From Candidatus Hydrogenedentota bacterium (GTDB lineage Bacteria; Hydrogenedentota; Hydrogenedentia; Hydrogenedentales; JAEUWI01): a DNA stretch of 64,000 nucleotides. The stretch's first letter is position 1, and each line of letters starts with the position of its first letter. The DNA is taken from the NCBI GenBank assembly GCA_034669905.1, contig JAXMOL010000009.1, positions 32,001-96,000 on the forward strand. The letters are read 5' to 3'. Shown here one piece after another: positions 1 to 64,000 of this stretch. Below the pieces are notes generated by a model. The model saw only the letters and a program-made list of their open reading frames with translations. It did not search any database and had not been told where the DNA came from. The translations under genes and the position numbers were made by a program.

Positions 1-3000
1 TCTGGCGTATCCGTGAACAGTACACCCCGTGCGTCCGACGGTCCCGCATTGGTTACGTTGACGGTATAGGTGATGGTGTCGCCCGGCGCGGCTTCCACCA
101 CATCAGCGGCCATCGTCACCTGCAGGGTGGCCTCGGGCATCAGGGGAACCGTATCCGTCGCCGAATTATTCGCGCTATCGGTTTCAAACACGAGGCTCGG
201 TCCGGCCACATTGCCGGAAACCGTCAAATCACCGGTGCCAGCGGCGTCCACACGGGCGGTGAGGACGTAGTCCACACTTTCGCCCGCGGCGAGATCGAGG
301 GTGTCGTTGATGGTGCCGGTACCGCTGGAGCCACAGGCGGCACAGGCCCAGGTCACGTTTTCCAGGGTCGCGGGCAGGGTGGTCGTCACGACGGCATCGG
401 TGACCGGGCTTGGGCCCAGATTGCGGACCTGGAACGTGTAGCTCACGTCTTCGCCCGGAACGACCTGACTCGGGTCCCGTGCTATAAAGAGTTGCAGATC
501 CGCGACAGGGCGAATGCGAACACTGTTGGACTCTACTTCGGTACCTGGCAGGAGGCCATCATTGGGCGTAACCCGGAAGAGCCAGATTTCCTCTTCCACC
601 GTGGCCGACATGGGGACCGTACGGAGGTTGTTGAAAGCGCTCTGGAGTTCACCGTTCCGATACCAGCGGATAGCGGTGCTGTTTTCCGGGTCCATGTCCA
701 CATCAAAGTAGGTATAGGACGCCGTGAGGTCTTCGTTGCGCAATGGCTCGGCCGGTGCAAGGATAACGGAACTGGCAACTGGCGGGTCGTTGACGGGGGT
801 GACCGTCACTGGGATGGTGGCCACTACGTCGACGGCACCACCCACGCCCGTGTTGCCCTGATCATTGAGCGTGAGGGTGATGGTGTCGTTTCCGTTGAAG
901 TCCTGATTGCCCTGATAGGAAAAGCCATTCAATGCAGCATTCACCGCGGCGGCCGTACCGGAAAAGGTGATGGATGCATCGTCCGTTCCTGTCGCGGGTG
1001 CGGTGATGGTGATGTCCGCCGTGGTCGCAAGGCTGATGGTGCCGGAACTGGCCGCCATCCGGAGCGAGAGGGTACCTGCCGATTCGGCGACGTCAATATC
1101 GGCCACGGAGACCGTTCCCCCGAAGACGAGTGGCGTATCTTCCGCTACGGACTGGGCGCCCGGCACCGTTACGGTGGGGTCGTCATTCAGCGCCGTAATA
1201 TTAATGGTGACATTGGCCGTAATGTTGGTGCCCCCGCCCTGGCCCGTGTTTCCCTGATCGTTGACGATGATGGCCAGGCTCTCCGTGAGGCCCGATTCGG
1301 TATTGACGTTCAAGTTGGGTTCGTAGCGCAGGCCATCCAGGGCGGCGTTTATGGCAGCGACCGTGCCACTGAAGGTGACGGTAGTCTCATCGCTTCCCGT
1401 GCCCGTGACCAGGGTAATACCTGCCGTGCTGCCCAAGGAGATGAGGCCCTGGGTTACGGTGAGGGTAACGCGCAGTTCTCCGGCAGATTCCGCCACATCC
1501 ACATCGCTGAAGCTGATGGCGTTTCCGTTTGCCCCGGAGAAGATAAGGGCCAATTCCTCATCGGTGGTCTGGGCGGCCGGTACGACAATGACCGGATCAT
1601 CATTTATGGCCGTCACGGTAAGGGACACCGTCTCCTGATCCGTCTGGGCACCCCCGTCTCCCGTGTTGCCCTGGTCCGTCACGTGGACAGTGAGTGTCTG
1701 ACTGACGGCGTTGTCCTGCGCGGTGGTGAAGGTCAGGGTCGGGAGGGTGTTGTTGAGTTCGCTGAGGGTGCCCGTGAGGGTGACGGAGGGCGTGTTATTG
1801 TTGCCGATGGCCAGGGCATCGACGCCGCCCGAGACGCTGTCGGAAACCGCCAGGAAGCCCGCACCGACACTGAGGGTGACCACCAGATTCCCGGTGGCCG
1901 CGTCCACGTCGGAAACGGTGATTCCCGTAATAGCGGTGGTAATATCTTCGTTGATCGTTTGCGTGCCCGGAACCGTCAAGACGGGCGGATTGTTCACCGC
2001 ACCGATAAGGATGGTGACCGTGTCGGAATCCGTGCCAACGGGGCCACTACCCGTGTTGCCCTGATCGTTGGCCGTAATGTTCAGGGTGTCGATCCCGTTG
2101 AAGTCCAGGTTGCCCCGATAGATGAGGCCATCCAAGGCGGCGTTGATGGCCGCGAGCACGCCCGTCATGGAAATGGACGCCGTGCCATTGCCGGTAAAGG
2201 TCGTCAACGCGGCCGTATCCGCCAATGTCAGGACACCATTGCTGACGGAAAGCGTGACCACCAGATCACCGGGTGCTTCGTCAGAGTCAATATCTTCAAT
2301 CACGATGGCATTGCCATCCGTTGCACTGAAGGGGAAGTTTATATTCTCATCGGCGTTTTGTGCCCCGGGAACGGTGATAGCGGGCGCATTGTTGATAGCG
2401 CTCACATTGATGGTCACATTCATGGAAACGTTTCCGCCACCGCCGACACCCGTGTTGCCCAGATCGGTGAGGGTTGCGGTCAGCATGTCGGTCCCGTTGA
2501 AACCCGTGGTGCCCCGGTAGGTAAGTCCGTTGAAGGCCGTATTGATGTTCGTCGTGGAGCCTTCGACCTGTACCGTGGCGGTGCCGTCGCCACTTACCGA
2601 GGTCAACCCGGTGGTGCCATTGAGTGCCAGGGTCCCATTGCTCACCGCGAGGGTAGCCCGCACCACGCCAGTGGGATTGTTTTCCTGATGGTCAATGTCG
2701 GTAATGGTAATGCGGTTACCATTGGCGGTGCTGAAGACCAGATTGGTATCTTCGTTGACCGATTGCGCCCCACTCGGGAAGTTGGTGAAGCTCGGGTCAT
2801 CATTCTGGGCGGTGACGGATATGCCCACGTTGCCCGAGCCCGACTGCGCGGGGCCACCGGAATTTCCGTTGTCATTTGCGACGATCGATAGGGACTGGTC
2901 GGATACCACATTCAACGCGGTCTGGAAACGTAGGGTGGCGAGGGTGGCATTTTGTTGGCTTATCGTTCCCAGCAGAGTGACGGTGCTCGTGCCATTGTTG

Positions 3001-6000
3001 GTAATCTGACCGGACGGGACGCCCCCCACGGCCGCCGTGTTAACCGTGAGCATGCCCTGGGCGACCGACAAGGTGACTGTGACATTGCCGCTGCCCGCAT
3101 CGGGATCGGCAATAGAGATGCCGCCGATCGCCGTCGAAACATCCTCATCTACGGTCTGTGAACCGGGCACCGTCACTACCGGCGGGTCGTTCGTGGCCAT
3201 GATGGTAACGGCGATGGTATCCATCTGCGTCATCACACCGCCTGCGCCCGTGTTGCCCTTGTCACTCACGTTCACCGTGATGGTATCGCTGCCGTTTACC
3301 AACGCGTCGGGGGTGTACTGGAGGCCGTCCAAGGCCGTGGCCGTATCGGCAATCGTGCCATCAAAGGAGACTGTTGCAGTTCCGTTTCCGGTGACATTGG
3401 CAAGGTTGGCCGTGCTGGCGAGTGTGAAGGTCGCTTTGGTTGCGCTGATGGTAACGTTAACGCCGCCGGTACCCGCGCCGAAGGGTGTTTCATCCGCATC
3501 CACATCGGTGATGGTAATTGGATTGCCTGCGGCGGTGCTGATGGTCAGCGAATCGCCCTCCGCCACGCTCTCCGGCCCTGCCGGAACGGTCAACACCGGC
3601 GGATCGTTGACGGCACTGACGGTGACGGTGACCGTTGCGGGTGCCGACGTGGAACCCAGGTTGTCATCCACCGTGTACTGGAAGGAATCCGAACCGTTGA
3701 AATCGCCCGTGGGCGTGTAGGTTACGGCACCGGTGCCCGTGTTGACCATGGTGGTGCCATTGCTCGCCGCCGAGGTCACTGTCACGCTCGAGGCAACCAG
3801 GGTGCCATCGCTGTCGCTGTCCCCGGTGAGGACGGATATGACCACGGCCATCCCTTCGCTGGTGGTGGCAGAATCGGCGTCGGCAACGGGCCGATCATTG
3901 ACACTGACCTGGAAGGTATCTTCGACAAATGCGCCGTTACTATCGGTGGCCCGTACGGTGACCATGGCCGTGCCGGGGGAGTCGGCGGCATAGGCCAGGG
4001 TCAGGTTTCCGCCGGAAATCATGGGTGCGCCGTTAAAAATAGCGTCACCCGTCGTGCTCGGTACCGTATAGGTCAGGCCACCGGATCCGTCTTCCGAATC
4101 CGTAAAGCTCGTCAGCAAATCGATAACGGTATTGGCGGCGTTTTCATTGACCTGCACATCGGCGATAGGGGTTGTTACCGTCGGCGTAAGATTGATCGTG
4201 ATGTTGAAGGTGGCATTGGCGGTCGTCGCCGCTTCGTCATCGCGAACGTTGAAGGTAAAGGAATCACTCGTGGTGTTGGTGCCCCCGTGGGTATAGGTGA
4301 CCGCATTGCTGTTGATGTTGCCCTGGGTGAAATTGGGGGTCATATTCAACGTGCCGTTGGAGGGGCCACTCACTATGGTGTATTGCAGCGTGGTGTCCAC
4401 GTCATCCACATCGGTGTACGAGAGCAGGGCGCTGCTGATGGTGCCCGAGTCCCCCTGATTCACCGTCAGGGTGTTGTTCTGGACCTGGGTGGGCGTGTCA
4501 TTGTCTCCAATAATGTTATGCGTGATGGTATAGGTTGCGGCGCTGATGGCCGTTGGATCGCCGTTGGTCGAAGTGTCTGTGGTCTGGCGAAACTCAACGA
4601 CCCCGGTCCGTGTGCTGAAGCTGCCGCCGTAGCTGTCATCCAACACGCGGATGGTCAGGGAAGTGACGGGACCGTCAAATTCAGAGGCGGGCAGAAAGCG
4701 GAGCTCCGTGCTTGGGTCGAGAACGAGTGCGTTGGGGGACGACGCCGTGTCGGTGACCGTGCCGATATCGAACCACTGGGAGCCCGGTGAGGTGGGGGGC
4801 GAATACTGCCAGGTGCCTTCGCCCGCCAGGGCGGGATTACCCACGACCGCAATGCCTGCGAACGTACCATCCACATCGGAGAAGGAGCCGCCAAACAGAG
4901 TGGTGATGGTTTCGCCCGGTGGGTTGGAAGCATCTTCGTTAATGTCGGCCAGGGTGGCGTTGGCACCACTGGGGGCGTCATTCACCGCCGTGATGTTCAC
5001 GGTAATGTTGGAAGAAGCCGAATCGCTCACTCCACCAGGATCGACGACCACGTAGGGAATGGTGACCGCCGTGTCCCGATCGGCGGCTGGCGTGAAACGG
5101 AGATCGAGGAATCCGGTGGTGAGTGTCAATACGGTGCCAGAGGCGCCCAGCACAATGGCCGACCCGTTTGCCTGGGTAACCGTGCCGCCAGTGAAGGTAA
5201 GCAGTCGAATGGCGTTGGGGGTTTCCCCGGTATCGTCATCGTTCAGCGTGGCGGGCATCACCCGTATGTTCGCCGCACCGGGTGCCGGGTCATCTTCCGT
5301 GATGTTCGTTGCGCCACCGCCCGGTGCCGTGGCGGTAATATTTCCGCCCGCGTCGGGTGCGTCGGGTTGGGGGGTAATATTTACGGTGATGGTAGATTGG
5401 GCAGAATCCGAAATGCCACCGGGGTCGACGACGACATAGGTAATCGTTGCCGCCGTATCACGGCCACTCGTTGGTGTGAACCGCAAATTGACAGCGCCAC
5501 CCGTCAGGCCGAGGATGGTTCCCGATGCGCCCAAGGTTATGGCGGAGTTGTCGCTTTGCGCGACGGTGCCGCCCGTAATACTGATGAGTCGGATACTGTT
5601 CGGGTTTTCTCCGGTGTCCGGGTCGCTCAACGTGGGGGGCGCGACGCGGATGTTGGCAGCGCCGGGCGCACCATCGTCCTCATTAATCATGGTGGCTCCG
5701 CCGCCCGGTGCCAACGCAGTGAGATCGCCACCTGCCGCGGGCGGGTCCGCGCCAGAAGTGATGCTCACAGTGGCGGTAGAAGCGGTCGAATCGGCAACGC
5801 CGGATCGGTCGACGACGACATAGGAAATCGTTGCGTCCGTATCCCGATCCATCGCGGGGGTAAAGCGGAGATCCAGCTTGCCGGACGTCAGATTGAGCAC
5901 CGTGCCCGACGCGCCCAGGGTAATGGCACTGCCATCGCCCTGCGCCACACTGCCACCGGTCACGCTGATGAGGCGAATCGCCACCGGGGGATCATCGATG

Positions 6001-7013
6001 GTGTCCGGGTCGCTCAATACACTGGGCGTGATCCGAATATTTGCCGAGCCGGGTGCGGGCGCGTCTTCATTAATACTGATGGGGCCGTCGCTCGTGTTGG
6101 TCACGGTGACATTGCCACCGGCGCTGGGGGGATCTGTGTTATCTGCGGTGATACTCACGGTGGCGGTAGAAGCGGTCGAATCGGCAACGCCGGATCGGTC
6201 GACGACGACATAGGAAATCGTTGCGTCCGTATCCCGATCCATCGCGGGGGTAAAGCGCAAGTTCAGGTCGCCCGAGGACATCGTCAATGCTGTTCCGGAG
6301 GCGCCCAATACAATGGCACTGCCGTCGCCCTGCGCCACGGTGCCGCCGGTGACGGAGAGGAGCCGCAAGGCCGTCGGGGGGTTGTCTACCGTATCGGGAT
6401 CGCTGAGGGTGACCGGGCTGATCTGGATGTTTGCCGAGCCGGGCGCGGGCGCGTCTTCACTGATACTGATGGCACCGCCGCTCGTGTTGGTCACGGTGAC
6501 ATTGCCACCCGCGCTGGGTGGGTCGGTGTCGTCGGCAGTAATACTTATCGTGATGGTCGACTGACTGGAATCGGTTACGCCGCCGGGATCCACGACCACA
6601 TACTGAATGGTGGCGTCGGTGTCCCGGTCGGGGCTGGGCGTAAAGCGGGCCTCATAGTCGCCGCTCGACAACATGAGCACCGTGCCCGACGCACCGAGCG
6701 TAATGGCACTCCCATCGCCCTGGGCAATGGTGCCGCCCGTGATGGAGATAAGGCGAATGGAATCCGGCGTTTCCCCCATGTCGGCATCCATCAGGGTGGT
6801 GGGCGTAAACTGCACATTGGCGGAAACCGGTGCTGTGGCGTCCTCTGGAATGCTGGTGCCCGCCCCACCGGGTGCGGTGGCGGTAATATCGCCCCCGGGT
6901 GACGGCGCCACAGCGAAGGCCACACCACCAACCGAAAAAATCCCCAAGCCCATGATAACACTGGATATCAGACGCGGCCAATTGCCCATACGTCCACCAG
7001 AAAGTCGAATCAT
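1..7013 (-). CDS. Giant secreted repeat adhesin/surface protein (Ig-like, cadherin-like/CSPG, tandem-95-like and DUF11 repeats); 3' end lies outside the window
   Basis: ATG at 7013 with GGAG upstream. It reads MIRLSGGRMGNWPRLISSVIMGLGIFSVGGVAFA (signal peptide), then repeats such as YVVVDPGG, NDPPVLTVP, FTQGNINSNAVTYTHGGTNTTSDSFTF and DUF11-like GDTITYTVNVTNAGPSDA. The ORF track lists no ORF in this frame, consistent with no stop before position 1; >2,330 aa. Confidence 0.88.
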   Translation of the reverse strand, partial: MIRLSGGRMGNWPRLISSVIMGLGIFSVGGVAFAVAPSPGGDITATAPGGAGTSIPEDATAPVSANVQFTPTTLMDADMGETPDSIRLISITGGTIAQGDGSAITLGASGTVLMLSSGDYEARFTPSPDRDTDATIQYVVVDPGGVTDSSQSTITISITADDTDPPSAGGNVTVTNTSGGAISISEDAPAPGSANIQISPVTLSDPDTVDNPPTALRLLSVTGGTVAQGDGSAIVLGASGTALTMSSGDLNLRFTPAMDRDTDATISYVVVDRSGVADSTASTATVSITADNTDPPSAGGNVTVTNTSDGPISINEDAPAPGSANIRITPSVLSDPDTIDDPPVAIRLISVTGGSVAQGDGSAITLGASGTVLNLTSGKLDLRFTPAMDRDTDATISYVVVDRSGVADSTASTATVSITSGADPPAAGGDLTALAPGGGATMINEDDGAPGAANIRVAPPTLSDPDTGENPNSIRLISITGGTVAQSDNSAITLGASGTILGLTGGAVNLRFTPTSGRDTAATITYVVVDPGGISDSAQSTITVNITPQPDAPDAGGNITATAPGGGATNITEDDPAPGAANIRVMPATLNDDDTGETPNAIRLLTFTGGTVTQANGSAIVLGASGTVLTLTTGFLDLRFTPAADRDTAVTIPYVVVDPGGVSDSASSNITVNITAVNDAPSGANATLADINEDASNPPGETITTLFGGSFSDVDGTFAGIAVVGNPALAGEGTWQYSPPTSPGSQWFDIGTVTDTASSPNALVLDPSTELRFLPASEFDGPVTSLTIRVLDDSYGGSFSTRTGVVEFRQTTDTSTNGDPTAISAATYTITHNIIGDNDTPTQVQNNTLTVNQGDSGTISSALLSYTDVDDVDTTLQYTIVSGPSNGTLNMTPNFTQGNINSNAVTYTHGGTNTTSDSFTFNVRDDEAATTANATFNITINLTPTVTTPIADVQVNENAANTVIDLLTSFTDSEDGSGGLTYTVPSTTGDAIFNGAPMISGGNLTLAYAADSPGTAMVTVRATDSNGAFVEDTFQVSVNDRPVADADSATTSEGMAVVISVLTGDSDSDGTLVASSVTVTSAASNGTTMVNTGTGAVTYTPTGDFNGSDSFQYTVDDNLGSTSAPATVTVTVSAVNDPPVLTVPAGPESVAEGDSLTISTAAGNPITITDVDADETPFGAGTGGVNVTISATKATFTLASTANLANVTGNGTATVSFDGTIADTATALDGLQYTPDALVNGSDTITVNVSDKGNTGAGGVMTQMDTIAVTIMATNDPPVVTVPGSQTVDEDVSTAIGGISIADPDAGSGNVTVTLSVAQGMLTVNTAAVGGVPSGQITNNGTSTVTLLGTISQQNATLATLRFQTALNVVSDQSLSIVANDNGNSGGPAQSGSGNVGISVTAQNDDPSFTNFPSGAQSVNEDTNLVFSTANGNRITITDIDHQENNPTGVVRATLAVSNGTLALNGTTGLTSVSGDGTATVQVEGSTTNINTAFNGLTYRGTTGFNGTDMLTATLTDLGNTGVGGGGNVSMNVTINVSAINNAPAITVPGAQNADENINFPFSATDGNAIVIEDIDSDEAPGDLVVTLSVSNGVLTLADTAALTTFTGNGTASISMTGVLAAINAALDGLIYRGNLDFNGIDTLNITANDQGNTGSGPVGTDSDTVTILIGAVNNPPVLTVPGTQTINEDITTAITGITVSDVDAATGNLVVTLSVGAGFLAVSDSVSGGVDALAIGNNNTPSVTLTGTLSELNNTLPTLTFTTAQDNAVSQTLTVHVTDQGNTGDGGAQTDQETVSLTVTAINDDPVIVVPAAQTTDEELALIFSGANGNAISFSDVDVAESAGELRVTLTVTQGLISLGSTAGITLVTGTGSDETTVTFSGTVAAINAALDGLRYEPNLNVNTESGLTESLAIIVNDQGNTGQGGGTNITANVTINITALNDDPTVTVPGAQSVAEDTPLVFGGTVSVADIDVAESAGTLSLRMAASSGTISLATTADITITAPATGTDDASITFSGTAAAVNAALNGFSYQGNQDFNGNDTITLTLNDQGNTGVGGAVDVVATIPVTVTPVNDPPVASSVILAPAEPLRNEDLTASYTYFDVDMDPENSTAIRWYRNGELQSAFNNLRTVPMSATVEEEIWLFRVTPNDGLLPGTEVESNSVRIRPVADLQLFIARDPSQVVPGEDVSYTFQVRNLGPSPVTDAVVTTTLPATLENVTWACAACGSSGTGTINDTLDLAAGESVDYVLTARVDAAGTGDLTVSGNVAGPSLVFETDSANNSATDTVPLMPEATLQVTMAADVVEAAPGDTITYTVNVTNAGPSDARGVLFTDTP
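4990..6900 (-). repeat. Five tandem ~128-130 aa N-terminal repeat units of the adhesin (384-390 bp period)
   Basis: The YVVVD motif recurs near 5045, 5430, 5815, 6205 and 6595. 5770-5867 is identical to 6160-6257. Boundaries are approximate. Confidence 0.85.
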
Positions 7014-7406
7014 CTCTTACTCCAGCCATACGTTCGAAATCAGGACATTTATCTCGTGCACCCACAGCAACACGATACGAGGGGTCCCATAGAAAACCCA
7101 ATGCCCGCAGCGCTGGCCCCCGTTACAGTCCGGCGGGCCAGTGGATGTGGAAAAGCGCGGTCCAGACACCTGCCCAGAGAAATCCCGGATAAGCGAGTTG
7201 TCCGGGTATGACTTGCGCCTGGCACGTGTCCATCTGCCACCACGATTACATGATACCTTTACAGACAGGCCTTGTCTAGCGTATCCATCATTCGATTTGT
7301 CGAAAAGTGTAAGCCTGCAGGCGGGGGCTAAACCCGCGCGAGGTCATGACTAAGCACGGCTTTCGATTGCGGGGTGTCGACGAAAAGCACAAAATAAACG
7401 TGCTTC

Positions 7407-7435
7407 TTGACTTGCTTAAGATTTTCAGGTTTAAT
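7407..7435 (+). promoter_or_regulatory. Putative sigma70 promoter of the T6SS operon
   Basis: TTGACT-17 bp-TTTAAT in the AT-rich divergent intergenic region, about 115 bp upstream of tssA. Confidence 0.55.
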
Positions 7436-7551
7436 CATTGGGTCAACTATATATCGTGCAACCACGGGCAGGGGTGTCCGGGCAATGGTTGCGTCTCGAG
7501 GCGATATTCAGATATCAGCAGAATAATTGTTGCTTTCTTCCGGGAGTATTC

Positions 7552-8715
7552 ATGGACATAGAACAATTGTTAGAACCCATCTCGGACGAGATGCCGTGTG
7601 GGGAAGAGGGCTCGCTGTTTGCGCTGGAAGAGATCGTAAAGGAGCAGGGGGCAGGGATTGTGGCGGGGGCCGAGGTGGAAGCGACCGAGCCCAACTGGAG
7701 CCAGCTTTACGAAGAGTCGATTGCGTGCTTTCAAGAGTGTAAACACCTGCGCACGGCCCTCTTTTTGACCCTTGCCAGCATGAATCGCAATGGCGTCATC
7801 GGGTTTCGGGATGGGCTGAGTCTGATTAAAGGGTTGATCGAGCAATATTGGGATACGATGTACCCCGAGTTGGATCCCGACGAAGGCATGGGAGATCCCG
7901 ATGGCTGGATGGAGCGGGAGAATATTCTAAACGACATGAGTGCGCCCCTGGCAACGGTGGGCGATACCATGAAGTTCCTCCAACGGCTTCGTGCCGTGCC
8001 ATTGACGAACTCACGCCAATTGGGCCGCTTTTCATTGAAAGATATCCAGGCGGCGCTTGCGGCCGGAAGCGATGATGAAGAGGGCGATTCCGATAGCAAT
8101 GCACCCAAAATGTCGTTGATACAGGGGGCATTTGAAGATACCGACCTCGATGAATTAGACGCTATGCACACCGCCGTATCCGAGTCCATCGAATTGCTCG
8201 ATGGGATTCGTGAGGCCCTTTCCGAGAAATTGTCCCAGAGTATCCCCCCAACCTTTGAAAATGTGGCCAGCATGTTGAAAGACATGAAGCGTCCGGTTTT
8301 CAAGGAATTGGATCGTCGTGGCTTCTTCGACGACGACGACGACGACTTCGATGCAGATGGGGACGATGACGGGGGAGAAGAGGACGGTAGCGAAGAGGGG
8401 AGTAGCGGCGGTGGCGGCGGTGGAGGCCGCAAAGGCGACATGGCGAGTGCGGGAATTAATTCCCGCGAAGATGTGTTGAAAGCATTCGGCCTCATTTACA
8501 AGTATTACAGTCGAAACGAGCCTTCGAGTCCGGTGCCCCTCATTATGAAACGCGCCGAACGGCTCGTAACGGCCAATTTTTACGACATTATCTCGGATCT
8601 ATCACCCAGCGCTATCAGTGAGATCGAAAGTATCACGGGTACGTCGTCGAGTGACGCCATGGATTCGGGTGACGATGACTTTGATTCGGACGCCAGTAGT
8701 GACGATGATATGTAA
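7552..8715 (+). CDS. tssA: T6SS TssA (ImpA family)
   Basis: ATG 7552 with GGGAG RBS. ImpA_N-like start (MDIEQLLEPIS..PCG, W..MYPELD), acidic/Gly linker, and C-terminal SREDV...YY...EPSSPVPL..RAERLV. Confidence 0.93.
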   Translation: MDIEQLLEPISDEMPCGEEGSLFALEEIVKEQGAGIVAGAEVEATEPNWSQLYEESIACFQECKHLRTALFLTLASMNRNGVIGFRDGLSLIKGLIEQYWDTMYPELDPDEGMGDPDGWMERENILNDMSAPLATVGDTMKFLQRLRAVPLTNSRQLGRFSLKDIQAALAAGSDDEEGDSDSNAPKMSLIQGAFEDTDLDELDAMHTAVSESIELLDGIREALSEKLSQSIPPTFENVASMLKDMKRPVFKELDRRGFFDDDDDDFDADGDDDGGEEDGSEEGSSGGGGGGGRKGDMASAGINSREDVLKAFGLIYKYYSRNEPSSPVPLIMKRAERLVTANFYDIISDLSPSAISEIESITGTSSSDAMDSGDDDFDSDASSDDDM

Positions 8716-8819
8716 GCGCTTCTGTGAGGCACAGAAACGCGGTGAAGAACACACGTAAGAGATGCTGACATCCCGGTGGATGACAGAGAAACAGCGAACA
8801 GAAAGGGCATAGGAGCACC

Positions 8820-9323
8820 ATGGCAACACCTAGTAGTCAGAAATTTATTGCTCGCAATAAGGCTCCCCGGGTTCAGATCGAATATGATGTAGAACTCTAT
8901 GGGGCGGAAAAGAAAATCAACCTGCCATTCGTGATGGGTGTCATGGCGGACCTTTCCGGCAAGCCCGCGGAAGAGCTTCCTCCGGTCAGCGATCGCGACC
9001 TCGTGGAGATTGATTCGGAAAACTTTAACAGCCGGCTCAAAGCTATGAAGCCCCGCGTGGCCTTTCAGGTGCCCAATACCCTGTCGGGTGAAGGCAACCT
9101 TTCCGTGGAAATGACCTTTGAGTCCATGGATGATTTCTCGCCCGGGAAAGTGGCCGAAAACGTCGACGAGCTCAATGAGCTCCTGACCGCACGGCGTGAG
9201 CTCTCCGACCTGCTCTCCTATATGGACGGTAAGAGTGGCGCAGAAGATCTGTTGGGTAAAGTGCTCGCGGATAAAGACGCCCTGTCTCAATTGGGCGGTG
9301 ACGCAAGCGAAGGAGGTGAATAA
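8820..9323 (+). CDS. tssB: T6SS contractile sheath small subunit
   Basis: SSQKFIARNKAPRVQIEYDVELYGAEKKINLPFVMGVMADLSG signature. Confidence 0.97.
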   Translation: MATPSSQKFIARNKAPRVQIEYDVELYGAEKKINLPFVMGVMADLSGKPAEELPPVSDRDLVEIDSENFNSRLKAMKPRVAFQVPNTLSGEGNLSVEMTFESMDDFSPGKVAENVDELNELLTARRELSDLLSYMDGKSGAEDLLGKVLADKDALSQLGGDASEGGE

Positions 9324-9325
9324 CC

Positions 9326-10798
9326 ATGGCTGATACCGTTGAAGAAGGAGCCACACTGGATGTCGCCCAACTGGACGACATGATTGATAGTGAATTCAAG
9401 CCGAAGACCTCGGCGGCGAAAAGCACGATCAAGAAAGCCGTGTCAACGCTTGCCCGTGAAGCCTTGAAAGAGGGCGAGGTCGATCCGTCGGATTCGACGG
9501 CCACGATCAAGTTCCTGATCAAGAACCTGGATGACAAGCTCACCAAGCAGGTGAACGGAATCATCCACCATGAAGATTTCCAGAAACTGGAAGGCTCCTG
9601 GCGCGGATTGCAATACATGGTTTCCAACACGGAAACCGACGAGCAATTGAAGATTCGCGTGCTGAACATCTCCAAAAAAGAAATCAGCAAGCTCCTCAAG
9701 AAATATAAGGGTACGGCCTGGGAACAGAGCCCCCTCTTCAAGAAGCTCTATGAAGAAGAATATGGTACGCCCGGTGGCGAGCCCTATGGTTGTATCGTGG
9801 GTGACTACGAATTCGACCACAGCGCTCCCGACGTGCAGATTCTTCAGGGAATCTCGCAGATCGCTGCGGCTGCCCACACCCCCTTCATTGCGGCGGCTTC
9901 CCCCCGTCTGATGAACATGGACAGCTGGCAGGAGCTTTCCAATCCCAGCGACATCAATAAGCTCTTCACTTCCCCTGAGTATGCGCCCTGGCGCTCCCTC
10001 CGGGAGTCGGAAGATGCCCGCTATATGGGCCTGACCCTGCCGCGTTTTCTGTCCCGCCTGCCCTATGGCGCGGCAACCAACCCGGTTGATGACTTTGACT
10101 TCGAAGAAGAAGTCAATAACGACCAGAAAAACTTCACCTGGGCCAATGCCGCGTATGCGATGGGCGCCAACATCACCCGCTCCTTCAAGCTCTACGGCTG
10201 GTGTTCCCAGATTCGTGGCGTGGAAAGTGGCGGCTCGGTGGAAGGACTGCCCTGTTATACCTTCCCGACCGATGACGGTGGGGTGGACATGACCTGTCCG
10301 ACCGAAATCGCCATCACGGACCGTCGTGAAGCCGAAATGGCCCGCGCAGGTCTCATGCCCCTGTCCTTCTTCAAGAACACCGACTACGCCGTGTTTATCG
10401 GTGCCCAGTCGCTGCAGAAGCCCCAGGAATACGAAGATCCGGATGCGACGGCCAACGCCAATCTCAGCGCCCGTCTGCCCTACCTCTTCTCCACCTGCCG
10501 CTTTGCCCACTATCTCAAGTGTATCGTCCGCGATAAGGTCGGTTCCTTTGCCGAGCGCGCCGACATGGAGACCTGGCTCAATAACTGGATTCGCCAGTAT
10601 GTTGAACCCGATCCCTCCAACGCCTCCAACGAAGCCAAAGCCCGCCGTCCGCTGGCTGCCGCTGAAGTGGTCGTGGCCGACGTCGAAGGCAATCCGGGTT
10701 ATTACTCGGCCGTCTTCTATCTCCGTCCCCACTATCAGTTGGAAGGTCTGTCCGCATCGCTGCGGCTGGTTTCCAAGCTGCCGACGGAAAAAGGCTGA
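9326..10798 (+). CDS. tssC: T6SS contractile sheath large subunit
   Basis: FQKLEGSWRGL, YEEEYGTPGGEPYG, CPTEIAITDRREAE and LRPHYQLEGL motifs. Confidence 0.97.
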   Translation: MADTVEEGATLDVAQLDDMIDSEFKPKTSAAKSTIKKAVSTLAREALKEGEVDPSDSTATIKFLIKNLDDKLTKQVNGIIHHEDFQKLEGSWRGLQYMVSNTETDEQLKIRVLNISKKEISKLLKKYKGTAWEQSPLFKKLYEEEYGTPGGEPYGCIVGDYEFDHSAPDVQILQGISQIAAAAHTPFIAAASPRLMNMDSWQELSNPSDINKLFTSPEYAPWRSLRESEDARYMGLTLPRFLSRLPYGAATNPVDDFDFEEEVNNDQKNFTWANAAYAMGANITRSFKLYGWCSQIRGVESGGSVEGLPCYTFPTDDGGVDMTCPTEIAITDRREAEMARAGLMPLSFFKNTDYAVFIGAQSLQKPQEYEDPDATANANLSARLPYLFSTCRFAHYLKCIVRDKVGSFAERADMETWLNNWIRQYVEPDPSNASNEAKARRPLAAAEVVVADVEGNPGYYSAVFYLRPHYQLEGLSASLRLVSKLPTEKG

Positions 10799-10847
10799 TA
10801 GCGATCCCAGGGATACTTCCCGGGGTACGATATGCCAGACAATATTG

Positions 10848-10876
10848 CCTTGCCAGCTACGCGTGAGCTGGCAAGG
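10848..10876 (+). other. Stem-loop between tssC and hcp
   Basis: CCTTGCCAGCT-7 nt-AGCTGGCAAGG, an 11-bp perfect stem. Confidence 0.6.
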
Positions 10877-10969
10877 TACTTGAATTACACGGTACAATCC
10901 GGTGTAATCCACTGAATCGAATGGTAGCGTGGAATAACCACCAACATATAGCAAAAGGAGATAAATGGG

Positions 10970-11461
10970 ATGGCAAATGCATTCTTCCTGAAAATTGACG
11001 GGGTGACAGGTGAATCGGAAGACGAAAGCCACAAAGGATGGCTGGAGATTTCCGAATTCGGCCAGGAAATGGCCCACGACATTGAAGGCGGTGGTACGCC
11101 TTCCGCAGCCGGTGGTTTCTCGACCGGTGGTGCAACGCTGGAAGTGATTTCCTTCAGCAAGTCTATGGACCGCTCCAGTGTTCAGTTGTTTCAATACTGC
11201 CTGACGGCCAAAGTGATTCCGACGATTACCATCGAAGCGGTACGTCCGACGGAAAAAGCGGAAGTGTACTTCCGCATCACACTGACCAACAGCATCATTG
11301 CCAGCATCAATACCAGCGGTAGCGATGGTGAACTCCCCACGGAAGAAGGCTCCATCGCCTTTACCACCATCAAGTGGGAATACACCATGGTTAAACCCGA
11401 CGGTAAGATGGGCGATACCTTCAGCTCTACCTGGAACCGTCTCACGAACCGCCAGACCTGA
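10970..11461 (+). CDS. hcp: T6SS tube protein Hcp (TssD)
   Basis: FLKIDGVTGESED..HKGWLEI and K.MDRSS..LF motifs; AAGGAG RBS. Confidence 0.95.
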   Translation: MANAFFLKIDGVTGESEDESHKGWLEISEFGQEMAHDIEGGGTPSAAGGFSTGGATLEVISFSKSMDRSSVQLFQYCLTAKVIPTITIEAVRPTEKAEVYFRITLTNSIIASINTSGSDGELPTEEGSIAFTTIKWEYTMVKPDGKMGDTFSSTWNRLTNRQT

Positions 11462-11493
11462 TCCGGCCGGTAATTGTTGTTTAATCTCGCGCT

Positions 11494-11531
11494 GCCGGGC
11501 TTGCATTGTGCAAGCCCGGTCGCCTATCTTT
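11494..11531 (+). terminator. Terminator-like hairpin after hcp
   Basis: CCGGGCTTGCA-TTG-TGCAAGCCCGG followed by a weak T-rich tail. Confidence 0.5.
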
Positions 11532-11676
11532 CTGCTACCCGTTGCGATGGCGCAAATCGCCCGGTAGTATTCGTTACACGGCAGGTGGTCTCTGAGCCCC
11601 GCAGGTGAGACGGAGCGTGACGGTGGGTGCGGTGCTGTTTCATCTGATGGTCGTGAATTGGAGTGAGGTCTTCCTT

Positions 11677-12174
11677 GTGTACGTTCGATATCTGCCTTCT
11701 CTCATGGACCGACTTACGGACAACGAACCCGCCAAGCGACTGGAAGCGCCCCGACCCCAGGCCATGAGTTTCCAGGAGTACCGTGCCGGATTCCAGCGGG
11801 ATCTCATGCGGCTCCTTTCCTATGGGCTTCAGGCGGCGTCGGACGAATTTGCGGGCTACCCGGAAGTACAGCGTTCCGTGCTGAACTATGGCATGGCCAA
11901 CCTCCTGGGCATGGCCGATATGGCGGCTAAACCCATTGTGGTAGAGCAAAACATCGTCGAAGCGATTCGGCGCTTCGAGCCCCGGGTTAATCGAGACACC
12001 CTCCGCGTGAACGTTTCCCGCAATGAAGTCCCGGGGGAAACCACCATGAAAAACCTGGAAATCGAAATTCAGGCGGAGTTGTGGGCCAAGCCTTATTCGG
12101 AGCACGTCTACCTCTTGACCAGCGTCGACCTGCACAATGCCAGTGTTAAAGTGAAGGAATGGCGCAATGGATAA
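11677..12174 (+). CDS. tssE: T6SS baseplate TssE (gp25-like)
   Basis: PSLMDRLTD, SVLNYG and AIRRFEPR motifs. GTG 11677 has a GAGGT RBS; the ORF track start is 11605. Confidence 0.92.
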   Translation: MYVRYLPSLMDRLTDNEPAKRLEAPRPQAMSFQEYRAGFQRDLMRLLSYGLQAASDEFAGYPEVQRSVLNYGMANLLGMADMAAKPIVVEQNIVEAIRRFEPRVNRDTLRVNVSRNEVPGETTMKNLEIEIQAELWAKPYSEHVYLLTSVDLHNASVKVKEWRNG

Positions 12175-14047
12175 GAAATCTGCCAGCCGCCGCCGACTCG
12201 AATACTACAATGAAGAGCTTCAATACCTCCGTGAAGTGGGGGAAGTCTTCGCAAAAGAAAATCCCAAAGTCGCCGGGCGCCTCGGGCTGGAATCCTTCGA
12301 GTGCGCCGACCCCTACGTGGAGCGACTACTGGAAGGTGTGGCATTCCTGACCGCCCGGGTGCGCATGAAACTCGACGACGAGTTTCCCAATTTTACCCAG
12401 AGCCTGGTCGAGACCGTCTACCCCCATTATCTCTGCCCGACACCGTCTATGACCATGGTGCAGTTTCAGCCCGATTTCGCCGAGCCTGCGCTGGATGAGG
12501 GCGTCGTGGTGCCCAAGAACACCGTCATTCGGAGTGGGGGCGGTATTGGCGATGATTTCTCCTGCCAGTATCGCACGGGGCACGATGTGACCCTCTGGCC
12601 CATCTCCCTGGTGGAGGCCCAATACTACACCCGCGAAATAAACTCTCTGGGGCTCCCCGAGCGCCGCGATATGGCCGCGGGCATCCGCCTTCGCCTGCGC
12701 ACCATGGGCGGGCAGCTCTTCAGCGATATTGACCTCAATCGCCTGAATGTGTACATCCGCGGTGGGGGCGATGTGGGCGCCCGGCTCTATGAGGCTATTT
12801 TTTCCCATGGCGTCGGTGTGGTGATGCGACCTGCCACCGATCCCGTGCCCTGGCAGCGGACCCTTTCGGCAGAGCGTATTCGTCAGGTGGGTTTTGATGA
12901 CAAGGATTATCTCCTGCCTTACGGCTCCCGCTCTTTCCAGGGCTATCGACTGCTCCACGAGTATTTCGCTTTTCCGCAGCGCTACATGTTCTTTGAAATT
13001 GGCGGTCTCGGTAAGTATCTGGGCAATGTAATCGCCTCCGAAGTCGATGTATTTATTCTCCTGAAGCAGGGCGATGTGCGGCTTGAGAACGAGGTGGGCC
13101 CGTCCAACTTCGTGTTGAACTGTACGCCCGCCGTCAATCTCTTTCCCATGGAACCCGATCGGGTGGATGTTTCCGACACCCAGTCCCGTTTTCACATTGT
13201 GGGTGATCGGACGCGCCCCCTGGACTACGAAGTTTACCAGGTGAACCAGATTACCGGCTACGGAACCCAGATGGGGGACAAGCAGGTCTTTGAACCCTTT
13301 TATTCGGCCAAGGGCTACGACGCGGAGAGCCGGGCCTACTTCACAACCTATCGCATGCCACGGCGTCTTTCCGAGCGTGAACTCAATCACGGTACCCGCT
13401 CCGGCTATGCCGGCAGTGAGGTGTACGTGTCCCTCGTTGATGCTAACGCGGCACCCTATCGCCCGGATATACGACAGCTCTCGCTCCAGACCCTTTGCAC
13501 CAACCGTGACTTGCCCCTCTTGATGCAGACGGGTATTTCCAATTCCGATTTTGTCATGGACCTGAATGCCCCGATTGAAGGCATTCGCGTTGTGGCCGGG
13601 CCCACGTCGCCCCGGGCGTCTCTGGCGGAAGGGCCCTACACGTGGCGGGTCATCAATCACCTGTCACTCAATTATCTTTCCCTGATGGATACCGAAGAGG
13701 GGGATGCGGCAGCGGCCTTGCGCGAGTTGCTCGGGCTCTATGGCAATGTCTCCGATCCCGGCACACGAAAACAGATTAACACCCTGCAGCGTGTGCAGAG
13801 TGCACCCATTACACGTCGTATTCACGGACCCGGACAAATCGCCTTTGCCCGCGGCCTGGAAATCCTGATTACCATGGACGAAGAGTCCATCGAAGGGGCC
13901 GGTTCATTCCTGCTCGGTGCCGTACTTGAACGGTTCTTTGCGAAACACGTTTCCCTGAATTCCTTCACGGAGACCGTCATACAAACCCCGGAACAAGGAG
14001 AGATCAAGCGTTGGCAAGCGAGAATGGGACAGCGGAAGCTGGTATAA
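12167..14047 (+). CDS. tssF: T6SS baseplate TssF
   Basis: YYNEELQYLRE, DPYVERLLEGVAFLTAR, GYRLLHEYFAFP and SLNSFTETV motifs. Confidence 0.97.
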   Translation: MDKKSASRRRLEYYNEELQYLREVGEVFAKENPKVAGRLGLESFECADPYVERLLEGVAFLTARVRMKLDDEFPNFTQSLVETVYPHYLCPTPSMTMVQFQPDFAEPALDEGVVVPKNTVIRSGGGIGDDFSCQYRTGHDVTLWPISLVEAQYYTREINSLGLPERRDMAAGIRLRLRTMGGQLFSDIDLNRLNVYIRGGGDVGARLYEAIFSHGVGVVMRPATDPVPWQRTLSAERIRQVGFDDKDYLLPYGSRSFQGYRLLHEYFAFPQRYMFFEIGGLGKYLGNVIASEVDVFILLKQGDVRLENEVGPSNFVLNCTPAVNLFPMEPDRVDVSDTQSRFHIVGDRTRPLDYEVYQVNQITGYGTQMGDKQVFEPFYSAKGYDAESRAYFTTYRMPRRLSERELNHGTRSGYAGSEVYVSLVDANAAPYRPDIRQLSLQTLCTNRDLPLLMQTGISNSDFVMDLNAPIEGIRVVAGPTSPRASLAEGPYTWRVINHLSLNYLSLMDTEEGDAAAALRELLGLYGNVSDPGTRKQINTLQRVQSAPITRRIHGPGQIAFARGLEILITMDEESIEGAGSFLLGAVLERFFAKHVSLNSFTETVIQTPEQGEIKRWQARMGQRKLV

Positions 14048-15060
14048 GAAACCGTCTCGCCCGACAGCCCGGCTCGGCAAATTTTTTCCAGGCCATCCGG
14101 CGACTGCAGGGCGAAGAGCCCGGTAAGGCCTTCGTTGGTTTCTCGCACCATCTCCAAGACGATATCGTTCGTTTCGGGCAGAACTTGGGCTTGACCTTCG
14201 AGTCGTCCCCCGTGGAGCGTTTTCTCGAGGATCCGGAGAGTGACGCCCCGCCCAAGATGAGCGTCAATTTCATGGGGCTTCTGGGGCCGGGCGGGCCCCT
14301 GCCGCTCAATATCACGGAATCGCTCTACGAACGGCTGCTCCATGATAAGGATCGGGCGCATCCAGAGTTTCTGGATGCCCTTCAGACCCGCGTTATTTCG
14401 CTCTACTATCGGGCCTGGGCCGAGTGCCAGGCGACCGCGTCGTATGAGCGCACCCGCAATGGTTCCTTTTCCAAGTACGTCTCCAGTCTGGTGGGTATCG
14501 GCTCTGAGAGTTTCATCGAGCGCGATTCTATTCGCGACGATGGCAAGCGCTATTATTCGGCCTGGCTCGCGATGCAGACACGAAACTCCGAAGGGCTATG
14601 TGCCATTTTAGGGGAGTACTTCGGGGTGCCGGCCACGATCGAGCAGTTCGTGGGGCAGTGGATAGACATTCCACAGGATTGCTGCTGTCGTCTGGGAGAA
14701 ACCCGCAGCACCGGTAAGGTTGGCCAGAATCTTATCCTGGGCAGTCGCTATTGGGACCGACAACAGAAATTTCGGGTGCGTCTTGGTGCCATGGATTGGG
14801 AGCGCTATCTCAGCATGTTGCCATCGGGAGACCGGTTGGAGCATTTGATCGATTGGGTGCGAAACTATGTCGGGGAAGAACTCGAGTGGGATGTGTGCCT
14901 GATTCTCAAGCGGGAGGAAGTGCCCCAGACTTGTCTGGGCAGGCAGGGCCAACTTGGCTGGACGACCTGGTTGAAGCGGGAGGATACCACCTTTGACCAC
15001 GATCCGGAAGATCTTCGGATGGACCGAACGACCCTGGTCGCCTGGTTCAGACAGTTGTAA
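14011..15060 (+). CDS. tssG: T6SS baseplate TssG
   Basis: FFQAIRRL, GLLGPGGPLP, LYYRAW and LGWTTWL motifs; overlaps the tssF end, so the start is uncertain. Confidence 0.95.
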   Translation: MASENGTAEAGIRNRLARQPGSANFFQAIRRLQGEEPGKAFVGFSHHLQDDIVRFGQNLGLTFESSPVERFLEDPESDAPPKMSVNFMGLLGPGGPLPLNITESLYERLLHDKDRAHPEFLDALQTRVISLYYRAWAECQATASYERTRNGSFSKYVSSLVGIGSESFIERDSIRDDGKRYYSAWLAMQTRNSEGLCAILGEYFGVPATIEQFVGQWIDIPQDCCCRLGETRSTGKVGQNLILGSRYWDRQQKFRVRLGAMDWERYLSMLPSGDRLEHLIDWVRNYVGEELEWDVCLILKREEVPQTCLGRQGQLGWTTWLKREDTTFDHDPEDLRMDRTTLVAWFRQL

Positions 15061-15142
15061 AACGTTCCATGTGCGTATACAGTAGGTAGGGTAATCATCG
15101 CAGCGTCTGCAGAAGCAGTGATTTAAATTGAGTGGGTGAATA

Positions 15143-17269
15143 ATGGCTAGAACACAGGATACACGTTGGGCGAGTATTGAAACGCCCCTCGGGAAAGATG
15201 TACTGCTTTTTCGCCGCATGACCGGCGTGGAAGAGTTGGGGCGCATCTTCCAATATGAGCTCGAACTCTGCAGCGAGAATGACAACATCACATTCGACGA
15301 TATCATCGGGCAGAATGTCACGATTCGTATGAACTACACCGATTCGGATGCCCGTTTTATCAATGGCATCATAAGCCGATTCTCGCGCACCCAGGAAGTC
15401 GAAGATCTCACTTACTACCAAGCGACCATTGTTCCCAATCTCTGGTTTCTCACCCGCACCAAAGATTGTCGCATCTACCAGAATATGGATGCCGTCGCCA
15501 TCGTCAAAGATGTGCTGAAAGAAATGGGCATTACCGATGTCGAATACAAGCTCGGCAGTACGACCTATCCCACGCGGGAATTTACGGTCATGTATCGGGA
15601 GTCCTATTTTAATTTCATTTCCCGTTTGCTCGAGCAAGAGGGCATTTACTACTACTTCAAACACGAAGACGGGAAGCATACCCTGGTCCTGATTAATGCC
15701 AGCAGCCTCCATGAAGCCCAACCCGATTTTGAGGAGATGGAGTTCAATCCCCGTGATGCGGGATCCACCGATCAGGACAGCATCTACTACTGGGTCGAAA
15801 TGGGACTCTTTGAAAGCACCAAGTTCTCCTACGCCGACTACAGCCTGGAGACGCCCAAGAACATCATGTTTGGCGAGTCGGAAGTCGCGCGAGGCTATGC
15901 GAAAGATCATCTGGTCCGCTTTGACTACCCCGGGCGCTATTACGAGGCGGGCGACGCCACCAATTACGCCAAATATCGGGCCGAGGAATTTCAGGCCGAC
16001 TACCAGACCTTCAAAGGCGAGTGCATCATTCGTGGTGCGGCGTGCGGCGCCCTCTTCGCCATGACCAATTATCCCCTGGAATCACAAAACACGGACTATA
16101 TCATTACGTCCACCACCATCAATGTCGTAGGTGAAGATTACACGTCGAATCCGGTACAGGAGCAAAAGCTTGACCCCTTCAAATGTTCCTTCACCGCCAT
16201 TCGGAAAACGGAACAGTTCCGCGCCGAGAGTATCACGCCCCTCCCCTTTGTCCACGGGCCCCAAACCGCCATTGTGGTGGGGCCCTCGGGGGATGAGATT
16301 CACACCGATGAGTATGGGCGTATCAAAGTCCAGTTTCACTGGGACCGCTACGGAAACTCCGACGAGAACAGCTCGTGTTTCATTCGGCTCGCGCAAAATT
16401 GGGCCGGGAAAAACTGGGGGGCTGTGACCCTGCCCCGTATCGGGCAGGAAGTGGTTGTGGAGTTTCTGGAAGGAAATCCCGACCGTCCCATCATTATTGG
16501 CTCCCTGTATAACGCCGATAACAAGCCGCCCTATGCCCTGCCCACCAACATGACCATGACCGTCATGAAGAGTAACTCGAGCAAAGGGGGAGAGGGCTTC
16601 AATGAGATCCGCTTTGAGGACAAGAAAGACAGCGAACAGATCTTTGTCCACGGTCAAAAGAACTTCGACAAGCGGATTTTGAATGATTCTTTCACCTGGA
16701 TCGGTAACGATCACCACCTGCAGGTGGTCAACGACCGGAAAGAAAAAGTTGATAATGATAAACATGAAACGGTGGGCCGTGACCATATCGAAGTTATAGA
16801 GCGGGACCACAACCTCACCATCAAGGGGAAAGAGGCTATCAAGATTACGGATAGTCACAGCCACACGGTGGAAGGGGATGTTATTCAGGTCTACAAGAGT
16901 AACCACTCGGAAGAAGTGACCGCCGATTACTACCTCAAGGGCGATAATATCTGTATCGAAGCCGCCACCAATCTCACCATCAAGGTGGGGGACTCCTATA
17001 TCGCCATTGAATCCAGCGGTATTACCATTGGAACGACCGGTGATATCGAGTTGCTGGCCGATGGCGACATCACCAGCGAGTCGGGTGGGGATACCAAGGT
17101 GACGGCCGAGGGAGACGTCAATGTGACGGCCACGGGCGATCTCAATATGGAATCCACCGGCAATACCGCCATCGCTGCCACGGGTACGGCGGAAATGTCC
17201 GGTAGTTCTACCACCGTAAGCGGTGACGGCAACCTGACGCTCGAGGGCGGCATGGTAAGCATTAACTAA
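15143..17269 (+). CDS. vgrG: T6SS spike VgrG (TssI), ending directly after the beta-helix
   Basis: YRESYFNFISRLLEQEGIYYYF, GPQTAIVVGP, PRIGQEVVVEFLEGNPDRP, NEIRFEDKK and HxxVxxD repeats; ends GGMVSIN. Confidence 0.97.
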   Translation: MARTQDTRWASIETPLGKDVLLFRRMTGVEELGRIFQYELELCSENDNITFDDIIGQNVTIRMNYTDSDARFINGIISRFSRTQEVEDLTYYQATIVPNLWFLTRTKDCRIYQNMDAVAIVKDVLKEMGITDVEYKLGSTTYPTREFTVMYRESYFNFISRLLEQEGIYYYFKHEDGKHTLVLINASSLHEAQPDFEEMEFNPRDAGSTDQDSIYYWVEMGLFESTKFSYADYSLETPKNIMFGESEVARGYAKDHLVRFDYPGRYYEAGDATNYAKYRAEEFQADYQTFKGECIIRGAACGALFAMTNYPLESQNTDYIITSTTINVVGEDYTSNPVQEQKLDPFKCSFTAIRKTEQFRAESITPLPFVHGPQTAIVVGPSGDEIHTDEYGRIKVQFHWDRYGNSDENSSCFIRLAQNWAGKNWGAVTLPRIGQEVVVEFLEGNPDRPIIIGSLYNADNKPPYALPTNMTMTVMKSNSSKGGEGFNEIRFEDKKDSEQIFVHGQKNFDKRILNDSFTWIGNDHHLQVVNDRKEKVDNDKHETVGRDHIEVIERDHNLTIKGKEAIKITDSHSHTVEGDVIQVYKSNHSEEVTADYYLKGDNICIEAATNLTIKVGDSYIAIESSGITIGTTGDIELLADGDITSESGGDTKVTAEGDVNVTATGDLNMESTGNTAIAATGTAEMSGSSTTVSGDGNLTLEGGMVSIN

Positions 17270-17283
17270 AGGAGAAACTCGGC

Positions 17284-17829
17284 ATGCCCGATCCCAAAGA
17301 TGGCGAGGCCGGATCCGCGGTGGAGCCGGCAGAGGCCGTTGCGCCGGAGTTGGCCGACGAAGCCGATCCGGGGGCCGTCGCGGAAGTAAAAGCAGAGCAA
17401 ATCGAGGCGCAGACCGGTAAATACGGCACCCAGAAGGTGTCTCCCTATAAGCCGCCCACGGCGGAAGAGCAGCAGGCCGAGGCGAAGAAAGAAGAGAAAA
17501 AGAAAAAGAAGCAGGAAAAGAAGAAGACCGAGGCCGACGAGGAAGTTTCCGAAGAAGCGGCGGAGGAAGAGGCCCTCTTTGAATCCGTAGCCGTGATACA
17601 GGAATCGGCCGTGCAAGTGACCACCGATTGGATCGAGATCGAGTTGGTCGGGATGGATGACAGTCCGGTCGCCGGCATGCCTTATGAAATTACCTTGCCC
17701 GACGGAAAAACGGTCGATAAGGGTACCCTCGATGCCAAGGGAAAAGCGAAATTAATTGGTCTTACATCGGGCGATTGCCAGATTAGCTTCCCGGAACTGG
17801 ACCAGGCCGCCTGGGAAGAGATCGTCTGA
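17284..17829 (+). CDS. Charged/Pro-Ala protein with C-terminal transthyretin-like beta domain; probable T6SS spike adaptor
   Basis: AAAGGAG RBS in the 14-bp gap after vgrG. C-terminus is WIEIELVGMDDSPVAGMPYEITLPDG...GTLDAKG...DCQISFPELD. Confidence 0.7.
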   Translation: MPDPKDGEAGSAVEPAEAVAPELADEADPGAVAEVKAEQIEAQTGKYGTQKVSPYKPPTAEEQQAEAKKEEKKKKKQEKKKTEADEEVSEEAAEEEALFESVAVIQESAVQVTTDWIEIELVGMDDSPVAGMPYEITLPDGKTVDKGTLDAKGKAKLIGLTSGDCQISFPELDQAAWEEIV

Positions 17830-17899
17830 GCCAGAATCGTAATGTAAATATGAGAAATACCTTGACATGCGCTATTGGTCGCTGTGTACCATGGGTGAC

Positions 17900-17933
17900 G
17901 ATCCCGCGGCGGAGAATTGCGGGATCCTGTTTT
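17900..17933 (+). terminator. Terminator-like hairpin between the vgrG module and tssJ
   Basis: GATCCCGC...GCGGGATC followed by CTGTTTT. Confidence 0.45.
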
Positions 17934-18020
17934 GATTATTACGGATAACGGCCTTTTTGGGAGGGCCACCCGGGCTGCGCATTCAGGGCTTTTGAGGTCG
18001 AAACAGTTGCGTCGGGTTTT

Positions 18021-18662
18021 GTGAAGGAGAACAGGTTGTACCGCTGGGCTTGCATGACGACATTGAAGTATGGGGAAGGGATTCCCTCCGGGACTGCCCG
18101 TGCCGTCTTGACGGGTGCCCGACTGCTGTGCCTGCTGACCCTCCTGGCCGTTTCGGCCGGGGCGGTGAGTGGCTGTGCGTCGAAAAAACGGGATGCCTTC
18201 AACGTGAAACTGACCATGGATGTGGATTCTTTCCGAAATCCGCAAACGGGTGAGTTGCCGTCTATCGACGTCGATGTCTTTGCCGCCAATGCCTCGGAAG
18301 AGGGTGTCTTAAAGACCCTTAAGGTTCGAGAATATTTCGATACCGATAATCCCTATCGGGACGGAGTGGATGCCTTCAGTACCCGCTTTACCAACCAGGA
18401 TATCACCCCCAAGAAACTTTCCCGCCGGAGCCACTATTGGAAAGGCTGGAAGCGGAAGGGGGCCAAATCCATCTATATTATTGCGAACTTGCCCGAGCGC
18501 CCGGGGGAAAATCCCGAGTTGGTGCAGACCCGCTCGGTGTTGGCACTGCCGCTGGACCGCAAACTCTGGCCCAACGGATTCTTTACCCCACGTACCCGGA
18601 CCCTGAAGATTCTTATTCTGCCCAGTGGCCTGGTGAGTGAGACGACCCAGCGACGCCAATAG
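18021..18662 (+). CDS. Lipoprotein, probable divergent TssJ
   Basis: Hydrophobic stretch plus lipobox AVSG-C; position directly before tssK-L-M; ..IYIIANL.. strand. True start is probably downstream (18054 or 18108). Confidence 0.6.
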   Translation: MKENRLYRWACMTTLKYGEGIPSGTARAVLTGARLLCLLTLLAVSAGAVSGCASKKRDAFNVKLTMDVDSFRNPQTGELPSIDVDVFAANASEEGVLKTLKVREYFDTDNPYRDGVDAFSTRFTNQDITPKKLSRRSHYWKGWKRKGAKSIYIIANLPERPGENPELVQTRSVLALPLDRKLWPNGFFTPRTRTLKILILPSGLVSETTQRRQ

Positions 18663-18747
18663 GCGAATGCTGAAACGACGCCAAGGAAATCGACTGGCTT
18701 AAGGCTGCCCCCGGCAGCGGCGAGCGCGAAGATAGAGAAAGACAGCG

Positions 18748-20124
18748 ATGACGCAGCATATACACTGGCATGAAGGGCTCTTCCTGCAGCCCCACCACAT
18801 GCAGCAGATGCAACAGAACATCATCACCCAGATCCGCGCCGAGCGCCGGCTGGGTTTTGCCTTTGGCTATGGCGTCATTGAATCCGAACTCTCGGAAGAT
18901 TCCCTGCGCAATATGCTGGTGCAGTTCAAACACCTCCGCGTTATCATGCCCAGTGGCCAGGAAGTGGAATATCCCGCCAGTTCCGACTTGCCCCCACTGA
19001 ATATTCAGAGTTCGTTTGATGCGGGGGCCGAGTCGGTTACCGTCCTTGTCGGTGTGCCCCTCTGGGACGCCAACGGGGCCAACGTCGTGCCCAATGACAG
19101 TGCGGACGGATGGCGCAGCCGACGCATCTATAAGCTCGACGAAATCGAGCGTCCCGATGAAAACACAGGCGTCCATTCGCACCCCATGCTCGTGCGGCGG
19201 GTGAATGCCCGGTTGCTCTTGAGCACCGATGATATCGGCGGACTGGAAGTCTTGCCCCTCGTGCGGATTACCCGTTCCACCGCCGATAGTGCGGGGCTGC
19301 CCTCGCTCGATCCCAATTTTATTCCGCCGTGTATGCTGATCCATGGCTATACCCCCTTGCTCGCCATCGTGCGGGACCTCTCCAATCAGGTCGATGCCAA
19401 CCGCCGTGACCTGGTGACCCGCGTGTCCCGTGGAGGGACCCGGGGGGAGACGGCGCGGGATTCAAAGTTTCAATCCGAGCATATCTTCTTCCTGCAGACC
19501 CTCAACAAATACAGCGGGCGTCTGGCTTCGCTGGTCCGCGCCCCGGGCATCACGCCCTTCGACACCTATTTGACGCTGCGTGACCTGCTGGGTGAATTGG
19601 CAACCCTCGTGCCGGGCTATGACGTTATGGAAGTAACCCATTACGATCATGATCGTCCGGCCGTTGTCTTTGGCGAACTGAGCGACAAGATTCGTGAATT
19701 GCTCCAACTCATTGCCAACCAGAAATTCCGCCGGGTCGAATTCCAGGAAGACGACGAATTCTTCGTGGCCGACCTCAGCGCGGTCGATCTCAGCGAGGCC
19801 TCGGTGTGCTACCTGGCCGTGGAGACCGAGGAAGACCCCCGGACCCTCGTCAAGCTCGTGGAGGCGCAGGACCGCTTCAAGGCCATGGCCAAGAGCAATA
19901 TCCACCAGCGCGTGCGCGGCCTTACCCTGCGCGAAGAGCGCGAGGTGCCCCTCGACCTGCCCGCGCAGCCCGGACTCCATTACTTCCGTATCGAGCAGGA
20001 AGACAATAGGGCCCTGTGGCGACGTATCATCGTGGAGAATGCCATGGCGATCCGCTTCACCGTTTCCGAACCGGTGGACTACAAGTTTACCCTCTACACC
20101 ACCTATACCGACGGGGGCGAGTAG
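18748..20124 (+). CDS. tssK: T6SS baseplate TssK
   Basis: IHWHEGLFLQPHHMQQ, FIPPC and YDHD motifs. Confidence 0.93.
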   Translation: MTQHIHWHEGLFLQPHHMQQMQQNIITQIRAERRLGFAFGYGVIESELSEDSLRNMLVQFKHLRVIMPSGQEVEYPASSDLPPLNIQSSFDAGAESVTVLVGVPLWDANGANVVPNDSADGWRSRRIYKLDEIERPDENTGVHSHPMLVRRVNARLLLSTDDIGGLEVLPLVRITRSTADSAGLPSLDPNFIPPCMLIHGYTPLLAIVRDLSNQVDANRRDLVTRVSRGGTRGETARDSKFQSEHIFFLQTLNKYSGRLASLVRAPGITPFDTYLTLRDLLGELATLVPGYDVMEVTHYDHDRPAVVFGELSDKIRELLQLIANQKFRRVEFQEDDEFFVADLSAVDLSEASVCYLAVETEEDPRTLVKLVEAQDRFKAMAKSNIHQRVRGLTLREEREVPLDLPAQPGLHYFRIEQEDNRALWRRIIVENAMAIRFTVSEPVDYKFTLYTTYTDGGE

Positions 20125-20127
20125 ACC

Positions 20128-20850
20128 ATGACCCTGGTAGAGCTGACCGAGCCGCTTTTCCTCTATGTGGGCTGTCTGACCCGCGCAGCGGAGCACAACA
20201 TCCAATTTGAAGTGGAACAGGTGCGCCGGGAAATTGTCAGCATTTTCGCGGAGATGCGTATCAAGGCCGAAGCCCACCCGGCCTTGGCCTACCAGTATGA
20301 CCGGACGATTAACCTGGCCCTCATTTTCTACGTCGACTTTATGATTAAAGAAAGCGACCTCAATATCGCCGATGAATGGGTCGAGCTGGCTTTTGACGAA
20401 CAAGAGCTTGCCGGCGACGAACAGTTCTTTGACCTGCTCGAGCAGACCCTGGCGCAGAATACGGAAGTTGCCCTCCAGCAGCTCACCGTTTTCCGTGAAT
20501 GCCTCCGACTGGGATTCACCGGTTGTTATGCCGACGACTGGAAGTATATCCGGCAGAAACACTCCGACATCGACAATAAGGTATTTGGCGAGCGCTTTGA
20601 GCTATCGGCGCAACTTACGCCCACGGCCTATGAGCATGTGGAAGACAAACCCCTGCCCTTTCGTACGTTGAAGCGATTCAAGTTCGTGCGCTGGGCCATG
20701 GTCGTCCTTATTTTTCTGGTGGTGGCCGTGAATATTGGCCTCTACTATGTGAGCTCGGGCGCCCTGCGCCAGACGCTGAAAGAAATCCAGGAAACCGCGG
20801 AAACGGGCGCGGCCCACGCGATTAATCCTGCCGCTGCGAATAAGGAGTAA
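20128..20850 (+). CDS. tssL: T6SS TssL/DotU with C-terminal TM and no OmpA domain
   Basis: AGDEQFFDLL and CLRLGFTGCY motifs; single C-terminal TM segment. Confidence 0.88.
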   Translation: MTLVELTEPLFLYVGCLTRAAEHNIQFEVEQVRREIVSIFAEMRIKAEAHPALAYQYDRTINLALIFYVDFMIKESDLNIADEWVELAFDEQELAGDEQFFDLLEQTLAQNTEVALQQLTVFRECLRLGFTGCYADDWKYIRQKHSDIDNKVFGERFELSAQLTPTAYEHVEDKPLPFRTLKRFKFVRWAMVVLIFLVVAVNIGLYYVSSGALRQTLKEIQETAETGAAHAINPAAANKE

Positions 20851-20856
20851 GTACGC

Positions 20857-23800
20857 TTGGGCGCCTTACAGAAAATATACGAGCTCTTCTCCAAAATCGG
20901 TGACCTCAAGATTATGCTGGTCCCGGTGTTCTTTATCCTTGCGGCCATCGGCGGCTTCTGGGAGCAGATCACCGTCTATGTGCACGCATGGTCAATTGTA
21001 CTGCTCATCGTCCTTATTCTGATTGGCGCTGCGGTATACACCTACATCAAACTGGTGAAGCCGTGGCGTGATAGTCGCAAAGCGGCCCAGGTGCCTGGCG
21101 AAGAAGGTGTCGAGGAGGAGGTTCCTGAGATTACCGACGAGGAATTTCGTCGGGCCTTTAAGCTTAAGTTCGACAAGGGCGTGGCTGATCTGGCCGCCTT
21201 CCGGAAAGATTCCGACAAGCTGCCCCTCTATCTCGTCGTGGGCGAGCGCGGCTGTGGTAAATCCGAGGCCATTCGCCGCAGCGGCATTGGCTTCCCCGCC
21301 GGCCTGACCAACACGGAGCAGGGTGTGGGGGGGACGGAGATCCTCGATTGGTGGATTACCAACCGGGGGGTGCTCCTCGATTTGCCGGGTGCCCATTTCT
21401 TCGGGCGGGGGGGCAAGTCCGAGGCCCTCGCGTGGAAGCTCCTTCTGAAGAGTATTGCGGATTTTCGCCCCGCCAGTCCGCTGAATGGCATTATCCTCAC
21501 CTTCTCCTCCGAACAGTTGCTCGCGGACACGGATGAGTCCGTAAGCGCCAAGTCGGCCCGTCTGGTGGAGCACTTTGAAAACATCCACCGTGCCCTCGGC
21601 ACCCAGGTGCCCGTATTTATCATGGTGACCAAGGCCGACCGGCTCTGTGGCTTCCTGGAGTACTTCGGCGACCTCAAAGAAGAGGGCGGCACCGATCAGA
21701 TCTTTGGATGGTCCAACCCCGATGAATTGGAAGAACCCTTCCAGGTGGAAAAATACCGGACGGGTATCGAAGGTATTTTCCAGCGCCTTCGTCAGCGCCG
21801 GGACTCCCTTCTCCAGTATTCCATCGAATCGCGCAGTCTGGCCTATAAACGCCGTGTCCAGGTGAATCATCTCTACGAGTTTCCCCGCAGCTTCCGTCTC
21901 AGCGCGAACCGCCTGGGGGATTATCTCGAACGCATTTTCGAACCCAACTCCTGGTATTGCGATCCCTTCTTTCTGCGGGGGGCTTACTACACCTCTGCCA
22001 TTCAACGTGAGACCGAGCTCGATCCCTCGCTGGCCCGGGCCCTCGAAAAGCCACTGGAAGAGTTGCCCGCCGCACAGGCCCGCCACACAGAAGACAGCTA
22101 TTTCCTCAAGGAAACCTTGAATGATAAGGTCTTCTGCGAGGGCGGATTGGTTACTTGGAACCAGGATCCCCGCTACCAACGGAAACGGTCCCGTGCCCGT
22201 CTCGTGCTCGCTGCGGCCGTATTGCTGGCCCTGTTTACCGCCTTCACCGTCTATAGCTCCATTGTCTGGCAGCAGGAAATGGAGAATAAGCACGATGATT
22301 GGGTGGCCGTAAAGGATTGGCTGCCGGAGAGCGACAATATCGTGGCCCGAAAAGCGGGCTCCTACACCTACAACGGCGGGATCCCGGTGGAGCTCTCGGA
22401 AAAAGTCATCATCCCGGAAGACATGGGAACCCTTGAGCTTTTCGAGATGCCCAAGTTGCTGGAGCAGGGATGGATTCAGGATGTTCGCACCCCCCTCATT
22501 TTCCGTCCCATCGATCTTTTCAATCGCAAGCTCGAAACCGACATGTACGATGCCTACCGGGGCATCTTCGAGTACCGCTATGTGACCCCCCTGGTCGTCG
22601 CGGCGGAGAAGCGCATTCTCGCCGAAGAGGACCACTGGTCCGATGAAGCGACCTATGCCCTGGGGCAATTGCTCCGCATCGAGGCCACGGCGGCAAATCA
22701 GGCACCGACCCTCGGCTCGCAGGACCGCCAGGTCGACCTGGATCACTACTTCAAATTTGTTCTGGATGATTTGAGCCTCTACGCCGATCATGCCAAGGAC
22801 TACAACGATTACGTGCGTGAGATTTACCATGGCGGGGGACGAAAGGCATGGCCGCCTGAGGTGCTGGTGGACGAGAATGCCCGGGAAGGCCTGGAAGGTG
22901 CAACGGAAAGTGGCGTCAAGCAGTTCAAGAAGGCCATGGATTTCTTCGTTTCGAAAGAGGGCGAAGCCTTTGCCGACTTGCGTTTGCTCCTGGATGCCAT
23001 CGTGGCGTTCCGCGATGCCGAGTCCCTCCTGTGGAAGAACGCCCTGTCCAGCGGCGACCCCGATAGCGTGCATCAGATCGACGTAATTCTCAAATCCTGG
23101 CAACACGACGTAGAAGAGTTGTCCAAGCGCCGGGAGGCACTGGATGATGTGCTGGAGAAACTTTTCCAGGATGAAGTGGTTGATATTAAGCTGCTCTGCG
23201 ATCGCCGTCGGGTGGACGTCACGGACCAGGTGGAAGATCGCTACTATATTCTCGAGAAAGAACTGGAGAATGTGAAGCCTGTTCCGGAAGGGGAGACGGA
23301 AGAGCATCACATTGAGGGCGTCAAGGTGACCTTGGCCGCCGATTTGTTAGCCAGTAAGGAGCTTATCAAGACGGAAGTGCAGCAGTATCTTGCTGATTTC
23401 GAAGCGCTCCGGGCCAACCGCGAATACCTGGCCAAGACGGACTACCAGGATTTCCGACGCTACCAGCTGCGTAACCATGTCTACGGCTTCCTTCAGTCCT
23501 CCGATTACGTCGTGGGCGAAGACATCTACGATCCCTTTGATTACCTGCTGGATCTGGAAGAGCTGCAGAAAGCCTTTGACGAAAGCGTCCGGAATATTGC
23601 CGATTTCGACACCAATTCGGACAGCTTCAACAGCGGACGTGAAGCGGCATCCAAGATGCTCAATCTCATCTACCGCCAACAGCGCTTCCGGGTCGTCGAG
23701 CAAATCGTCCAGGCCCTGCCCATTACGACCGGCGATTTCGCCCGCATGGTTTCCTCCCGCGTAGAAGCCCAGTGGCTCGAGCGTCCAGAGATTCCTCTGA

Positions 23801-26145
23801 CGCCCGATGGCGACCTTCACCAGTTTGATGATGGCTACAACACGGAAGTGGTCTACGACCTGCTCACGCTCTGGACCCACATGGACGAAATCCTGCGCCA
23901 GGAGCGGTTGGGTAAAGACAGCCTGCCCGATGTGGAACGTCTGAAGCGGAGTTTCCGGGAAAAAGACCAGGTCTTCAATCACTACATCACGGAGTACATG
24001 AATTATTGGACCCGCACCGTGGATCAGAACACGGAGATGGTGCAATACGGCACGTGGAAAGATTTTCATCAGGAGCTCAGCAACCTCGAAGTTTACAATG
24101 TAAACCACAAGTTGCAGATTCTCTTTGAAACGGCGCTCTACGCCGTCGATATTATTCCGTCCAGCCACCCGGGACAGACCGATGCCCATTTGGACCTGTC
24201 GCTGAAGATGAAGGCCCTGACGGAGGACTTCGACGCCGAGTGTCTCCGTATTCTCAACGCGTGGAAGGCCATCGAGAAGGTCGACCGCGATGTGATGAAC
24301 GAGATCCTGTTGCTCTCCGCAGCGGACTTCAAGTCTCAGTATCTCACCCTGCTCGACAACAATGTAAACAAGGCCAACTTCGGATTCTGGAACAGTCTCT
24401 GCACCCAGGCAGTCCGTCTTCTGGCTGACGAAGGCGAGCATCTTTCCCGCTACTACCTCACGAACCTGGCCACCCGCTACCGGGGCTTCCCGTTGATTAA
24501 CGATGTGGCCACCCCGGCGCTCAGCCCCGAAGGCTTTGACGAAGCGCTTGAGTTGGTTCGACACATCAAGCAGGCACCGAAAGAAGAAGACCCGGACACG
24601 CTCATGGGCGGCGATCGCACGGGCTGGCCGGATGTGGACAAAGAAATTGACCGTCTCCAGGGCGGAAAAGTTCTCCGCACGGAATACGAGCGCGAGTGGT
24701 TTGCCCAGCTGGTGGGTGTGATGGAATTCATCGAGGGCGACGAACCCCTCACCTGTGAGCTCATCGTGCTCCCCCGGGAGAAGCAGGCCGTGCGGCCCCC
24801 CCGATTCCCGGCACCCCAACCGACCCAGAAGGTCTTCGGGGATGCGACGTGGGTCTACCGCTACCTCCGCATCAACGGCGTCGCTTTCAACACGGAACCC
24901 ACGACTTATGTGGTGGGCCACGAAGGCAAGACCTATCCCATGGCACCCGATGCCAATAAGCTGGCCATGCACTTCTACTACACCTCAGAAGACCTGGATC
25001 CAGGCGTGAACAGTTTCGCCCGGCCCAGTGGTGTGGCAGGGCTCGAAATGGACTGGTTGCCGCTGGTGGTCTTGCACATGGGGGATACGGTCGTCCTGGA
25101 AGACAAGAAGACGGCCGCCGTGCCCTTCCGCGTCGTGGACAACGCCGAGCACAAAGACAGCGAGTACTATTACTGGTTGGGATTCCGCTTTAACAAGGAG
25201 ATTCCCGATCTCAAGTCCTGGCCATCGCCCTTCAACTGGCCCCACCTGCGCCGGACCACCCGCGAACTGGGCGGGTTCCTGCCGGACGAAAGCGATGGAA
25301 ACGGCCATCTCTACCCGGAAGCACCCCTCTTGCCCCTGCAGCGGGACGTGGCTGCCGTAGAACGGGTTCAGACCAACGCGAGTATGGTACGTCCCAGTGA
25401 AAAGATAAAACAGGTGGCAACGTCGACGCCGCCGCCGGTTACGTCGACCCCATCGGCCCGGCCCTATGATGCACCGGTACCGGCGCCCACTTCGGCGCCT
25501 GCGGCCGCCATGAGCGCGGAAGAAGAGGCCTTCATCCATGCACCGGCCCTCCCCGCCGATGCTCCGGAAGTCGAAGAATCCGCGCCTATGTCTGCGCCTG
25601 CGCCCGTGGCTGCACCCGCAACGGGCCGCGTGCCCCTCTATTCGCCGGCTGGTGGACATTCCACCGACAACATCTATCAGGCCCCCCGTCCGGAGTCACG
25701 CCCGGCGCGCGGCTATTCCCCATCCACGCGGGGCTATGCGCCCGAGGATGCGCCGGTTATGACACCACCTACCGCCGAAGTGATTGTGAAGTCGCCGCCA
25801 CCGCCGGCCGTGACCGTTACACCCGCCCAACCCGTGGTGCCCGAGACGCCAACCATTCCGGTGGTGGAGCCCGCGACGATTAAGCGCAGCCCACCCGTTG
25901 TGCCCGCACCAGAGCGGCCCCTCTATACCACCGAGGTGACCTTCACCCCGCCCCGCCCCGGCGCGTCCGGGCCGGTACCCCCGGGGGGAGATGCGATAAT
26001 CGGAACGGACGCTCCGGAAGTCCATCAGGAACCCGTGCCGTCGCCCTACACGGTAAAAGAAGGCGCGGGCTACGAAGCGGTCAAGGCTAAAAAAAAAACA
26101 CGGTCGCCGGTGACGCGACGGCCGATGACCCGGGGCCGTCGCTAA
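20857..26145 (+). CDS. tssM: T6SS TssM/IcmF, very long (1,762 aa) with a Pro-rich tail; probably continues into 26157-27494 by frameshift
   Basis: Two N-terminal TMs, Walker A GERGCGKS, WW...VLLD, PLNGIILT, VTKADRL.GF.EYF, LRGAYYTSA and a third TM; the periplasmic part is divergent. Confidence 0.9.
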   Translation: MGALQKIYELFSKIGDLKIMLVPVFFILAAIGGFWEQITVYVHAWSIVLLIVLILIGAAVYTYIKLVKPWRDSRKAAQVPGEEGVEEEVPEITDEEFRRAFKLKFDKGVADLAAFRKDSDKLPLYLVVGERGCGKSEAIRRSGIGFPAGLTNTEQGVGGTEILDWWITNRGVLLDLPGAHFFGRGGKSEALAWKLLLKSIADFRPASPLNGIILTFSSEQLLADTDESVSAKSARLVEHFENIHRALGTQVPVFIMVTKADRLCGFLEYFGDLKEEGGTDQIFGWSNPDELEEPFQVEKYRTGIEGIFQRLRQRRDSLLQYSIESRSLAYKRRVQVNHLYEFPRSFRLSANRLGDYLERIFEPNSWYCDPFFLRGAYYTSAIQRETELDPSLARALEKPLEELPAAQARHTEDSYFLKETLNDKVFCEGGLVTWNQDPRYQRKRSRARLVLAAAVLLALFTAFTVYSSIVWQQEMENKHDDWVAVKDWLPESDNIVARKAGSYTYNGGIPVELSEKVIIPEDMGTLELFEMPKLLEQGWIQDVRTPLIFRPIDLFNRKLETDMYDAYRGIFEYRYVTPLVVAAEKRILAEEDHWSDEATYALGQLLRIEATAANQAPTLGSQDRQVDLDHYFKFVLDDLSLYADHAKDYNDYVREIYHGGGRKAWPPEVLVDENAREGLEGATESGVKQFKKAMDFFVSKEGEAFADLRLLLDAIVAFRDAESLLWKNALSSGDPDSVHQIDVILKSWQHDVEELSKRREALDDVLEKLFQDEVVDIKLLCDRRRVDVTDQVEDRYYILEKELENVKPVPEGETEEHHIEGVKVTLAADLLASKELIKTEVQQYLADFEALRANREYLAKTDYQDFRRYQLRNHVYGFLQSSDYVVGEDIYDPFDYLLDLEELQKAFDESVRNIADFDTNSDSFNSGREAASKMLNLIYRQQRFRVVEQIVQALPITTGDFARMVSSRVEAQWLERPEIPLTPDGDLHQFDDGYNTEVVYDLLTLWTHMDEILRQERLGKDSLPDVERLKRSFREKDQVFNHYITEYMNYWTRTVDQNTEMVQYGTWKDFHQELSNLEVYNVNHKLQILFETALYAVDIIPSSHPGQTDAHLDLSLKMKALTEDFDAECLRILNAWKAIEKVDRDVMNEILLLSAADFKSQYLTLLDNNVNKANFGFWNSLCTQAVRLLADEGEHLSRYYLTNLATRYRGFPLINDVATPALSPEGFDEALELVRHIKQAPKEEDPDTLMGGDRTGWPDVDKEIDRLQGGKVLRTEYEREWFAQLVGVMEFIEGDEPLTCELIVLPREKQAVRPPRFPAPQPTQKVFGDATWVYRYLRINGVAFNTEPTTYVVGHEGKTYPMAPDANKLAMHFYYTSEDLDPGVNSFARPSGVAGLEMDWLPLVVLHMGDTVVLEDKKTAAVPFRVVDNAEHKDSEYYYWLGFRFNKEIPDLKSWPSPFNWPHLRRTTRELGGFLPDESDGNGHLYPEAPLLPLQRDVAAVERVQTNASMVRPSEKIKQVATSTPPPVTSTPSARPYDAPVPAPTSAPAAAMSAEEEAFIHAPALPADAPEVEESAPMSAPAPVAAPATGRVPLYSPAGGHSTDNIYQAPRPESRPARGYSPSTRGYAPEDAPVMTPPTAEVIVKSPPPPAVTVTPAQPVVPETPTIPVVEPATIKRSPPVVPAPERPLYTTEVTFTPPRPGASGPVPPGGDAIIGTDAPEVHQEPVPSPYTVKEGAGYEAVKAKKKTRSPVTRRPMTRGRR
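26089..26098 (+). other. A10 homopolymer, candidate slippage/frameshift site
   Basis: GCT AAAAAAAAAA CACGG. The -1 frame has TAA at 26088-26090 and is then open from 26091 to 27494. Confidence 0.75.
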
Positions 26146-26156
26146 CCCTCGTTGAT

Positions 26157-27494
26157 GTGACCGTGACGGAGTCCCCCGAAATGGCGGGGGACCAGCGCCT
26201 GGCCAATCCCGCGCTGTTGAATCAATACAGCCGCCCCGAGGTGGTTGTCCGCAAAGGACCCGGCCAGCCCGGTGTGACCAATGCGCTCCCCATCGTTTTC
26301 GATGTGGTCTTTGAAGAGCCTGTCGTGGATTTTCCGGTCGGTTTCAACGTGCCTGGGCTCCTCTTCACCGGAAGCGCTGCCGGCCTTCATTATGAAGTGA
26401 CGGGGCAGAGGGCCTTTTACCAGGTCACTATCCGTTCCATCGAGCAAGATGGGGACGTGGCACTCGCCATTCCGGCTGCGTTGACCGCTGACCTTTTTGG
26501 CAATGTGAACCGGGCTTCCGTGGACGATGGTGCCCTGGTGCACTACGATGCCACCCGCCCCCAATGTGTCATACAAAGCGACCAGGAAGGGGTGATGAAC
26601 GAGGCCCAGATGAATATCGCGCTGGTTTTTTCCGAGCCGGTTTTTGGACTTCGTGATGATGCCCTCACCTTGGAGAACGCTACCGTGGCCCGTACCGCCG
26701 GACAGGATGGGGATACCCGGTATCATTTCGCCGTGACGCCCCGTGCAGATGGGGTGACGGCCCTGACTGTGCCTGAGGATGCGGTAGTCGATGCGACCGG
26801 CAACGGCAACGAGGCATCCCCGGTATTCTCCCTGGTGGTGGACAGCAATGGCCCGGAGGTGACGCTGAGTTCCTTCGAGACGCCCCAGGCGAGCAATAGC
26901 TGGGTCATACGCGTCCATGCCGTGTTTACGGAGCCCACCTTCGACCTGGAGAAAAGCGATGTGGCCGTACGGGGGGGCACCCTGCTCAACTTTACGCGCC
27001 GGGAAGATGGGATGACCTTCGTCTTTGACGTGAAGCCAACGGGAGATGAAGTCCTGCTGGCTATTCCAGAAGGGGTAGCCCGGGATGCCATCGGCAATCC
27101 CAATGCGGCCTCAGAGCGCTTTGTGCGGCAGATTGATCGGACGCGACCCACGGTCGCTATCGACGTTCCCGACACGGCGAAAGATGCGACGGGTGCTATC
27201 GCGGTCACGCTCAGGTTTTCGGAGCCGGTATTTTCTCTCGCGCCCGATTTACTCCAGGTCACCCGTGGTGTTGCCCATCGTGTGGGTGGGGAAGAGGGGG
27301 ATGATACCTTCCACTACCAGGTGTCCCCCGCGGGAAGCCGCCCGATCGAATTGCGCGTTGCGTCCGGCGCGGCGCGGGATCTGGCAGGAAATCTGAATCA
27401 AGGCCGTTCCCTTCGCGTTACCCCGTCAGCGCGCCGCCCAGAGGCTTCCATAGCGGAGGGGCTGCAGGAGGCCGCACCGCCATTGCGCCCCTAG
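26157..27494 (+). CDS. Four tandem bacterial Ig-like repeats; probable C-terminal part of TssM
   Basis: Repeats of RP.V....F(S/T/E)EP......D..GN.N.AS; no signal peptide; no SD before GTG 26157. Confidence 0.8.
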   Translation: MTVTESPEMAGDQRLANPALLNQYSRPEVVVRKGPGQPGVTNALPIVFDVVFEEPVVDFPVGFNVPGLLFTGSAAGLHYEVTGQRAFYQVTIRSIEQDGDVALAIPAALTADLFGNVNRASVDDGALVHYDATRPQCVIQSDQEGVMNEAQMNIALVFSEPVFGLRDDALTLENATVARTAGQDGDTRYHFAVTPRADGVTALTVPEDAVVDATGNGNEASPVFSLVVDSNGPEVTLSSFETPQASNSWVIRVHAVFTEPTFDLEKSDVAVRGGTLLNFTRREDGMTFVFDVKPTGDEVLLAIPEGVARDAIGNPNAASERFVRQIDRTRPTVAIDVPDTAKDATGAIAVTLRFSEPVFSLAPDLLQVTRGVAHRVGGEEGDDTFHYQVSPAGSRPIELRVASGAARDLAGNLNQGRSLRVTPSARRPEASIAEGLQEAAPPLRP

Positions 27495-27633
27495 TCGTTC
27501 CATTTCGTGCGGTAGGTGCTGTGCTGCCGGTAGCCGTGGCGACGAAGCTTCGCAGTGCGTGATATGATAATCGTTACCATGAAAACAACAGGCCGAGATA
27601 GCGGCCTGTGCAGCAGTAAGGAGGGTCTGGCCC

Positions 27634-27975
27634 ATGGGGCTTAGACAACGGGCGAAAGAAGCGTGGGAAGCACGCCAACGGGAAATTCTGCAGGGGAAAA
27701 TCCGCGCGACCAAGAAATTGCTCCGCGAAAACTTTGGCGTCCGAGATGAAGAGATGGATACCTTTGAGACCGCGGCCACCGGTCTTTGTGGGGCCAACAA
27801 GACGATCCGCGTGGAAGACCTGCTCTTCATGGTAGACGACGAAGGGAAGCTTTGTGTGCGCGATCAGCGGATTACCCAGCATTCCGGCAATCCCTGGAAA
27901 GAAATTGAGAATCTTTCGGACTTGGGGGCCGTAACGGTCAATCAAGTCAGCAGCGCGCAAACGCCTCAAATCTAG
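27634..27975 (+). CDS. Hypothetical protein (113 aa)
   Basis: AAGGAGG RBS; plausible composition; convergent with the amidohydrolase gene. Confidence 0.65.
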   Translation: MGLRQRAKEAWEARQREILQGKIRATKKLLRENFGVRDEEMDTFETAATGLCGANKTIRVEDLLFMVDDEGKLCVRDQRITQHSGNPWKEIENLSDLGAVTVNQVSSAQTPQI

Positions 27976-27984
27976 TCTCTTCGC

Positions 27985-30171
27985 CTAGGTCGCCTCGTAC
28001 AACGGATTTGCGGTCCACGCCACGTCGTCATCCGGATCAGGCGGCTCAATCTCTTCGGGCTCGTCATAAAACTTTTCGAGGCTTTTCCACCAGGACGGCA
28101 GCTTGCTCTTCTCGCAGGCGTACGCTTCCACCAGCTTGTCCATGCCGGCACCGCTCAGTCTCGGCTTGATGTTGAGATAGCGGAATGCATTCTTCGACGA
28201 CCAGTGTTCCCACACCTTGAGGCGCATGTGCTTTTCGTCCTCGGGGAGGTCTTTGTAGGTCTCGGGATCCATTTTGCAGGACTTTTGCACCAGTCGCCAG
28301 AAGTCACAGGGGCTCAGGCCCGAGATCTCCGTCATATACCAATCCGTGCCGATCATGCATTTATCAAAAAGGCGTTTGCCGTCTGCACGCTGGAAGAGGG
28401 CGTCTTCAAACACGGGGTTGATGATATCGGCGATGGCCTTGCCACTGCCCGTGATGAAAGAAATGTCCGCATAAACATTGTCATACTGGGTGACCAGCTT
28501 GGTGATTCGCGTCGCCCAGTCATCGGGATAGGTATCCTCCCACGTCGACACCCAGTCTCCCCAGGGTTTCCCTTCAGCCAGGAGTGCGAGGGCCGAGTCG
28601 ACGGCATGGTCATCGCTCGTCTTGTGATTGTTGCGATTGTAGATGGCCCCCTTCTTGAAGTAATCCCGAAACTTGCGGTGTCCGGTTGCGCCCGCAACCA
28701 TGGGATTCTTCACCAGAAGCTGCTCGCAATCCGCGACAATCTCCGAGCTGTTGTTCACGTAACGGGGATGGGCGTAGATGCCCAGTTTCGACCCAAAGTG
28801 TGCGAAGCACAGGCGCAAGGCCGGGTACTTCTCCAGCACCGGCTCCCAGGAATAGGGCGAGGTAGTTAACTGATCGTAGAGGCAATAGTACCCATAGCTA
28901 TTCAGCTCATAGGTCATTTTTTCGATCGACTTTTGCTTGCTCGTCCGATTCCGATTGAAACGATCGGGCTTGGTCCAGTCGGTGGGCGGATAGGCCATGG
29001 GCGATAGGGCCGAAGCGGCATCGCGATCCGCCTGATTGGCGTCGGGCGTCATGCGCCACGGTAATACCAGGGCACCATCGGGTGGGTGGCCCGTCGGACT
29101 CGTATGGTTCAAGATGGGGATGTCGTTGGCTGTGACGTAGGTGTAGAACTCGTCCAGCCGCGCATCCAGCGTGGCGCCCACTTCGGGTCCGTGGAGCGCA
29201 CCGTTGTTGTAGGGCATCCATCCGCACCGGGCATAGAGCTTCACGCCCACATAGCCCTGGGTGTCCATGGCCTTCTTCACGTGATCCAGGCAGTCGGGGC
29301 GTCGGGGGTCGTAGGGGCAAAAGGGGAATATCTGCCCGGGCCACAGCCGTGAAATCAGATGCAGGATTTCGATCTGATGCGCAAACATCGACGTGTCACG
29401 GGTAAAGAAGCGATGACTCTTCTCGGTGTTGGCATTCTTCGAGAAGTAAAAAATACCGGTGTCCGTTGCTTCTTCTTCCCGGGCCTTCGACTCCTTCATG
29501 TTCGTGCCCGAACCCTTTATCCCCGCTCCCTTGCTGGCCGCAGAGGTGCCCAGCGGCGTATAGCCGAAATCGAGGAGCATGGGGGTCACGGCGACCGGGT
29601 GCCCGATGTCGAAGCGCCCCGTTTCGTTTTGAAAGCGCTGCGTGAGTTGCAAGAGTTTCTTGGCAACCCACGGATCGTCCTTGAAATTCCAGTGGGCAAA
29701 ATTAAAGGTCGCGCCCTGGCTGTGATAGCGCACGGTTTTCTCGCGATAATCCTTCACCGACTTCTGGAAGGCTTTGCGCTTCTTTTCCGTGCTCAGGTCA
29801 TTGCCGTTAAAAATCCCATGCTGTTCGAAATTCTTGAGCGACTGTTTGCTCTTCGAAAGGCTTACGCCATGGATGTGACAATGGACGTCAATAATCGGAA
29901 GCGGGGGGAGCGGGTCATCGAACGTGGAAGCCGTTGCGCTTTCATCCCCGGTGGCCCGGGCCACCGTCTGCGTGCTGCTCCGCTCCTCCGGCTCCGGGAG
30001 GTCTTCGTCATCCCGAATGTCATCGATATCCAACTCGCCATCGACGAAATTCTCCGCAAACAGTTCCTCCGGATCAAGAGGGTCACTCAGATCAAAGAGC
30101 CCATCATCATCCGATGGGGTCGATGGGGGAGGCGTTTCGTCAGGATCAGTACTGGTTGGGCCATTGTTCAT
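27985..30171 (-). CDS. Amidohydrolase-family (TIM-barrel metallohydrolase) protein with acidic N-terminal extension
   Basis: IIDVHCH, YDPRR, GVKLY, LRLCFAHFG, VYADIS and GTDW motifs. Confidence 0.8.
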   Translation of the reverse strand: MNNGPTSTDPDETPPPSTPSDDDGLFDLSDPLDPEELFAENFVDGELDIDDIRDDEDLPEPEERSSTQTVARATGDESATASTFDDPLPPLPIIDVHCHIHGVSLSKSKQSLKNFEQHGIFNGNDLSTEKKRKAFQKSVKDYREKTVRYHSQGATFNFAHWNFKDDPWVAKKLLQLTQRFQNETGRFDIGHPVAVTPMLLDFGYTPLGTSAASKGAGIKGSGTNMKESKAREEEATDTGIFYFSKNANTEKSHRFFTRDTSMFAHQIEILHLISRLWPGQIFPFCPYDPRRPDCLDHVKKAMDTQGYVGVKLYARCGWMPYNNGALHGPEVGATLDARLDEFYTYVTANDIPILNHTSPTGHPPDGALVLPWRMTPDANQADRDAASALSPMAYPPTDWTKPDRFNRNRTSKQKSIEKMTYELNSYGYYCLYDQLTTSPYSWEPVLEKYPALRLCFAHFGSKLGIYAHPRYVNNSSEIVADCEQLLVKNPMVAGATGHRKFRDYFKKGAIYNRNNHKTSDDHAVDSALALLAEGKPWGDWVSTWEDTYPDDWATRITKLVTQYDNVYADISFITGSGKAIADIINPVFEDALFQRADGKRLFDKCMIGTDWYMTEISGLSPCDFWRLVQKSCKMDPETYKDLPEDEKHMRLKVWEHWSSKNAFRYLNIKPRLSGAGMDKLVEAYACEKSKLPSWWKSLEKFYDEPEEIEPPDPDDDVAWTANPLYEAT

Positions 30172-30197
30172 CGTAGCGATTCACTTTGCTTCTCGGT

Positions 30198-30866
30198 TCA
30201 GGAACGGTGTACTTCAACAAGTTTCTGGCGCGTGGCGTCGTCTGCTTCGCCCGTCACCGGTAGTTTCTGGGCTTTTTGAAAGGCGCGGATTCCATCGCGG
30301 TAGGCATCGGTGATTTCGTCATCCAGACTGCCACAGCGGTATCCAATATTCTTCAGGCGCTGCTTCACGCCGAGGACGCGCTCCACGGGCATGGTCTTAC
30401 CCAATTGGAGGACATACATTTTTTCATCCTCCGGAGGGCCTATCCAGAGCTTGCCCGACTTGGCCTTGCAGGGGATGTAGATGTCGACATAGCCCTCGGC
30501 GTCGGTTACGCCCTTCGTCAGTTTGCCATCGATATCGACGCGATAGGATTCATTGGCCCGGGGTTCGCCCTGTTTCATGAGGCGCAAGTGGAGTTTGGCC
30601 GGCACCCCTTTCCGCCGAAAGCGATAGGTTGCGCCCGTAGCTTTCGAAACCGACTTGGGGGTGATGGGCGGGATCGTTACCTTGTCGCCCGGCATCAGGA
30701 CGTTGGGGTCCTTACGCGTATCTTTTAATTCGGCATTGTCGGGGTGATTCCACAAGGTATCCCAGAAATGACCGGAATCTTCCGAAATAGAAGACATGCA
30801 GTCATCATCCTGCACAACATAATCGCCTTTACCCACGGGCTGCGTGGGATCTGTATTCGTTGCCAT
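30198..30866 (-). CDS. LysM-like + transthyretin-like + peptidoglycan-binding domain protein
   Basis: YVVQDDDCMSSI...PNVLMPGDKVTIP; GEPRANESYRV..G...GVTDAEG; GVKQRLKNIGY...IRAFQKAQKLPVTG..D..T. Confidence 0.85.
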   Translation of the reverse strand: MATNTDPTQPVGKGDYVVQDDDCMSSISEDSGHFWDTLWNHPDNAELKDTRKDPNVLMPGDKVTIPPITPKSVSKATGATYRFRRKGVPAKLHLRLMKQGEPRANESYRVDIDGKLTKGVTDAEGYVDIYIPCKAKSGKLWIGPPEDEKMYVLQLGKTMPVERVLGVKQRLKNIGYRCGSLDDEITDAYRDGIRAFQKAQKLPVTGEADDATRQKLVEVHRS

Positions 30867-30945
30867 GTAGCAACCTCTTCTCTGATGGGAAAACGTATCT
30901 AACTGCCAGCTAAACTATACCATGTGTTGACATGGCCTCATGGAA

Positions 30946-32283
30946 TTACGACGTCGCCAGGTCTGTCGTGGCGGGCGTTCCATCCAATTGACGGGTGTTC
31001 AGCACGAGACCACGAATGGCAGGATTGCTGTATTGGTTGGAAGCGAAGGTCTCCACTACATGCCACTTGCCATAGGCGTCCATGACGCGATAACTGATCG
31101 TCTGGTCGGTTTGTAATTCCTTCTGTGCACGGGTGAGGTAGTCCTTGACCCGGATGAGATCATCGGCGTGAATGCCCTCGTAGACACTCTTGCCAATCAA
31201 CTCTTTCTGCGGGATGCCCAGCATGGCCTCCACCGAAGGGGAGAGAAAAATGAAGTGCTCCTCCCGGGATACAATGGCGAGCATATCAAAGGTATGGCGT
31301 AACAGGGCGGCCATACGCTCTTCTGCCAGTTGGGCAGCGTCACTCGCTTCGCCCCGGCGCAAGGTCGCAGACTGGACCCGCGCTTCCTTGATGGCTGCCT
31401 TGAGCGAGGCCTGTTGCTCCGAGATTACGGACTCTTTTTGGGCCGTGCGCCACCGCATCACATAGGTGATCGCGACAAAGGTGAGCACCAGACCCGCCAT
31501 GAGTAGGGCAACGACCCACGCGGATTGATAGCGCTGGGCCTGATAGGCGGAAAGATAGCTATGGGTCAACTGCGCGGCTGCAGCCCGCACGGGGACGGCC
31601 GAGATGCCTTCGAGCGCCTCATCTGAGCGCGCCTTATGGCGCACAACCAGCCCGGCCTGGTGGGTGAACTGCTGCAGAGGCGTCCGAAGCTCACCGGGAG
31701 TTGGAGTCCCGGCCAGCGCCGTGAGTCGGTCCAATTCGTCTTTCAACCCTTCGCGATTGGCCGCGTTAGGTTCATCGAGGAAGAAATACATTCGTTCCAG
31801 CACGTCCGCGATGGCGGAGGAAGACACGGTGGTGCCATCGGGGCTTCGCAACACCGCCTCACCAAGGGCCGGGAGAGAATCCAGACTGGCCCGCATCGTG
31901 GCCCACGATGTCTTGTAGTCCTCCAATCGGCCGAGCTTCTGACGGAGCGCCTTACGCAATTGGGCGAGGGCTTCGTGCAATTTCGGGTCGCCCGCCGTAG
32001 TAGTCGGCAGTTGGGCCAGGGTGTATTCGCGGGAAATCAGGAGCCGTACATCAGCCACCAAAGGATCGAAATGCGTCAACTCGCCCGTTTCCAACTGAAA
32101 AAGATCTTCTGTGAGCTGTCCGTCGATAAGACTGAACTCTAACAGGGCCTCGCCATAGCGCTTGTGGGCGTGCGGATTGGCCGCGTAGACAAAATAGGCA
32201 AGCAGCCCCAGGGTGGACAGGACCAGCGCGACCACCAGATAATCAAATGAGGTGACAGTCTGTTTTCGGGCGGAGGGTTTCAT
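30946..32283 (-). CDS. Membrane sensor: TM, DAHL-like helical periplasmic domain, TM, PAS; no output domain
   Basis: Two TMs flank a helical region (HFDPLV, LEDYKT.....RASL..LP). PAS (FLSPSVEAMLG...IHADD...GKWHVVE) sits at the C-terminus. Confidence 0.75.
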   Translation of the reverse strand: MKPSARKQTVTSFDYLVVALVLSTLGLLAYFVYAANPHAHKRYGEALLEFSLIDGQLTEDLFQLETGELTHFDPLVADVRLLISREYTLAQLPTTTAGDPKLHEALAQLRKALRQKLGRLEDYKTSWATMRASLDSLPALGEAVLRSPDGTTVSSSAIADVLERMYFFLDEPNAANREGLKDELDRLTALAGTPTPGELRTPLQQFTHQAGLVVRHKARSDEALEGISAVPVRAAAAQLTHSYLSAYQAQRYQSAWVVALLMAGLVLTFVAITYVMRWRTAQKESVISEQQASLKAAIKEARVQSATLRRGEASDAAQLAEERMAALLRHTFDMLAIVSREEHFIFLSPSVEAMLGIPQKELIGKSVYEGIHADDLIRVKDYLTRAQKELQTDQTISYRVMDAYGKWHVVETFASNQYSNPAIRGLVLNTRQLDGTPATTDLATS

Positions 32284-33281
32284 TCGGTACCACCAATCAG
32301 CGCGCCATCGCGCCAGCCCGTAAGCGACTCAAGGAAGGTGACAATTTGATTGGTCTCACTCCGTGGAAGGGTGCGACCGAGCTGATACTGGGCCATGATT
32401 TCTACCGCATCAGACAGTTTCTCCACCGACCCGTCGTGAAAATAGGGCCCCGTGACGGCCACGTTGCGAAGGCTGGGCACCTTGAATTGATACTGATGTC
32501 CTTCATCGCGCGTTACGTTGTAGCGTCCCAGATCCGTGGTGCGCGGCGTTCCCCGAGCAACCAGGTATTCCTCGAAAGAGGCATACATGTTGCCACCAAC
32601 GCCACGCCCCTGATGACATCGGACACAGCCATAGTCTACAAAGAGCCGATATCCCGCCAGGGCGCCTTCCGACAGGTTTTCGCCGTTCAGCCAGCGATCG
32701 AAGGCGGCGTTGGGCGTCACGAGGGAGCGTACAAACGTGGCCAATGCGGTTTCCGTATTGGCATTGTCGATTTCGCCATTCGGAAATGCCGCCGCGTAGA
32801 GCGCGGGATAGTCCGAGTCCGCGGCGATGCGGGGTGCAATCAGCGACCACGAAGAGTCCATCGTGCTCTCGGCCTCGATGGAGGCCCGGACGACGGCCTC
32901 CAGGCTGGCGGCCCGACCGTTCCAGAAATAGGCAAAATGGTCGCCGGTATTGAAGATGGTCGGAATATTGTAGAACGCCGCCGTGTCTGCTTCCGGGAGC
33001 CGGGAGCGTTCCATCCCTGCCCGGTCCAAGGGATGGCAGGTCGCACACGAAACACGCTGGGAAGCAGAGAGGCGATTGTCGTGAAAGAGAGTTTCGCCCA
33101 GCTTGACCACCGCCTGTGGCAGATCTACCTCCGACACAATGGCCGTGATCGGCTCAGCGCTCTTTGCGTGGCGGGGGGGGATAGTCAGCCCGTCCGGCGT
33201 CGCTCCATCTTCCGACGGCAGGCGGCTACACTGGCACAAACAGGTGGTGATTACAATGGCAAATAGGAGTTGTCGTGTCAT
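32280..33281 (-). CDS. Di-heme cytochrome c peroxidase/MauG-family protein
   Basis: LGETLFHDNRLS..VSCATCH, CVRCH and FKVPSLRNVAVTGPYFHDGS; ATGA overlap with the sensor gene. The ORF track start is 33344. Confidence 0.9.
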   Translation of the reverse strand: MTRQLLFAIVITTCLCQCSRLPSEDGATPDGLTIPPRHAKSAEPITAIVSEVDLPQAVVKLGETLFHDNRLSASQRVSCATCHPLDRAGMERSRLPEADTAAFYNIPTIFNTGDHFAYFWNGRAASLEAVVRASIEAESTMDSSWSLIAPRIAADSDYPALYAAAFPNGEIDNANTETALATFVRSLVTPNAAFDRWLNGENLSEGALAGYRLFVDYGCVRCHQGRGVGGNMYASFEEYLVARGTPRTTDLGRYNVTRDEGHQYQFKVPSLRNVAVTGPYFHDGSVEKLSDAVEIMAQYQLGRTLPRSETNQIVTFLESLTGWRDGALIGGTE

Positions 33282-33495
33282 GGCAATCCGTTTGAGTCCC
33301 TCACATGCGACCTGCTGAATATCGCAGTGCTCCGTTCTGGGCACACATTTCCTCCACGTGGGGTGGAGTGGGGGCAGGCCTACCGATCAGTTACCCACAC
33401 CCTGGAACTAAGATACATGGTTGCCCCTTCAATTGCAACGCCCGAAGGCGAGGATTTTACCCGCGTAAATTCGGTGGTAGTCGTGATATACACGG

Positions 33496-33523
33496 TTGAC
33501 AACAGACGTGAGTACATTATAAG
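33496..33523 (+). promoter_or_regulatory. Possible sigma70 promoter upstream of the PKD gene
   Basis: TTGACA-16 bp-TATAAG. Confidence 0.35.
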
Positions 33524-33726
33524 GTTCCAGTAACTTAGTGGGTCGCGATTCGTCCTCGCGTGTGGGAATGCCGTCTTGGTTTGTGCGGTAGCATTTTCAC
33601 CGCCGTCTGTCGTCGTACTCCTCCCGTTATGCCCGAAGTCTCTCTGATTGTGGCACGCGGGATTCTGGTTTTTTGGTACGTTGACGCAGACGCGTGGCGA
33701 TGCCCTGAATTCCGAAAGGAAACCTG

Positions 33727-36700
33727 ATGCGCGAGAAGCTGTTCGCAGGTCTGTCCTGCATGGCACTGTCGGTGTTGTTGATGGGATGCCCTCTCTTCGA
33801 AGGGCCGGAGGCGGCGTTCACCGCCACCCCAACCGAAGGCAATGTGCCATTAACGGTCCTCTTTGTCGACCAGTCCCAACCGGGCTCCACTGATCTGACC
33901 GATTGGCTCTGGGATTTTGGGGACGGACTCAACAGCAGCGCACAGAATCCCAGCCACGTCTACAGTGCGCCCGGCGTCTATCGTGTGACGCTGACCGTTA
34001 CCAGCCGACTGGGCAACGATACCGAAACCAAAGTGGATTATATTACGGTCCGGGCCCTGCCCAAGGCGGATTTCTCCGCCTCTCCGCGCACCGGTGAAGG
34101 CCCCCTCCAAGTGACCTTTACCGATACCTCCACCCAGGGTGCGGCTCCCATTACACTTTATGAATGGGACTTCGGTGATGGCACGACCAGCGAAGATGTC
34201 AATCCCGTGCACGTCTATGAAGACCCGGGTGTGTATACCGTCAAATTAAAGGTAACCACGTCGGTCGGAGAGAACCTCACCACCAAGGCCAACTTCATTA
34301 CCGTACAGCAGCGTCCCGTTGCGTCGTTCACGGCATCGCCCACGGCCGGCTCCACGCCGCTGACCGTGCAGTTTACCGATACCTCCGACGCGGGTTCATC
34401 GCCCATCACTTCCTGGTTCTGGACCTTCGGCGATGGCACGTCCGATACCCGCCAGAATCCAACCCACGTCTATACCAAGGCGGGCACCTATTCGGTGTCC
34501 TTGAGTGTCACGACCGAAGTCGGCGTGAGTCCTATCGTGACCGAGACCGACTTTATTGAAGTGGAAGAGTTGCCCGTCGCCGATTTCTCCGCCTCGCCGA
34601 CAACAGGGGCGGCCCCCTTGAATGTAAACTTTACCGACCTCTCGACGGGAGGCTCCGACTCGATTGTGGAGTGGCTCTGGGATTTCGGGGACAGCACGAG
34701 CAGCACCTTGCCCAGCCCGAGTCACCGCTATGCGAGCGACGGCGTCTATGACGTATCGCTCACGGTGACCACGTCGAGCGGCAACACCAATACCCGCACC
34801 AAAGCGAACTTTATCACCGCACAGCAGTCACCGGACGCCGCCTTCAGCGCCACCCCACGAAATGGGGAAGCGCCCCTGACGGTACAGTTCACCGATTTAA
34901 GTGACCCCGGTTCCGCGCCGATTACGAGCTGGCAGTGGGATTTCGGCGATGGCTCCACGAGCAGCGATTCCAATCCATTCCACGCCTACACCCGCGCCGG
35001 TCGTTACACAGTCACCCTGGGGGTATCCACCGCGGTGGGCAGTGACACGGCCACCCAGGTCAATTACATCGAAGTGGAAGAAATGCCCACGGCGGCGTTC
35101 AATGCGACTCCCACCAGCGGCGCCGCGCCCCTCACCGTACTCTTTGCAGACCAGAGTACGCCCGGCTCCTCAGAGATTACCGATTGGGCCTGGGACTTTG
35201 GCGACGGCACCAGCAGTACCCAGCAGAATCCCTCCAAGACCTATAGTCAGGCCGGAGTTTACACCGTAAAACTCACCGTGACCTCTGCCGCGGGAAGCGA
35301 TGTTATTACCAAGGCGAACCACATCACCGTGCGCCAGTTGCCCGTAGCCGATTTTTCGACCAATGTTACTACCGGTGCCGCGCCCCTCACGGTGCTTTTC
35401 AGTGACGAAAGTACGGCCGGCAGTGAGGCGCTCTCCAGCTGGCAATGGGACTTCGGCGACGGTACCACCCCGAGCTCCCTGCAGAACCCGAGTCATGTGT
35501 ATTCGGCGCCCGGTATTTACACGATATCGCTCACGGCAGCTTCCAGTGTGGGCAGTGATTCCGAGACGAAACAGAACTATCTCACCGTGCGACCCGCCGT
35601 CAACTTCACCGGTTCTCCCACGACTGGAACCGGTAGCCTTTCGGTTTCCTTCACGGATACGACGTCTCTGGGCCAGCTCGACGTGACCTCCCGCACCTGG
35701 GATTTCGGCGACGGAAGCGCCACGAGCAACGAAGCAAGCCCTGTCAAGATCTATAATGCGCCGGGTGTCTATGACGTCACCCTTTCCATGACGACAACCC
35801 TGGATGGTCAGACCGATGCGCGTACCCGTGCGGGCTATGTCATCGTGCGGCCTGAACCCTCCTTTACGGGGGATACGTTGAGTGGTGACGGTACCTTACA
35901 GGTCAACTTTACCGATACCACCAATCTGGGGAACCTGGAAACCATCGGGGTGCTGTGGGACTTCGGCGATGGCACCACGAGCCAGACGGCCAATCCATCC
36001 CACACCTATGCCGAGCCCGGCACCTATTCCGTGCAGCTTACCGTAACGACGGCGGCAGGAAGCCAGACCACAACGCGGACGGGCTATGTCACCGTGCGCC
36101 CCGTGCCGTCCTTTTCCGCCAGCCTGACCACCGGTGGCGCACCCCAGACCATTACCTTCACGGATACCACCGACGTGGGTTCGCTTACCGTGACCGGCCG
36201 TCTGTGGAACTTCGGCGATGGCACGACCAGCGAGTCCACCAACCCGATTCACGCCTATAATACGCCCGGTAACTACGATGTGACGCTAACCCTGACGACC
36301 GCCCAGGGCGCCGTCCAGACCTTGCGTGACGACTATATTCAGATCAGCCCCACCGTGGCCTACACCGTCGATACGGCATCGGGTTCCGCACCGTTGACCG
36401 TCCAGTTTACGGACGCGACCAACGCGGGTTCCCTTACGATTTCCGGCTATTCCTGGGACTTCGGTGACGGCACCGATCCGAGCACCGATACCAACCCCTC
36501 CCACACCTACGCCGCCGCCGGGACCTACGATGTAAGTCTGACGGTCACGACGGAGCAGGGCAACAAGACGTTGACGGATGAAGATGCCATTACGGTAACG
36601 GCAAAGTCTCTTGCCCCTGCTGCCGGTGCTGAGACGGCTTTCCCCGTGTTGCTCCTCGACACGACCGACTTCGGTACCCTGGTGGTGCGGAACAGCACTT

Positions 36701-37770
36701 GGGAGGATGGGACGGCGTCGGCCAGTGCATTGCTGGCAACCGATTCTGGCGGTTTTGCCGTAGTCGGTTCGATCACGCAGGAAGGCGACGACGCGGATGT
36801 GGCACTCGTATTGACGGACTCGGACGGTACCGTCTTGGACGGATGGCCCCGTTACTACGGAAATACCCTCACACAGCGGGCCGCAGACATCGTCGCCACC
36901 GAGACGGGGGGCTACCTCATCGTGGGTGAAACGGAAACCGGAACGGACCTCGGGGTGGATGCCTATCTGCTCAATCTGGATGCCTCGGGTGCGGTGATCT
37001 GGGAACGCCATTTCGGCGGTGCGGGTGCTGACCGCCTCCACGCGGTGGCGGCCCTGGACAATGGCCGTTTTGCCGTCGTAGGGCAGAGTGACTCGGAGGG
37101 TACCCATGGTGGAGATGATGTCTATGTCGCCACCATCGACGCCCGAGGCAAGCGGACCGGTGTGGTCTGGCTGGGTGGCGCTGGCGATGAAGCGGGTTAT
37201 GACATCGTGAAGTCAGCCGACGGCAATCTGATTGTGGTCGGTGACACGGCTACCTTTGGTGCCAATCCCGTCGACGCCTATCTGGTTAAATTGAGTCAGG
37301 ATCTGGAAACCCTCGCCAGCGTGACCGTGGGTGGAATGGGCCACGATCAGGCCCGTGCCGCTGCCGAGTTGGCCGATGGCAGTATCGTAGTGGTAGGAGC
37401 GACAACTTCGATGGGCGCAGGTGCTTTCGATGCCTATGCCTTCAGCGTGGATGGCGCCCTGAACCTCGTTTTGTGGGAACATGCTTATGGTAAGGCCGGA
37501 GACGATTTCGCCACCGCGGTGACTGCCGACAGCGACGGCGGTGTGCTGATTACGGGTAGTACCGATTCCGGGCCGGAAACGGGCCACGATGTACTCGTTC
37601 TCAAGACCGATTCGACAGGCGTCGCCCTGGTTGATGCGGCCCTTGGGGGTGTTGAGCAGGAAGCCGGCCACGCTATCATTGAAACCTCGGATGGCAGCCT
37701 GGGCATTGCGGGTCTTCGTAGCCCTTCAACCATCAATGAAAAGGTCACGGCCCCGGAAACGACCCCCTGA
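33727..37770 (+). CDS. Lipoprotein with 11 PKD domains and a C-terminal beta-propeller-like region
   Basis: Lipobox LLMG-C; 11 W(D/T/N)FGD motifs; GGYLIVGET/DAYLL..D..G...W repeats. Confidence 0.92.
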   Translation: MREKLFAGLSCMALSVLLMGCPLFEGPEAAFTATPTEGNVPLTVLFVDQSQPGSTDLTDWLWDFGDGLNSSAQNPSHVYSAPGVYRVTLTVTSRLGNDTETKVDYITVRALPKADFSASPRTGEGPLQVTFTDTSTQGAAPITLYEWDFGDGTTSEDVNPVHVYEDPGVYTVKLKVTTSVGENLTTKANFITVQQRPVASFTASPTAGSTPLTVQFTDTSDAGSSPITSWFWTFGDGTSDTRQNPTHVYTKAGTYSVSLSVTTEVGVSPIVTETDFIEVEELPVADFSASPTTGAAPLNVNFTDLSTGGSDSIVEWLWDFGDSTSSTLPSPSHRYASDGVYDVSLTVTTSSGNTNTRTKANFITAQQSPDAAFSATPRNGEAPLTVQFTDLSDPGSAPITSWQWDFGDGSTSSDSNPFHAYTRAGRYTVTLGVSTAVGSDTATQVNYIEVEEMPTAAFNATPTSGAAPLTVLFADQSTPGSSEITDWAWDFGDGTSSTQQNPSKTYSQAGVYTVKLTVTSAAGSDVITKANHITVRQLPVADFSTNVTTGAAPLTVLFSDESTAGSEALSSWQWDFGDGTTPSSLQNPSHVYSAPGIYTISLTAASSVGSDSETKQNYLTVRPAVNFTGSPTTGTGSLSVSFTDTTSLGQLDVTSRTWDFGDGSATSNEASPVKIYNAPGVYDVTLSMTTTLDGQTDARTRAGYVIVRPEPSFTGDTLSGDGTLQVNFTDTTNLGNLETIGVLWDFGDGTTSQTANPSHTYAEPGTYSVQLTVTTAAGSQTTTRTGYVTVRPVPSFSASLTTGGAPQTITFTDTTDVGSLTVTGRLWNFGDGTTSESTNPIHAYNTPGNYDVTLTLTTAQGAVQTLRDDYIQISPTVAYTVDTASGSAPLTVQFTDATNAGSLTISGYSWDFGDGTDPSTDTNPSHTYAAAGTYDVSLTVTTEQGNKTLTDEDAITVTAKSLAPAAGAETAFPVLLLDTTDFGTLVVRNSTWEDGTASASALLATDSGGFAVVGSITQEGDDADVALVLTDSDGTVLDGWPRYYGNTLTQRAADIVATETGGYLIVGETETGTDLGVDAYLLNLDASGAVIWERHFGGAGADRLHAVAALDNGRFAVVGQSDSEGTHGGDDVYVATIDARGKRTGVVWLGGAGDEAGYDIVKSADGNLIVVGDTATFGANPVDAYLVKLSQDLETLASVTVGGMGHDQARAAAELADGSIVVVGATTSMGAGAFDAYAFSVDGALNLVLWEHAYGKAGDDFATAVTADSDGGVLITGSTDSGPETGHDVLVLKTDSTGVALVDAALGGVEQEAGHAIIETSDGSLGIAGLRSPSTINEKVTAPETTP

Positions 37771-37830
37771 GGATCTCCAACGGACCCGGCACGATAATTA
37801 TTCCGGGGTGGAAACGACAACGAACAAGAG

Positions 37831-39474
37831 ATGAGTAGACCGTCGATGAAACTTACGCGATTGCTCCTGACGATGTGTTTCATGCTGCCATGCGGTTGGG
37901 GTGCCTTTTCAGCGTTCGCGGCCACGGCTCCGGGCCATATCGAGGTCCGTTCCGAGGCCGACCTCAAGGTTTTCCTGGACAACAAGTTTGTCGGCGTCTC
38001 CACGGAGCACGGTCTCTTTCTTCGGGACGTGCCCGTTGGCCCCCACGTCGTGCGCGTAGAGAAAGAAGGATATCACCCTCAGAACAGTGACACCTTTATG
38101 CTGGAGGCCGACCAGGTTTACCTCTATGAAGTCCTCAAGATGGAAGCCCTCCTCGAACCGGAAGAAGATCTGAACGAAGAAATGTCCCACGGTACGGGCA
38201 GTCTTGTCCTCCAGACGATTCCCGTGGAATGCCTTATCACCCTCTTCGGAATCGGTCTCACCGGGAACGACGAGGAGATCGTGAAGACCGAAGACCGATG
38301 GACCTCCAACGGAGTGCGCACGGGGCGCTATCTGGCCACCTTCTCTGCCATGGGGGTGGAGCACAAAGAGGTCATCACCATCATGCCCAACCGAACCACC
38401 CATATCATGGTGGACATCGAACGGGGTGAGATGACAGACATTGGCCTGCGGACCATCCGTGAATATCAGACCCAGGGGTGGCGGGAAAAAGCGGAGGCGG
38501 AGCGCCAGGCCGCCCGTCAGGAAAACATGGCCCTGCTTCGGGCCAAGGCCGACGAGACCCTCCAGCGCGTCGATTTGCAACAGCGGGGTCTGGAATTATT
38601 GCTGCACCAGGGAGAGAAGCAGTTTGATGCCGGGCAGTATACCCGTTGTCTCTACACGATGCTGCAGGCCCTCTATCTGGATCCTAAGAATGAAATTGCC
38701 CGTTACTATTATCAGCAGGCCCACACCCGCCAGGGTGCGCAAGATCGGGCGGTCAAACTCGCCGGTGAGTACCGGGAGTTTGTTTTTGGCCAGGATGGCG
38801 ACATGGGATTCGAGTTGACGAATGAGCAGGGGGCCTGGAAACTACGGGTTTTCTCGGGACCCAAAGACCTCGAAGTCGTCGACGCTTCGGTGCACGATTT
38901 CACGCTGAAGTTTACCCGCCGCTATACGCTCTCGGCCACCCAGATGTTTTCCCGCAAGAAGGGCAGCATCATTCCGAAATTTCACGCCAATAAAGACAGC
39001 AAATTCGCCTACGAAGACTACGAGCTTACCCTTGACGGAAAAGACGCCCAGGGAAGGCGGCGCTGGCGCCATGCGCGACCCAAAATCAATGGCGTGCCCA
39101 CCGATGAGTGGTTTCCTATTACCTTTGTGAAGAAGGGGAGCGATCAGCTTCCGACTGGTGAACTGGGTATCTTTCATGAGGACGTGGCCCAGGTCGCACA
39201 AATCGAGGGGGACCTCTCCGAGGCGGACCTGCGCGCACGAAAGGGATGGCCGGATCAGTTTGGGGCCGTGGTGCTCTCGTGTTACAAAGACACCCCGGCA
39301 CAAGAGGCGGGTTTACTTCAGGGGGACTTCATCTACAAATTTGATGGGGCCGATGTGCTCAACAGCCAGGACCTGGAGCGACTCATCAAAACCAATCCCT
39401 TCGAGACGGTCGTGCTGAGCGTCTACCGCAACGGAGAACGCAAGCAGTTTCGCGTTACCCTCAAGGGAGTGTGA
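37831..39474 (+). CDS. Secreted PEGA-like / TPR-like / PDZ domain protein
   Basis: Signal peptide; VFLDNKFVG...GPHVVRVEKEGY (PEGA-like); ALYLDPKN..A (TPR-like); TPAQEAGLLQGDFI..FDG (PDZ). Confidence 0.75.
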   Translation: MSRPSMKLTRLLLTMCFMLPCGWGAFSAFAATAPGHIEVRSEADLKVFLDNKFVGVSTEHGLFLRDVPVGPHVVRVEKEGYHPQNSDTFMLEADQVYLYEVLKMEALLEPEEDLNEEMSHGTGSLVLQTIPVECLITLFGIGLTGNDEEIVKTEDRWTSNGVRTGRYLATFSAMGVEHKEVITIMPNRTTHIMVDIERGEMTDIGLRTIREYQTQGWREKAEAERQAARQENMALLRAKADETLQRVDLQQRGLELLLHQGEKQFDAGQYTRCLYTMLQALYLDPKNEIARYYYQQAHTRQGAQDRAVKLAGEYREFVFGQDGDMGFELTNEQGAWKLRVFSGPKDLEVVDASVHDFTLKFTRRYTLSATQMFSRKKGSIIPKFHANKDSKFAYEDYELTLDGKDAQGRRRWRHARPKINGVPTDEWFPITFVKKGSDQLPTGELGIFHEDVAQVAQIEGDLSEADLRARKGWPDQFGAVVLSCYKDTPAQEAGLLQGDFIYKFDGADVLNSQDLERLIKTNPFETVVLSVYRNGERKQFRVTLKGV

Positions 39475-39481
39475 TTCCCTG

Positions 39482-39495
39482 ACGGGGCGCCCCGT
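39482..39495. terminator. Palindrome between convergent genes, possible terminator
   Basis: ACGGGGCGCCCCGT perfect palindrome in a 20-bp gap. Confidence 0.3.
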
Positions 39496-40616
39496 TACGG
39501 GCGGAAAACGTTCCGTTCAGGCGGCGGGGGCGACGGGGGATCGGGCGTAAAGGCATCGCAGCGCTCTACATGCCATTTGAGCGAAAACCGGGTGCCAGTC
39601 TCCACCAGGCCCGCTCGTACCGCGGCTTCCAGGGGACCCGGCGCACCTTCCGCGCGAATATTGACGACCAGGGTTCCCCGGAGAAGTTCTTCGGAGAGGC
39701 GGTCGGTAATCATCGGTTCGGCGTCATTTCGCGTAGTATGGAGGGCTGCCTCGTCTCCCGATGTCGCTATCAGCCGCATTTTGAAATGGGCAATTTCTAC
39801 GGCAGACCCAATGAGGGCCGCCCGAACCTGATCGGCCAACGTCGCCAGGGCCCCATTGCCGTCCCATGGCTGCGTGGCCTCCAGCGCAATTCGGGCGTTC
39901 AGCCAGCCCAACGCGATTTCCCCCTCGGTGTACTGCTCATAGTCCACCCGCGCCGGGTTTACACCCGCTTCGACCTGCGCATCCAGAAGGGGCATCAATT
40001 CTTCAAAGCCTTCACCCGTGCGGGCGGAAACAAACACGCAGGTGGCCGAAGGAAAGTTCTGGGCGACCAGTGCTCCAACAGACTTCCGGGCCGCTCCATC
40101 CAGGGTGTCGGATTTGTTGACCGCGATGATATCAGCTTCATTCTGCTGCATCTTGAACAGGTAGGTAACCTTCTTGGAAAAGCCCAGGGGGCCACGGGCG
40201 TCCAGGGCTTCCTGCGCCCGAAGGGGGTCTAGCAGGGCGGCGTAGGGCGCCACATCAAAACGATCCCGATACAGGTTTTTCAGGGGTGTTATGACCGCGT
40301 TCACCAAATCGGTACAACTGCCCACCGGTTCCGCGAGGATGATATCGGGTTCCAGCCCATCTGCGAGGCGGCCGGAAGCTTCCAGTAACTTTTCAAAATG
40401 GCAGCAGAAACAGCCCGCAGGGATCTCTTCCGTATTATATCCGGCGGCCCGGAAAGTCAGTGTGTCGACCAATCCTTCTGCCTGATCATTGGTGATAATC
40501 CCCACCCGTTGGCCTCGCTCGGTGAATGTTCGCGCAAGGCGGAGCAGTGCCGTGGTCTTGCCCGCGCCGAGAAATCCCCCGAGCATGATGAAGCGGATAG
40601 GATGGGGCGAGGTCAT
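39495..40616 (-). CDS. CobW/COG0523-like G3E P-loop GTPase (metallochaperone)
   Basis: GGFLGAGKTT, GCFCC, EPVGS and NKSD motifs. Confidence 0.88.
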   Translation of the reverse strand: MTSPHPIRFIMLGGFLGAGKTTALLRLARTFTERGQRVGIITNDQAEGLVDTLTFRAAGYNTEEIPAGCFCCHFEKLLEASGRLADGLEPDIILAEPVGSCTDLVNAVITPLKNLYRDRFDVAPYAALLDPLRAQEALDARGPLGFSKKVTYLFKMQQNEADIIAVNKSDTLDGAARKSVGALVAQNFPSATCVFVSARTGEGFEELMPLLDAQVEAGVNPARVDYEQYTEGEIALGWLNARIALEATQPWDGNGALATLADQVRAALIGSAVEIAHFKMRLIATSGDEAALHTTRNDAEPMITDRLSEELLRGTLVVNIRAEGAPGPLEAAVRAGLVETGTRFSLKWHVERCDAFTPDPPSPPPPERNVFRP

Positions 40617-40658
40617 GGGTTCGAATTCCTGAGTTACGATTGGATGGGGTTGCGTGGC

Positions 40659-40687
40659 TTGTCCCGATTAACCAGAGTCAGTATACT
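40659..40687 (+). promoter_or_regulatory. Putative sigma70 promoter of the PAAR-like gene
   Basis: TTGTCC-17 bp-TATACT, followed by an AAGGAG RBS. Confidence 0.5.
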
Positions 40688-40719
40688 AATCTAAACCGTT
40701 CAATAGAAGGAGTCGAGAG

Positions 40720-41109
40720 ATGGCAAAGCCAGTCGTAATGGGTGCTACCTTAAAGTGTAGCGAAGGCCTCGCTCCGGGCAGCATGGTGGTTACGCCGGAA
40801 AATTGCGTCACCATGGAAAAGATGCCCGCCGCGAATATCATGGACAATATCCCCATGAAGAATATCACGCCTTTCGGGATGTGTAAGACCATGGCAAATC
40901 CGACGGTTTCCGCGGCTACCAGCGCGGCCTTGGGCGTTCTGACACCCATGCCCTGCATCCCCGTGGTGGCCGCACCCTGGACGCCCGGCAGTGCAACGGT
41001 GACGCTCGGTGGCATGCCCGCCTTGACCGAAGATTGCACCTGTATGTGTAACTGGGGCGGGACCATTGAAGTGGTCAACGCAGGTACCACGAAAGAGGAC
41101 ATGGGCTGA
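40720..41109 (+). CDS. DUF4280 PAAR-like T6SS spike tip
   Basis: GATLKCS.G, NITPFGMC, NPTV.AAT.AALGVLTPMPCIP, PWTPG and C.C.WGG.I motifs. Confidence 0.92.
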   Translation: MAKPVVMGATLKCSEGLAPGSMVVTPENCVTMEKMPAANIMDNIPMKNITPFGMCKTMANPTVSAATSAALGVLTPMPCIPVVAAPWTPGSATVTLGGMPALTEDCTCMCNWGGTIEVVNAGTTKEDMG

Positions 41110-41154
41110 GGTATCTGAGCCTTGTCGGTGCAGCGTGCCCCAGCCCGCCGCCTG

Positions 41155-44100
41155 CTAGAGTTCTTTGCCCCGGAGGTTGTCGACACACTTGGCACAATGA
41201 TGGCCATCGCTGCGGGCATCATACGACATGACACAGGGGATTTCTGTTTCGAAGTTGGGCGTGTCTTCCGAGTCGGGGGCGTCCGCCCTCAGCTTCCTCA
41301 ATATTTCGTGCTTGCCCGTTGCCACACCGCTCGCACGGGGACTTCCCGGCGCATGCTGCAGATATAAGGCGTGGGATATCTCGTGAATGGCCAGCGCGTT
41401 GTACTTTGCGGCCTCCGAGCCGTTCCCGCCAAACAGGAAAATACACTGCCCCACCGCTTTTCCTTCTTGGACACCCGCATCATCGGGTACGGTGGTGTAG
41501 TTGTCCAGTGAGGCCGCTTCGACGATACTGATTCCAGGGGCAAAGCCCTTGTTCTTGTTGATAGCGCGCCACAGGGCCGACATCAGCAGTCCCTTCACCA
41601 GCCCGAGTTTCGCGCCGTCGATGGCAAAATAGTGGGGGTTGGCACCGCTATGGACCACCAGCCGGTCATCGCCGTCCAGAGGCATGGGGAAGGTCGTCGC
41701 GTCAATCGCGTCGTTGTAGGCCTTGGGTAGCAACAGGTTGAAGAGAAAGGGAGATTGGTCCGGTATAGGGGCGAGAAGCGTGTCCGCATCAATAAAGTTT
41801 TCGACCTTATAGCAGACCTGGTACTGGGTATCTCCCTGGCTCTCCTTAAACGTTACCGTTACGGTCTGGGCGTCGTAATCTACGGTCTGGCTTTCCACGA
41901 CGTCAGTGGCCACGGCCACGCCGCTCTCGTCATCCAGGACCGCCGTACCTTTGCCGCCGCCTTCCGGGCGGACCGTGAGGGTGCCGAGTTCCGGTTTTCC
42001 GCTCAACGTCAGGCTGAATACTTTCCCGTCATCGCCCACAGGGTTCATGAGCTCCCGAAAGATACTCATCTTATTGTTTCTACGGCCCTCTACCCGAGAT
42101 GTCCTGTTAAAATCAGGATAATCTGTGAGCAGTGTCGCCATCTCGGCGCGGAGGTCGTCTTCGTAATCCTTGAGTGCCGTGGGGGTCTCAGCATCACTTT
42201 CCAGGAGCACTTCCACATAACTATTGGCAAACTCTTTGGTGATGTGATCCGTGAGGTCCAGATCCGGCAACGCCCCCACGTACTTGGCATAGTTGGTGGA
42301 GTAGGGGGCCCCGTTATGCATCAGGCAATCCGGAAGTTCCGCCGCAGTCGCCGGCGCGTCCATACGGACGTGATTGCAGACACGAAGCGAGCGCCAATGC
42401 ACCAGGGTGCCGGTTTCCACCATATCATCGCCGAGCACATCGGGCTTGGGTTGGTGGGGCGGCCCCACATAGGCTTGAATCTTGTAGGAGTCCCCCCCGA
42501 TAAGACTGGGTTCAAAGTTGATACGGGCGATTCCGTTGCCATCACATGTTACGGAGCGCGTAATTCGTTGCGTGCTCAGGAGGAACTCTTTGGGCCCTTT
42601 GGCCGACGTGTAATAGGTCGTGCCACCGCCAACGGCCAGACTCGCGGGACCGTCGGGGGCATCATCTGCACTGACCGGTATCGATTCGAATTGGACCGCC
42701 ACATCCTGCGCATACTCTGCATCGTCCCAGTCAATGCCGGAACCGATGGGGCGTGTCTTGACAACGACCTCCAGCGGAATTTTGCCCAAGGCGGGGTTTT
42801 CCCCGAAGTATTTTTCGTCTACCTCCCGCGGGTCGTTCCCGAGGGTATAGTTTTCCCAGGGCTTTACGGGATCGGTTTCCTGCTCATCCTCGCGAAACTT
42901 TCCCTCCAGGTAGTTCAAGGCATAGAGCAACGTAAAGGCGGGGGTGCGCATGCGGGCATATTCACCGGGCGCCGGCAGGGCTTCGCCACCGACAAGGTAC
43001 GTTGCGATCTCCGCCGCCATCGTGTCACGGGCACCCTCGGTGTCCGCGTCCACCAGCTCGGGAAACAGCTTCTCGGCATGGTCCCACGAATAGAAGAGAC
43101 ACTTTTCAGCATCCGGATGATCCAATGGATGGGAGAAGAGGCCAAGGGTCTGAAGGCGCGCCATGGTTCCCTTCAGGGTGCCCATATCTTCGTCAAACAA
43201 GCGGTTGATATCACCAAGCCGCAATTCGATCTTATACTCCGGAACGCCTACCGCGAATTCACCCGGGTCAGTCTTCCACCCGCGAAGGCGGAGCATGCAC
43301 AGGCCGCAGAAGCGTTCGGAGTCCACATCGTAGTTCATGATGCAGGTGTCGTCCTTGACGTGTTTTTCCTCCACGATCTCTCCCGGTCTAGGTCCGGTAC
43401 GGTTCATGGCGTGGGGGAGAAACAGGGCATGGGCGATCTCGTGGGCAAAGATGGCCGCGTGGTCCTTGTCCTCAGAGGGGCTGACGTGGTCACCATCGGG
43501 CACACTGGATACATAGGTAATGCCTTGGTGGCGCTTGCTTTCGGCGGCAAAGTAGGCACCGGCCAGTCGAATCTCTTTATAGGGCCGGGTGTACTCGAGA
43601 TTCCACGCCAGGTCTTTCAAATTCGTGCGGCCCGGCACATGGAGGAAGAAAATGCCCTCATCCTCGCTATGATTCATGCGAATATATTCCTGAATCATAA
43701 AAGGAAGGGCGCTGTTGGGGAGCGCTTTGTAAACCGGGCGGTCCGCTACGCCCCGGGCGTCATGAATGATGCTGAAACTGCCCTGCTGCGCCTGAAAGAT
43801 AGCTTTGCGGTCGATCAGCGAATCCTTGAGAAACTTTTTAAGATTGTCCAGGCGCCGTATAGCCCGGCCCGAAGGCCCGTTTTTGGAGATGAGTTTGATC
43901 TTCAACAAGGCATTGCGATCCCTGTTGGCGAACTCTGCTCGGAGGGCTGCAATTCCATCGTCCGGCAGGATTTCGGAAAAACGTAGTCTGAGATTCACTC
44001 TTCTCTCAGCCCGTGGATATTCCACGGTGATAACGGTGCCGTCGACGTCCACGTCTATCTTATTCTTATACTTGTTGTTCCGGGATTCTTCTTCCGTATA

Positions 44101-46224
44101 TTCAACGCCCCAGAAGTCCCATTGGGGTTCGAATTGAATTCTTCCTGTAGCCCGCGTTGCATGCCCCGTGATAACTTCGCCATTTGTGAAGGATTGGGCC
44201 GGGTCCTCGAAAAACACCTGCAGGGGGGATTCGGCACGTGTCAGCGTCGAATAGAGCACAACGGCCCTGTAGCCAGCTGCGTCGCCGACGCATTCCTCAA
44301 GCAGCCTGAAGTCGCTGCGGTTTTCGACCGTGTGAAAGTGTTGCACACGACCGTCTTTGAATGCGGCCTCCATATCATCCAGATAAGTTTTTTCCTTATA
44401 GCATATGGGCGGGGAATTGGCCGGAAGGTCGGCGCTGACAAAATACTTGTAACTCAGTGGATTGTTAAAATCTACTTCGTTGTACCAAAAAGGATCGGCT
44501 AACAGCGAGGTCAGGGCAGATTGTAGCGCGGCTTCATAGTCTGCCTTCACGATCGCGACCTTTTCGTAATCAAGCTTTATATTAGCCTCTTTCAGGAAGA
44601 GGGCCGCCGTGGAAGTGAGGCATGCATCGGGATCGCATCCAAAATCGGGGGTGCCATAGGCCAGGTACTTCAAATTGACCTTGCGAAATACCTCGAATTC
44701 ACCGGCCTTGGTTATCGCCGGCGCATTGGTTTCAATGTCATCCTCCGAATCGAAGGCCGGATCGAAATAGAGCTGGACCGAGACATGGTACTTGTCCCCC
44801 GCCATGCGAGAAGGCTGGAAGATAACACCCGTCTTGCACGGATCAGGACTCTCGGCGTCCTCCGCCGCGTCGCCTGCTTCGCTTTCTGGCTCAGCTACGG
44901 CCTCACTGTCGCCGTCTTGTGCAGGGAGGGCAGGGAAGTGCGACAGAGCGGCCCACGTCCGTGTCTCACAGAGCGTAACCTGAAAGGGAAAGGCGTCTTC
45001 TTCGGTGACCTCGGGAAAAATTGGTGCATTGGTATCGCCAAGCTTTCCACCGAAGTGCACGGGCGCGTTGAGCGACGTTTCAGGCTTGGCTCCTGCGTTC
45101 TTATGATAGGCCGCATTCAGGAAGGCCTCGGTGTTTTTTGGGGTTTCTGCAGGGGTGATGGGGCTCTTCCACCGATCGGGCTCGTTGTCTTGCCAGTCCC
45201 AGAGAAGGGTGGCCCCGGCGAGTGCCTCGGGTGCCAGGGTTGTCCCGGCCCCGGCCGACGTTTTTACCGAGACGGTGGCCACAAGAGGTATCCGTGGGCC
45301 TTGTCCCCAAAGCTTCTTGTAGTTATCAAAGTCTGATTGGTCAGCGAATTCGGTGGTTGATTCCTCCACATCCCCTCCGACCATATTTCTAACCGCAAAG
45401 AGGTTGCTCTCCAGCACGACTTCATGCTTCACACCTTCGATGGGCTTGGCGTTGGCCTCGCTCAGGTCATTGAGAAGCTGCTTCTCCAGTCCGATGACCT
45501 CGTCGTCACCGGCGTCACCACCTGCGTCACCACCGGCAGCCGGTTTCCCCAGGATTTTTTCCTTGTATACCTCGTCAATATCCTTCCGTTCGGGGTCGAG
45601 GAGATCATAGGCGCCCCATTCCAGGTCTATTTTTTCAATGAGCACATCGAAGTAGGTCCAGGCCACCGCCTGGGCGGTATCTACCGCCCCGGGCTGCTCG
45701 GGATCCGGATGAAGGGTGATCTTGACCTTATAGGGCGACATCTGGACGTTGATATAGCCGGCCGGAAAATGCTCCGGGTCGGCTTCTTCGTCGAGCTTAC
45801 CATCCCAGGCCAACTCGCCACTGTTCGCATCCGTATCCTTCTTCTCCAGGATATGGGAGAAAATGGGCTCGCCGTTTCCACGGTGATAGACCTCGATGGT
45901 GGCGCCCGATGCCTTGTCCCCATTCTCCAGCGTCCAGGAAATGGTTCCGCTTTCGTGCTTGGGTGCGAAGCACGGACGGGTCGCGTCGTCACTGGCGATG
46001 TCCGCATGGTCCGCCTGATTGTAGCTGGTCGACGTGCCCCCGGCGGTCAGGGTCAGCGATACGACCTTTCCCTGCTGGGATTCTTCCGTATCCTCTCCCG
46101 AGCTGCTTTCGCAGATTTTTGTGCCGCTCTGGGACTGATCGGCACTGCCGCCACCGTCTGACGCCAGGCGGCTCTCGGGGTCCTTGTAGGCCTCAAATTC
46201 AATAGTTGGCGGGTAAGGATACAT
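41155..46224 (-). CDS. 1,689-aa protein with two zincin metalloprotease-like domains; putative T6SS effector
   Basis: HEIAHALFLPH...CIMNY...FCGLC and HEISHALYLQH...CVMSY...HCAKC; no signal peptide; lies downstream of the DUF4123 cassette. Confidence 0.75.
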   Translation of the reverse strand: MYPYPPTIEFEAYKDPESRLASDGGGSADQSQSGTKICESSSGEDTEESQQGKVVSLTLTAGGTSTSYNQADHADIASDDATRPCFAPKHESGTISWTLENGDKASGATIEVYHRGNGEPIFSHILEKKDTDANSGELAWDGKLDEEADPEHFPAGYINVQMSPYKVKITLHPDPEQPGAVDTAQAVAWTYFDVLIEKIDLEWGAYDLLDPERKDIDEVYKEKILGKPAAGGDAGGDAGDDEVIGLEKQLLNDLSEANAKPIEGVKHEVVLESNLFAVRNMVGGDVEESTTEFADQSDFDNYKKLWGQGPRIPLVATVSVKTSAGAGTTLAPEALAGATLLWDWQDNEPDRWKSPITPAETPKNTEAFLNAAYHKNAGAKPETSLNAPVHFGGKLGDTNAPIFPEVTEEDAFPFQVTLCETRTWAALSHFPALPAQDGDSEAVAEPESEAGDAAEDAESPDPCKTGVIFQPSRMAGDKYHVSVQLYFDPAFDSEDDIETNAPAITKAGEFEVFRKVNLKYLAYGTPDFGCDPDACLTSTAALFLKEANIKLDYEKVAIVKADYEAALQSALTSLLADPFWYNEVDFNNPLSYKYFVSADLPANSPPICYKEKTYLDDMEAAFKDGRVQHFHTVENRSDFRLLEECVGDAAGYRAVVLYSTLTRAESPLQVFFEDPAQSFTNGEVITGHATRATGRIQFEPQWDFWGVEYTEEESRNNKYKNKIDVDVDGTVITVEYPRAERRVNLRLRFSEILPDDGIAALRAEFANRDRNALLKIKLISKNGPSGRAIRRLDNLKKFLKDSLIDRKAIFQAQQGSFSIIHDARGVADRPVYKALPNSALPFMIQEYIRMNHSEDEGIFFLHVPGRTNLKDLAWNLEYTRPYKEIRLAGAYFAAESKRHQGITYVSSVPDGDHVSPSEDKDHAAIFAHEIAHALFLPHAMNRTGPRPGEIVEEKHVKDDTCIMNYDVDSERFCGLCMLRLRGWKTDPGEFAVGVPEYKIELRLGDINRLFDEDMGTLKGTMARLQTLGLFSHPLDHPDAEKCLFYSWDHAEKLFPELVDADTEGARDTMAAEIATYLVGGEALPAPGEYARMRTPAFTLLYALNYLEGKFREDEQETDPVKPWENYTLGNDPREVDEKYFGENPALGKIPLEVVVKTRPIGSGIDWDDAEYAQDVAVQFESIPVSADDAPDGPASLAVGGGTTYYTSAKGPKEFLLSTQRITRSVTCDGNGIARINFEPSLIGGDSYKIQAYVGPPHQPKPDVLGDDMVETGTLVHWRSLRVCNHVRMDAPATAAELPDCLMHNGAPYSTNYAKYVGALPDLDLTDHITKEFANSYVEVLLESDAETPTALKDYEDDLRAEMATLLTDYPDFNRTSRVEGRRNNKMSIFRELMNPVGDDGKVFSLTLSGKPELGTLTVRPEGGGKGTAVLDDESGVAVATDVVESQTVDYDAQTVTVTFKESQGDTQYQVCYKVENFIDADTLLAPIPDQSPFLFNLLLPKAYNDAIDATTFPMPLDGDDRLVVHSGANPHYFAIDGAKLGLVKGLLMSALWRAINKNKGFAPGISIVEAASLDNYTTVPDDAGVQEGKAVGQCIFLFGGNGSEAAKYNALAIHEISHALYLQHAPGSPRASGVATGKHEILRKLRADAPDSEDTPNFETEIPCVMSYDARSDGHHCAKCVDNLRGKEL

Positions 46225-46317
46225 AGAACTCTCTCTTACTTCGGAAGCGCCGCAACCACATTACCCGGTTGCCGCTTTAACGATTCTGGTTATACCGGAC
46301 CGGGGCGTTGGAGTACC

Positions 46318-46710
46318 TCATTTTTTGCCCTGCGGGCGTTGGGCATAGAGCCCGCGCCCCTTATTCTCTCGTTTCAACGCGTCGGAATAAAGCTGATTCA
46401 TTTTCTTGTTCGGCTCGTGGCTCCCGCGCTGCAGCGCATTCTGCGTCCAGCGGCACGCGGGGTCGGTGTCAAAGTCCCGGCCAAAGGTGAACATGAGGCC
46501 GAGCCAGCGTTTGATTTGGCCGTCACTTCGAAAGGAATATCGCCGGGCACGCCCGATGCCATAGCGAACGATTTCGAGCAATGCGTCCTCATCCATGGAT
46601 TCGCATTGCTCGGGAAAGGTCGTTCTGACATGACACACCATTTCCAATTCAAATTGTTCCCGTATGGGAGCAGCGATTGCTTCGATTTGTTTACTTCGGA
46701 GTACTAGCAC
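46318..46710 (-). CDS. Hypothetical protein resembling the C-terminal helical part of long DUF4123 chaperones
   Basis: L.LR..Q......F...M..HV...FP......GI.RA..Y.......L.LM..FG.DFD.DP...W pattern; directly downstream of DUF4123. Confidence 0.6.
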   Translation of the reverse strand: MLVLRSKQIEAIAAPIREQFELEMVCHVRTTFPEQCESMDEDALLEIVRYGIGRARRYSFRSDGQIKRWLGLMFTFGRDFDTDPACRWTQNALQRGSHEPNKKMNQLYSDALKRENKGRGLYAQRPQGKK

Positions 46711-46758
46711 GAGGGCACCATAGGGATTGCGCTACTCTTTTCTAGAAGGTTTAACGGG

Positions 46759-47385
46759 CTACACGCGGGAGGTCTTTTGCGCCCTGTCGTCGGCACTATC
46801 TACGCCGTGCGCCCAGTTCGCAATCACATCCTTCTCCATCTGGACGGCTGCCTGCCCCGCACGGTAGTGATGCATGATTCCCGGTGTTTCCCCTTCCACA
46901 AAAATACTGCGAATCGGGCCGAAGAACTGGCGGCACTCCTTCGCCGTGCAGGTGGGAAGATAGGTCCGAATCACCCGCGGGTCGTAATACCGAAAGTAAA
47001 ACATGTTGTTCTGCTCGTCATAGACTTTGAAAATCGAGCGGCAATGCTGCCGCACGGCCTGGGGCCAGGAGGTCGTAAGCAGTAAAATGCCCGTGTTGCT
47101 GCCCAGCTTCTCTGTCCAGCGCTGCATATATTCCGGATAGCGATTGGTGCATTTGATTCGCACCAGATAAGGGCCTACCTTCGTCATGTGATACGGCGCC
47201 TTCGTGAACAGCGGACGAAGGGGTTCGCCGAGAATATTTCGGGAACCTACGGAAAGACGGTAGTCCTGGGCGGCATCGACGAGGGCATAAAGGTTGTCAT
47301 CCGGCCGTTTGAACTGCTCAAGATACTGATGCAGATCGTAGGCGTCGGGAAGCGTCGGGTGGGGTGGCGCGGGTACATCCATCAT
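46759..47385 (-). CDS. DUF4123 T6SS effector chaperone (Tec/Tap)
   Basis: LYALVDAA, GPYLV and FRYYDPRV motifs. ATG 47385 is 1 nt after the upstream stop. Confidence 0.9.
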   Translation of the reverse strand: MMDVPAPPHPTLPDAYDLHQYLEQFKRPDDNLYALVDAAQDYRLSVGSRNILGEPLRPLFTKAPYHMTKVGPYLVRIKCTNRYPEYMQRWTEKLGSNTGILLLTTSWPQAVRQHCRSIFKVYDEQNNMFYFRYYDPRVIRTYLPTCTAKECRQFFGPIRSIFVEGETPGIMHHYRAGQAAVQMEKDVIANWAHGVDSADDRAQKTSRV

Positions 47386-47386
47386 G

Positions 47387-47746
47387 TTAGCCGTTCTTCC
47401 GGCGGTCGGGGTCAGGGCGCTTCGCCGCATCATCCACCTGGCGGCGATCGGTACAGCCAGAACCGCTTCCTTCCACCAGGGGCGCGCCCGATTCTGCCGC
47501 ACTCTCAAAGGCATCCGCGCAAGAGGGATTGGTGCACTCTGCGGGCTCTTCTTCGGCGGGGGGGAGGGGCGCGATTGTCTGAGGCTGACTCCGCGGTGGT
47601 GTGCGGGATGCCGCCCCATCGTCACCCTCCGCCTGGGCCGGGGGCTCGGGCAGACTGGGCATTTCATCATACATGCGATCCAATTCGCCATCGGTGCGCT
47701 GAAAGTTGGCACCATCAACGTTCATTTTCGACCAGGGCTGTCGCAT
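47387..47746 (-). CDS. Small Pro/acidic protein with a CTNPSCADAFESAAESGAPLVE motif
   Basis: AGGAGGAG RBS before ATG 47746; coupled to the DUF4123 gene. Confidence 0.65.
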   Translation of the reverse strand: MRQPWSKMNVDGANFQRTDGELDRMYDEMPSLPEPPAQAEGDDGAASRTPPRSQPQTIAPLPPAEEEPAECTNPSCADAFESAAESGAPLVEGSGSGCTDRRQVDDAAKRPDPDRRKNG

Positions 47747-47986
47747 GCGCACTCCTCCTGCATCGCCTGCCCTATTGGTGGGCGCGCGGTGCGTACAGGG
47801 TTTATTGTTTACTGCTCTGATTGTAATCAGAAAGGGCCGCTGCTGCAAGCCCGGCCCGGGAATTTTCGTCCTTACGGCGCAATTATTTTTCGAATGTTAC
47901 GGCTGTATACCTCCCCCGATTTATCGGTATACTATCTACAGGCCGCTTCGTCGCCCCAACACAAGGGGCACAATGGAACATACAAC

Positions 47987-48709
47987 ATGACTTACCTGCG
48001 TGACATCCTGCTCATAAGCTTCGCCTGCGCCCTCATGGGAGCAGGCAGCGGCGTTGTTGCGCAGACCCGTGATGTTGAGGGAGCGCCCAAGATACCCATT
48101 AAGAACCAGCGCGCCACGGGCAAACCCGCCCAGGAACTGTCCCGGGAGATGCCGGGGAATGCCCCCATCAAATACCAGGACTTCCAACGCTATAAGCGCG
48201 ATGAAGTCAATCGGATAGCCACACCCCGTCCCGACGACTACCAGATCCACACCGAAGAAGGGGACGTGATTGAGGTCCGCCATGAACGCTTTTTCACCGG
48301 TGAGGCCCTCGATCGCTGCGAACTGGAATTCAAAGTAGCCAGCACGATCCGCGTTCCAAAAATATTCGTCGTAAGTGACGAACCCTTCATCGTCGATCCC
48401 CGCAAGCCCGGTGCGCTCAAGAAGACCATTTTTACCGAGTATGACCACGAGTCCTTTGACAAACTGCGCCCGTCCACGGCAAATGGCAATATCCGCAACC
48501 GCCCCTTTAACAAACGGGTCTATCCGCCTCAGAATACCCAGCGGGAAATTGCCCTTTACCGGACTGGTCAGCTGCTGAAATCGACCCGGGCCCATATCAA
48601 AACCCGGACCCCGCTGGAAGACGTCCATTCCAACGTGGATATCGGACGGGAAACGGCCATCCGCCTCTATCCGGGGTACCGCATCACCCTCACCTGGATG
48701 AGTGAATAG
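47987..48709 (+). CDS. Exported hypothetical protein
   Basis: MTYLRDILLISFACALMGAGSGVVA signal peptide; 3' part of ORF 47384-48709. Confidence 0.65.
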   Translation: MTYLRDILLISFACALMGAGSGVVAQTRDVEGAPKIPIKNQRATGKPAQELSREMPGNAPIKYQDFQRYKRDEVNRIATPRPDDYQIHTEEGDVIEVRHERFFTGEALDRCELEFKVASTIRVPKIFVVSDEPFIVDPRKPGALKKTIFTEYDHESFDKLRPSTANGNIRNRPFNKRVYPPQNTQREIALYRTGQLLKSTRAHIKTRTPLEDVHSNVDIGRETAIRLYPGYRITLTWMSE

Positions 48710-48893
48710 CGGCGAGCAGTACCCTTGAGGGACTTCGTTTCATTGGCGCGGGGGGCGTTCGTGCCACGCGATGCCGAGTGCCACAAGCTTTCGTGTCCAT
48801 GGAACTTCGTAGACGAGGGGCCATGGTGGATGACCGGAATTGTCGTGCTCGTGATGGGTGCCTGCGGCGCAGCCACCTTGTCCGCTCTCCATG

Positions 48894-50600
48894 CTAGGGA
48901 GACGGCACGAATTCCCGGCTGCCGATATCCGGTGCCGCACCGTGGGGTGCCGCTGGCGCCGACGATCCCTCGTGAAGCGCTGACAATGCCTCGCCGGCAT
49001 CGATGAGGGGACTTCCTGGTGTTGGCCCGAAGTGTTCGGACAGCTTGGGGTCGTCGAATACGCTGTGGCTCTCGGGGGCCAGACCGGTCGAATCGCCTCC
49101 CGCGTTTTGAAAATATCCGTTGTAGTCCGAGTCGATGCCGGTACCGCCCGATTGAACCGCGAGTCCCGGACCCCGGTTTTCCATCAACAGATTGTTCCGC
49201 ACAACGAGCTCGGAAACCGACTGTTTTACCAGTATGCCCGTATCGGCTCCCCGCACAAGATTGTTTGCCAGGGTCAGCCCCCGGGCTTCCTGGACACCAA
49301 TACCCGCATGGGGATGTTGGCCCGGTCCGGTACCATGAATCTGATTGTAGGCAACCAGCACCTCCGACGCCGCGCTGAATTGCCGTACCCGCAGGGCTTC
49401 TTTATCGAGGTCATCACCGAGACACACGTTTTCAATGTGGTTTCGAAGGACCGCCACCTGGAGACGTGCGCCATAGTGCTCCAGCTCCTGCACCATGATG
49501 GCCGTGCCGCCAAGTCCTGAAAACGAGTTGTCTGTAATGCGGACCGACGTCGCGGTTGCCGCAGGCCGCCAGATGACCACGCCTTCATCGGCCAGGGCCC
49601 CGTTGTTCCCCACAAAGGTGCAGCCCTCCACCGTGCGCACCCAGCCGTTGTAGTCATTCATGATGGCCGCGTGGTCGTCGCCGCCACCCTGCAACGTGGC
49701 CGTAAAGGTGCAGCCTGAAATATCCACCGGGCCGCTCTGTTCAGCAATCACCTGGATGGCATAGGCGCGCTGATGCAGCAGATTCCAATCGTCAAAAGTG
49801 GAGTCTGCCACCACGCCATCATTCGAGCCGTGCTGGAACTGTATGTGATTGCCGGGGCTTCCCGAGAAATGGCATTCCTCTACCCGCAGGCCATCACTAT
49901 CCCACGCGAGGAGGGTGATGTTGCGACCATGGCCCATATCCAGCTGGCGAAAGGTGATGTGGTCTGCTTCCAGCGGGCCAATGACAAATTCCCGCACGGG
50001 AATTTCAATGGTCGAAGCAGACTCGGCCGGATTTCGATCCAAGTGCACATAGAGACGTTTTCGGGCCTGGTCGAAGTAAAAATCCCAGGGGGCCGACAGG
50101 TCCTCTCGGGCGCTGCGGCGGGTGCCGTGCGCGCCATCGTGTATGAGCATGCCCGGCGGGTGTGTGATACCCAGGAGATACCACCGTCCTTCCGCATCGC
50201 GATGCCATTCCGCAGGGGTGTCGAAAGTATTGGAGCCCCGTAGAGCGGGCGGGGCACCTTCGCCATAGGCCCCAATGACGATGGGCTGTTCGGCCGTGCC
50301 CGACTGGGCAACGTCGAGAGAGGCCCGCCATATCTGCCCCCGGCGCAACAGCACCTGGTCTGCGGGGCGTAGCGGCGCGCGCCGCACGGCGGAGAGGGTT
50401 CGCCAGGGGGCTTCCGGAGAATTTCCAGGATTTCCGTCCCGCCCGATTTCCTGGTCGACGTAATACGTGCGGCTACCCTCGAATGCAACGGATTCGGCGA
50501 CAATGACCCGTTCGCGTTCCTGCTGCATGGTGGAGAGAACCCACCCTACGCCAATCGCCAGGACAATCACGATCAATAGATAAGGGAGTGCTCGGCCCAT
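48894..50600 (-). CDS. Right-handed parallel beta-helix protein (pectate-lyase-like) with N-terminal membrane anchor
   Basis: YYVD...G.D.N.G.SP..PWRTL start, beta-helix repeats, and SPLIDAG...PDIG end. Confidence 0.8.
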   Translation of the reverse strand: MGRALPYLLIVIVLAIGVGWVLSTMQQERERVIVAESVAFEGSRTYYVDQEIGRDGNPGNSPEAPWRTLSAVRRAPLRPADQVLLRRGQIWRASLDVAQSGTAEQPIVIGAYGEGAPPALRGSNTFDTPAEWHRDAEGRWYLLGITHPPGMLIHDGAHGTRRSAREDLSAPWDFYFDQARKRLYVHLDRNPAESASTIEIPVREFVIGPLEADHITFRQLDMGHGRNITLLAWDSDGLRVEECHFSGSPGNHIQFQHGSNDGVVADSTFDDWNLLHQRAYAIQVIAEQSGPVDISGCTFTATLQGGGDDHAAIMNDYNGWVRTVEGCTFVGNNGALADEGVVIWRPAATATSVRITDNSFSGLGGTAIMVQELEHYGARLQVAVLRNHIENVCLGDDLDKEALRVRQFSAASEVLVAYNQIHGTGPGQHPHAGIGVQEARGLTLANNLVRGADTGILVKQSVSELVVRNNLLMENRGPGLAVQSGGTGIDSDYNGYFQNAGGDSTGLAPESHSVFDDPKLSEHFGPTPGSPLIDAGEALSALHEGSSAPAAPHGAAPDIGSREFVPSP

Positions 50601-50601
50601 C

Positions 50602-52143
50602 TCAGTGCTCCTGTTCTCCGTCTACACGACGTCCGATAAACCGCCACACAGCGTCCCGGTCCGTGGGGGAAAGACCGAATGAATACATGTAAGTATATAC
50701 CGCTACCACGATTCCGAGGGCAATACCCTTGGCACCCAGCGAGGCGTCCCAGGAGAGCTGGCTGAGCGCTGCACCAGCGACCAGGAAAATCAGGGCGTTG
50801 CGGGTAGCCCGATGGCGCACGAGGAGCTTCCCGTCAAGCCAGCCCCGAAGATGGCAGTAATAGAGCAAAAGGGCACAGTCCAGCGTAACGCGCACCGACC
50901 AGGCGAATGCGACACCCGCAAGGCCGCCATAGTGGTACCCGAAGACCAGCAGGGCCAGGTGGATGGGGAACTCGATGAGATGAAACTTTGCCGTGATATC
51001 CGGACGCCCACAGCCTTGGACAATGGAGTAGGGAATAAAGGCAAGGGCGTTCAACACGAATCCCGGAAGGAGAATGCGAAAAACCGAAACGCTGTGGGGC
51101 AGGTAGTTCTCGCCAAAGAAGAGCCAGACTATCCATGGGGCGCCTGCGGCAAGCATCACCCCAACCAGCCCCATAATACAAATCAGAAAATGAAGGGCCT
51201 GAAGACTCAGCTGCTGTAGTTTGTCATTGGCCTGGGCACTGTCTAAGGCGCTGATCGCCGGGAAGAGGGTGCTGGTCAAGGTCCCGGGTATGATCAGCAG
51301 GCGTTCGACAATCTGGAAGGGAGCCGCGTAATACGCCACCTGTCCCATGGAGCCCAGCGTTCCCAACAGGAAACGGTCGGCATACAAGAGCGCCGGTGCC
51401 AGCAGATTCGACACCGTCACCCACTTGCCAAAGTGCACCAGGGGCATCAAGCTGGCCACGGTGGGGCGGGGTCGCCGAAAGAAGCCGGGGACAATGCGGC
51501 CACAGGCCACGAAAAGAAGCCCGGTAAGCACGATGCGCGAGACGAGGAAAAGCCCGAAAAACAGTGCGAGCGTACCTTCAATCCAGGCTACCCAGAGGAT
51601 TAGTAACAGGCTCAAGACGTTTATGGGAGCCCGCACCGCATTAAGCAGGTCAAAACGTTGGTACGCCTCGAGCGCCCCGGCGAAGGAAAACTCGGTGAGC
51701 GAAAGCACAATCGTGCCTGCCAGGAAATAGAATACGTAGCGCGCCTCCGAGTGCAGCTCGTCGGGAATCGCAAAGACGTGGGCAACGAGGTAGGGGGTGA
51801 CCGCAATCAGGAGAGCCCCACCCAGCAGCCCCAGCAGGGTCTGGAGTCCAACGGCGCTCCAGATCAACAGGGGAACTTCCTCTTCCCGATTCGACGCCCG
51901 GTAGGCGGCACCATATCTTGCCACGGCCCGCCCCAGCCCCATGTCGAAAACAAAAAAGGACGAGATAATGGCAAATCCAATGGCGAATAGCCCGAAACGT
52001 TCTTCCCCCAGAAATCGCACAATGAACGGCGTGGTCGCCAGACCCACCACCAGGGGCAGGCCACGTCCCAGTAAATTGTAGACGGTGTTTCGGGCGATAC
52101 GTTGGCCATCGCCGTGGGCCTCGGCGTCGTTATCGTGGGTCAT
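50602..52143 (-). CDS. wzx: Polysaccharide flippase Wzx
   Basis: RNTVYNLLG, LGEERFG, DMGLG.A..RY and DRFLLG motifs; many TMs. Confidence 0.9.
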   Translation of the reverse strand: MTHDNDAEAHGDGQRIARNTVYNLLGRGLPLVVGLATTPFIVRFLGEERFGLFAIGFAIISSFFVFDMGLGRAVARYGAAYRASNREEEVPLLIWSAVGLQTLLGLLGGALLIAVTPYLVAHVFAIPDELHSEARYVFYFLAGTIVLSLTEFSFAGALEAYQRFDLLNAVRAPINVLSLLLILWVAWIEGTLALFFGLFLVSRIVLTGLLFVACGRIVPGFFRRPRPTVASLMPLVHFGKWVTVSNLLAPALLYADRFLLGTLGSMGQVAYYAAPFQIVERLLIIPGTLTSTLFPAISALDSAQANDKLQQLSLQALHFLICIMGLVGVMLAAGAPWIVWLFFGENYLPHSVSVFRILLPGFVLNALAFIPYSIVQGCGRPDITAKFHLIEFPIHLALLVFGYHYGGLAGVAFAWSVRVTLDCALLLYYCHLRGWLDGKLLVRHRATRNALIFLVAGAALSQLSWDASLGAKGIALGIVVAVYTYMYSFGLSPTDRDAVWRFIGRRVDGEQEH

Positions 52144-52319
52144 GGGCGTTTCGATAGGGCAATGGGGGATTCCGGTTGGCCGTTGGAAGGGGCACATGCT
52201 ACCATGTACCTACCGTTTGTAAATGGTACAGACGCCATCATACCCGCTCGTGTCGGTGGAATCTAGCCGTCCCGGTTACGGGCATGCCCTACATTCACTG
52301 TCTCCTGAAAGCGATTGAC

Positions 52320-53306
52320 ATGCGTAAGATTCTGATTACCGGCGGAGCCGGATTCGTGGGCCGCCATTTCTGCAAGCGTTTTCTCGACCAGGGGGACGAA
52401 GTCCACTGTGTGGACAGCGTCGTGGACCTGACGGGCGGCATTCTCCCCGAGGCAGGTTGGCCACTCTTCGACCCCCGTGACTATCCCAAATTCCACTTCT
52501 ATCACGAAGATTGTCGCGCCTGGTTTCAGCGGGTGGACGATACCGACTTCGACCTTGCGTTGCCCCTGGCCGCCATGGTCGGTGGCCGCATGATGATTGA
52601 GCACAATCCCCTGGCCGTGGCCGACGATCTGGCCATCGACTCCATGTTCTGGCAGTGGGCCGTCAAGGCCAAGCCCGCCCGCACCTGCTACTTCAGTTCC
52701 AGCGCCGCCTATCCCATTGCCCGGCAGACACGGGACCATTACGAGCTGCTGGTCGAAGACATGATTGAGTTTAAAGACAATATCGCCATGCCTGACCTGA
52801 CCTACGGATGGGCAAAGCTCACGGGAGAATACCTGGCCCGCCTCGCCTATGAGAAGCATGGCCTCAAATGTGTCTCCTACCGGCCTTTTTCCGGCTACGG
52901 CGAAGATCAGGACGACAATTACCCCTTTCCCGCTATTTGTAAACGGGTAATCCGGGAGCACGGCGCCGAGACCATCCAGGTGTGGGGCACGGGCGAGCAG
53001 ATGCGCGATTTTATACACATCGAAGACTGTGTTACCGGGGTTCTGACGACCATGGAATCCATCGACAATGGAGACGCCATCAATCTTTCCACCGGTATCC
53101 TGACGAACTTCAAAGACATGGTACGCATGGCGGCGAAGGAACTCGGCTATGCGCCAGAGGTGACAGGCACGTCCACCCGCCCCGAAGGGGTCTTCGCCCG
53201 GGGAGGCGATACAAAAAAACAGAAATCGCTGGGCTTTGAAGCGGCCACCGATTTCCAGACCGGAATCCGTAATGCCCTCGCGTATTTTCAGGCCCAGGAC
53301 ACCTGA
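52320..53306 (+). CDS. NAD-dependent epimerase/dehydratase
   Basis: ILITGGAGFVG, YGWAK and RDFIHIED motifs. Confidence 0.92.
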   Translation: MRKILITGGAGFVGRHFCKRFLDQGDEVHCVDSVVDLTGGILPEAGWPLFDPRDYPKFHFYHEDCRAWFQRVDDTDFDLALPLAAMVGGRMMIEHNPLAVADDLAIDSMFWQWAVKAKPARTCYFSSSAAYPIARQTRDHYELLVEDMIEFKDNIAMPDLTYGWAKLTGEYLARLAYEKHGLKCVSYRPFSGYGEDQDDNYPFPAICKRVIREHGAETIQVWGTGEQMRDFIHIEDCVTGVLTTMESIDNGDAINLSTGILTNFKDMVRMAAKELGYAPEVTGTSTRPEGVFARGGDTKKQKSLGFEAATDFQTGIRNALAYFQAQDT

Positions 53307-53322
53307 CCACGACGTCCCGAAA

Positions 53323-53589
53323 TCAGGCCTGATACCAGACCCGGATGAATTGATTCCAGGTGGTCGAACGTTCGTCGCTCTGGCGTAACGAAGTGTCGGT
53401 GGAACCCTCTTCGCGACGGGAGCGCATGTTGGGTAGTACGACGGTTTCGATGTTAATGACAGTCACCTTTGCGCTTTCTATCCAGCTGCCCGCCTCGTTC
53501 ACTGCATCTTCGAAGGACGCGTATTGGGCCGCACTCAGAAAGCCCCCCTCGGACAATTGTCTGGGGGCAAAGTCTTTAAACTCAATCAT
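53323..53589 (-). CDS. Hypothetical protein (88 aa)
   Basis: Fills the gap downstream of the sulfatase; GAGG upstream. Confidence 0.6.
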   Translation of the reverse strand: MIEFKDFAPRQLSEGGFLSAAQYASFEDAVNEAGSWIESAKVTVINIETVVLPNMRSRREEGSTDTSLRQSDERSTTWNQFIRVWYQA

Positions 53590-53665
53590 GGCTTCAGCCT
53601 CGGTGTTATGCGTGTGTCAGTTGGACTTGCTGTGAGAGCCGCCACGAATTGGGGCCACAAACACA

Positions 53666-55120
53666 CTACCGGTACGGGTTCGGCTCCCATTCGTAACGGC
53701 GCTCCGCGTCAAAGGCTGGATTCGGAACGGGGTTCTGCGCATCGGTGCGCGTCTGCCAGTCCTTCAATGCCGCTTTCATTTCGTTCGTTTTTTCCGGATA
53801 GCTGAAACGGAGGTCGGTCATTTCGTTCACGTCGTACCGAAGGTTGTAGAGTTCCACATCCCCGGACACCAGATTCTCGACGATTTTCCAGTCACCCTTT
53901 CGCAGGGCGGACATGGGTTGCTCATGGTGATAAACCGGATAGTGGGTAAACACTTCCCGTTCGGGGTCAACGGTGTTGTTTGTCAGGGCAGGGAGCATCG
54001 AGAACCCATCCAGCACCTGTTCGGATGGGGGTTCCGTACCCGCCACGTCCAGGAAGGTGGGATAGAAATCCACGCTCGATACGATGGCCTCTGACTGGGA
54101 GTTGGCGGGTATCTTTCCCGGCCATCGGACGATTAAAGGAACCTGAATGCCGCCTTCGTAGAGCGTCCCTTTGCCGGCCCGCAAGGGTGCATTCGACGTG
54201 GCAATGTATTGCAGGGGATGCCCCTCGGGGTAGACATCCTTACTCTTGCCGCCCAATAGGGGGATGTTGTCGTAGCGGTTGTCAACGCCGCCATTGTCGG
54301 AGTAGAAAATAAATATCGTATTGTCTGCCAGGCCAAGTTCATCCACGGCACGCATGAGGGCACCGACACTTTTGTCCAGATGTTCTATCATGGCCGCATA
54401 GACGGCATTGCCGGGATAATCCGGGTCCCGCTTTTTGTTCAGGTATTTATTGATCAGGTCCCGATCCGCATCCAGCTGAACGTGGACGTCGTAGTGCGAT
54501 ACGAATAGAAAGAAGGGTTCCTTCTGGTGTGCTTTCATGAATTCGATGCCCATGTCACTGAGCGTATCACTCAGGCGTTGGCCTTTCCCGCCCTCGTAGG
54601 CAGGTACGAACTTGGGATTGTAAAAGCCACCGCCACGATAGACGTGGGCCTGGTCGTAGCCCCGCGCCTCGGGCGAATGCTCACCGCCACCCAAATGCCA
54701 TTTCCCGAAGTACCCGGTTTTGTATCCCGCCGCCTGCATCGCATCGCCGATGGTTCGAATATCCCCCGGTAAGTGTTGGACCTTGTGGTGGGGGACAGTG
54801 ACTTCCTCGTAGGGGCGCCAGTGGCCGGGGATAAAATCGAAGATGCCGACCCGTGCCGGATATTGTCCCGCCTGAATGCTTGCCCGCGTCGCCGAGCAGA
54901 CGGGGGCTGCATAGGCGTTGAGAAAGCGCATGCCCTGGGTGGCCAGTTTGTCGATATGGGGGGCTTCGTTGAAGGCGTTGCCATAGGCCGGTAAATCTCT
55001 TCCGCCCAGGTCATCCGCCATGATTAAGACGATATTGGGACGTTCCTGGGCGGGGGTCACCATAGTGCCCAATACCGAGGCGAGAAGGAGAAGCAGTGTT
55101 TTTCGAGTGAGACGTATCAT
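53666..55120 (-). CDS. Secreted sulfatase (arylsulfatase A-like)
   Basis: RPNIVLIMADDLG, CSATR, GKWHLG, SDNGG and GKGTLYEGGI.VP motifs. Confidence 0.93.
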   Translation of the reverse strand: MIRLTRKTLLLLLASVLGTMVTPAQERPNIVLIMADDLGGRDLPAYGNAFNEAPHIDKLATQGMRFLNAYAAPVCSATRASIQAGQYPARVGIFDFIPGHWRPYEEVTVPHHKVQHLPGDIRTIGDAMQAAGYKTGYFGKWHLGGGEHSPEARGYDQAHVYRGGGFYNPKFVPAYEGGKGQRLSDTLSDMGIEFMKAHQKEPFFLFVSHYDVHVQLDADRDLINKYLNKKRDPDYPGNAVYAAMIEHLDKSVGALMRAVDELGLADNTIFIFYSDNGGVDNRYDNIPLLGGKSKDVYPEGHPLQYIATSNAPLRAGKGTLYEGGIQVPLIVRWPGKIPANSQSEAIVSSVDFYPTFLDVAGTEPPSEQVLDGFSMLPALTNNTVDPEREVFTHYPVYHHEQPMSALRKGDWKIVENLVSGDVELYNLRYDVNEMTDLRFSYPEKTNEMKAALKDWQTRTDAQNPVPNPAFDAERRYEWEPNPYR

Positions 55121-55299
55121 ATCCACCTTTCAATGAAGCGTCTTGAACTAGGGGTCGGAGTACGTATTTTTTCTGAATACGATACTCGATCGCACGGGTA
55201 CGATTCACGGTGAAGGTAGGAGAATGGGTATGCCGCGCACGTTACCCGGTGCTGCCGCATGGCCGGTGCGCCGGAATCAGCCCAACGGTCCCTGCCCGC

Positions 55300-56754
55300 T
55301 CAGCCGTCGCTCTCTCTTGCCGGGTTCACGCTTTCATTACTCAGCGCCACCGCCATGGCCATCCAGAAAATCATGCCCAAGGGAAACATGGAGAACATGC
55401 TCACGGTAAAGTTCACCAGCACGAAGCCCACGATTCCCACAAGGGCCGCCATAATCCACCGCTGCTGTTCCGGTCGGGACTGACGCAGGTTTTGGACGCC
55501 GCGCCAGATTCCCCGAAAGATGAGAAGCAAAATGAGCCCACTGCCGATGGCGCCGAATTCGAAGAGTATGCGTGCGTAGTGTAGATCCGGCTCTTGAATG
55601 ATACGGGTCGTGTTATTGTAGGTGACTTCAATATCGGCATAATTGAACGCGTTGGGGCCGTAGCCGAAGAAAATGCGCGCCGACTGTACCCGCTCCCAAA
55701 CGGCTTCAAAAACGACCACACGATAGTATTCGGTCGAGCCTTCTTCCACTTTACTGGGGTTGATAAAAGGCTCGAACAGGTCCTGCACCGTTTCGTTGAG
55801 CTGGTAGGCGAGGAAAGCAGCGCCGACGGCGATACACCCCAGGGTCACGATAAAGGCCATGCGGCGGAGGTCCCGGCGGCACTCCCAAAGCACGAGGCCC
55901 CCAACCTCCATGGCGAGGATAATCCAGGGGGCCCGGCTCACCGTAAAGAGCGCCGCAACCAGGATGGCCGTCCCGAGCACGGCGAGTGCCACCCGCACTT
56001 CGTTACGTCGTGTATTGAGAAAATCGACCACCACAAAGGGAAAGACGAGGTTCAGAAAACAGGCATAGGCGATGGGGTGAAAGAAGGTTGACCGTGCCCG
56101 TAAAATGCCGGCCCGAAAATCCAGCCAGCCATCCGGGATAAAGGGTACCAGGGGATTGGTGCCCGCATAGACCTCCACATAGGCCAGCAGACAGGTGATG
56201 AACGTCGCGATATAGAGGGCGGTTCGCAGGCTTTTCCAGAAGCCGGGAACCTGCAGAAAGTAAAGAAACAGGTAGAAAAAGAGCAACTGCTCCAGAATCT
56301 CCCGACCGAAGACTGCATAGATACTCACGACCGGAGCCACGGAGACAAAGGTGCTCACCAGCGAGGACGCGATGTAGAGGCAGGCCCCGCCAAACAACGG
56401 CCAGACGGCACGGTATCCGGGAATGAGCGTGCCATAGACCAGCAGGCGCAGAAAAAGACCCAGCAGGAAAGCCCCCATGAAGATGCGGGTGGGCCCAATG
56501 CGCGGAAGTGGTCCCACATCGACGGACAGGTCCAGCGTTACAAGTACGGAAAAGCCGAGTAGCGTGAGAAAAACCGGGATGGGCCGGAGAAAGGACACGA
56601 GTGTGAGTAAAAAGAAGAATGCCACGCCAATTGGGATGACAAGCAGATCATTAGCCGTGCTGATGAGGACCGAGGCCCCGAGCGCCAGGAAAAAAAGGCC
56701 AATGGCGATTTGGCCGGGCAAACGGCTCGGTGTTTGAGAAGACGTAGCTTCCAT
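55300..56754 (-). CDS. O-antigen ligase/Wzy-like polymerase
   Basis: Multi-TM; RARSTFFHP, SRAPW, GYGP and H..Y..ILFEFG motifs. Confidence 0.82.
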   Translation of the reverse strand: MEATSSQTPSRLPGQIAIGLFFLALGASVLISTANDLLVIPIGVAFFFLLTLVSFLRPIPVFLTLLGFSVLVTLDLSVDVGPLPRIGPTRIFMGAFLLGLFLRLLVYGTLIPGYRAVWPLFGGACLYIASSLVSTFVSVAPVVSIYAVFGREILEQLLFFYLFLYFLQVPGFWKSLRTALYIATFITCLLAYVEVYAGTNPLVPFIPDGWLDFRAGILRARSTFFHPIAYACFLNLVFPFVVVDFLNTRRNEVRVALAVLGTAILVAALFTVSRAPWIILAMEVGGLVLWECRRDLRRMAFIVTLGCIAVGAAFLAYQLNETVQDLFEPFINPSKVEEGSTEYYRVVVFEAVWERVQSARIFFGYGPNAFNYADIEVTYNNTTRIIQEPDLHYARILFEFGAIGSGLILLLIFRGIWRGVQNLRQSRPEQQRWIMAALVGIVGFVLVNFTVSMFSMFPLGMIFWMAMAVALSNESVNPARESDG

Positions 56755-56810
56755 GGATGCTCAGTTTTTCCCTTCGGATATCCGTGATACAACCGGAACG
56801 ATTCGGGAGC

Positions 56811-57593
56811 TCACGGGGTCCCGGGCTTTCCCGTCAGGCCCAGGCGCTTACAGACTACGGCATAGCCGACCCGCCATACAAAAGGGAGGTCTTCCACCAG
56901 ATAGCGCCGCACCAGACGGCCCGGATCCTGAAACATGCGGTAGAGCCATTCGAGCCCGTTGTCTCGCATCCAGCGGGGGGCCCGGGGCAACGCTCCACTA
57001 ATGATATCAAAGGCCGACCCGATACCGATACCCACATGGGCACCGGACGCATCCAGATGATCCCGTATCCACCGCTCCTGCTTGGGGGCACCCAGGGCCA
57101 CCAGCACCATGGCCGCACCAAATTCCCGCACGGCCGTCAGTAATTCCTCATTCGCTTCGTCCGTGAGGGGGTAAGGCGTGGGAAAGGCCTTGAGACGGGC
57201 GCCGGGGTAGCGTTCTTGCATCGTTTCGGCGGCCTTGACGGTAATGTCATACTGGGCGCCAATCATTGCGATGCCCACATTGAGCTGCTCCGAGAGGGCG
57301 GCACACTCCCAGACCATATCGGTACCGCTGACCCGGCCTTTGAGGGGCGTGCCCAGTCCTGCCGCGGCCCACGTCACCGGTACGCCGTCACAGATGACCA
57401 GCCCGCAATCGTGAAAAATAGCGGAGAAGTCCGGAATCTGTTCCGCCTTGATGACCATGTCCACATTGCCGACGCATACATGGAGGCGTTCGCCACTGGA
57501 TAATGCCTGTCCGATCCGTTCCGCCGCCTCGTCAAACGTGACGGCGTCAAAGGGGCAGCCAAGTACCTCAATTCGTTCGGGGGGAGTGGTCAT
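56811..57593 (-). CDS. WecB/TagA/CpsF-family glycosyltransferase
   Basis: CDGVPV, RVSGTD, LGAPKQERWI and RAPRWM...GLEWLYR motifs; ATGA overlap with the upstream gene. Confidence 0.93.
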   Translation of the reverse strand: MTTPPERIEVLGCPFDAVTFDEAAERIGQALSSGERLHVCVGNVDMVIKAEQIPDFSAIFHDCGLVICDGVPVTWAAAGLGTPLKGRVSGTDMVWECAALSEQLNVGIAMIGAQYDITVKAAETMQERYPGARLKAFPTPYPLTDEANEELLTAVREFGAAMVLVALGAPKQERWIRDHLDASGAHVGIGIGSAFDIISGALPRAPRWMRDNGLEWLYRMFQDPGRLVRRYLVEDLPFVWRVGYAVVCKRLGLTGKPGTP

Positions 57594-58531
57594 TCGGAGG
57601 CACCTTTCGAAAAGTGGAGGGCCAACAGCTGAAAAAATGTTCGCCAACGCACGGGCTCTGGTCGCAGATTCCTCTCCCGCCAGCACTGGCGGGCGGCCGT
57701 CCAGCCGGTTAACAGGGTGCCGACGGAACCTTCCCGGCGCAGCACGGTACGAAGGGTCATAGAGGCTACCCGCAGCAGACTGAAGATCAATCCAGCGCCC
57801 CGGGGATAGGCGTGCCAGTAGATCAATACGCCGTTCTTCAGTTCCACTACCCGCCGCTCGATGGCGTTACGGCGCCCGCGGGGATCGGGATAGTGACGTA
57901 CGGCCGCTTCAGGCCGATAGCGTACCCGCCAATTCCGGTCCAGCAAGCGCAGTGCCAGGGCTTCTTCCTCGCGGGAATACTCAATGATTTCCCAAAAACC
58001 GCCACAGGCCTGATAGGCCTCTGCCCGAACACAAAAGCCCGCACCGGCGAAGGTAAAGGTATCAAAGGGTTCGTCGAACCACCTTTCGACGGGGCGGCGG
58101 TAGACCCAGCAAAAGGGATCGGCCTCGTCCTCGTCGCCGGCCCGAATCTGGCAGCCCACGAGGCCAAGGGCCGGATCCTGCGTAAAGCGTTGCCGCAGCG
58201 TTTCCGCCACGTCCGGTCCCACCAGCGTGGCATCGTTGTCCATAAAAAAGAGCAATTCTCCGGTGGCCAGAGACGCCGCCAGATTGCGGGAGTGGGGGAC
58301 CCCCGCCGGCGCACAGGAATGGCAGATCACGTCGATGCCAAGGGCTTCCAGCGCGACCGTCTGGCGCGCGATAACTTCCGCCGAATCGTCCGTCGACTCC
58401 GCATCCAGCAGCACGACCTCCAGGGGGCGGGCCTGCTGCGTGGCGATGGACGCCAGGCAGCGTTCCAGACAATCGCCGCGATTGCGGTTGTGCACCAGAA
58501 TGCTGATCCCCATGACACTATCCGCGTTCAT
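57590..58531 (-). CDS. Glycosyltransferase family 2
   Basis: LERCLASI, DAESTD, SRNLAA and FFMDND motifs. Confidence 0.88.
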   Translation of the reverse strand: MNADSVMGISILVHNRNRGDCLERCLASIATQQARPLEVVLLDAESTDDSAEVIARQTVALEALGIDVICHSCAPAGVPHSRNLAASLATGELLFFMDNDATLVGPDVAETLRQRFTQDPALGLVGCQIRAGDEDEADPFCWVYRRPVERWFDEPFDTFTFAGAGFCVRAEAYQACGGFWEIIEYSREEEALALRLLDRNWRVRYRPEAAVRHYPDPRGRRNAIERRVVELKNGVLIYWHAYPRGAGLIFSLLRVASMTLRTVLRREGSVGTLLTGWTAARQCWRERNLRPEPVRWRTFFQLLALHFSKGASE

Positions 58532-59549
58532 GGGCCTTATCCGGGGCGAAGGGCACGGGCTCGGCGTCGAAGCGGGCGCGGGCCTCCTGGATGCAACGGG
58601 ACTTGCTGGAAATGCACCATCGGAGCATAGTAAAGGATACGTCGAATCGGGTGAAGAGTCGCTTGCGAATGTGGGGGTTGACGGCCAACGGAAGGGCGAG
58701 GACGTAGAGCATGATCCGAAACAGGTTTCCAAGGGCCAGCACCAGGGTGAAGGTCTGGGCGGTCCGCAAGGAACGGTAACGCCGAAAATACATCCACGGT
58801 GCCTGGCCATCTTCCAGGGCCAACAGGAAGCGGGCGATGGGGGAGAGGGCCGCACTTTCGCCACCGAGATGGGTTACCCGGGCGGCGGGTTCATAGCCAC
58901 ACCGTTTACCCGTGGCATTGACCTTGCCGCAGAGGTCCATGTCTTCGAAATACATGGGCAATTCATCATCAAATCCCCCGACTGCGTGGAAGCGTGCCGC
59001 TTCCATAAACATGGCCGCCCCGGTGAGGCACTCCACCTCCTGCGACGTGACCCGCTTGGAAGGGTGGAGGTAGGCCGCGCCAAAGACCGGATGGCCCGGA
59101 AACAAGGTGCGGAGCCCCAGATAGCGAAAGCAGGTGTTTCGTAGCGACGGAAAAGACCGGGCATCCACCACCACGGAGTGCCCCGCTTCGTCACAGATAG
59201 AGGGTCCCACGATGCCCAGTTGCTCGTCGCCGACTAAGCGAGTACGCAGCAGGGCGATGGCATTATTTTCCAACCGCGCGTCCGGGTTCAGGAAGAAAAG
59301 ATACTGCCCGTTGGCCTGCGCTGCGGCCAGGTTGTTCGCCTTTGGAAAGCCCAGATTCGCCCCCATGAGCAACAACCGAACCTCGGGATACTGGTCGGCT
59401 ATCAAGGAGACCGTCTCATCGGAGCTGCCATTGTCCGCAACGATTATCTCCAGGATCTCCTCACTGCCATGACGTTGGAGGCTCTCCAGACAGGATGCTA
59501 TGCAGCCGGCGGAATTCCACGTGACAATGATGACGGAGACATCCGGCAT
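58518..59549 (-). CDS. Glycosyltransferase family 2
   Basis: VSVIIVTWNS, DNGSSD, NLGFPKANN, FLNPD and GGFD..MYFED.D motifs. Confidence 0.92.
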   Translation of the reverse strand: MPDVSVIIVTWNSAGCIASCLESLQRHGSEEILEIIVADNGSSDETVSLIADQYPEVRLLLMGANLGFPKANNLAAAQANGQYLFFLNPDARLENNAIALLRTRLVGDEQLGIVGPSICDEAGHSVVVDARSFPSLRNTCFRYLGLRTLFPGHPVFGAAYLHPSKRVTSQEVECLTGAAMFMEAARFHAVGGFDDELPMYFEDMDLCGKVNATGKRCGYEPAARVTHLGGESAALSPIARFLLALEDGQAPWMYFRRYRSLRTAQTFTLVLALGNLFRIMLYVLALPLAVNPHIRKRLFTRFDVSFTMLRWCISSKSRCIQEARARFDAEPVPFAPDKAHERG

Positions 59550-59554
59550 GACCG

Positions 59555-61045
59555 CTAATAGGCCCCTTTCCCACGAAGCACTGCCGGGATGGTCTGAACG
59601 AGTATCTTCAGGTCGAGCAACAGCGACCACGTGTCAATATAGGCCATGTCCAACGTCATCCACTGCTCAAAGGAGACGGACTGATCAGCGCGACCGGCAA
59701 TTTGCCAGAGACAGGTAATGCCCGGTCGAATGCCAAAGCGCCGCCGGGGCCAGTCCAGCACAATATTGTCTGCGTCCCGCAAGGGGAGGGGGCGGGGGCC
59801 CACCAGGCTCATCTCTCCGATGAGTACATTAAACAGTTGGGGGAGCTCATCGATGCTGGTGCGTCGAAGCCAACGCCCCAGGGGGGTCACACGGGGGTCG
59901 TGTTGGATTTTGAAGTGGCCCCCTTCGGCTTCGTTCAGATGTTCCAGCTCGGCCATGCGCGACTCGGCATCTTCGACCATAGTTCGAAACTTATAGAGCC
60001 GAAAGACGCGCTTGTTCAGGCCTACCCGCTCCTGCACGAAGATGGCCGGGCCGCTGGAAGTCAGCTTCACCAGGACGGCCACGAGTAGCAGCAGGGGAGA
60101 GAGGAGGAGAAGAAGAAAGCCGGAACACACGACATCGATGAGACGCTTCAGCACCATTTCCCGTTCGTCCAGAATGCTCGAGGAAATGAGCAGCACAAGG
60201 CTGGAGCTGAAGTACTTCTGCCGCACCCGGGGATTCTGAATGTTGAAAAGTTTCGTCGAAATACTCAGGGGAATTCCCTGCTCTTCGCAGGTTTCCACAA
60301 TGCGGGCAATGGCGCTGTAGTGCGATTTTACGGGGAGACAGATGATCACTTCGTCTACCACGTGGTCTCTCAGGTAGGCAGAGAGCGCGTCAAAGGAGGA
60401 CACGATTTTACCGGTCGTCTCGGATTCCGCGCCTTCAGAGGGCCATCGCTTATCGACGAAGCCGAGAAAGTGGTAGCCCATCTCGGGGCGACGCTGGTAA
60501 CGGTCCGCCAGCGATCGGGCCCGTCGGTTGGTGCCCACGATTAACAGCTGTTTGGCATGGACCGTGGCCAGGCCGGTTCGCAGTACCAGATAGTTCAGGA
60601 GGAGCCGACCCCCGACACAAATGGCAGTAGAAACGATGAAAAACGTGGTGATGAACAGGGAAGTGACAATCCCGTATTCGAAAATGGCCGCCAGGATGGT
60701 GAGCAGAAGCGTTCCCGCCATCGTGGCCCGAATCAGCGCGGTGAATTTACCTTCCTGAAAATAAGCTGCATTGTAGTCATACAGCAAATGCAGCGCGAAG
60801 ACCACGTGCCAGACGAGCGCAAAGCCCACCACAAATAGGTAGTTGTGCAGATGGGTGCGGACATTGATCGCTTCCTGCAGCGATTCATCGGGTTGGGTGG
60901 CCAGGCATACTACGGTGGCAAGATAAAGGCTGCCGATAAGCGCCGCCTGATCCATCAGCTGGAGACACGACAAGACCCAACGCCGTCCCAAAGGGGCGCG
61001 AAGCCTATCGGTTGTTGCAGGTGTGGGGGCTTCGGTAGGGGTCAT
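59555..61045 (-). CDS. Polyprenyl-phosphate sugar phosphotransferase (WcaJ/CpsE-like priming transferase)
   Basis: KRLIDV, KFRTM, DPRVT..GRWLRRTSIDELPQL.NVL.GEMSLVGPRP and PGIT motifs. Confidence 0.95.
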   Translation of the reverse strand: MTPTEAPTPATTDRLRAPLGRRWVLSCLQLMDQAALIGSLYLATVVCLATQPDESLQEAINVRTHLHNYLFVVGFALVWHVVFALHLLYDYNAAYFQEGKFTALIRATMAGTLLLTILAAIFEYGIVTSLFITTFFIVSTAICVGGRLLLNYLVLRTGLATVHAKQLLIVGTNRRARSLADRYQRRPEMGYHFLGFVDKRWPSEGAESETTGKIVSSFDALSAYLRDHVVDEVIICLPVKSHYSAIARIVETCEEQGIPLSISTKLFNIQNPRVRQKYFSSSLVLLISSSILDEREMVLKRLIDVVCSGFLLLLLSPLLLLVAVLVKLTSSGPAIFVQERVGLNKRVFRLYKFRTMVEDAESRMAELEHLNEAEGGHFKIQHDPRVTPLGRWLRRTSIDELPQLFNVLIGEMSLVGPRPLPLRDADNIVLDWPRRRFGIRPGITCLWQIAGRADQSVSFEQWMTLDMAYIDTWSLLLDLKILVQTIPAVLRGKGAY

Positions 61046-61067
61046 GGATTACCGGATGCGCCATGCC

Positions 61068-63341
61068 CTAAATAAATCGGTAGAGCCAGCGGGGGATATG
61101 AAACTGTCGTTTGTTGAATACCACGCCAAGCATGTTGGCCTCGGCACGTTGTAGCAGCATCTGGGTGTACAGGGCGACCGGCTTGCGGGTCGATTCGGCC
61201 TCGACAACCCACAAGACCCCATCTGCTATCTCGGAGAGCAGGAGCGTAGAGGCATTAGGGGAGACGAAGGGCGCATCGATAATGGTGTAGTCGTAGGTCG
61301 TCTTCCACGCATCGATCTTCTCGTTGATATCGACCTTGTCGAAGAAGCGGGCTTCGCTCAGGTAGGTCAGTTCATCACCCAGCTTGCCGGCGGGCACAAA
61401 GTCGAGCCCGGAAATCTCCGTACTGACCACGATGTCCTTCGCAACGCTCCGCTCATTCAGCAGGTCCACCATCCCCGGTGTCTGTGGGCACTGGAGGGCT
61501 TCGTGGAGCGAGGGACGACTGATCTGCGCGTCCACGAGCAAGACCCGGTTGGCACCCGAGGCCGCCAGGGTAAACGCCAGATTCGTCGCGATAGTCGAGG
61601 CCCCTTCACCGACGGCGCTGCTGGTTACCACCAGGCAACGCTTCGGATTATCGGTGGAGTGGGTCCCGATGATGGCGTCGCTGAGCCCCTTATACTGCTC
61701 GCGCACGGCGGGGGGGAGCGTCCAGCCTCCGGGCCCCTTGTGAAGCTGACACTGGCGGGCGGAAACCCGCTTGGCGAAGATTCCCCTGCCCCGGGGACGC
61801 GCGATGGCGGCGAGCACGGGCACGCCGAGTTCCCGTTCCACATCATCGGGCTTCTTGAAGGAGTCGTCCAGGTATTCCAGGATGAAGGCAAAGGTGATGC
61901 CGCCGAAAAGGGCAAGGAAAAAGCCCATGACCACGTTTAACAGTCGGCGGGGCCGCACGTTGTCCACCGTCATCGTGGGGCTCTGGACGATGCTGATGTT
62001 GGAAAGCTGCTGAATTTCCAACTCCCGATTGATGCGGGCCTGTTCCATTTTTTCCAGGTAGGTTCGGTAATTGGATTCCTGAATACCCATGTTTCGTTCC
62101 ATACGCTGGGCATCCAGGCCCGTTTGTATAAGTTGGTTCAGGGAATCCATCGACTGAAGCAGTTGCTCGTTCAACGCGGTGGCCTGGGCATCAATGCCAC
62201 GGAGGCTGGCCTGCTGTTTCAGCGTCGAGCTTAATATATCCTGGTACACCGTGTTTGTGCCGTCGATATCCTCGGTCAGCGTAGCCGCTTCGGCCTCCAG
62301 GAGGGCTTCGGCCTGCGCGATTTCTTCGCGAATAGACTGGACCGGTGGGCTGCTCTCCTCATACTTCGCCAGGAGGCGCTGCTCCTGAATGCGCAGGTCG
62401 AAAAGATCCTCACGCATGGCATTGGCCGTCAGGTTGGGGATACCGGATTTCTTCTGGACCGCCACCAATTGGGGGAGCTCCATGCTGTTGCGGCGAAGGG
62501 ATTCCAGCGCGGCAGAGGCGGCCGCCCGATTCCCCAATGTCTCGTCGATAGACTGCTTCAGGGTATCGATACGGGCCATGAGCAGCGTCTGCGCTTCATT
62601 GAAGGTGGTAACACCATATTGCAGTTTGAGTTGCTGCAGTCGGTCTTCCTCGGCTTCGAGGGCGGTCTTCAGGGCGGCGGCCTGCTCTTCAAAGAACTGA
62701 AGTGAGCCGGAGGCCTGGTACACCTCAATATGACGCTCTATGTAGGCATCGAGCAGAAACTGCAACGCGTCGTGGGCCAATTGGGGATGGTACGCATCCA
62801 AGGTCAGCGTGATGATGGCGCTCTGCTTGCCCACCTCAATCTGAAGGTCATCCATGAAGGCTTCGATAGCGTCTTCACGACGGGCTTCCGCCGCGCTTTG
62901 TGCGCCGGAAGGGCCATCACCAGGAGTTAACAAATCGTCAAACCAATCGATGGCTACCAGGAAGAAGTTCTTTTCACCGGATTTTAGCTTCGCGTCACGG
63001 GGCGAAAGAAAGGATTCGTGGCCAAATTCGTCCACGACCTTCGCCGCCAGTTCACGACTTTTCATCAGCTCGATACCCGACGCAATATCGGAATCGCGCG
63101 ACTGTCCTACCGAAAGGATTGGATTGATATCGTTGCTCAACGTGGGGTCGGCAAGACTCTCCTTACCCAGCCGGATTAGGACCTTGGCCTCCGACTGGTA
63201 GACCGAGGGCGCGATCACGGTGGCCAATATGACCGCCACAACGACGGTGACGAAGAAAAGTAGGATCCGTTTTTCCTGGCGAAAGAGGATAAAAAGGACA
63301 TCGCGCAGCGTCGCGCTGTTCTCGCTTGGCATCGGGCTCAC
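61068..63341 (-). CDS. Wzc/GumC-like polysaccharide co-polymerase with a BY-kinase-like domain (degenerate Walker A)
   Basis: TM-coiled coil-TM, then VVTSS..GEGAST, VLLVDA and IIDAP. Confidence 0.88.
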   Translation of the reverse strand: MSPMPSENSATLRDVLFILFRQEKRILLFFVTVVVAVILATVIAPSVYQSEAKVLIRLGKESLADPTLSNDINPILSVGQSRDSDIASGIELMKSRELAAKVVDEFGHESFLSPRDAKLKSGEKNFFLVAIDWFDDLLTPGDGPSGAQSAAEARREDAIEAFMDDLQIEVGKQSAIITLTLDAYHPQLAHDALQFLLDAYIERHIEVYQASGSLQFFEEQAAALKTALEAEEDRLQQLKLQYGVTTFNEAQTLLMARIDTLKQSIDETLGNRAAASAALESLRRNSMELPQLVAVQKKSGIPNLTANAMREDLFDLRIQEQRLLAKYEESSPPVQSIREEIAQAEALLEAEAATLTEDIDGTNTVYQDILSSTLKQQASLRGIDAQATALNEQLLQSMDSLNQLIQTGLDAQRMERNMGIQESNYRTYLEKMEQARINRELEIQQLSNISIVQSPTMTVDNVRPRRLLNVVMGFFLALFGGITFAFILEYLDDSFKKPDDVERELGVPVLAAIARPRGRGIFAKRVSARQCQLHKGPGGWTLPPAVREQYKGLSDAIIGTHSTDNPKRCLVVTSSAVGEGASTIATNLAFTLAASGANRVLLVDAQISRPSLHEALQCPQTPGMVDLLNERSVAKDIVVSTEISGLDFVPAGKLGDELTYLSEARFFDKVDINEKIDAWKTTYDYTIIDAPFVSPNASTLLLSEIADGVLWVVEAESTRKPVALYTQMLLQRAEANMLGVVFNKRQFHIPRWLYRFI

Positions 63342-63350
63342 AGTGGGTTC

Positions 63351-64000
63351 CTAGCGTTCGGTCGTATTGGTCTTGCCGTGAATATAAGAGTCGCTGTAGG
63401 TATAGGACATACTCATATCCGGCAGGAGGTCGTAGAAGTGCTGATCAAGCCAGGTGTTCAAATGGCGTATCTGGGAGGTGGGCACATAGACGATATCTTC
63501 CGGACGCAATTCCAACGGGCTGGTCTCTTCGCCACGCAGGGCGGCTGCCAAATCGATTACCGTACCCACACGCTTGCCGTCGCTATGGCGGATTACAACC
63601 ACGGAATCGGGGGCGGCGGTGGTGGTGTTAAAGCCCCCGGCATACATGATGGCCTGAAGGGCTGTAATGCGACCCTGCATATCAATGGGGCCCGGGGCGA
63701 CAACCTCTCCACTCACATACACCCGCTCGATGGGGCGGCTGCGGGCAATCACGGCAATGTCTGCATTCTTGAGAATGCCCGCGTAACGTTCCAACAGCGC
63801 AAGGCGAAGGCTCTCGGTCGATTCCCCTTCTGCCGTGACTTCACCTACCAACTGGAGGTCTACTGTGCCGTCCCGGCGGATGGTTTGGACCTCGTTCAGC
63901 TCCGGATGATAAAAGAACTTGAACTCCAGCACATCCCCAATGGCGAAGGTGGTGGGCGACGCGGTCGGCAGCCCATCCAGTTCGCTGCGGGTCAGCACCG
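63351..64000 (-). CDS. Polysaccharide export protein (Wza/OPX), 5' end outside the window
   Basis: IGDVLE, IRRDGTV.L.LVGEV.A.G, VYVSGEV..PG and LRPEDIVYVP motifs. Confidence 0.9.
   Translation of the reverse strand, partial: VLTRSELDGLPTASPTTFAIGDVLEFKFFYHPELNEVQTIRRDGTVDLQLVGEVTAEGESTESLRLALLERYAGILKNADIAVIARSRPIERVYVSGEVVAPGPIDMQGRITALQAIMYAGGFNTTTAAPDSVVVIRHSDGKRVGTVIDLAAALRGEETSPLELRPEDIVYVPTSQIRHLNTWLDQHFYDLLPDMSMSYTYSDSYIHGKTNTTER

Follow-up and report, generated by a model that had tools for sequence, protein, structure and literature searches.

The tssM gene of a Candidatus Hydrogenedentota T6SS carries near its 3' end a run of nine or ten A's that is probably a programmed transcriptional slippage site, giving rise to a short TssM and to a TssM-linker-Ig form. 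On this run RNA polymerase would insert or lose A's: unslipped mRNA would encode a complete 1762-aa TssM with an Arg-rich tail, while mRNA with one added A (or two lost) would encode a 2212-aa TssM-Pro linker-4xIg protein. Lacking an export signal of its own, the Ig module would get to the periplasm solely as the TssM tail, so that in the membrane complex most TssM copies would be short and a smaller number Ig-tailed. Because the TssM C-terminal domain (CTD) is already part of the short form, slippage would add an accessory module, an Ig stalk that may serve as envelope spacer or tether, or possibly in surface contact. Anatomy, conservation, selection and folds at the tssM-Ig junction were shown by the analysis; production of the long form, the transcriptional nature of the slippage, the ratio of short to long TssM, and where the Ig module sits and what it does are inferred.

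Anatomy of the tssM junction

The window is the whole stretch of DNA that was analysed, with a length of 64,000 nucleotides. Its tssM gene comprises the following features:

20857..26145, + strand: tssM zero-frame (short) product, 1762 aa, TTG start with SD (-7.4 kcal/mol), PF14331 match with E 3.5e-45
22201..22257, + strand: third predicted transmembrane helix, aa 449-467, from a hydropathy scan
24412..25248, + strand: TssM C-terminal alpha/beta domain, aa ~1186-1464, entirely in the zero frame, AF2 pLDDT 85.8
25267..26088, + strand: Pro/Ala-rich linker of ~274 aa with 20% Pro, of low conservation but with a conserved PLYTTEVTF motif
26088..26098, + strand: T-A10 slippery site, A run at 26089-26098 in phase 0 of tssM, T+AA forming the -1-frame stop
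26089..26145, + strand: dual-coding overlap of the Arg-rich short-form tail (zero frame) and the start of the extension (-1 frame)

The arrangement proposed in the sequence-only reading could be read directly: after a TAA at 26088-26090, the -1 frame continues without a stop through 467 codons (26091-27494) into the Ig ORF. One added A joins 1744+1+467 codons, which by arithmetic reproduces the proposed fusion length of about 2,212 aa. Two other elements of that reading were not upheld. The GC3-rich codons thought to mark the -1 frame do not tell the two frames apart close to the junction (GC3 0.76 vs 0.72 at 26150-26300). The C-terminus of the short product, KKKTRSPVTRRPMTRGRR*, had been described as off-frame-looking, but this tail is conserved: CGGGGCCG is invariant in the alignment of the dual-coding overlap, and all four substitutions by which close species differ there are synonymous when read in the tssM (zero) frame. 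By this overlap test of four substitutions, the short-form tail appears to be under purifying selection, and the short product, too, appears to have a function.

The protein has the traits of TssM (IcmF), namely an IcmF-related N-terminal domain, three TM helices (hydropathy segments at aa 10-28, 42-60 and 449-467) and a gene located after tssK-tssL. It represents a divergent subtype with a median length of ~1470 aa, and TIGR03348 matched its N-terminal part only, with 229 bits, under the cut-off of 388. With the topology described for TssM (PMC4256274), everything downstream of the third TM helix would be periplasmic. The AF2 model of the CTD aligned with the EAEC TssM CTD (4y7m_C) at a moderate Z of 8.4 (rmsd 4.8, 203 residues aligned); in a Foldseek search, T6SS membrane-complex chains ranked only 34th and 45th (E ~0.03), and a PDB sequence search with the TssM alignment returned helical noise only. 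Distant homologues terminate at the end of the CTD-like domain. Upstream of tssM lies the remainder of the system:

7438..20850, + strand: T6SS cluster with tssA, tssB, tssC, hcp, tssE, tssF, tssG, vgrG, ORF 17284, ORF 18021, tssK and tssL

Pfam matches in this cluster were ImpA_N, VipA, VipB, HCP, gp25, TssF, TssG, GPD/Gp5, VasE and DotU, and TIGR03363 was above its cut-off. Profile searches gave no significant family match for ORFs 17284 and 18021, the latter being lipoprotein-like and situated at the tssJ position. A ClpV-like gene is present on contig C68 (score 842 vs a cut-off of 885).

The Ig-like ORF and its possible start

Downstream of the run, the following features were identified:

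26091..27494, + strand: -1-frame ORF of 467 codons with a short linker, a conserved RLxNPxxxNQ motif and four Ig-like domains, without signal peptide
26181..26183, + strand: ATG, rival independent start with SD-like GGAG (SD -6.1 kcal/mol), an ATG in 1/9 genomes
26235..27419, + strand: four Big_12-type Ig-like beta-sandwiches, ORF residues ~49-152, 157-250, 255-347 and 353-443, from AF2 strands

The four Ig-like domains predicted earlier were borne out by Big_12 (PF19078) matches in three stretches (116.8 bits vs a cut-off of 27) and by an AlphaFold model with four beta-sandwiches (mean pLDDT 78.4), with which Foldseek matched tandem Ig proteins at E 1e-7 to 1e-5 and low TM. Five relatives have three Ig domains only. 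The hydropathy scan likewise agreed with the prediction of an ORF without signal peptide, as no hydrophobic segment or signal peptide was detected, and the GTG at 26157 is without SD (+1.2 kcal/mol).

If tssM and the Ig ORF were two separate genes, the latter would be translated from its own or a coupled start into a small signal-less protein, and the run would merely code for KKK. Since ATG 26181 has a good SD and four of the nine species share an ATG/GTG at one aligned position ~17 nt past the tssM stop, without SD, separate Ig translation is possible in that subclade; the apparent selection on the zero-frame tail and the KKK present in 7/7 full-length database homologues fit this explanation as well. 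Against it, the codon aligned to ATG 26181 is a GTG or TTG without SD in two genomes and a non-start in six, and the alignment contains no start codon column common to all nine genomes. In four species the Ig ORF reaches its first ATG/GTG/TTG at codon 54-55, and in a fifth at codon 82, in each case within Ig domain 1, so that five of the nine have no canonical start ahead of this domain. No promoter-like site was found upstream of the Ig ORF, which also lacks a signal peptide, and both the all-AAA coding of the run and the second split gene described below would be left unexplained. Two separate genes are therefore considered improbable.

Conservation of the site across the genus

The comparison covered nine genomes of one Ca. 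Hydrogenedentota genus of uncultured bacteria. A run of ~10 A's in phase with tssM is kept in all of them (T-A10 in eight, T-A9 in one), T plus nine A's being invariant in the alignment, and the -1 frame after the run holds an Ig ORF with three to four domains in 9/9 genomes; in the A9 species the frame relation of tssM and Ig is unchanged. The proposed fusion is thus supported, given that the run and the frame relation are kept in 9/9 genomes and ATG 26181 is unique to the source genome. In G006 the junction and most of tssM are on different contigs, so that only 18 upstream codons are visible. As the nine genomes are kin, the site may have a single origin. Of 193 pattern matches in a metagenome scan, one locus resulted, which is not independent because it is near-identical to G007; a scan of genome contigs gave three loci of the same group.

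In eight genomes the tssM proteins are 63-96% identical with pS of 0.29-0.70, and synonymous sites are close to saturation. Lys is mostly encoded by AAG (AAA making up 19-42% of Lys codons) and just one of 28 invariant-Lys columns of tssM is all-AAA, yet the three consecutive AAA codons at the run are invariant. Purifying selection was also found on the -1 frame, where the motif upstream of Ig domain 1 has a pN/pS of 0.23, these values being uncorrected and inflated by saturation.

The A10 at 26089-26098 is one of five A/T runs of ten in the 7.44 Mb genome, none being longer, and its presence in tssM therefore exceeds chance. A10 runs number five in G000, two in G003 and two in the complete genome G008 (7.9 Mb), and both runs of the latter are the two split genes, tssM and a TPR gene. 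Of the remaining A10 runs, G003 and G000 each have one that adjoins hairpin-like inverted repeats without a long open frame, and two further ones in G000 are in frame; all were rejected as recoding sites.

These data bear on what the sequence-only reading had named as its main alternative, a homopolymer sequencing or assembly error concealing a constitutive TssM-Ig fusion. All genomes are consensus assemblies, which would favor such an error. For such an error, however, all nine assemblies would have had to lose the same single base, with the run at either of two lengths and in each of two genes, and it explains neither the conservation of the run nor why the tail in the zero frame is under apparent selection. 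Contigs from four of 14 listed sequencing runs were compared with the site. Metagenome contigs X1 (possibly from the source sample) and X6 span A10 without a gap and eight other species agree, whereas X5 stops within the run and X7 misses it, both being uninformative on its length. Moreover, an in-frame A10 within a 1197-codon ORF was assembled intact in the source genome. Because the all-AAA invariance persists despite near-saturated synonymous sites and a Lys usage of mostly AAG, sequencing error was rejected; it is largely refuted and retains hardly any probability.

A second split gene as internal control

A gene with TPR, Zn-ribbon-like and membrane parts is split into two halves at an A9-A11 run in 9/9 genomes of the genus, whereas in other genera both halves are in one frame (22/22 loci). 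Across this gene and tssM, the required shift is -1 at 17/18 junctions. The exception, an uncompensated A9 in G007, places the TPR halves in the other frame, and G006 has an additional frame break downstream; either DNA-level instability or assembly error would account for these two cases. The TPR gene suggests that recoding is able to invade an elsewhere intact gene within one lineage.

Phase variation, in which slipped-strand mispairing in the DNA would switch subpopulations from the short A10 state to the Ig-fused A11 state and back, had been proposed side by side with slippage. The uncompensated A9 in G007 is compatible with it, Ig modules are typical phase-variable surface cargo (PMC3711429), and contigs drop rare alleles. 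The fused state, however, was seen in 0/9 genomes, 0/2 bridging contigs and 0/1 metagenome locus, run lengths remain 9-10 and are compensated, the genome has an intact mutS, and the TPR control gene is in frame in 0/9 genomes even though other genera normally have its long form. Of the earlier pair of proposals, slippage adding an Ig extension is hence supported by the conservation of the site, while phase variation, with 0/9 genomes fused, is weakly supported at best and quite unlikely.

Transcriptional slippage versus ribosomal frameshifting

The same fusion could arise by -1 ribosomal frameshifting on A_AAA_AAA, RNA polymerase not being involved. This mechanism fits the constant phase 0 of the run and the recurrent -1 requirement at both genes, A_AAA_AAA has been cited as implicated in PRF (PMC3711429), and the source genome has a strong downstream hairpin (z -3.15; 9-bp stem). 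This hairpin is significant (z below -3) in only one of the nine genomes, with z of -0.49 to +1.3 in the others, and a conserved hairpin 3' of the tssM run was rejected accordingly, pseudoknots and long-range elements being outside this test. The upstream SD-like element is not conserved (-3.3 to -5.1 kcal/mol, mainly broken duplexes). A_AAA_AAG occurs at the tssM site in 0/9 genomes, leaving A_AAA_AAA, described as the poorer shift site of the two (PMC5009743), as the sole option, and two Lys tRNAs are encoded in the genome. Finally, the heptamer requires seven A's, but at least nine are always kept, which is the documented threshold for RNA polymerase slippage (PMC5009743). Ribosomal frameshifting is accordingly regarded as unlikely and transcriptional slippage remains the preferred explanation.

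In-frame TssM-Ig fusions were not encountered: PF14331 was found in 0/38 long Ig matches (8000 candidates scored) and the Ig profile in 0/157 TssM homologues. This counts against the long form, which has never been observed, although a lack of in-frame fusions is expected under recoding. The predicted long proteins of both genes are invisible in databases because annotation pipelines split both. A literature search, mostly of open-access papers, found none that describes a fusion of TssM with Ig domains or that deals with recoding or the structure of the T6SS in Hydrogenedentota.

According to one proposal, the C-terminus of TssM is exposed at the surface for a time and may detect prey (PMC10564176), and the Ig tail is a concrete candidate for the function of this terminus. 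Given ten TssM per membrane complex (PMC4632598), a slip rate like that of Citrobacter would place about two Ig tails on each machine. A bolder and rather doubtful version holds that A10 slippage is the genus's dedicated ratio-setting device and equips some few of the ten TssM copies with an Ig-repeat adhesin stalk on a flexible tether of 270 residues; this stalk would extend through the outer membrane to hold or sense a target cell. If true, this T6SS would have a built-in, sub-stoichiometric target-capture arm.

Comparison with known systems

The slippage precedent that had been invoked for tssM was confirmed in PMC4256274, which describes transcriptional frameshifting at A11 in Citrobacter rodentium tssM1 and at A9 in Yersinia pseudotuberculosis tssM3 and terms poly-A slippage sites uncommon among tssM genes. 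In Citrobacter, slippage amounts to 20-25% and both forms are required. As in Citrobacter tssM1, the poly-A run lies within tssM, the zero-frame product is short, the longer one needs an added A, and PRF signals are absent. In the two enterobacterial genes the run is found at about codon 800, and slippage brings back the TssJ-binding C-terminal domain in Citrobacter but takes it away in Yersinia (PMC4256274). In contrast, the Hydrogenedentota run is at codon 1745, past a complete CTD and the Pro linker, and instead of restoring a missing CTD it would append a foreign module of three to four Ig domains.

Slippage genes are also described for the Shigella flexneri T3SS (spa13, mxiE, mxiA and spa33; PMC5009743, PMC4256274), where A/T runs similarly lengthen or truncate secretion-system parts and spa13 acquires a C-terminal extension; this is a different secretion system, and as described there it involves no Ig module. 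The dnaX genes of Thermus thermophilus and the A10 two-ORF type share 9-10 A's and two lysine tRNAs with the present case, and their slippage supplies short and long subunits of one complex at a fixed ratio (PMC5009743, PMC3711429), although dnaX is an unrelated gene. The OmpA-like extensions of TssL/TagL resemble the Ig module in adding a periplasmic domain to the membrane complex; unlike it, the accessory extensions of TssM/TssL are described as constitutive and peptidoglycan-binding (PMC4632598). In fold and at ~30-38% identity, the Ig domains resemble the Big_12 repeats of large secreted/surface proteins, among them a 5097-codon ORF of the same genome, but the Ig ORF has only three to four repeats, is without signal peptide and would be reached by recoding.

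In the sources consulted, the cases of tssM slippage known before are the two enterobacterial ones, in which a core domain is either produced or lost (PMC4256274). An independent origin is suggested by the different position of the run and by how distant the TssM subtype is. Unlike the sites in Citrobacter and Yersinia, the one described here is kept genus-wide in a candidate phylum; tssM slippage thus appears to have arisen anew and to have been retained by an entire genus whose phylum is uncultured, where it would extend an already complete protein by a new module. This supports the idea that TssM rings of mixed length are repeatedly useful.

Junction anatomy at tssM

The T6SS cluster extends within the window from tssA through tssM, where two reading frames meet at a run of ten adenines:

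20857-26145, + strand, tssM, which enters the A10 run and reaches its stop codon 18 codons past it
26089-26098, + strand, the A10 run in tssM
26088-26090, + strand, a TAA in the -1 frame, which is then open for 467 codons

This layout confirmed what the sequence-only reading had described, including the stop at the head of the run and the open Ig ORF behind it. The -1-frame product consists of Big_12 Ig-like repeats, which an AlphaFold model folds into four beta-sandwiches, the first near residue 49; Foldseek matches to this model were tandem Ig proteins with low TM-scores. A search for a hydrophobic signal segment in the Ig ORF found none, as expected from the earlier reading, and the frame arithmetic for one added A gave a predicted product of 2212 aa, the size it had proposed for A11. 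The 7.44 Mb source genome (G000) has five A/T runs of ten, including the tssM site, and none longer.

Several neighbouring ORFs were noted. A 113-aa ORF directly 3' of the Ig ORF (27634-27975, +), found in the same place in several relatives, had no Pfam match and a weak, sub-cut-off kinase-effector match (21 bits vs 200). Near the cluster, 30198-30866 (-) encodes a 222-aa protein that has a peptidoglycan-binding domain, and a 4340-codon ORF divergent from tssA (1-7016, -, continuing past the window edge) has a signal-like N-terminus and looks like a giant surface protein.

Conservation and selection across the genus

In an orthologue search covering 41 genomes, all eight other genomes of the genus had an Ig ORF orthologue (51-84% identity). 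Of the nine species, this one included, four have four Ig domains and five have three. The run, always in phase 0 of tssM, is T-A10 in seven of these eight genomes and T-A9 in one, which is compensated and retains the same frame relation; in every case the zero frame stops 18-26 codons past the run and the Ig ORF lies in the -1 frame. For G006 a separate contig begins just before the junction, which leaves 18 upstream codons visible. The comparison of orthologous loci suggested by the earlier reading thus found run and frame relation retained throughout the genus.

In the eight genomes where a single contig carries both tssM and the junction, TssM identity is 63-96% and pS 0.29-0.70. AAA accounts for 19-42% of their Lys codons and fills one of 28 invariant-Lys columns completely, so that three consecutive invariant AAA codons are not the by-product of a KKK motif. 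Two contigs from metagenome runs, X1 (perhaps the source) and X6, span the A10 without a gap, and, of eight close homologues in the database, seven are complete in length (1735-1762 aa) and finish with KKK and an Arg-rich tail; two of the seven share their C-terminus with G007 and G004, and five are further ones known as protein sequences. A homopolymer sequencing or assembly error is hardly credible, and from these comparisons we conclude that the predicted tssM recoding site is real and conserved genus-wide. The T6SS family PF14331 was found in nine of the 133 genomes from the class, each belonging to this genus, so a single origin of the site is probable.

Within the overlap, two of 57 nt distinguish G000 from G007; G001, G002 and G008 are identical over 72 nt, and G006 departs from these three at two positions. 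The 69 nt directly past the overlap contain 14-18 differences in six of seven pairs and five in one. None of the four overlap substitutions changes an amino acid in the tssM frame; three change the -1 frame. Small as these numbers are, they contradict a junk zero-frame tail, which had been called off-frame-looking, and both the short and the long product look selected.

Independent start or recoding

Translation of the Ig ORF from its own start, as a separate gene, is quite unlikely. The start considered earlier, ATG 26181, does have a Shine-Dalgarno (SD) sequence of -6.1 kcal/mol, comparable to real starts of the cluster (8/9 at -5.6 or stronger), but its column holds ATG in one of nine genomes only. 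The best point for a separate gene is another column with ATG or GTG in four of nine genomes, though without SD. In the remaining five species no ATG, GTG or TTG occurs before codon 54-55 (four species) or codon 82 (one), positions that fall within Ig domain 1, and no promoter-like site was found upstream of the Ig ORF. The RLxNPxxxNQ motif 5' of those intra-domain starts has a -1-frame pN/pS of 0.23 vs 0.39 for the Ig domains (uncorrected).

Transcriptional slippage at the A run, which would yield an mRNA encoding the long form beside short TssM, is on this sequence evidence the probable explanation. Ribosomal frameshifting at the run is unlikely, as a downstream hairpin was significant in one of nine genomes and no conserved SD-like stimulator was found in the nine; G000 encodes tRNA-Lys CTT and TTT. 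Of the two forms of toggle envisaged earlier, slippage and phase variation, the second, a length change in the DNA, is very unlikely because none of nine genomes is fused and mutS is intact, although rare alleles would be hidden in contigs.

A second split gene in the genus

The second T-A10 considered in G000, at C17:24786, lies between a TPR ORF and a 366-codon -1-frame ORF:

G000:C17:24354-25885 (L034:3355-4886), outside the window, gene for a protein with TPR, Cys motif (Zn-ribbon-like) and membrane helix

In other genera this gene is a single ORF of ~500 codons. We compared the best-scoring 30 loci of the 133-genome search, with the ninth locus of the genus added separately. Both halves share one frame in all 22 loci from other genera among these 30 (A runs of at most 5), whereas in this genus a run of A9-A11 divides the gene in nine of nine loci (eight among the best 30 plus the ninth). 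The runs are A10 in seven and A11 in one, all requiring -1; G007 has an uncompensated A9 requiring the opposite shift, and G006 an extra frame break downstream. The complete genome G008 contains exactly two A10 runs, those of tssM and the TPR gene, and when the 286 strand-wise A/T runs with a length of at least 8 in G000 were screened, five candidates emerged, both sites among them. The TPR gene is thus a second candidate slippage site, and its genus-wide split, intact state elsewhere and the two A10 runs of G008 make it very likely that the genus reads through A10 runs.

Elsewhere in G000, a T-A10-C at C10:126364 lies in frame within a 1197-codon ORF, past a ~250-codon N-terminal domain that slippage would release alone, since the other two frames close after 7 and 2 codons; neither G008 nor G003 has an A10 at a similar site. 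The A8/T8 runs from the screen at C37:31022 (-), C26:33060 (-) and C2:231271 (+), between long ORFs in different frames, probably mark overlapping genes.

What slippage would add to TssM

TssM here is of a divergent, longer subtype (~1470 aa) whose periplasmic part is not covered by any Pfam model. When this part was used as a profile against 1.84 billion representatives (E up to 0.001), 236 homologues were found and 150 of them listed. Among those listed, 128 are distant and at least 1150 aa long, with a median length of ~1470 and a maximum of 1789; the ten longest end at or just past the WP motif, and some of these have a repeated beta domain or tails rich in Pro/Thr. The Ig profile matched none of 157 TssM homologues (controls 38/38). 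In a model of residues 479-1466 (pLDDT 85.8), residues ~1186-1464 match the EAEC TssM C-terminal domain (4y7m_C, Z 8.4, rmsd 4.8, 203 aligned), sixth in the ranking after helical-bundle matches that concern a different part of the model, and with weak Foldseek support. A 274-aa linker with 20% Pro follows. The homologue ends and the position of this match upstream of the run indicate that the short form would be a complete TssM, to which the slip appends an Ig module. Within the variable Pro-rich linker, PLYTTEVTF (25900-25960, +) is conserved in all eight aligned species and is a possible binding motif.

The three-helix topology (PMC4256274) would place the Ig module in the periplasm. A position on the cell surface is possible, given a published proposal that the TssM C-terminus becomes transiently exposed (PMC10564176), but folded Ig domains would then need to pass the outer membrane; of these two putative roles, we consider a periplasmic spacer or tether more likely than a surface adhesin.

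Comparison with known slippage

Our literature search, with poor coverage of subscription journals, turned up no paper about a TssM-Ig fusion or about recoding in Hydrogenedentota. Citrobacter tssM1 is described as slipping at an A11, with 20-25% long form and both forms required (PMC4256274). The site in this genus, known from sequence, would work in the same mode, but slippage in Citrobacter is reported to restore a missing core domain (PMC4256274), a defining feature that the present site lacks. It would be a variation on known tssM slippage, and the genus has a second candidate site of this kind.
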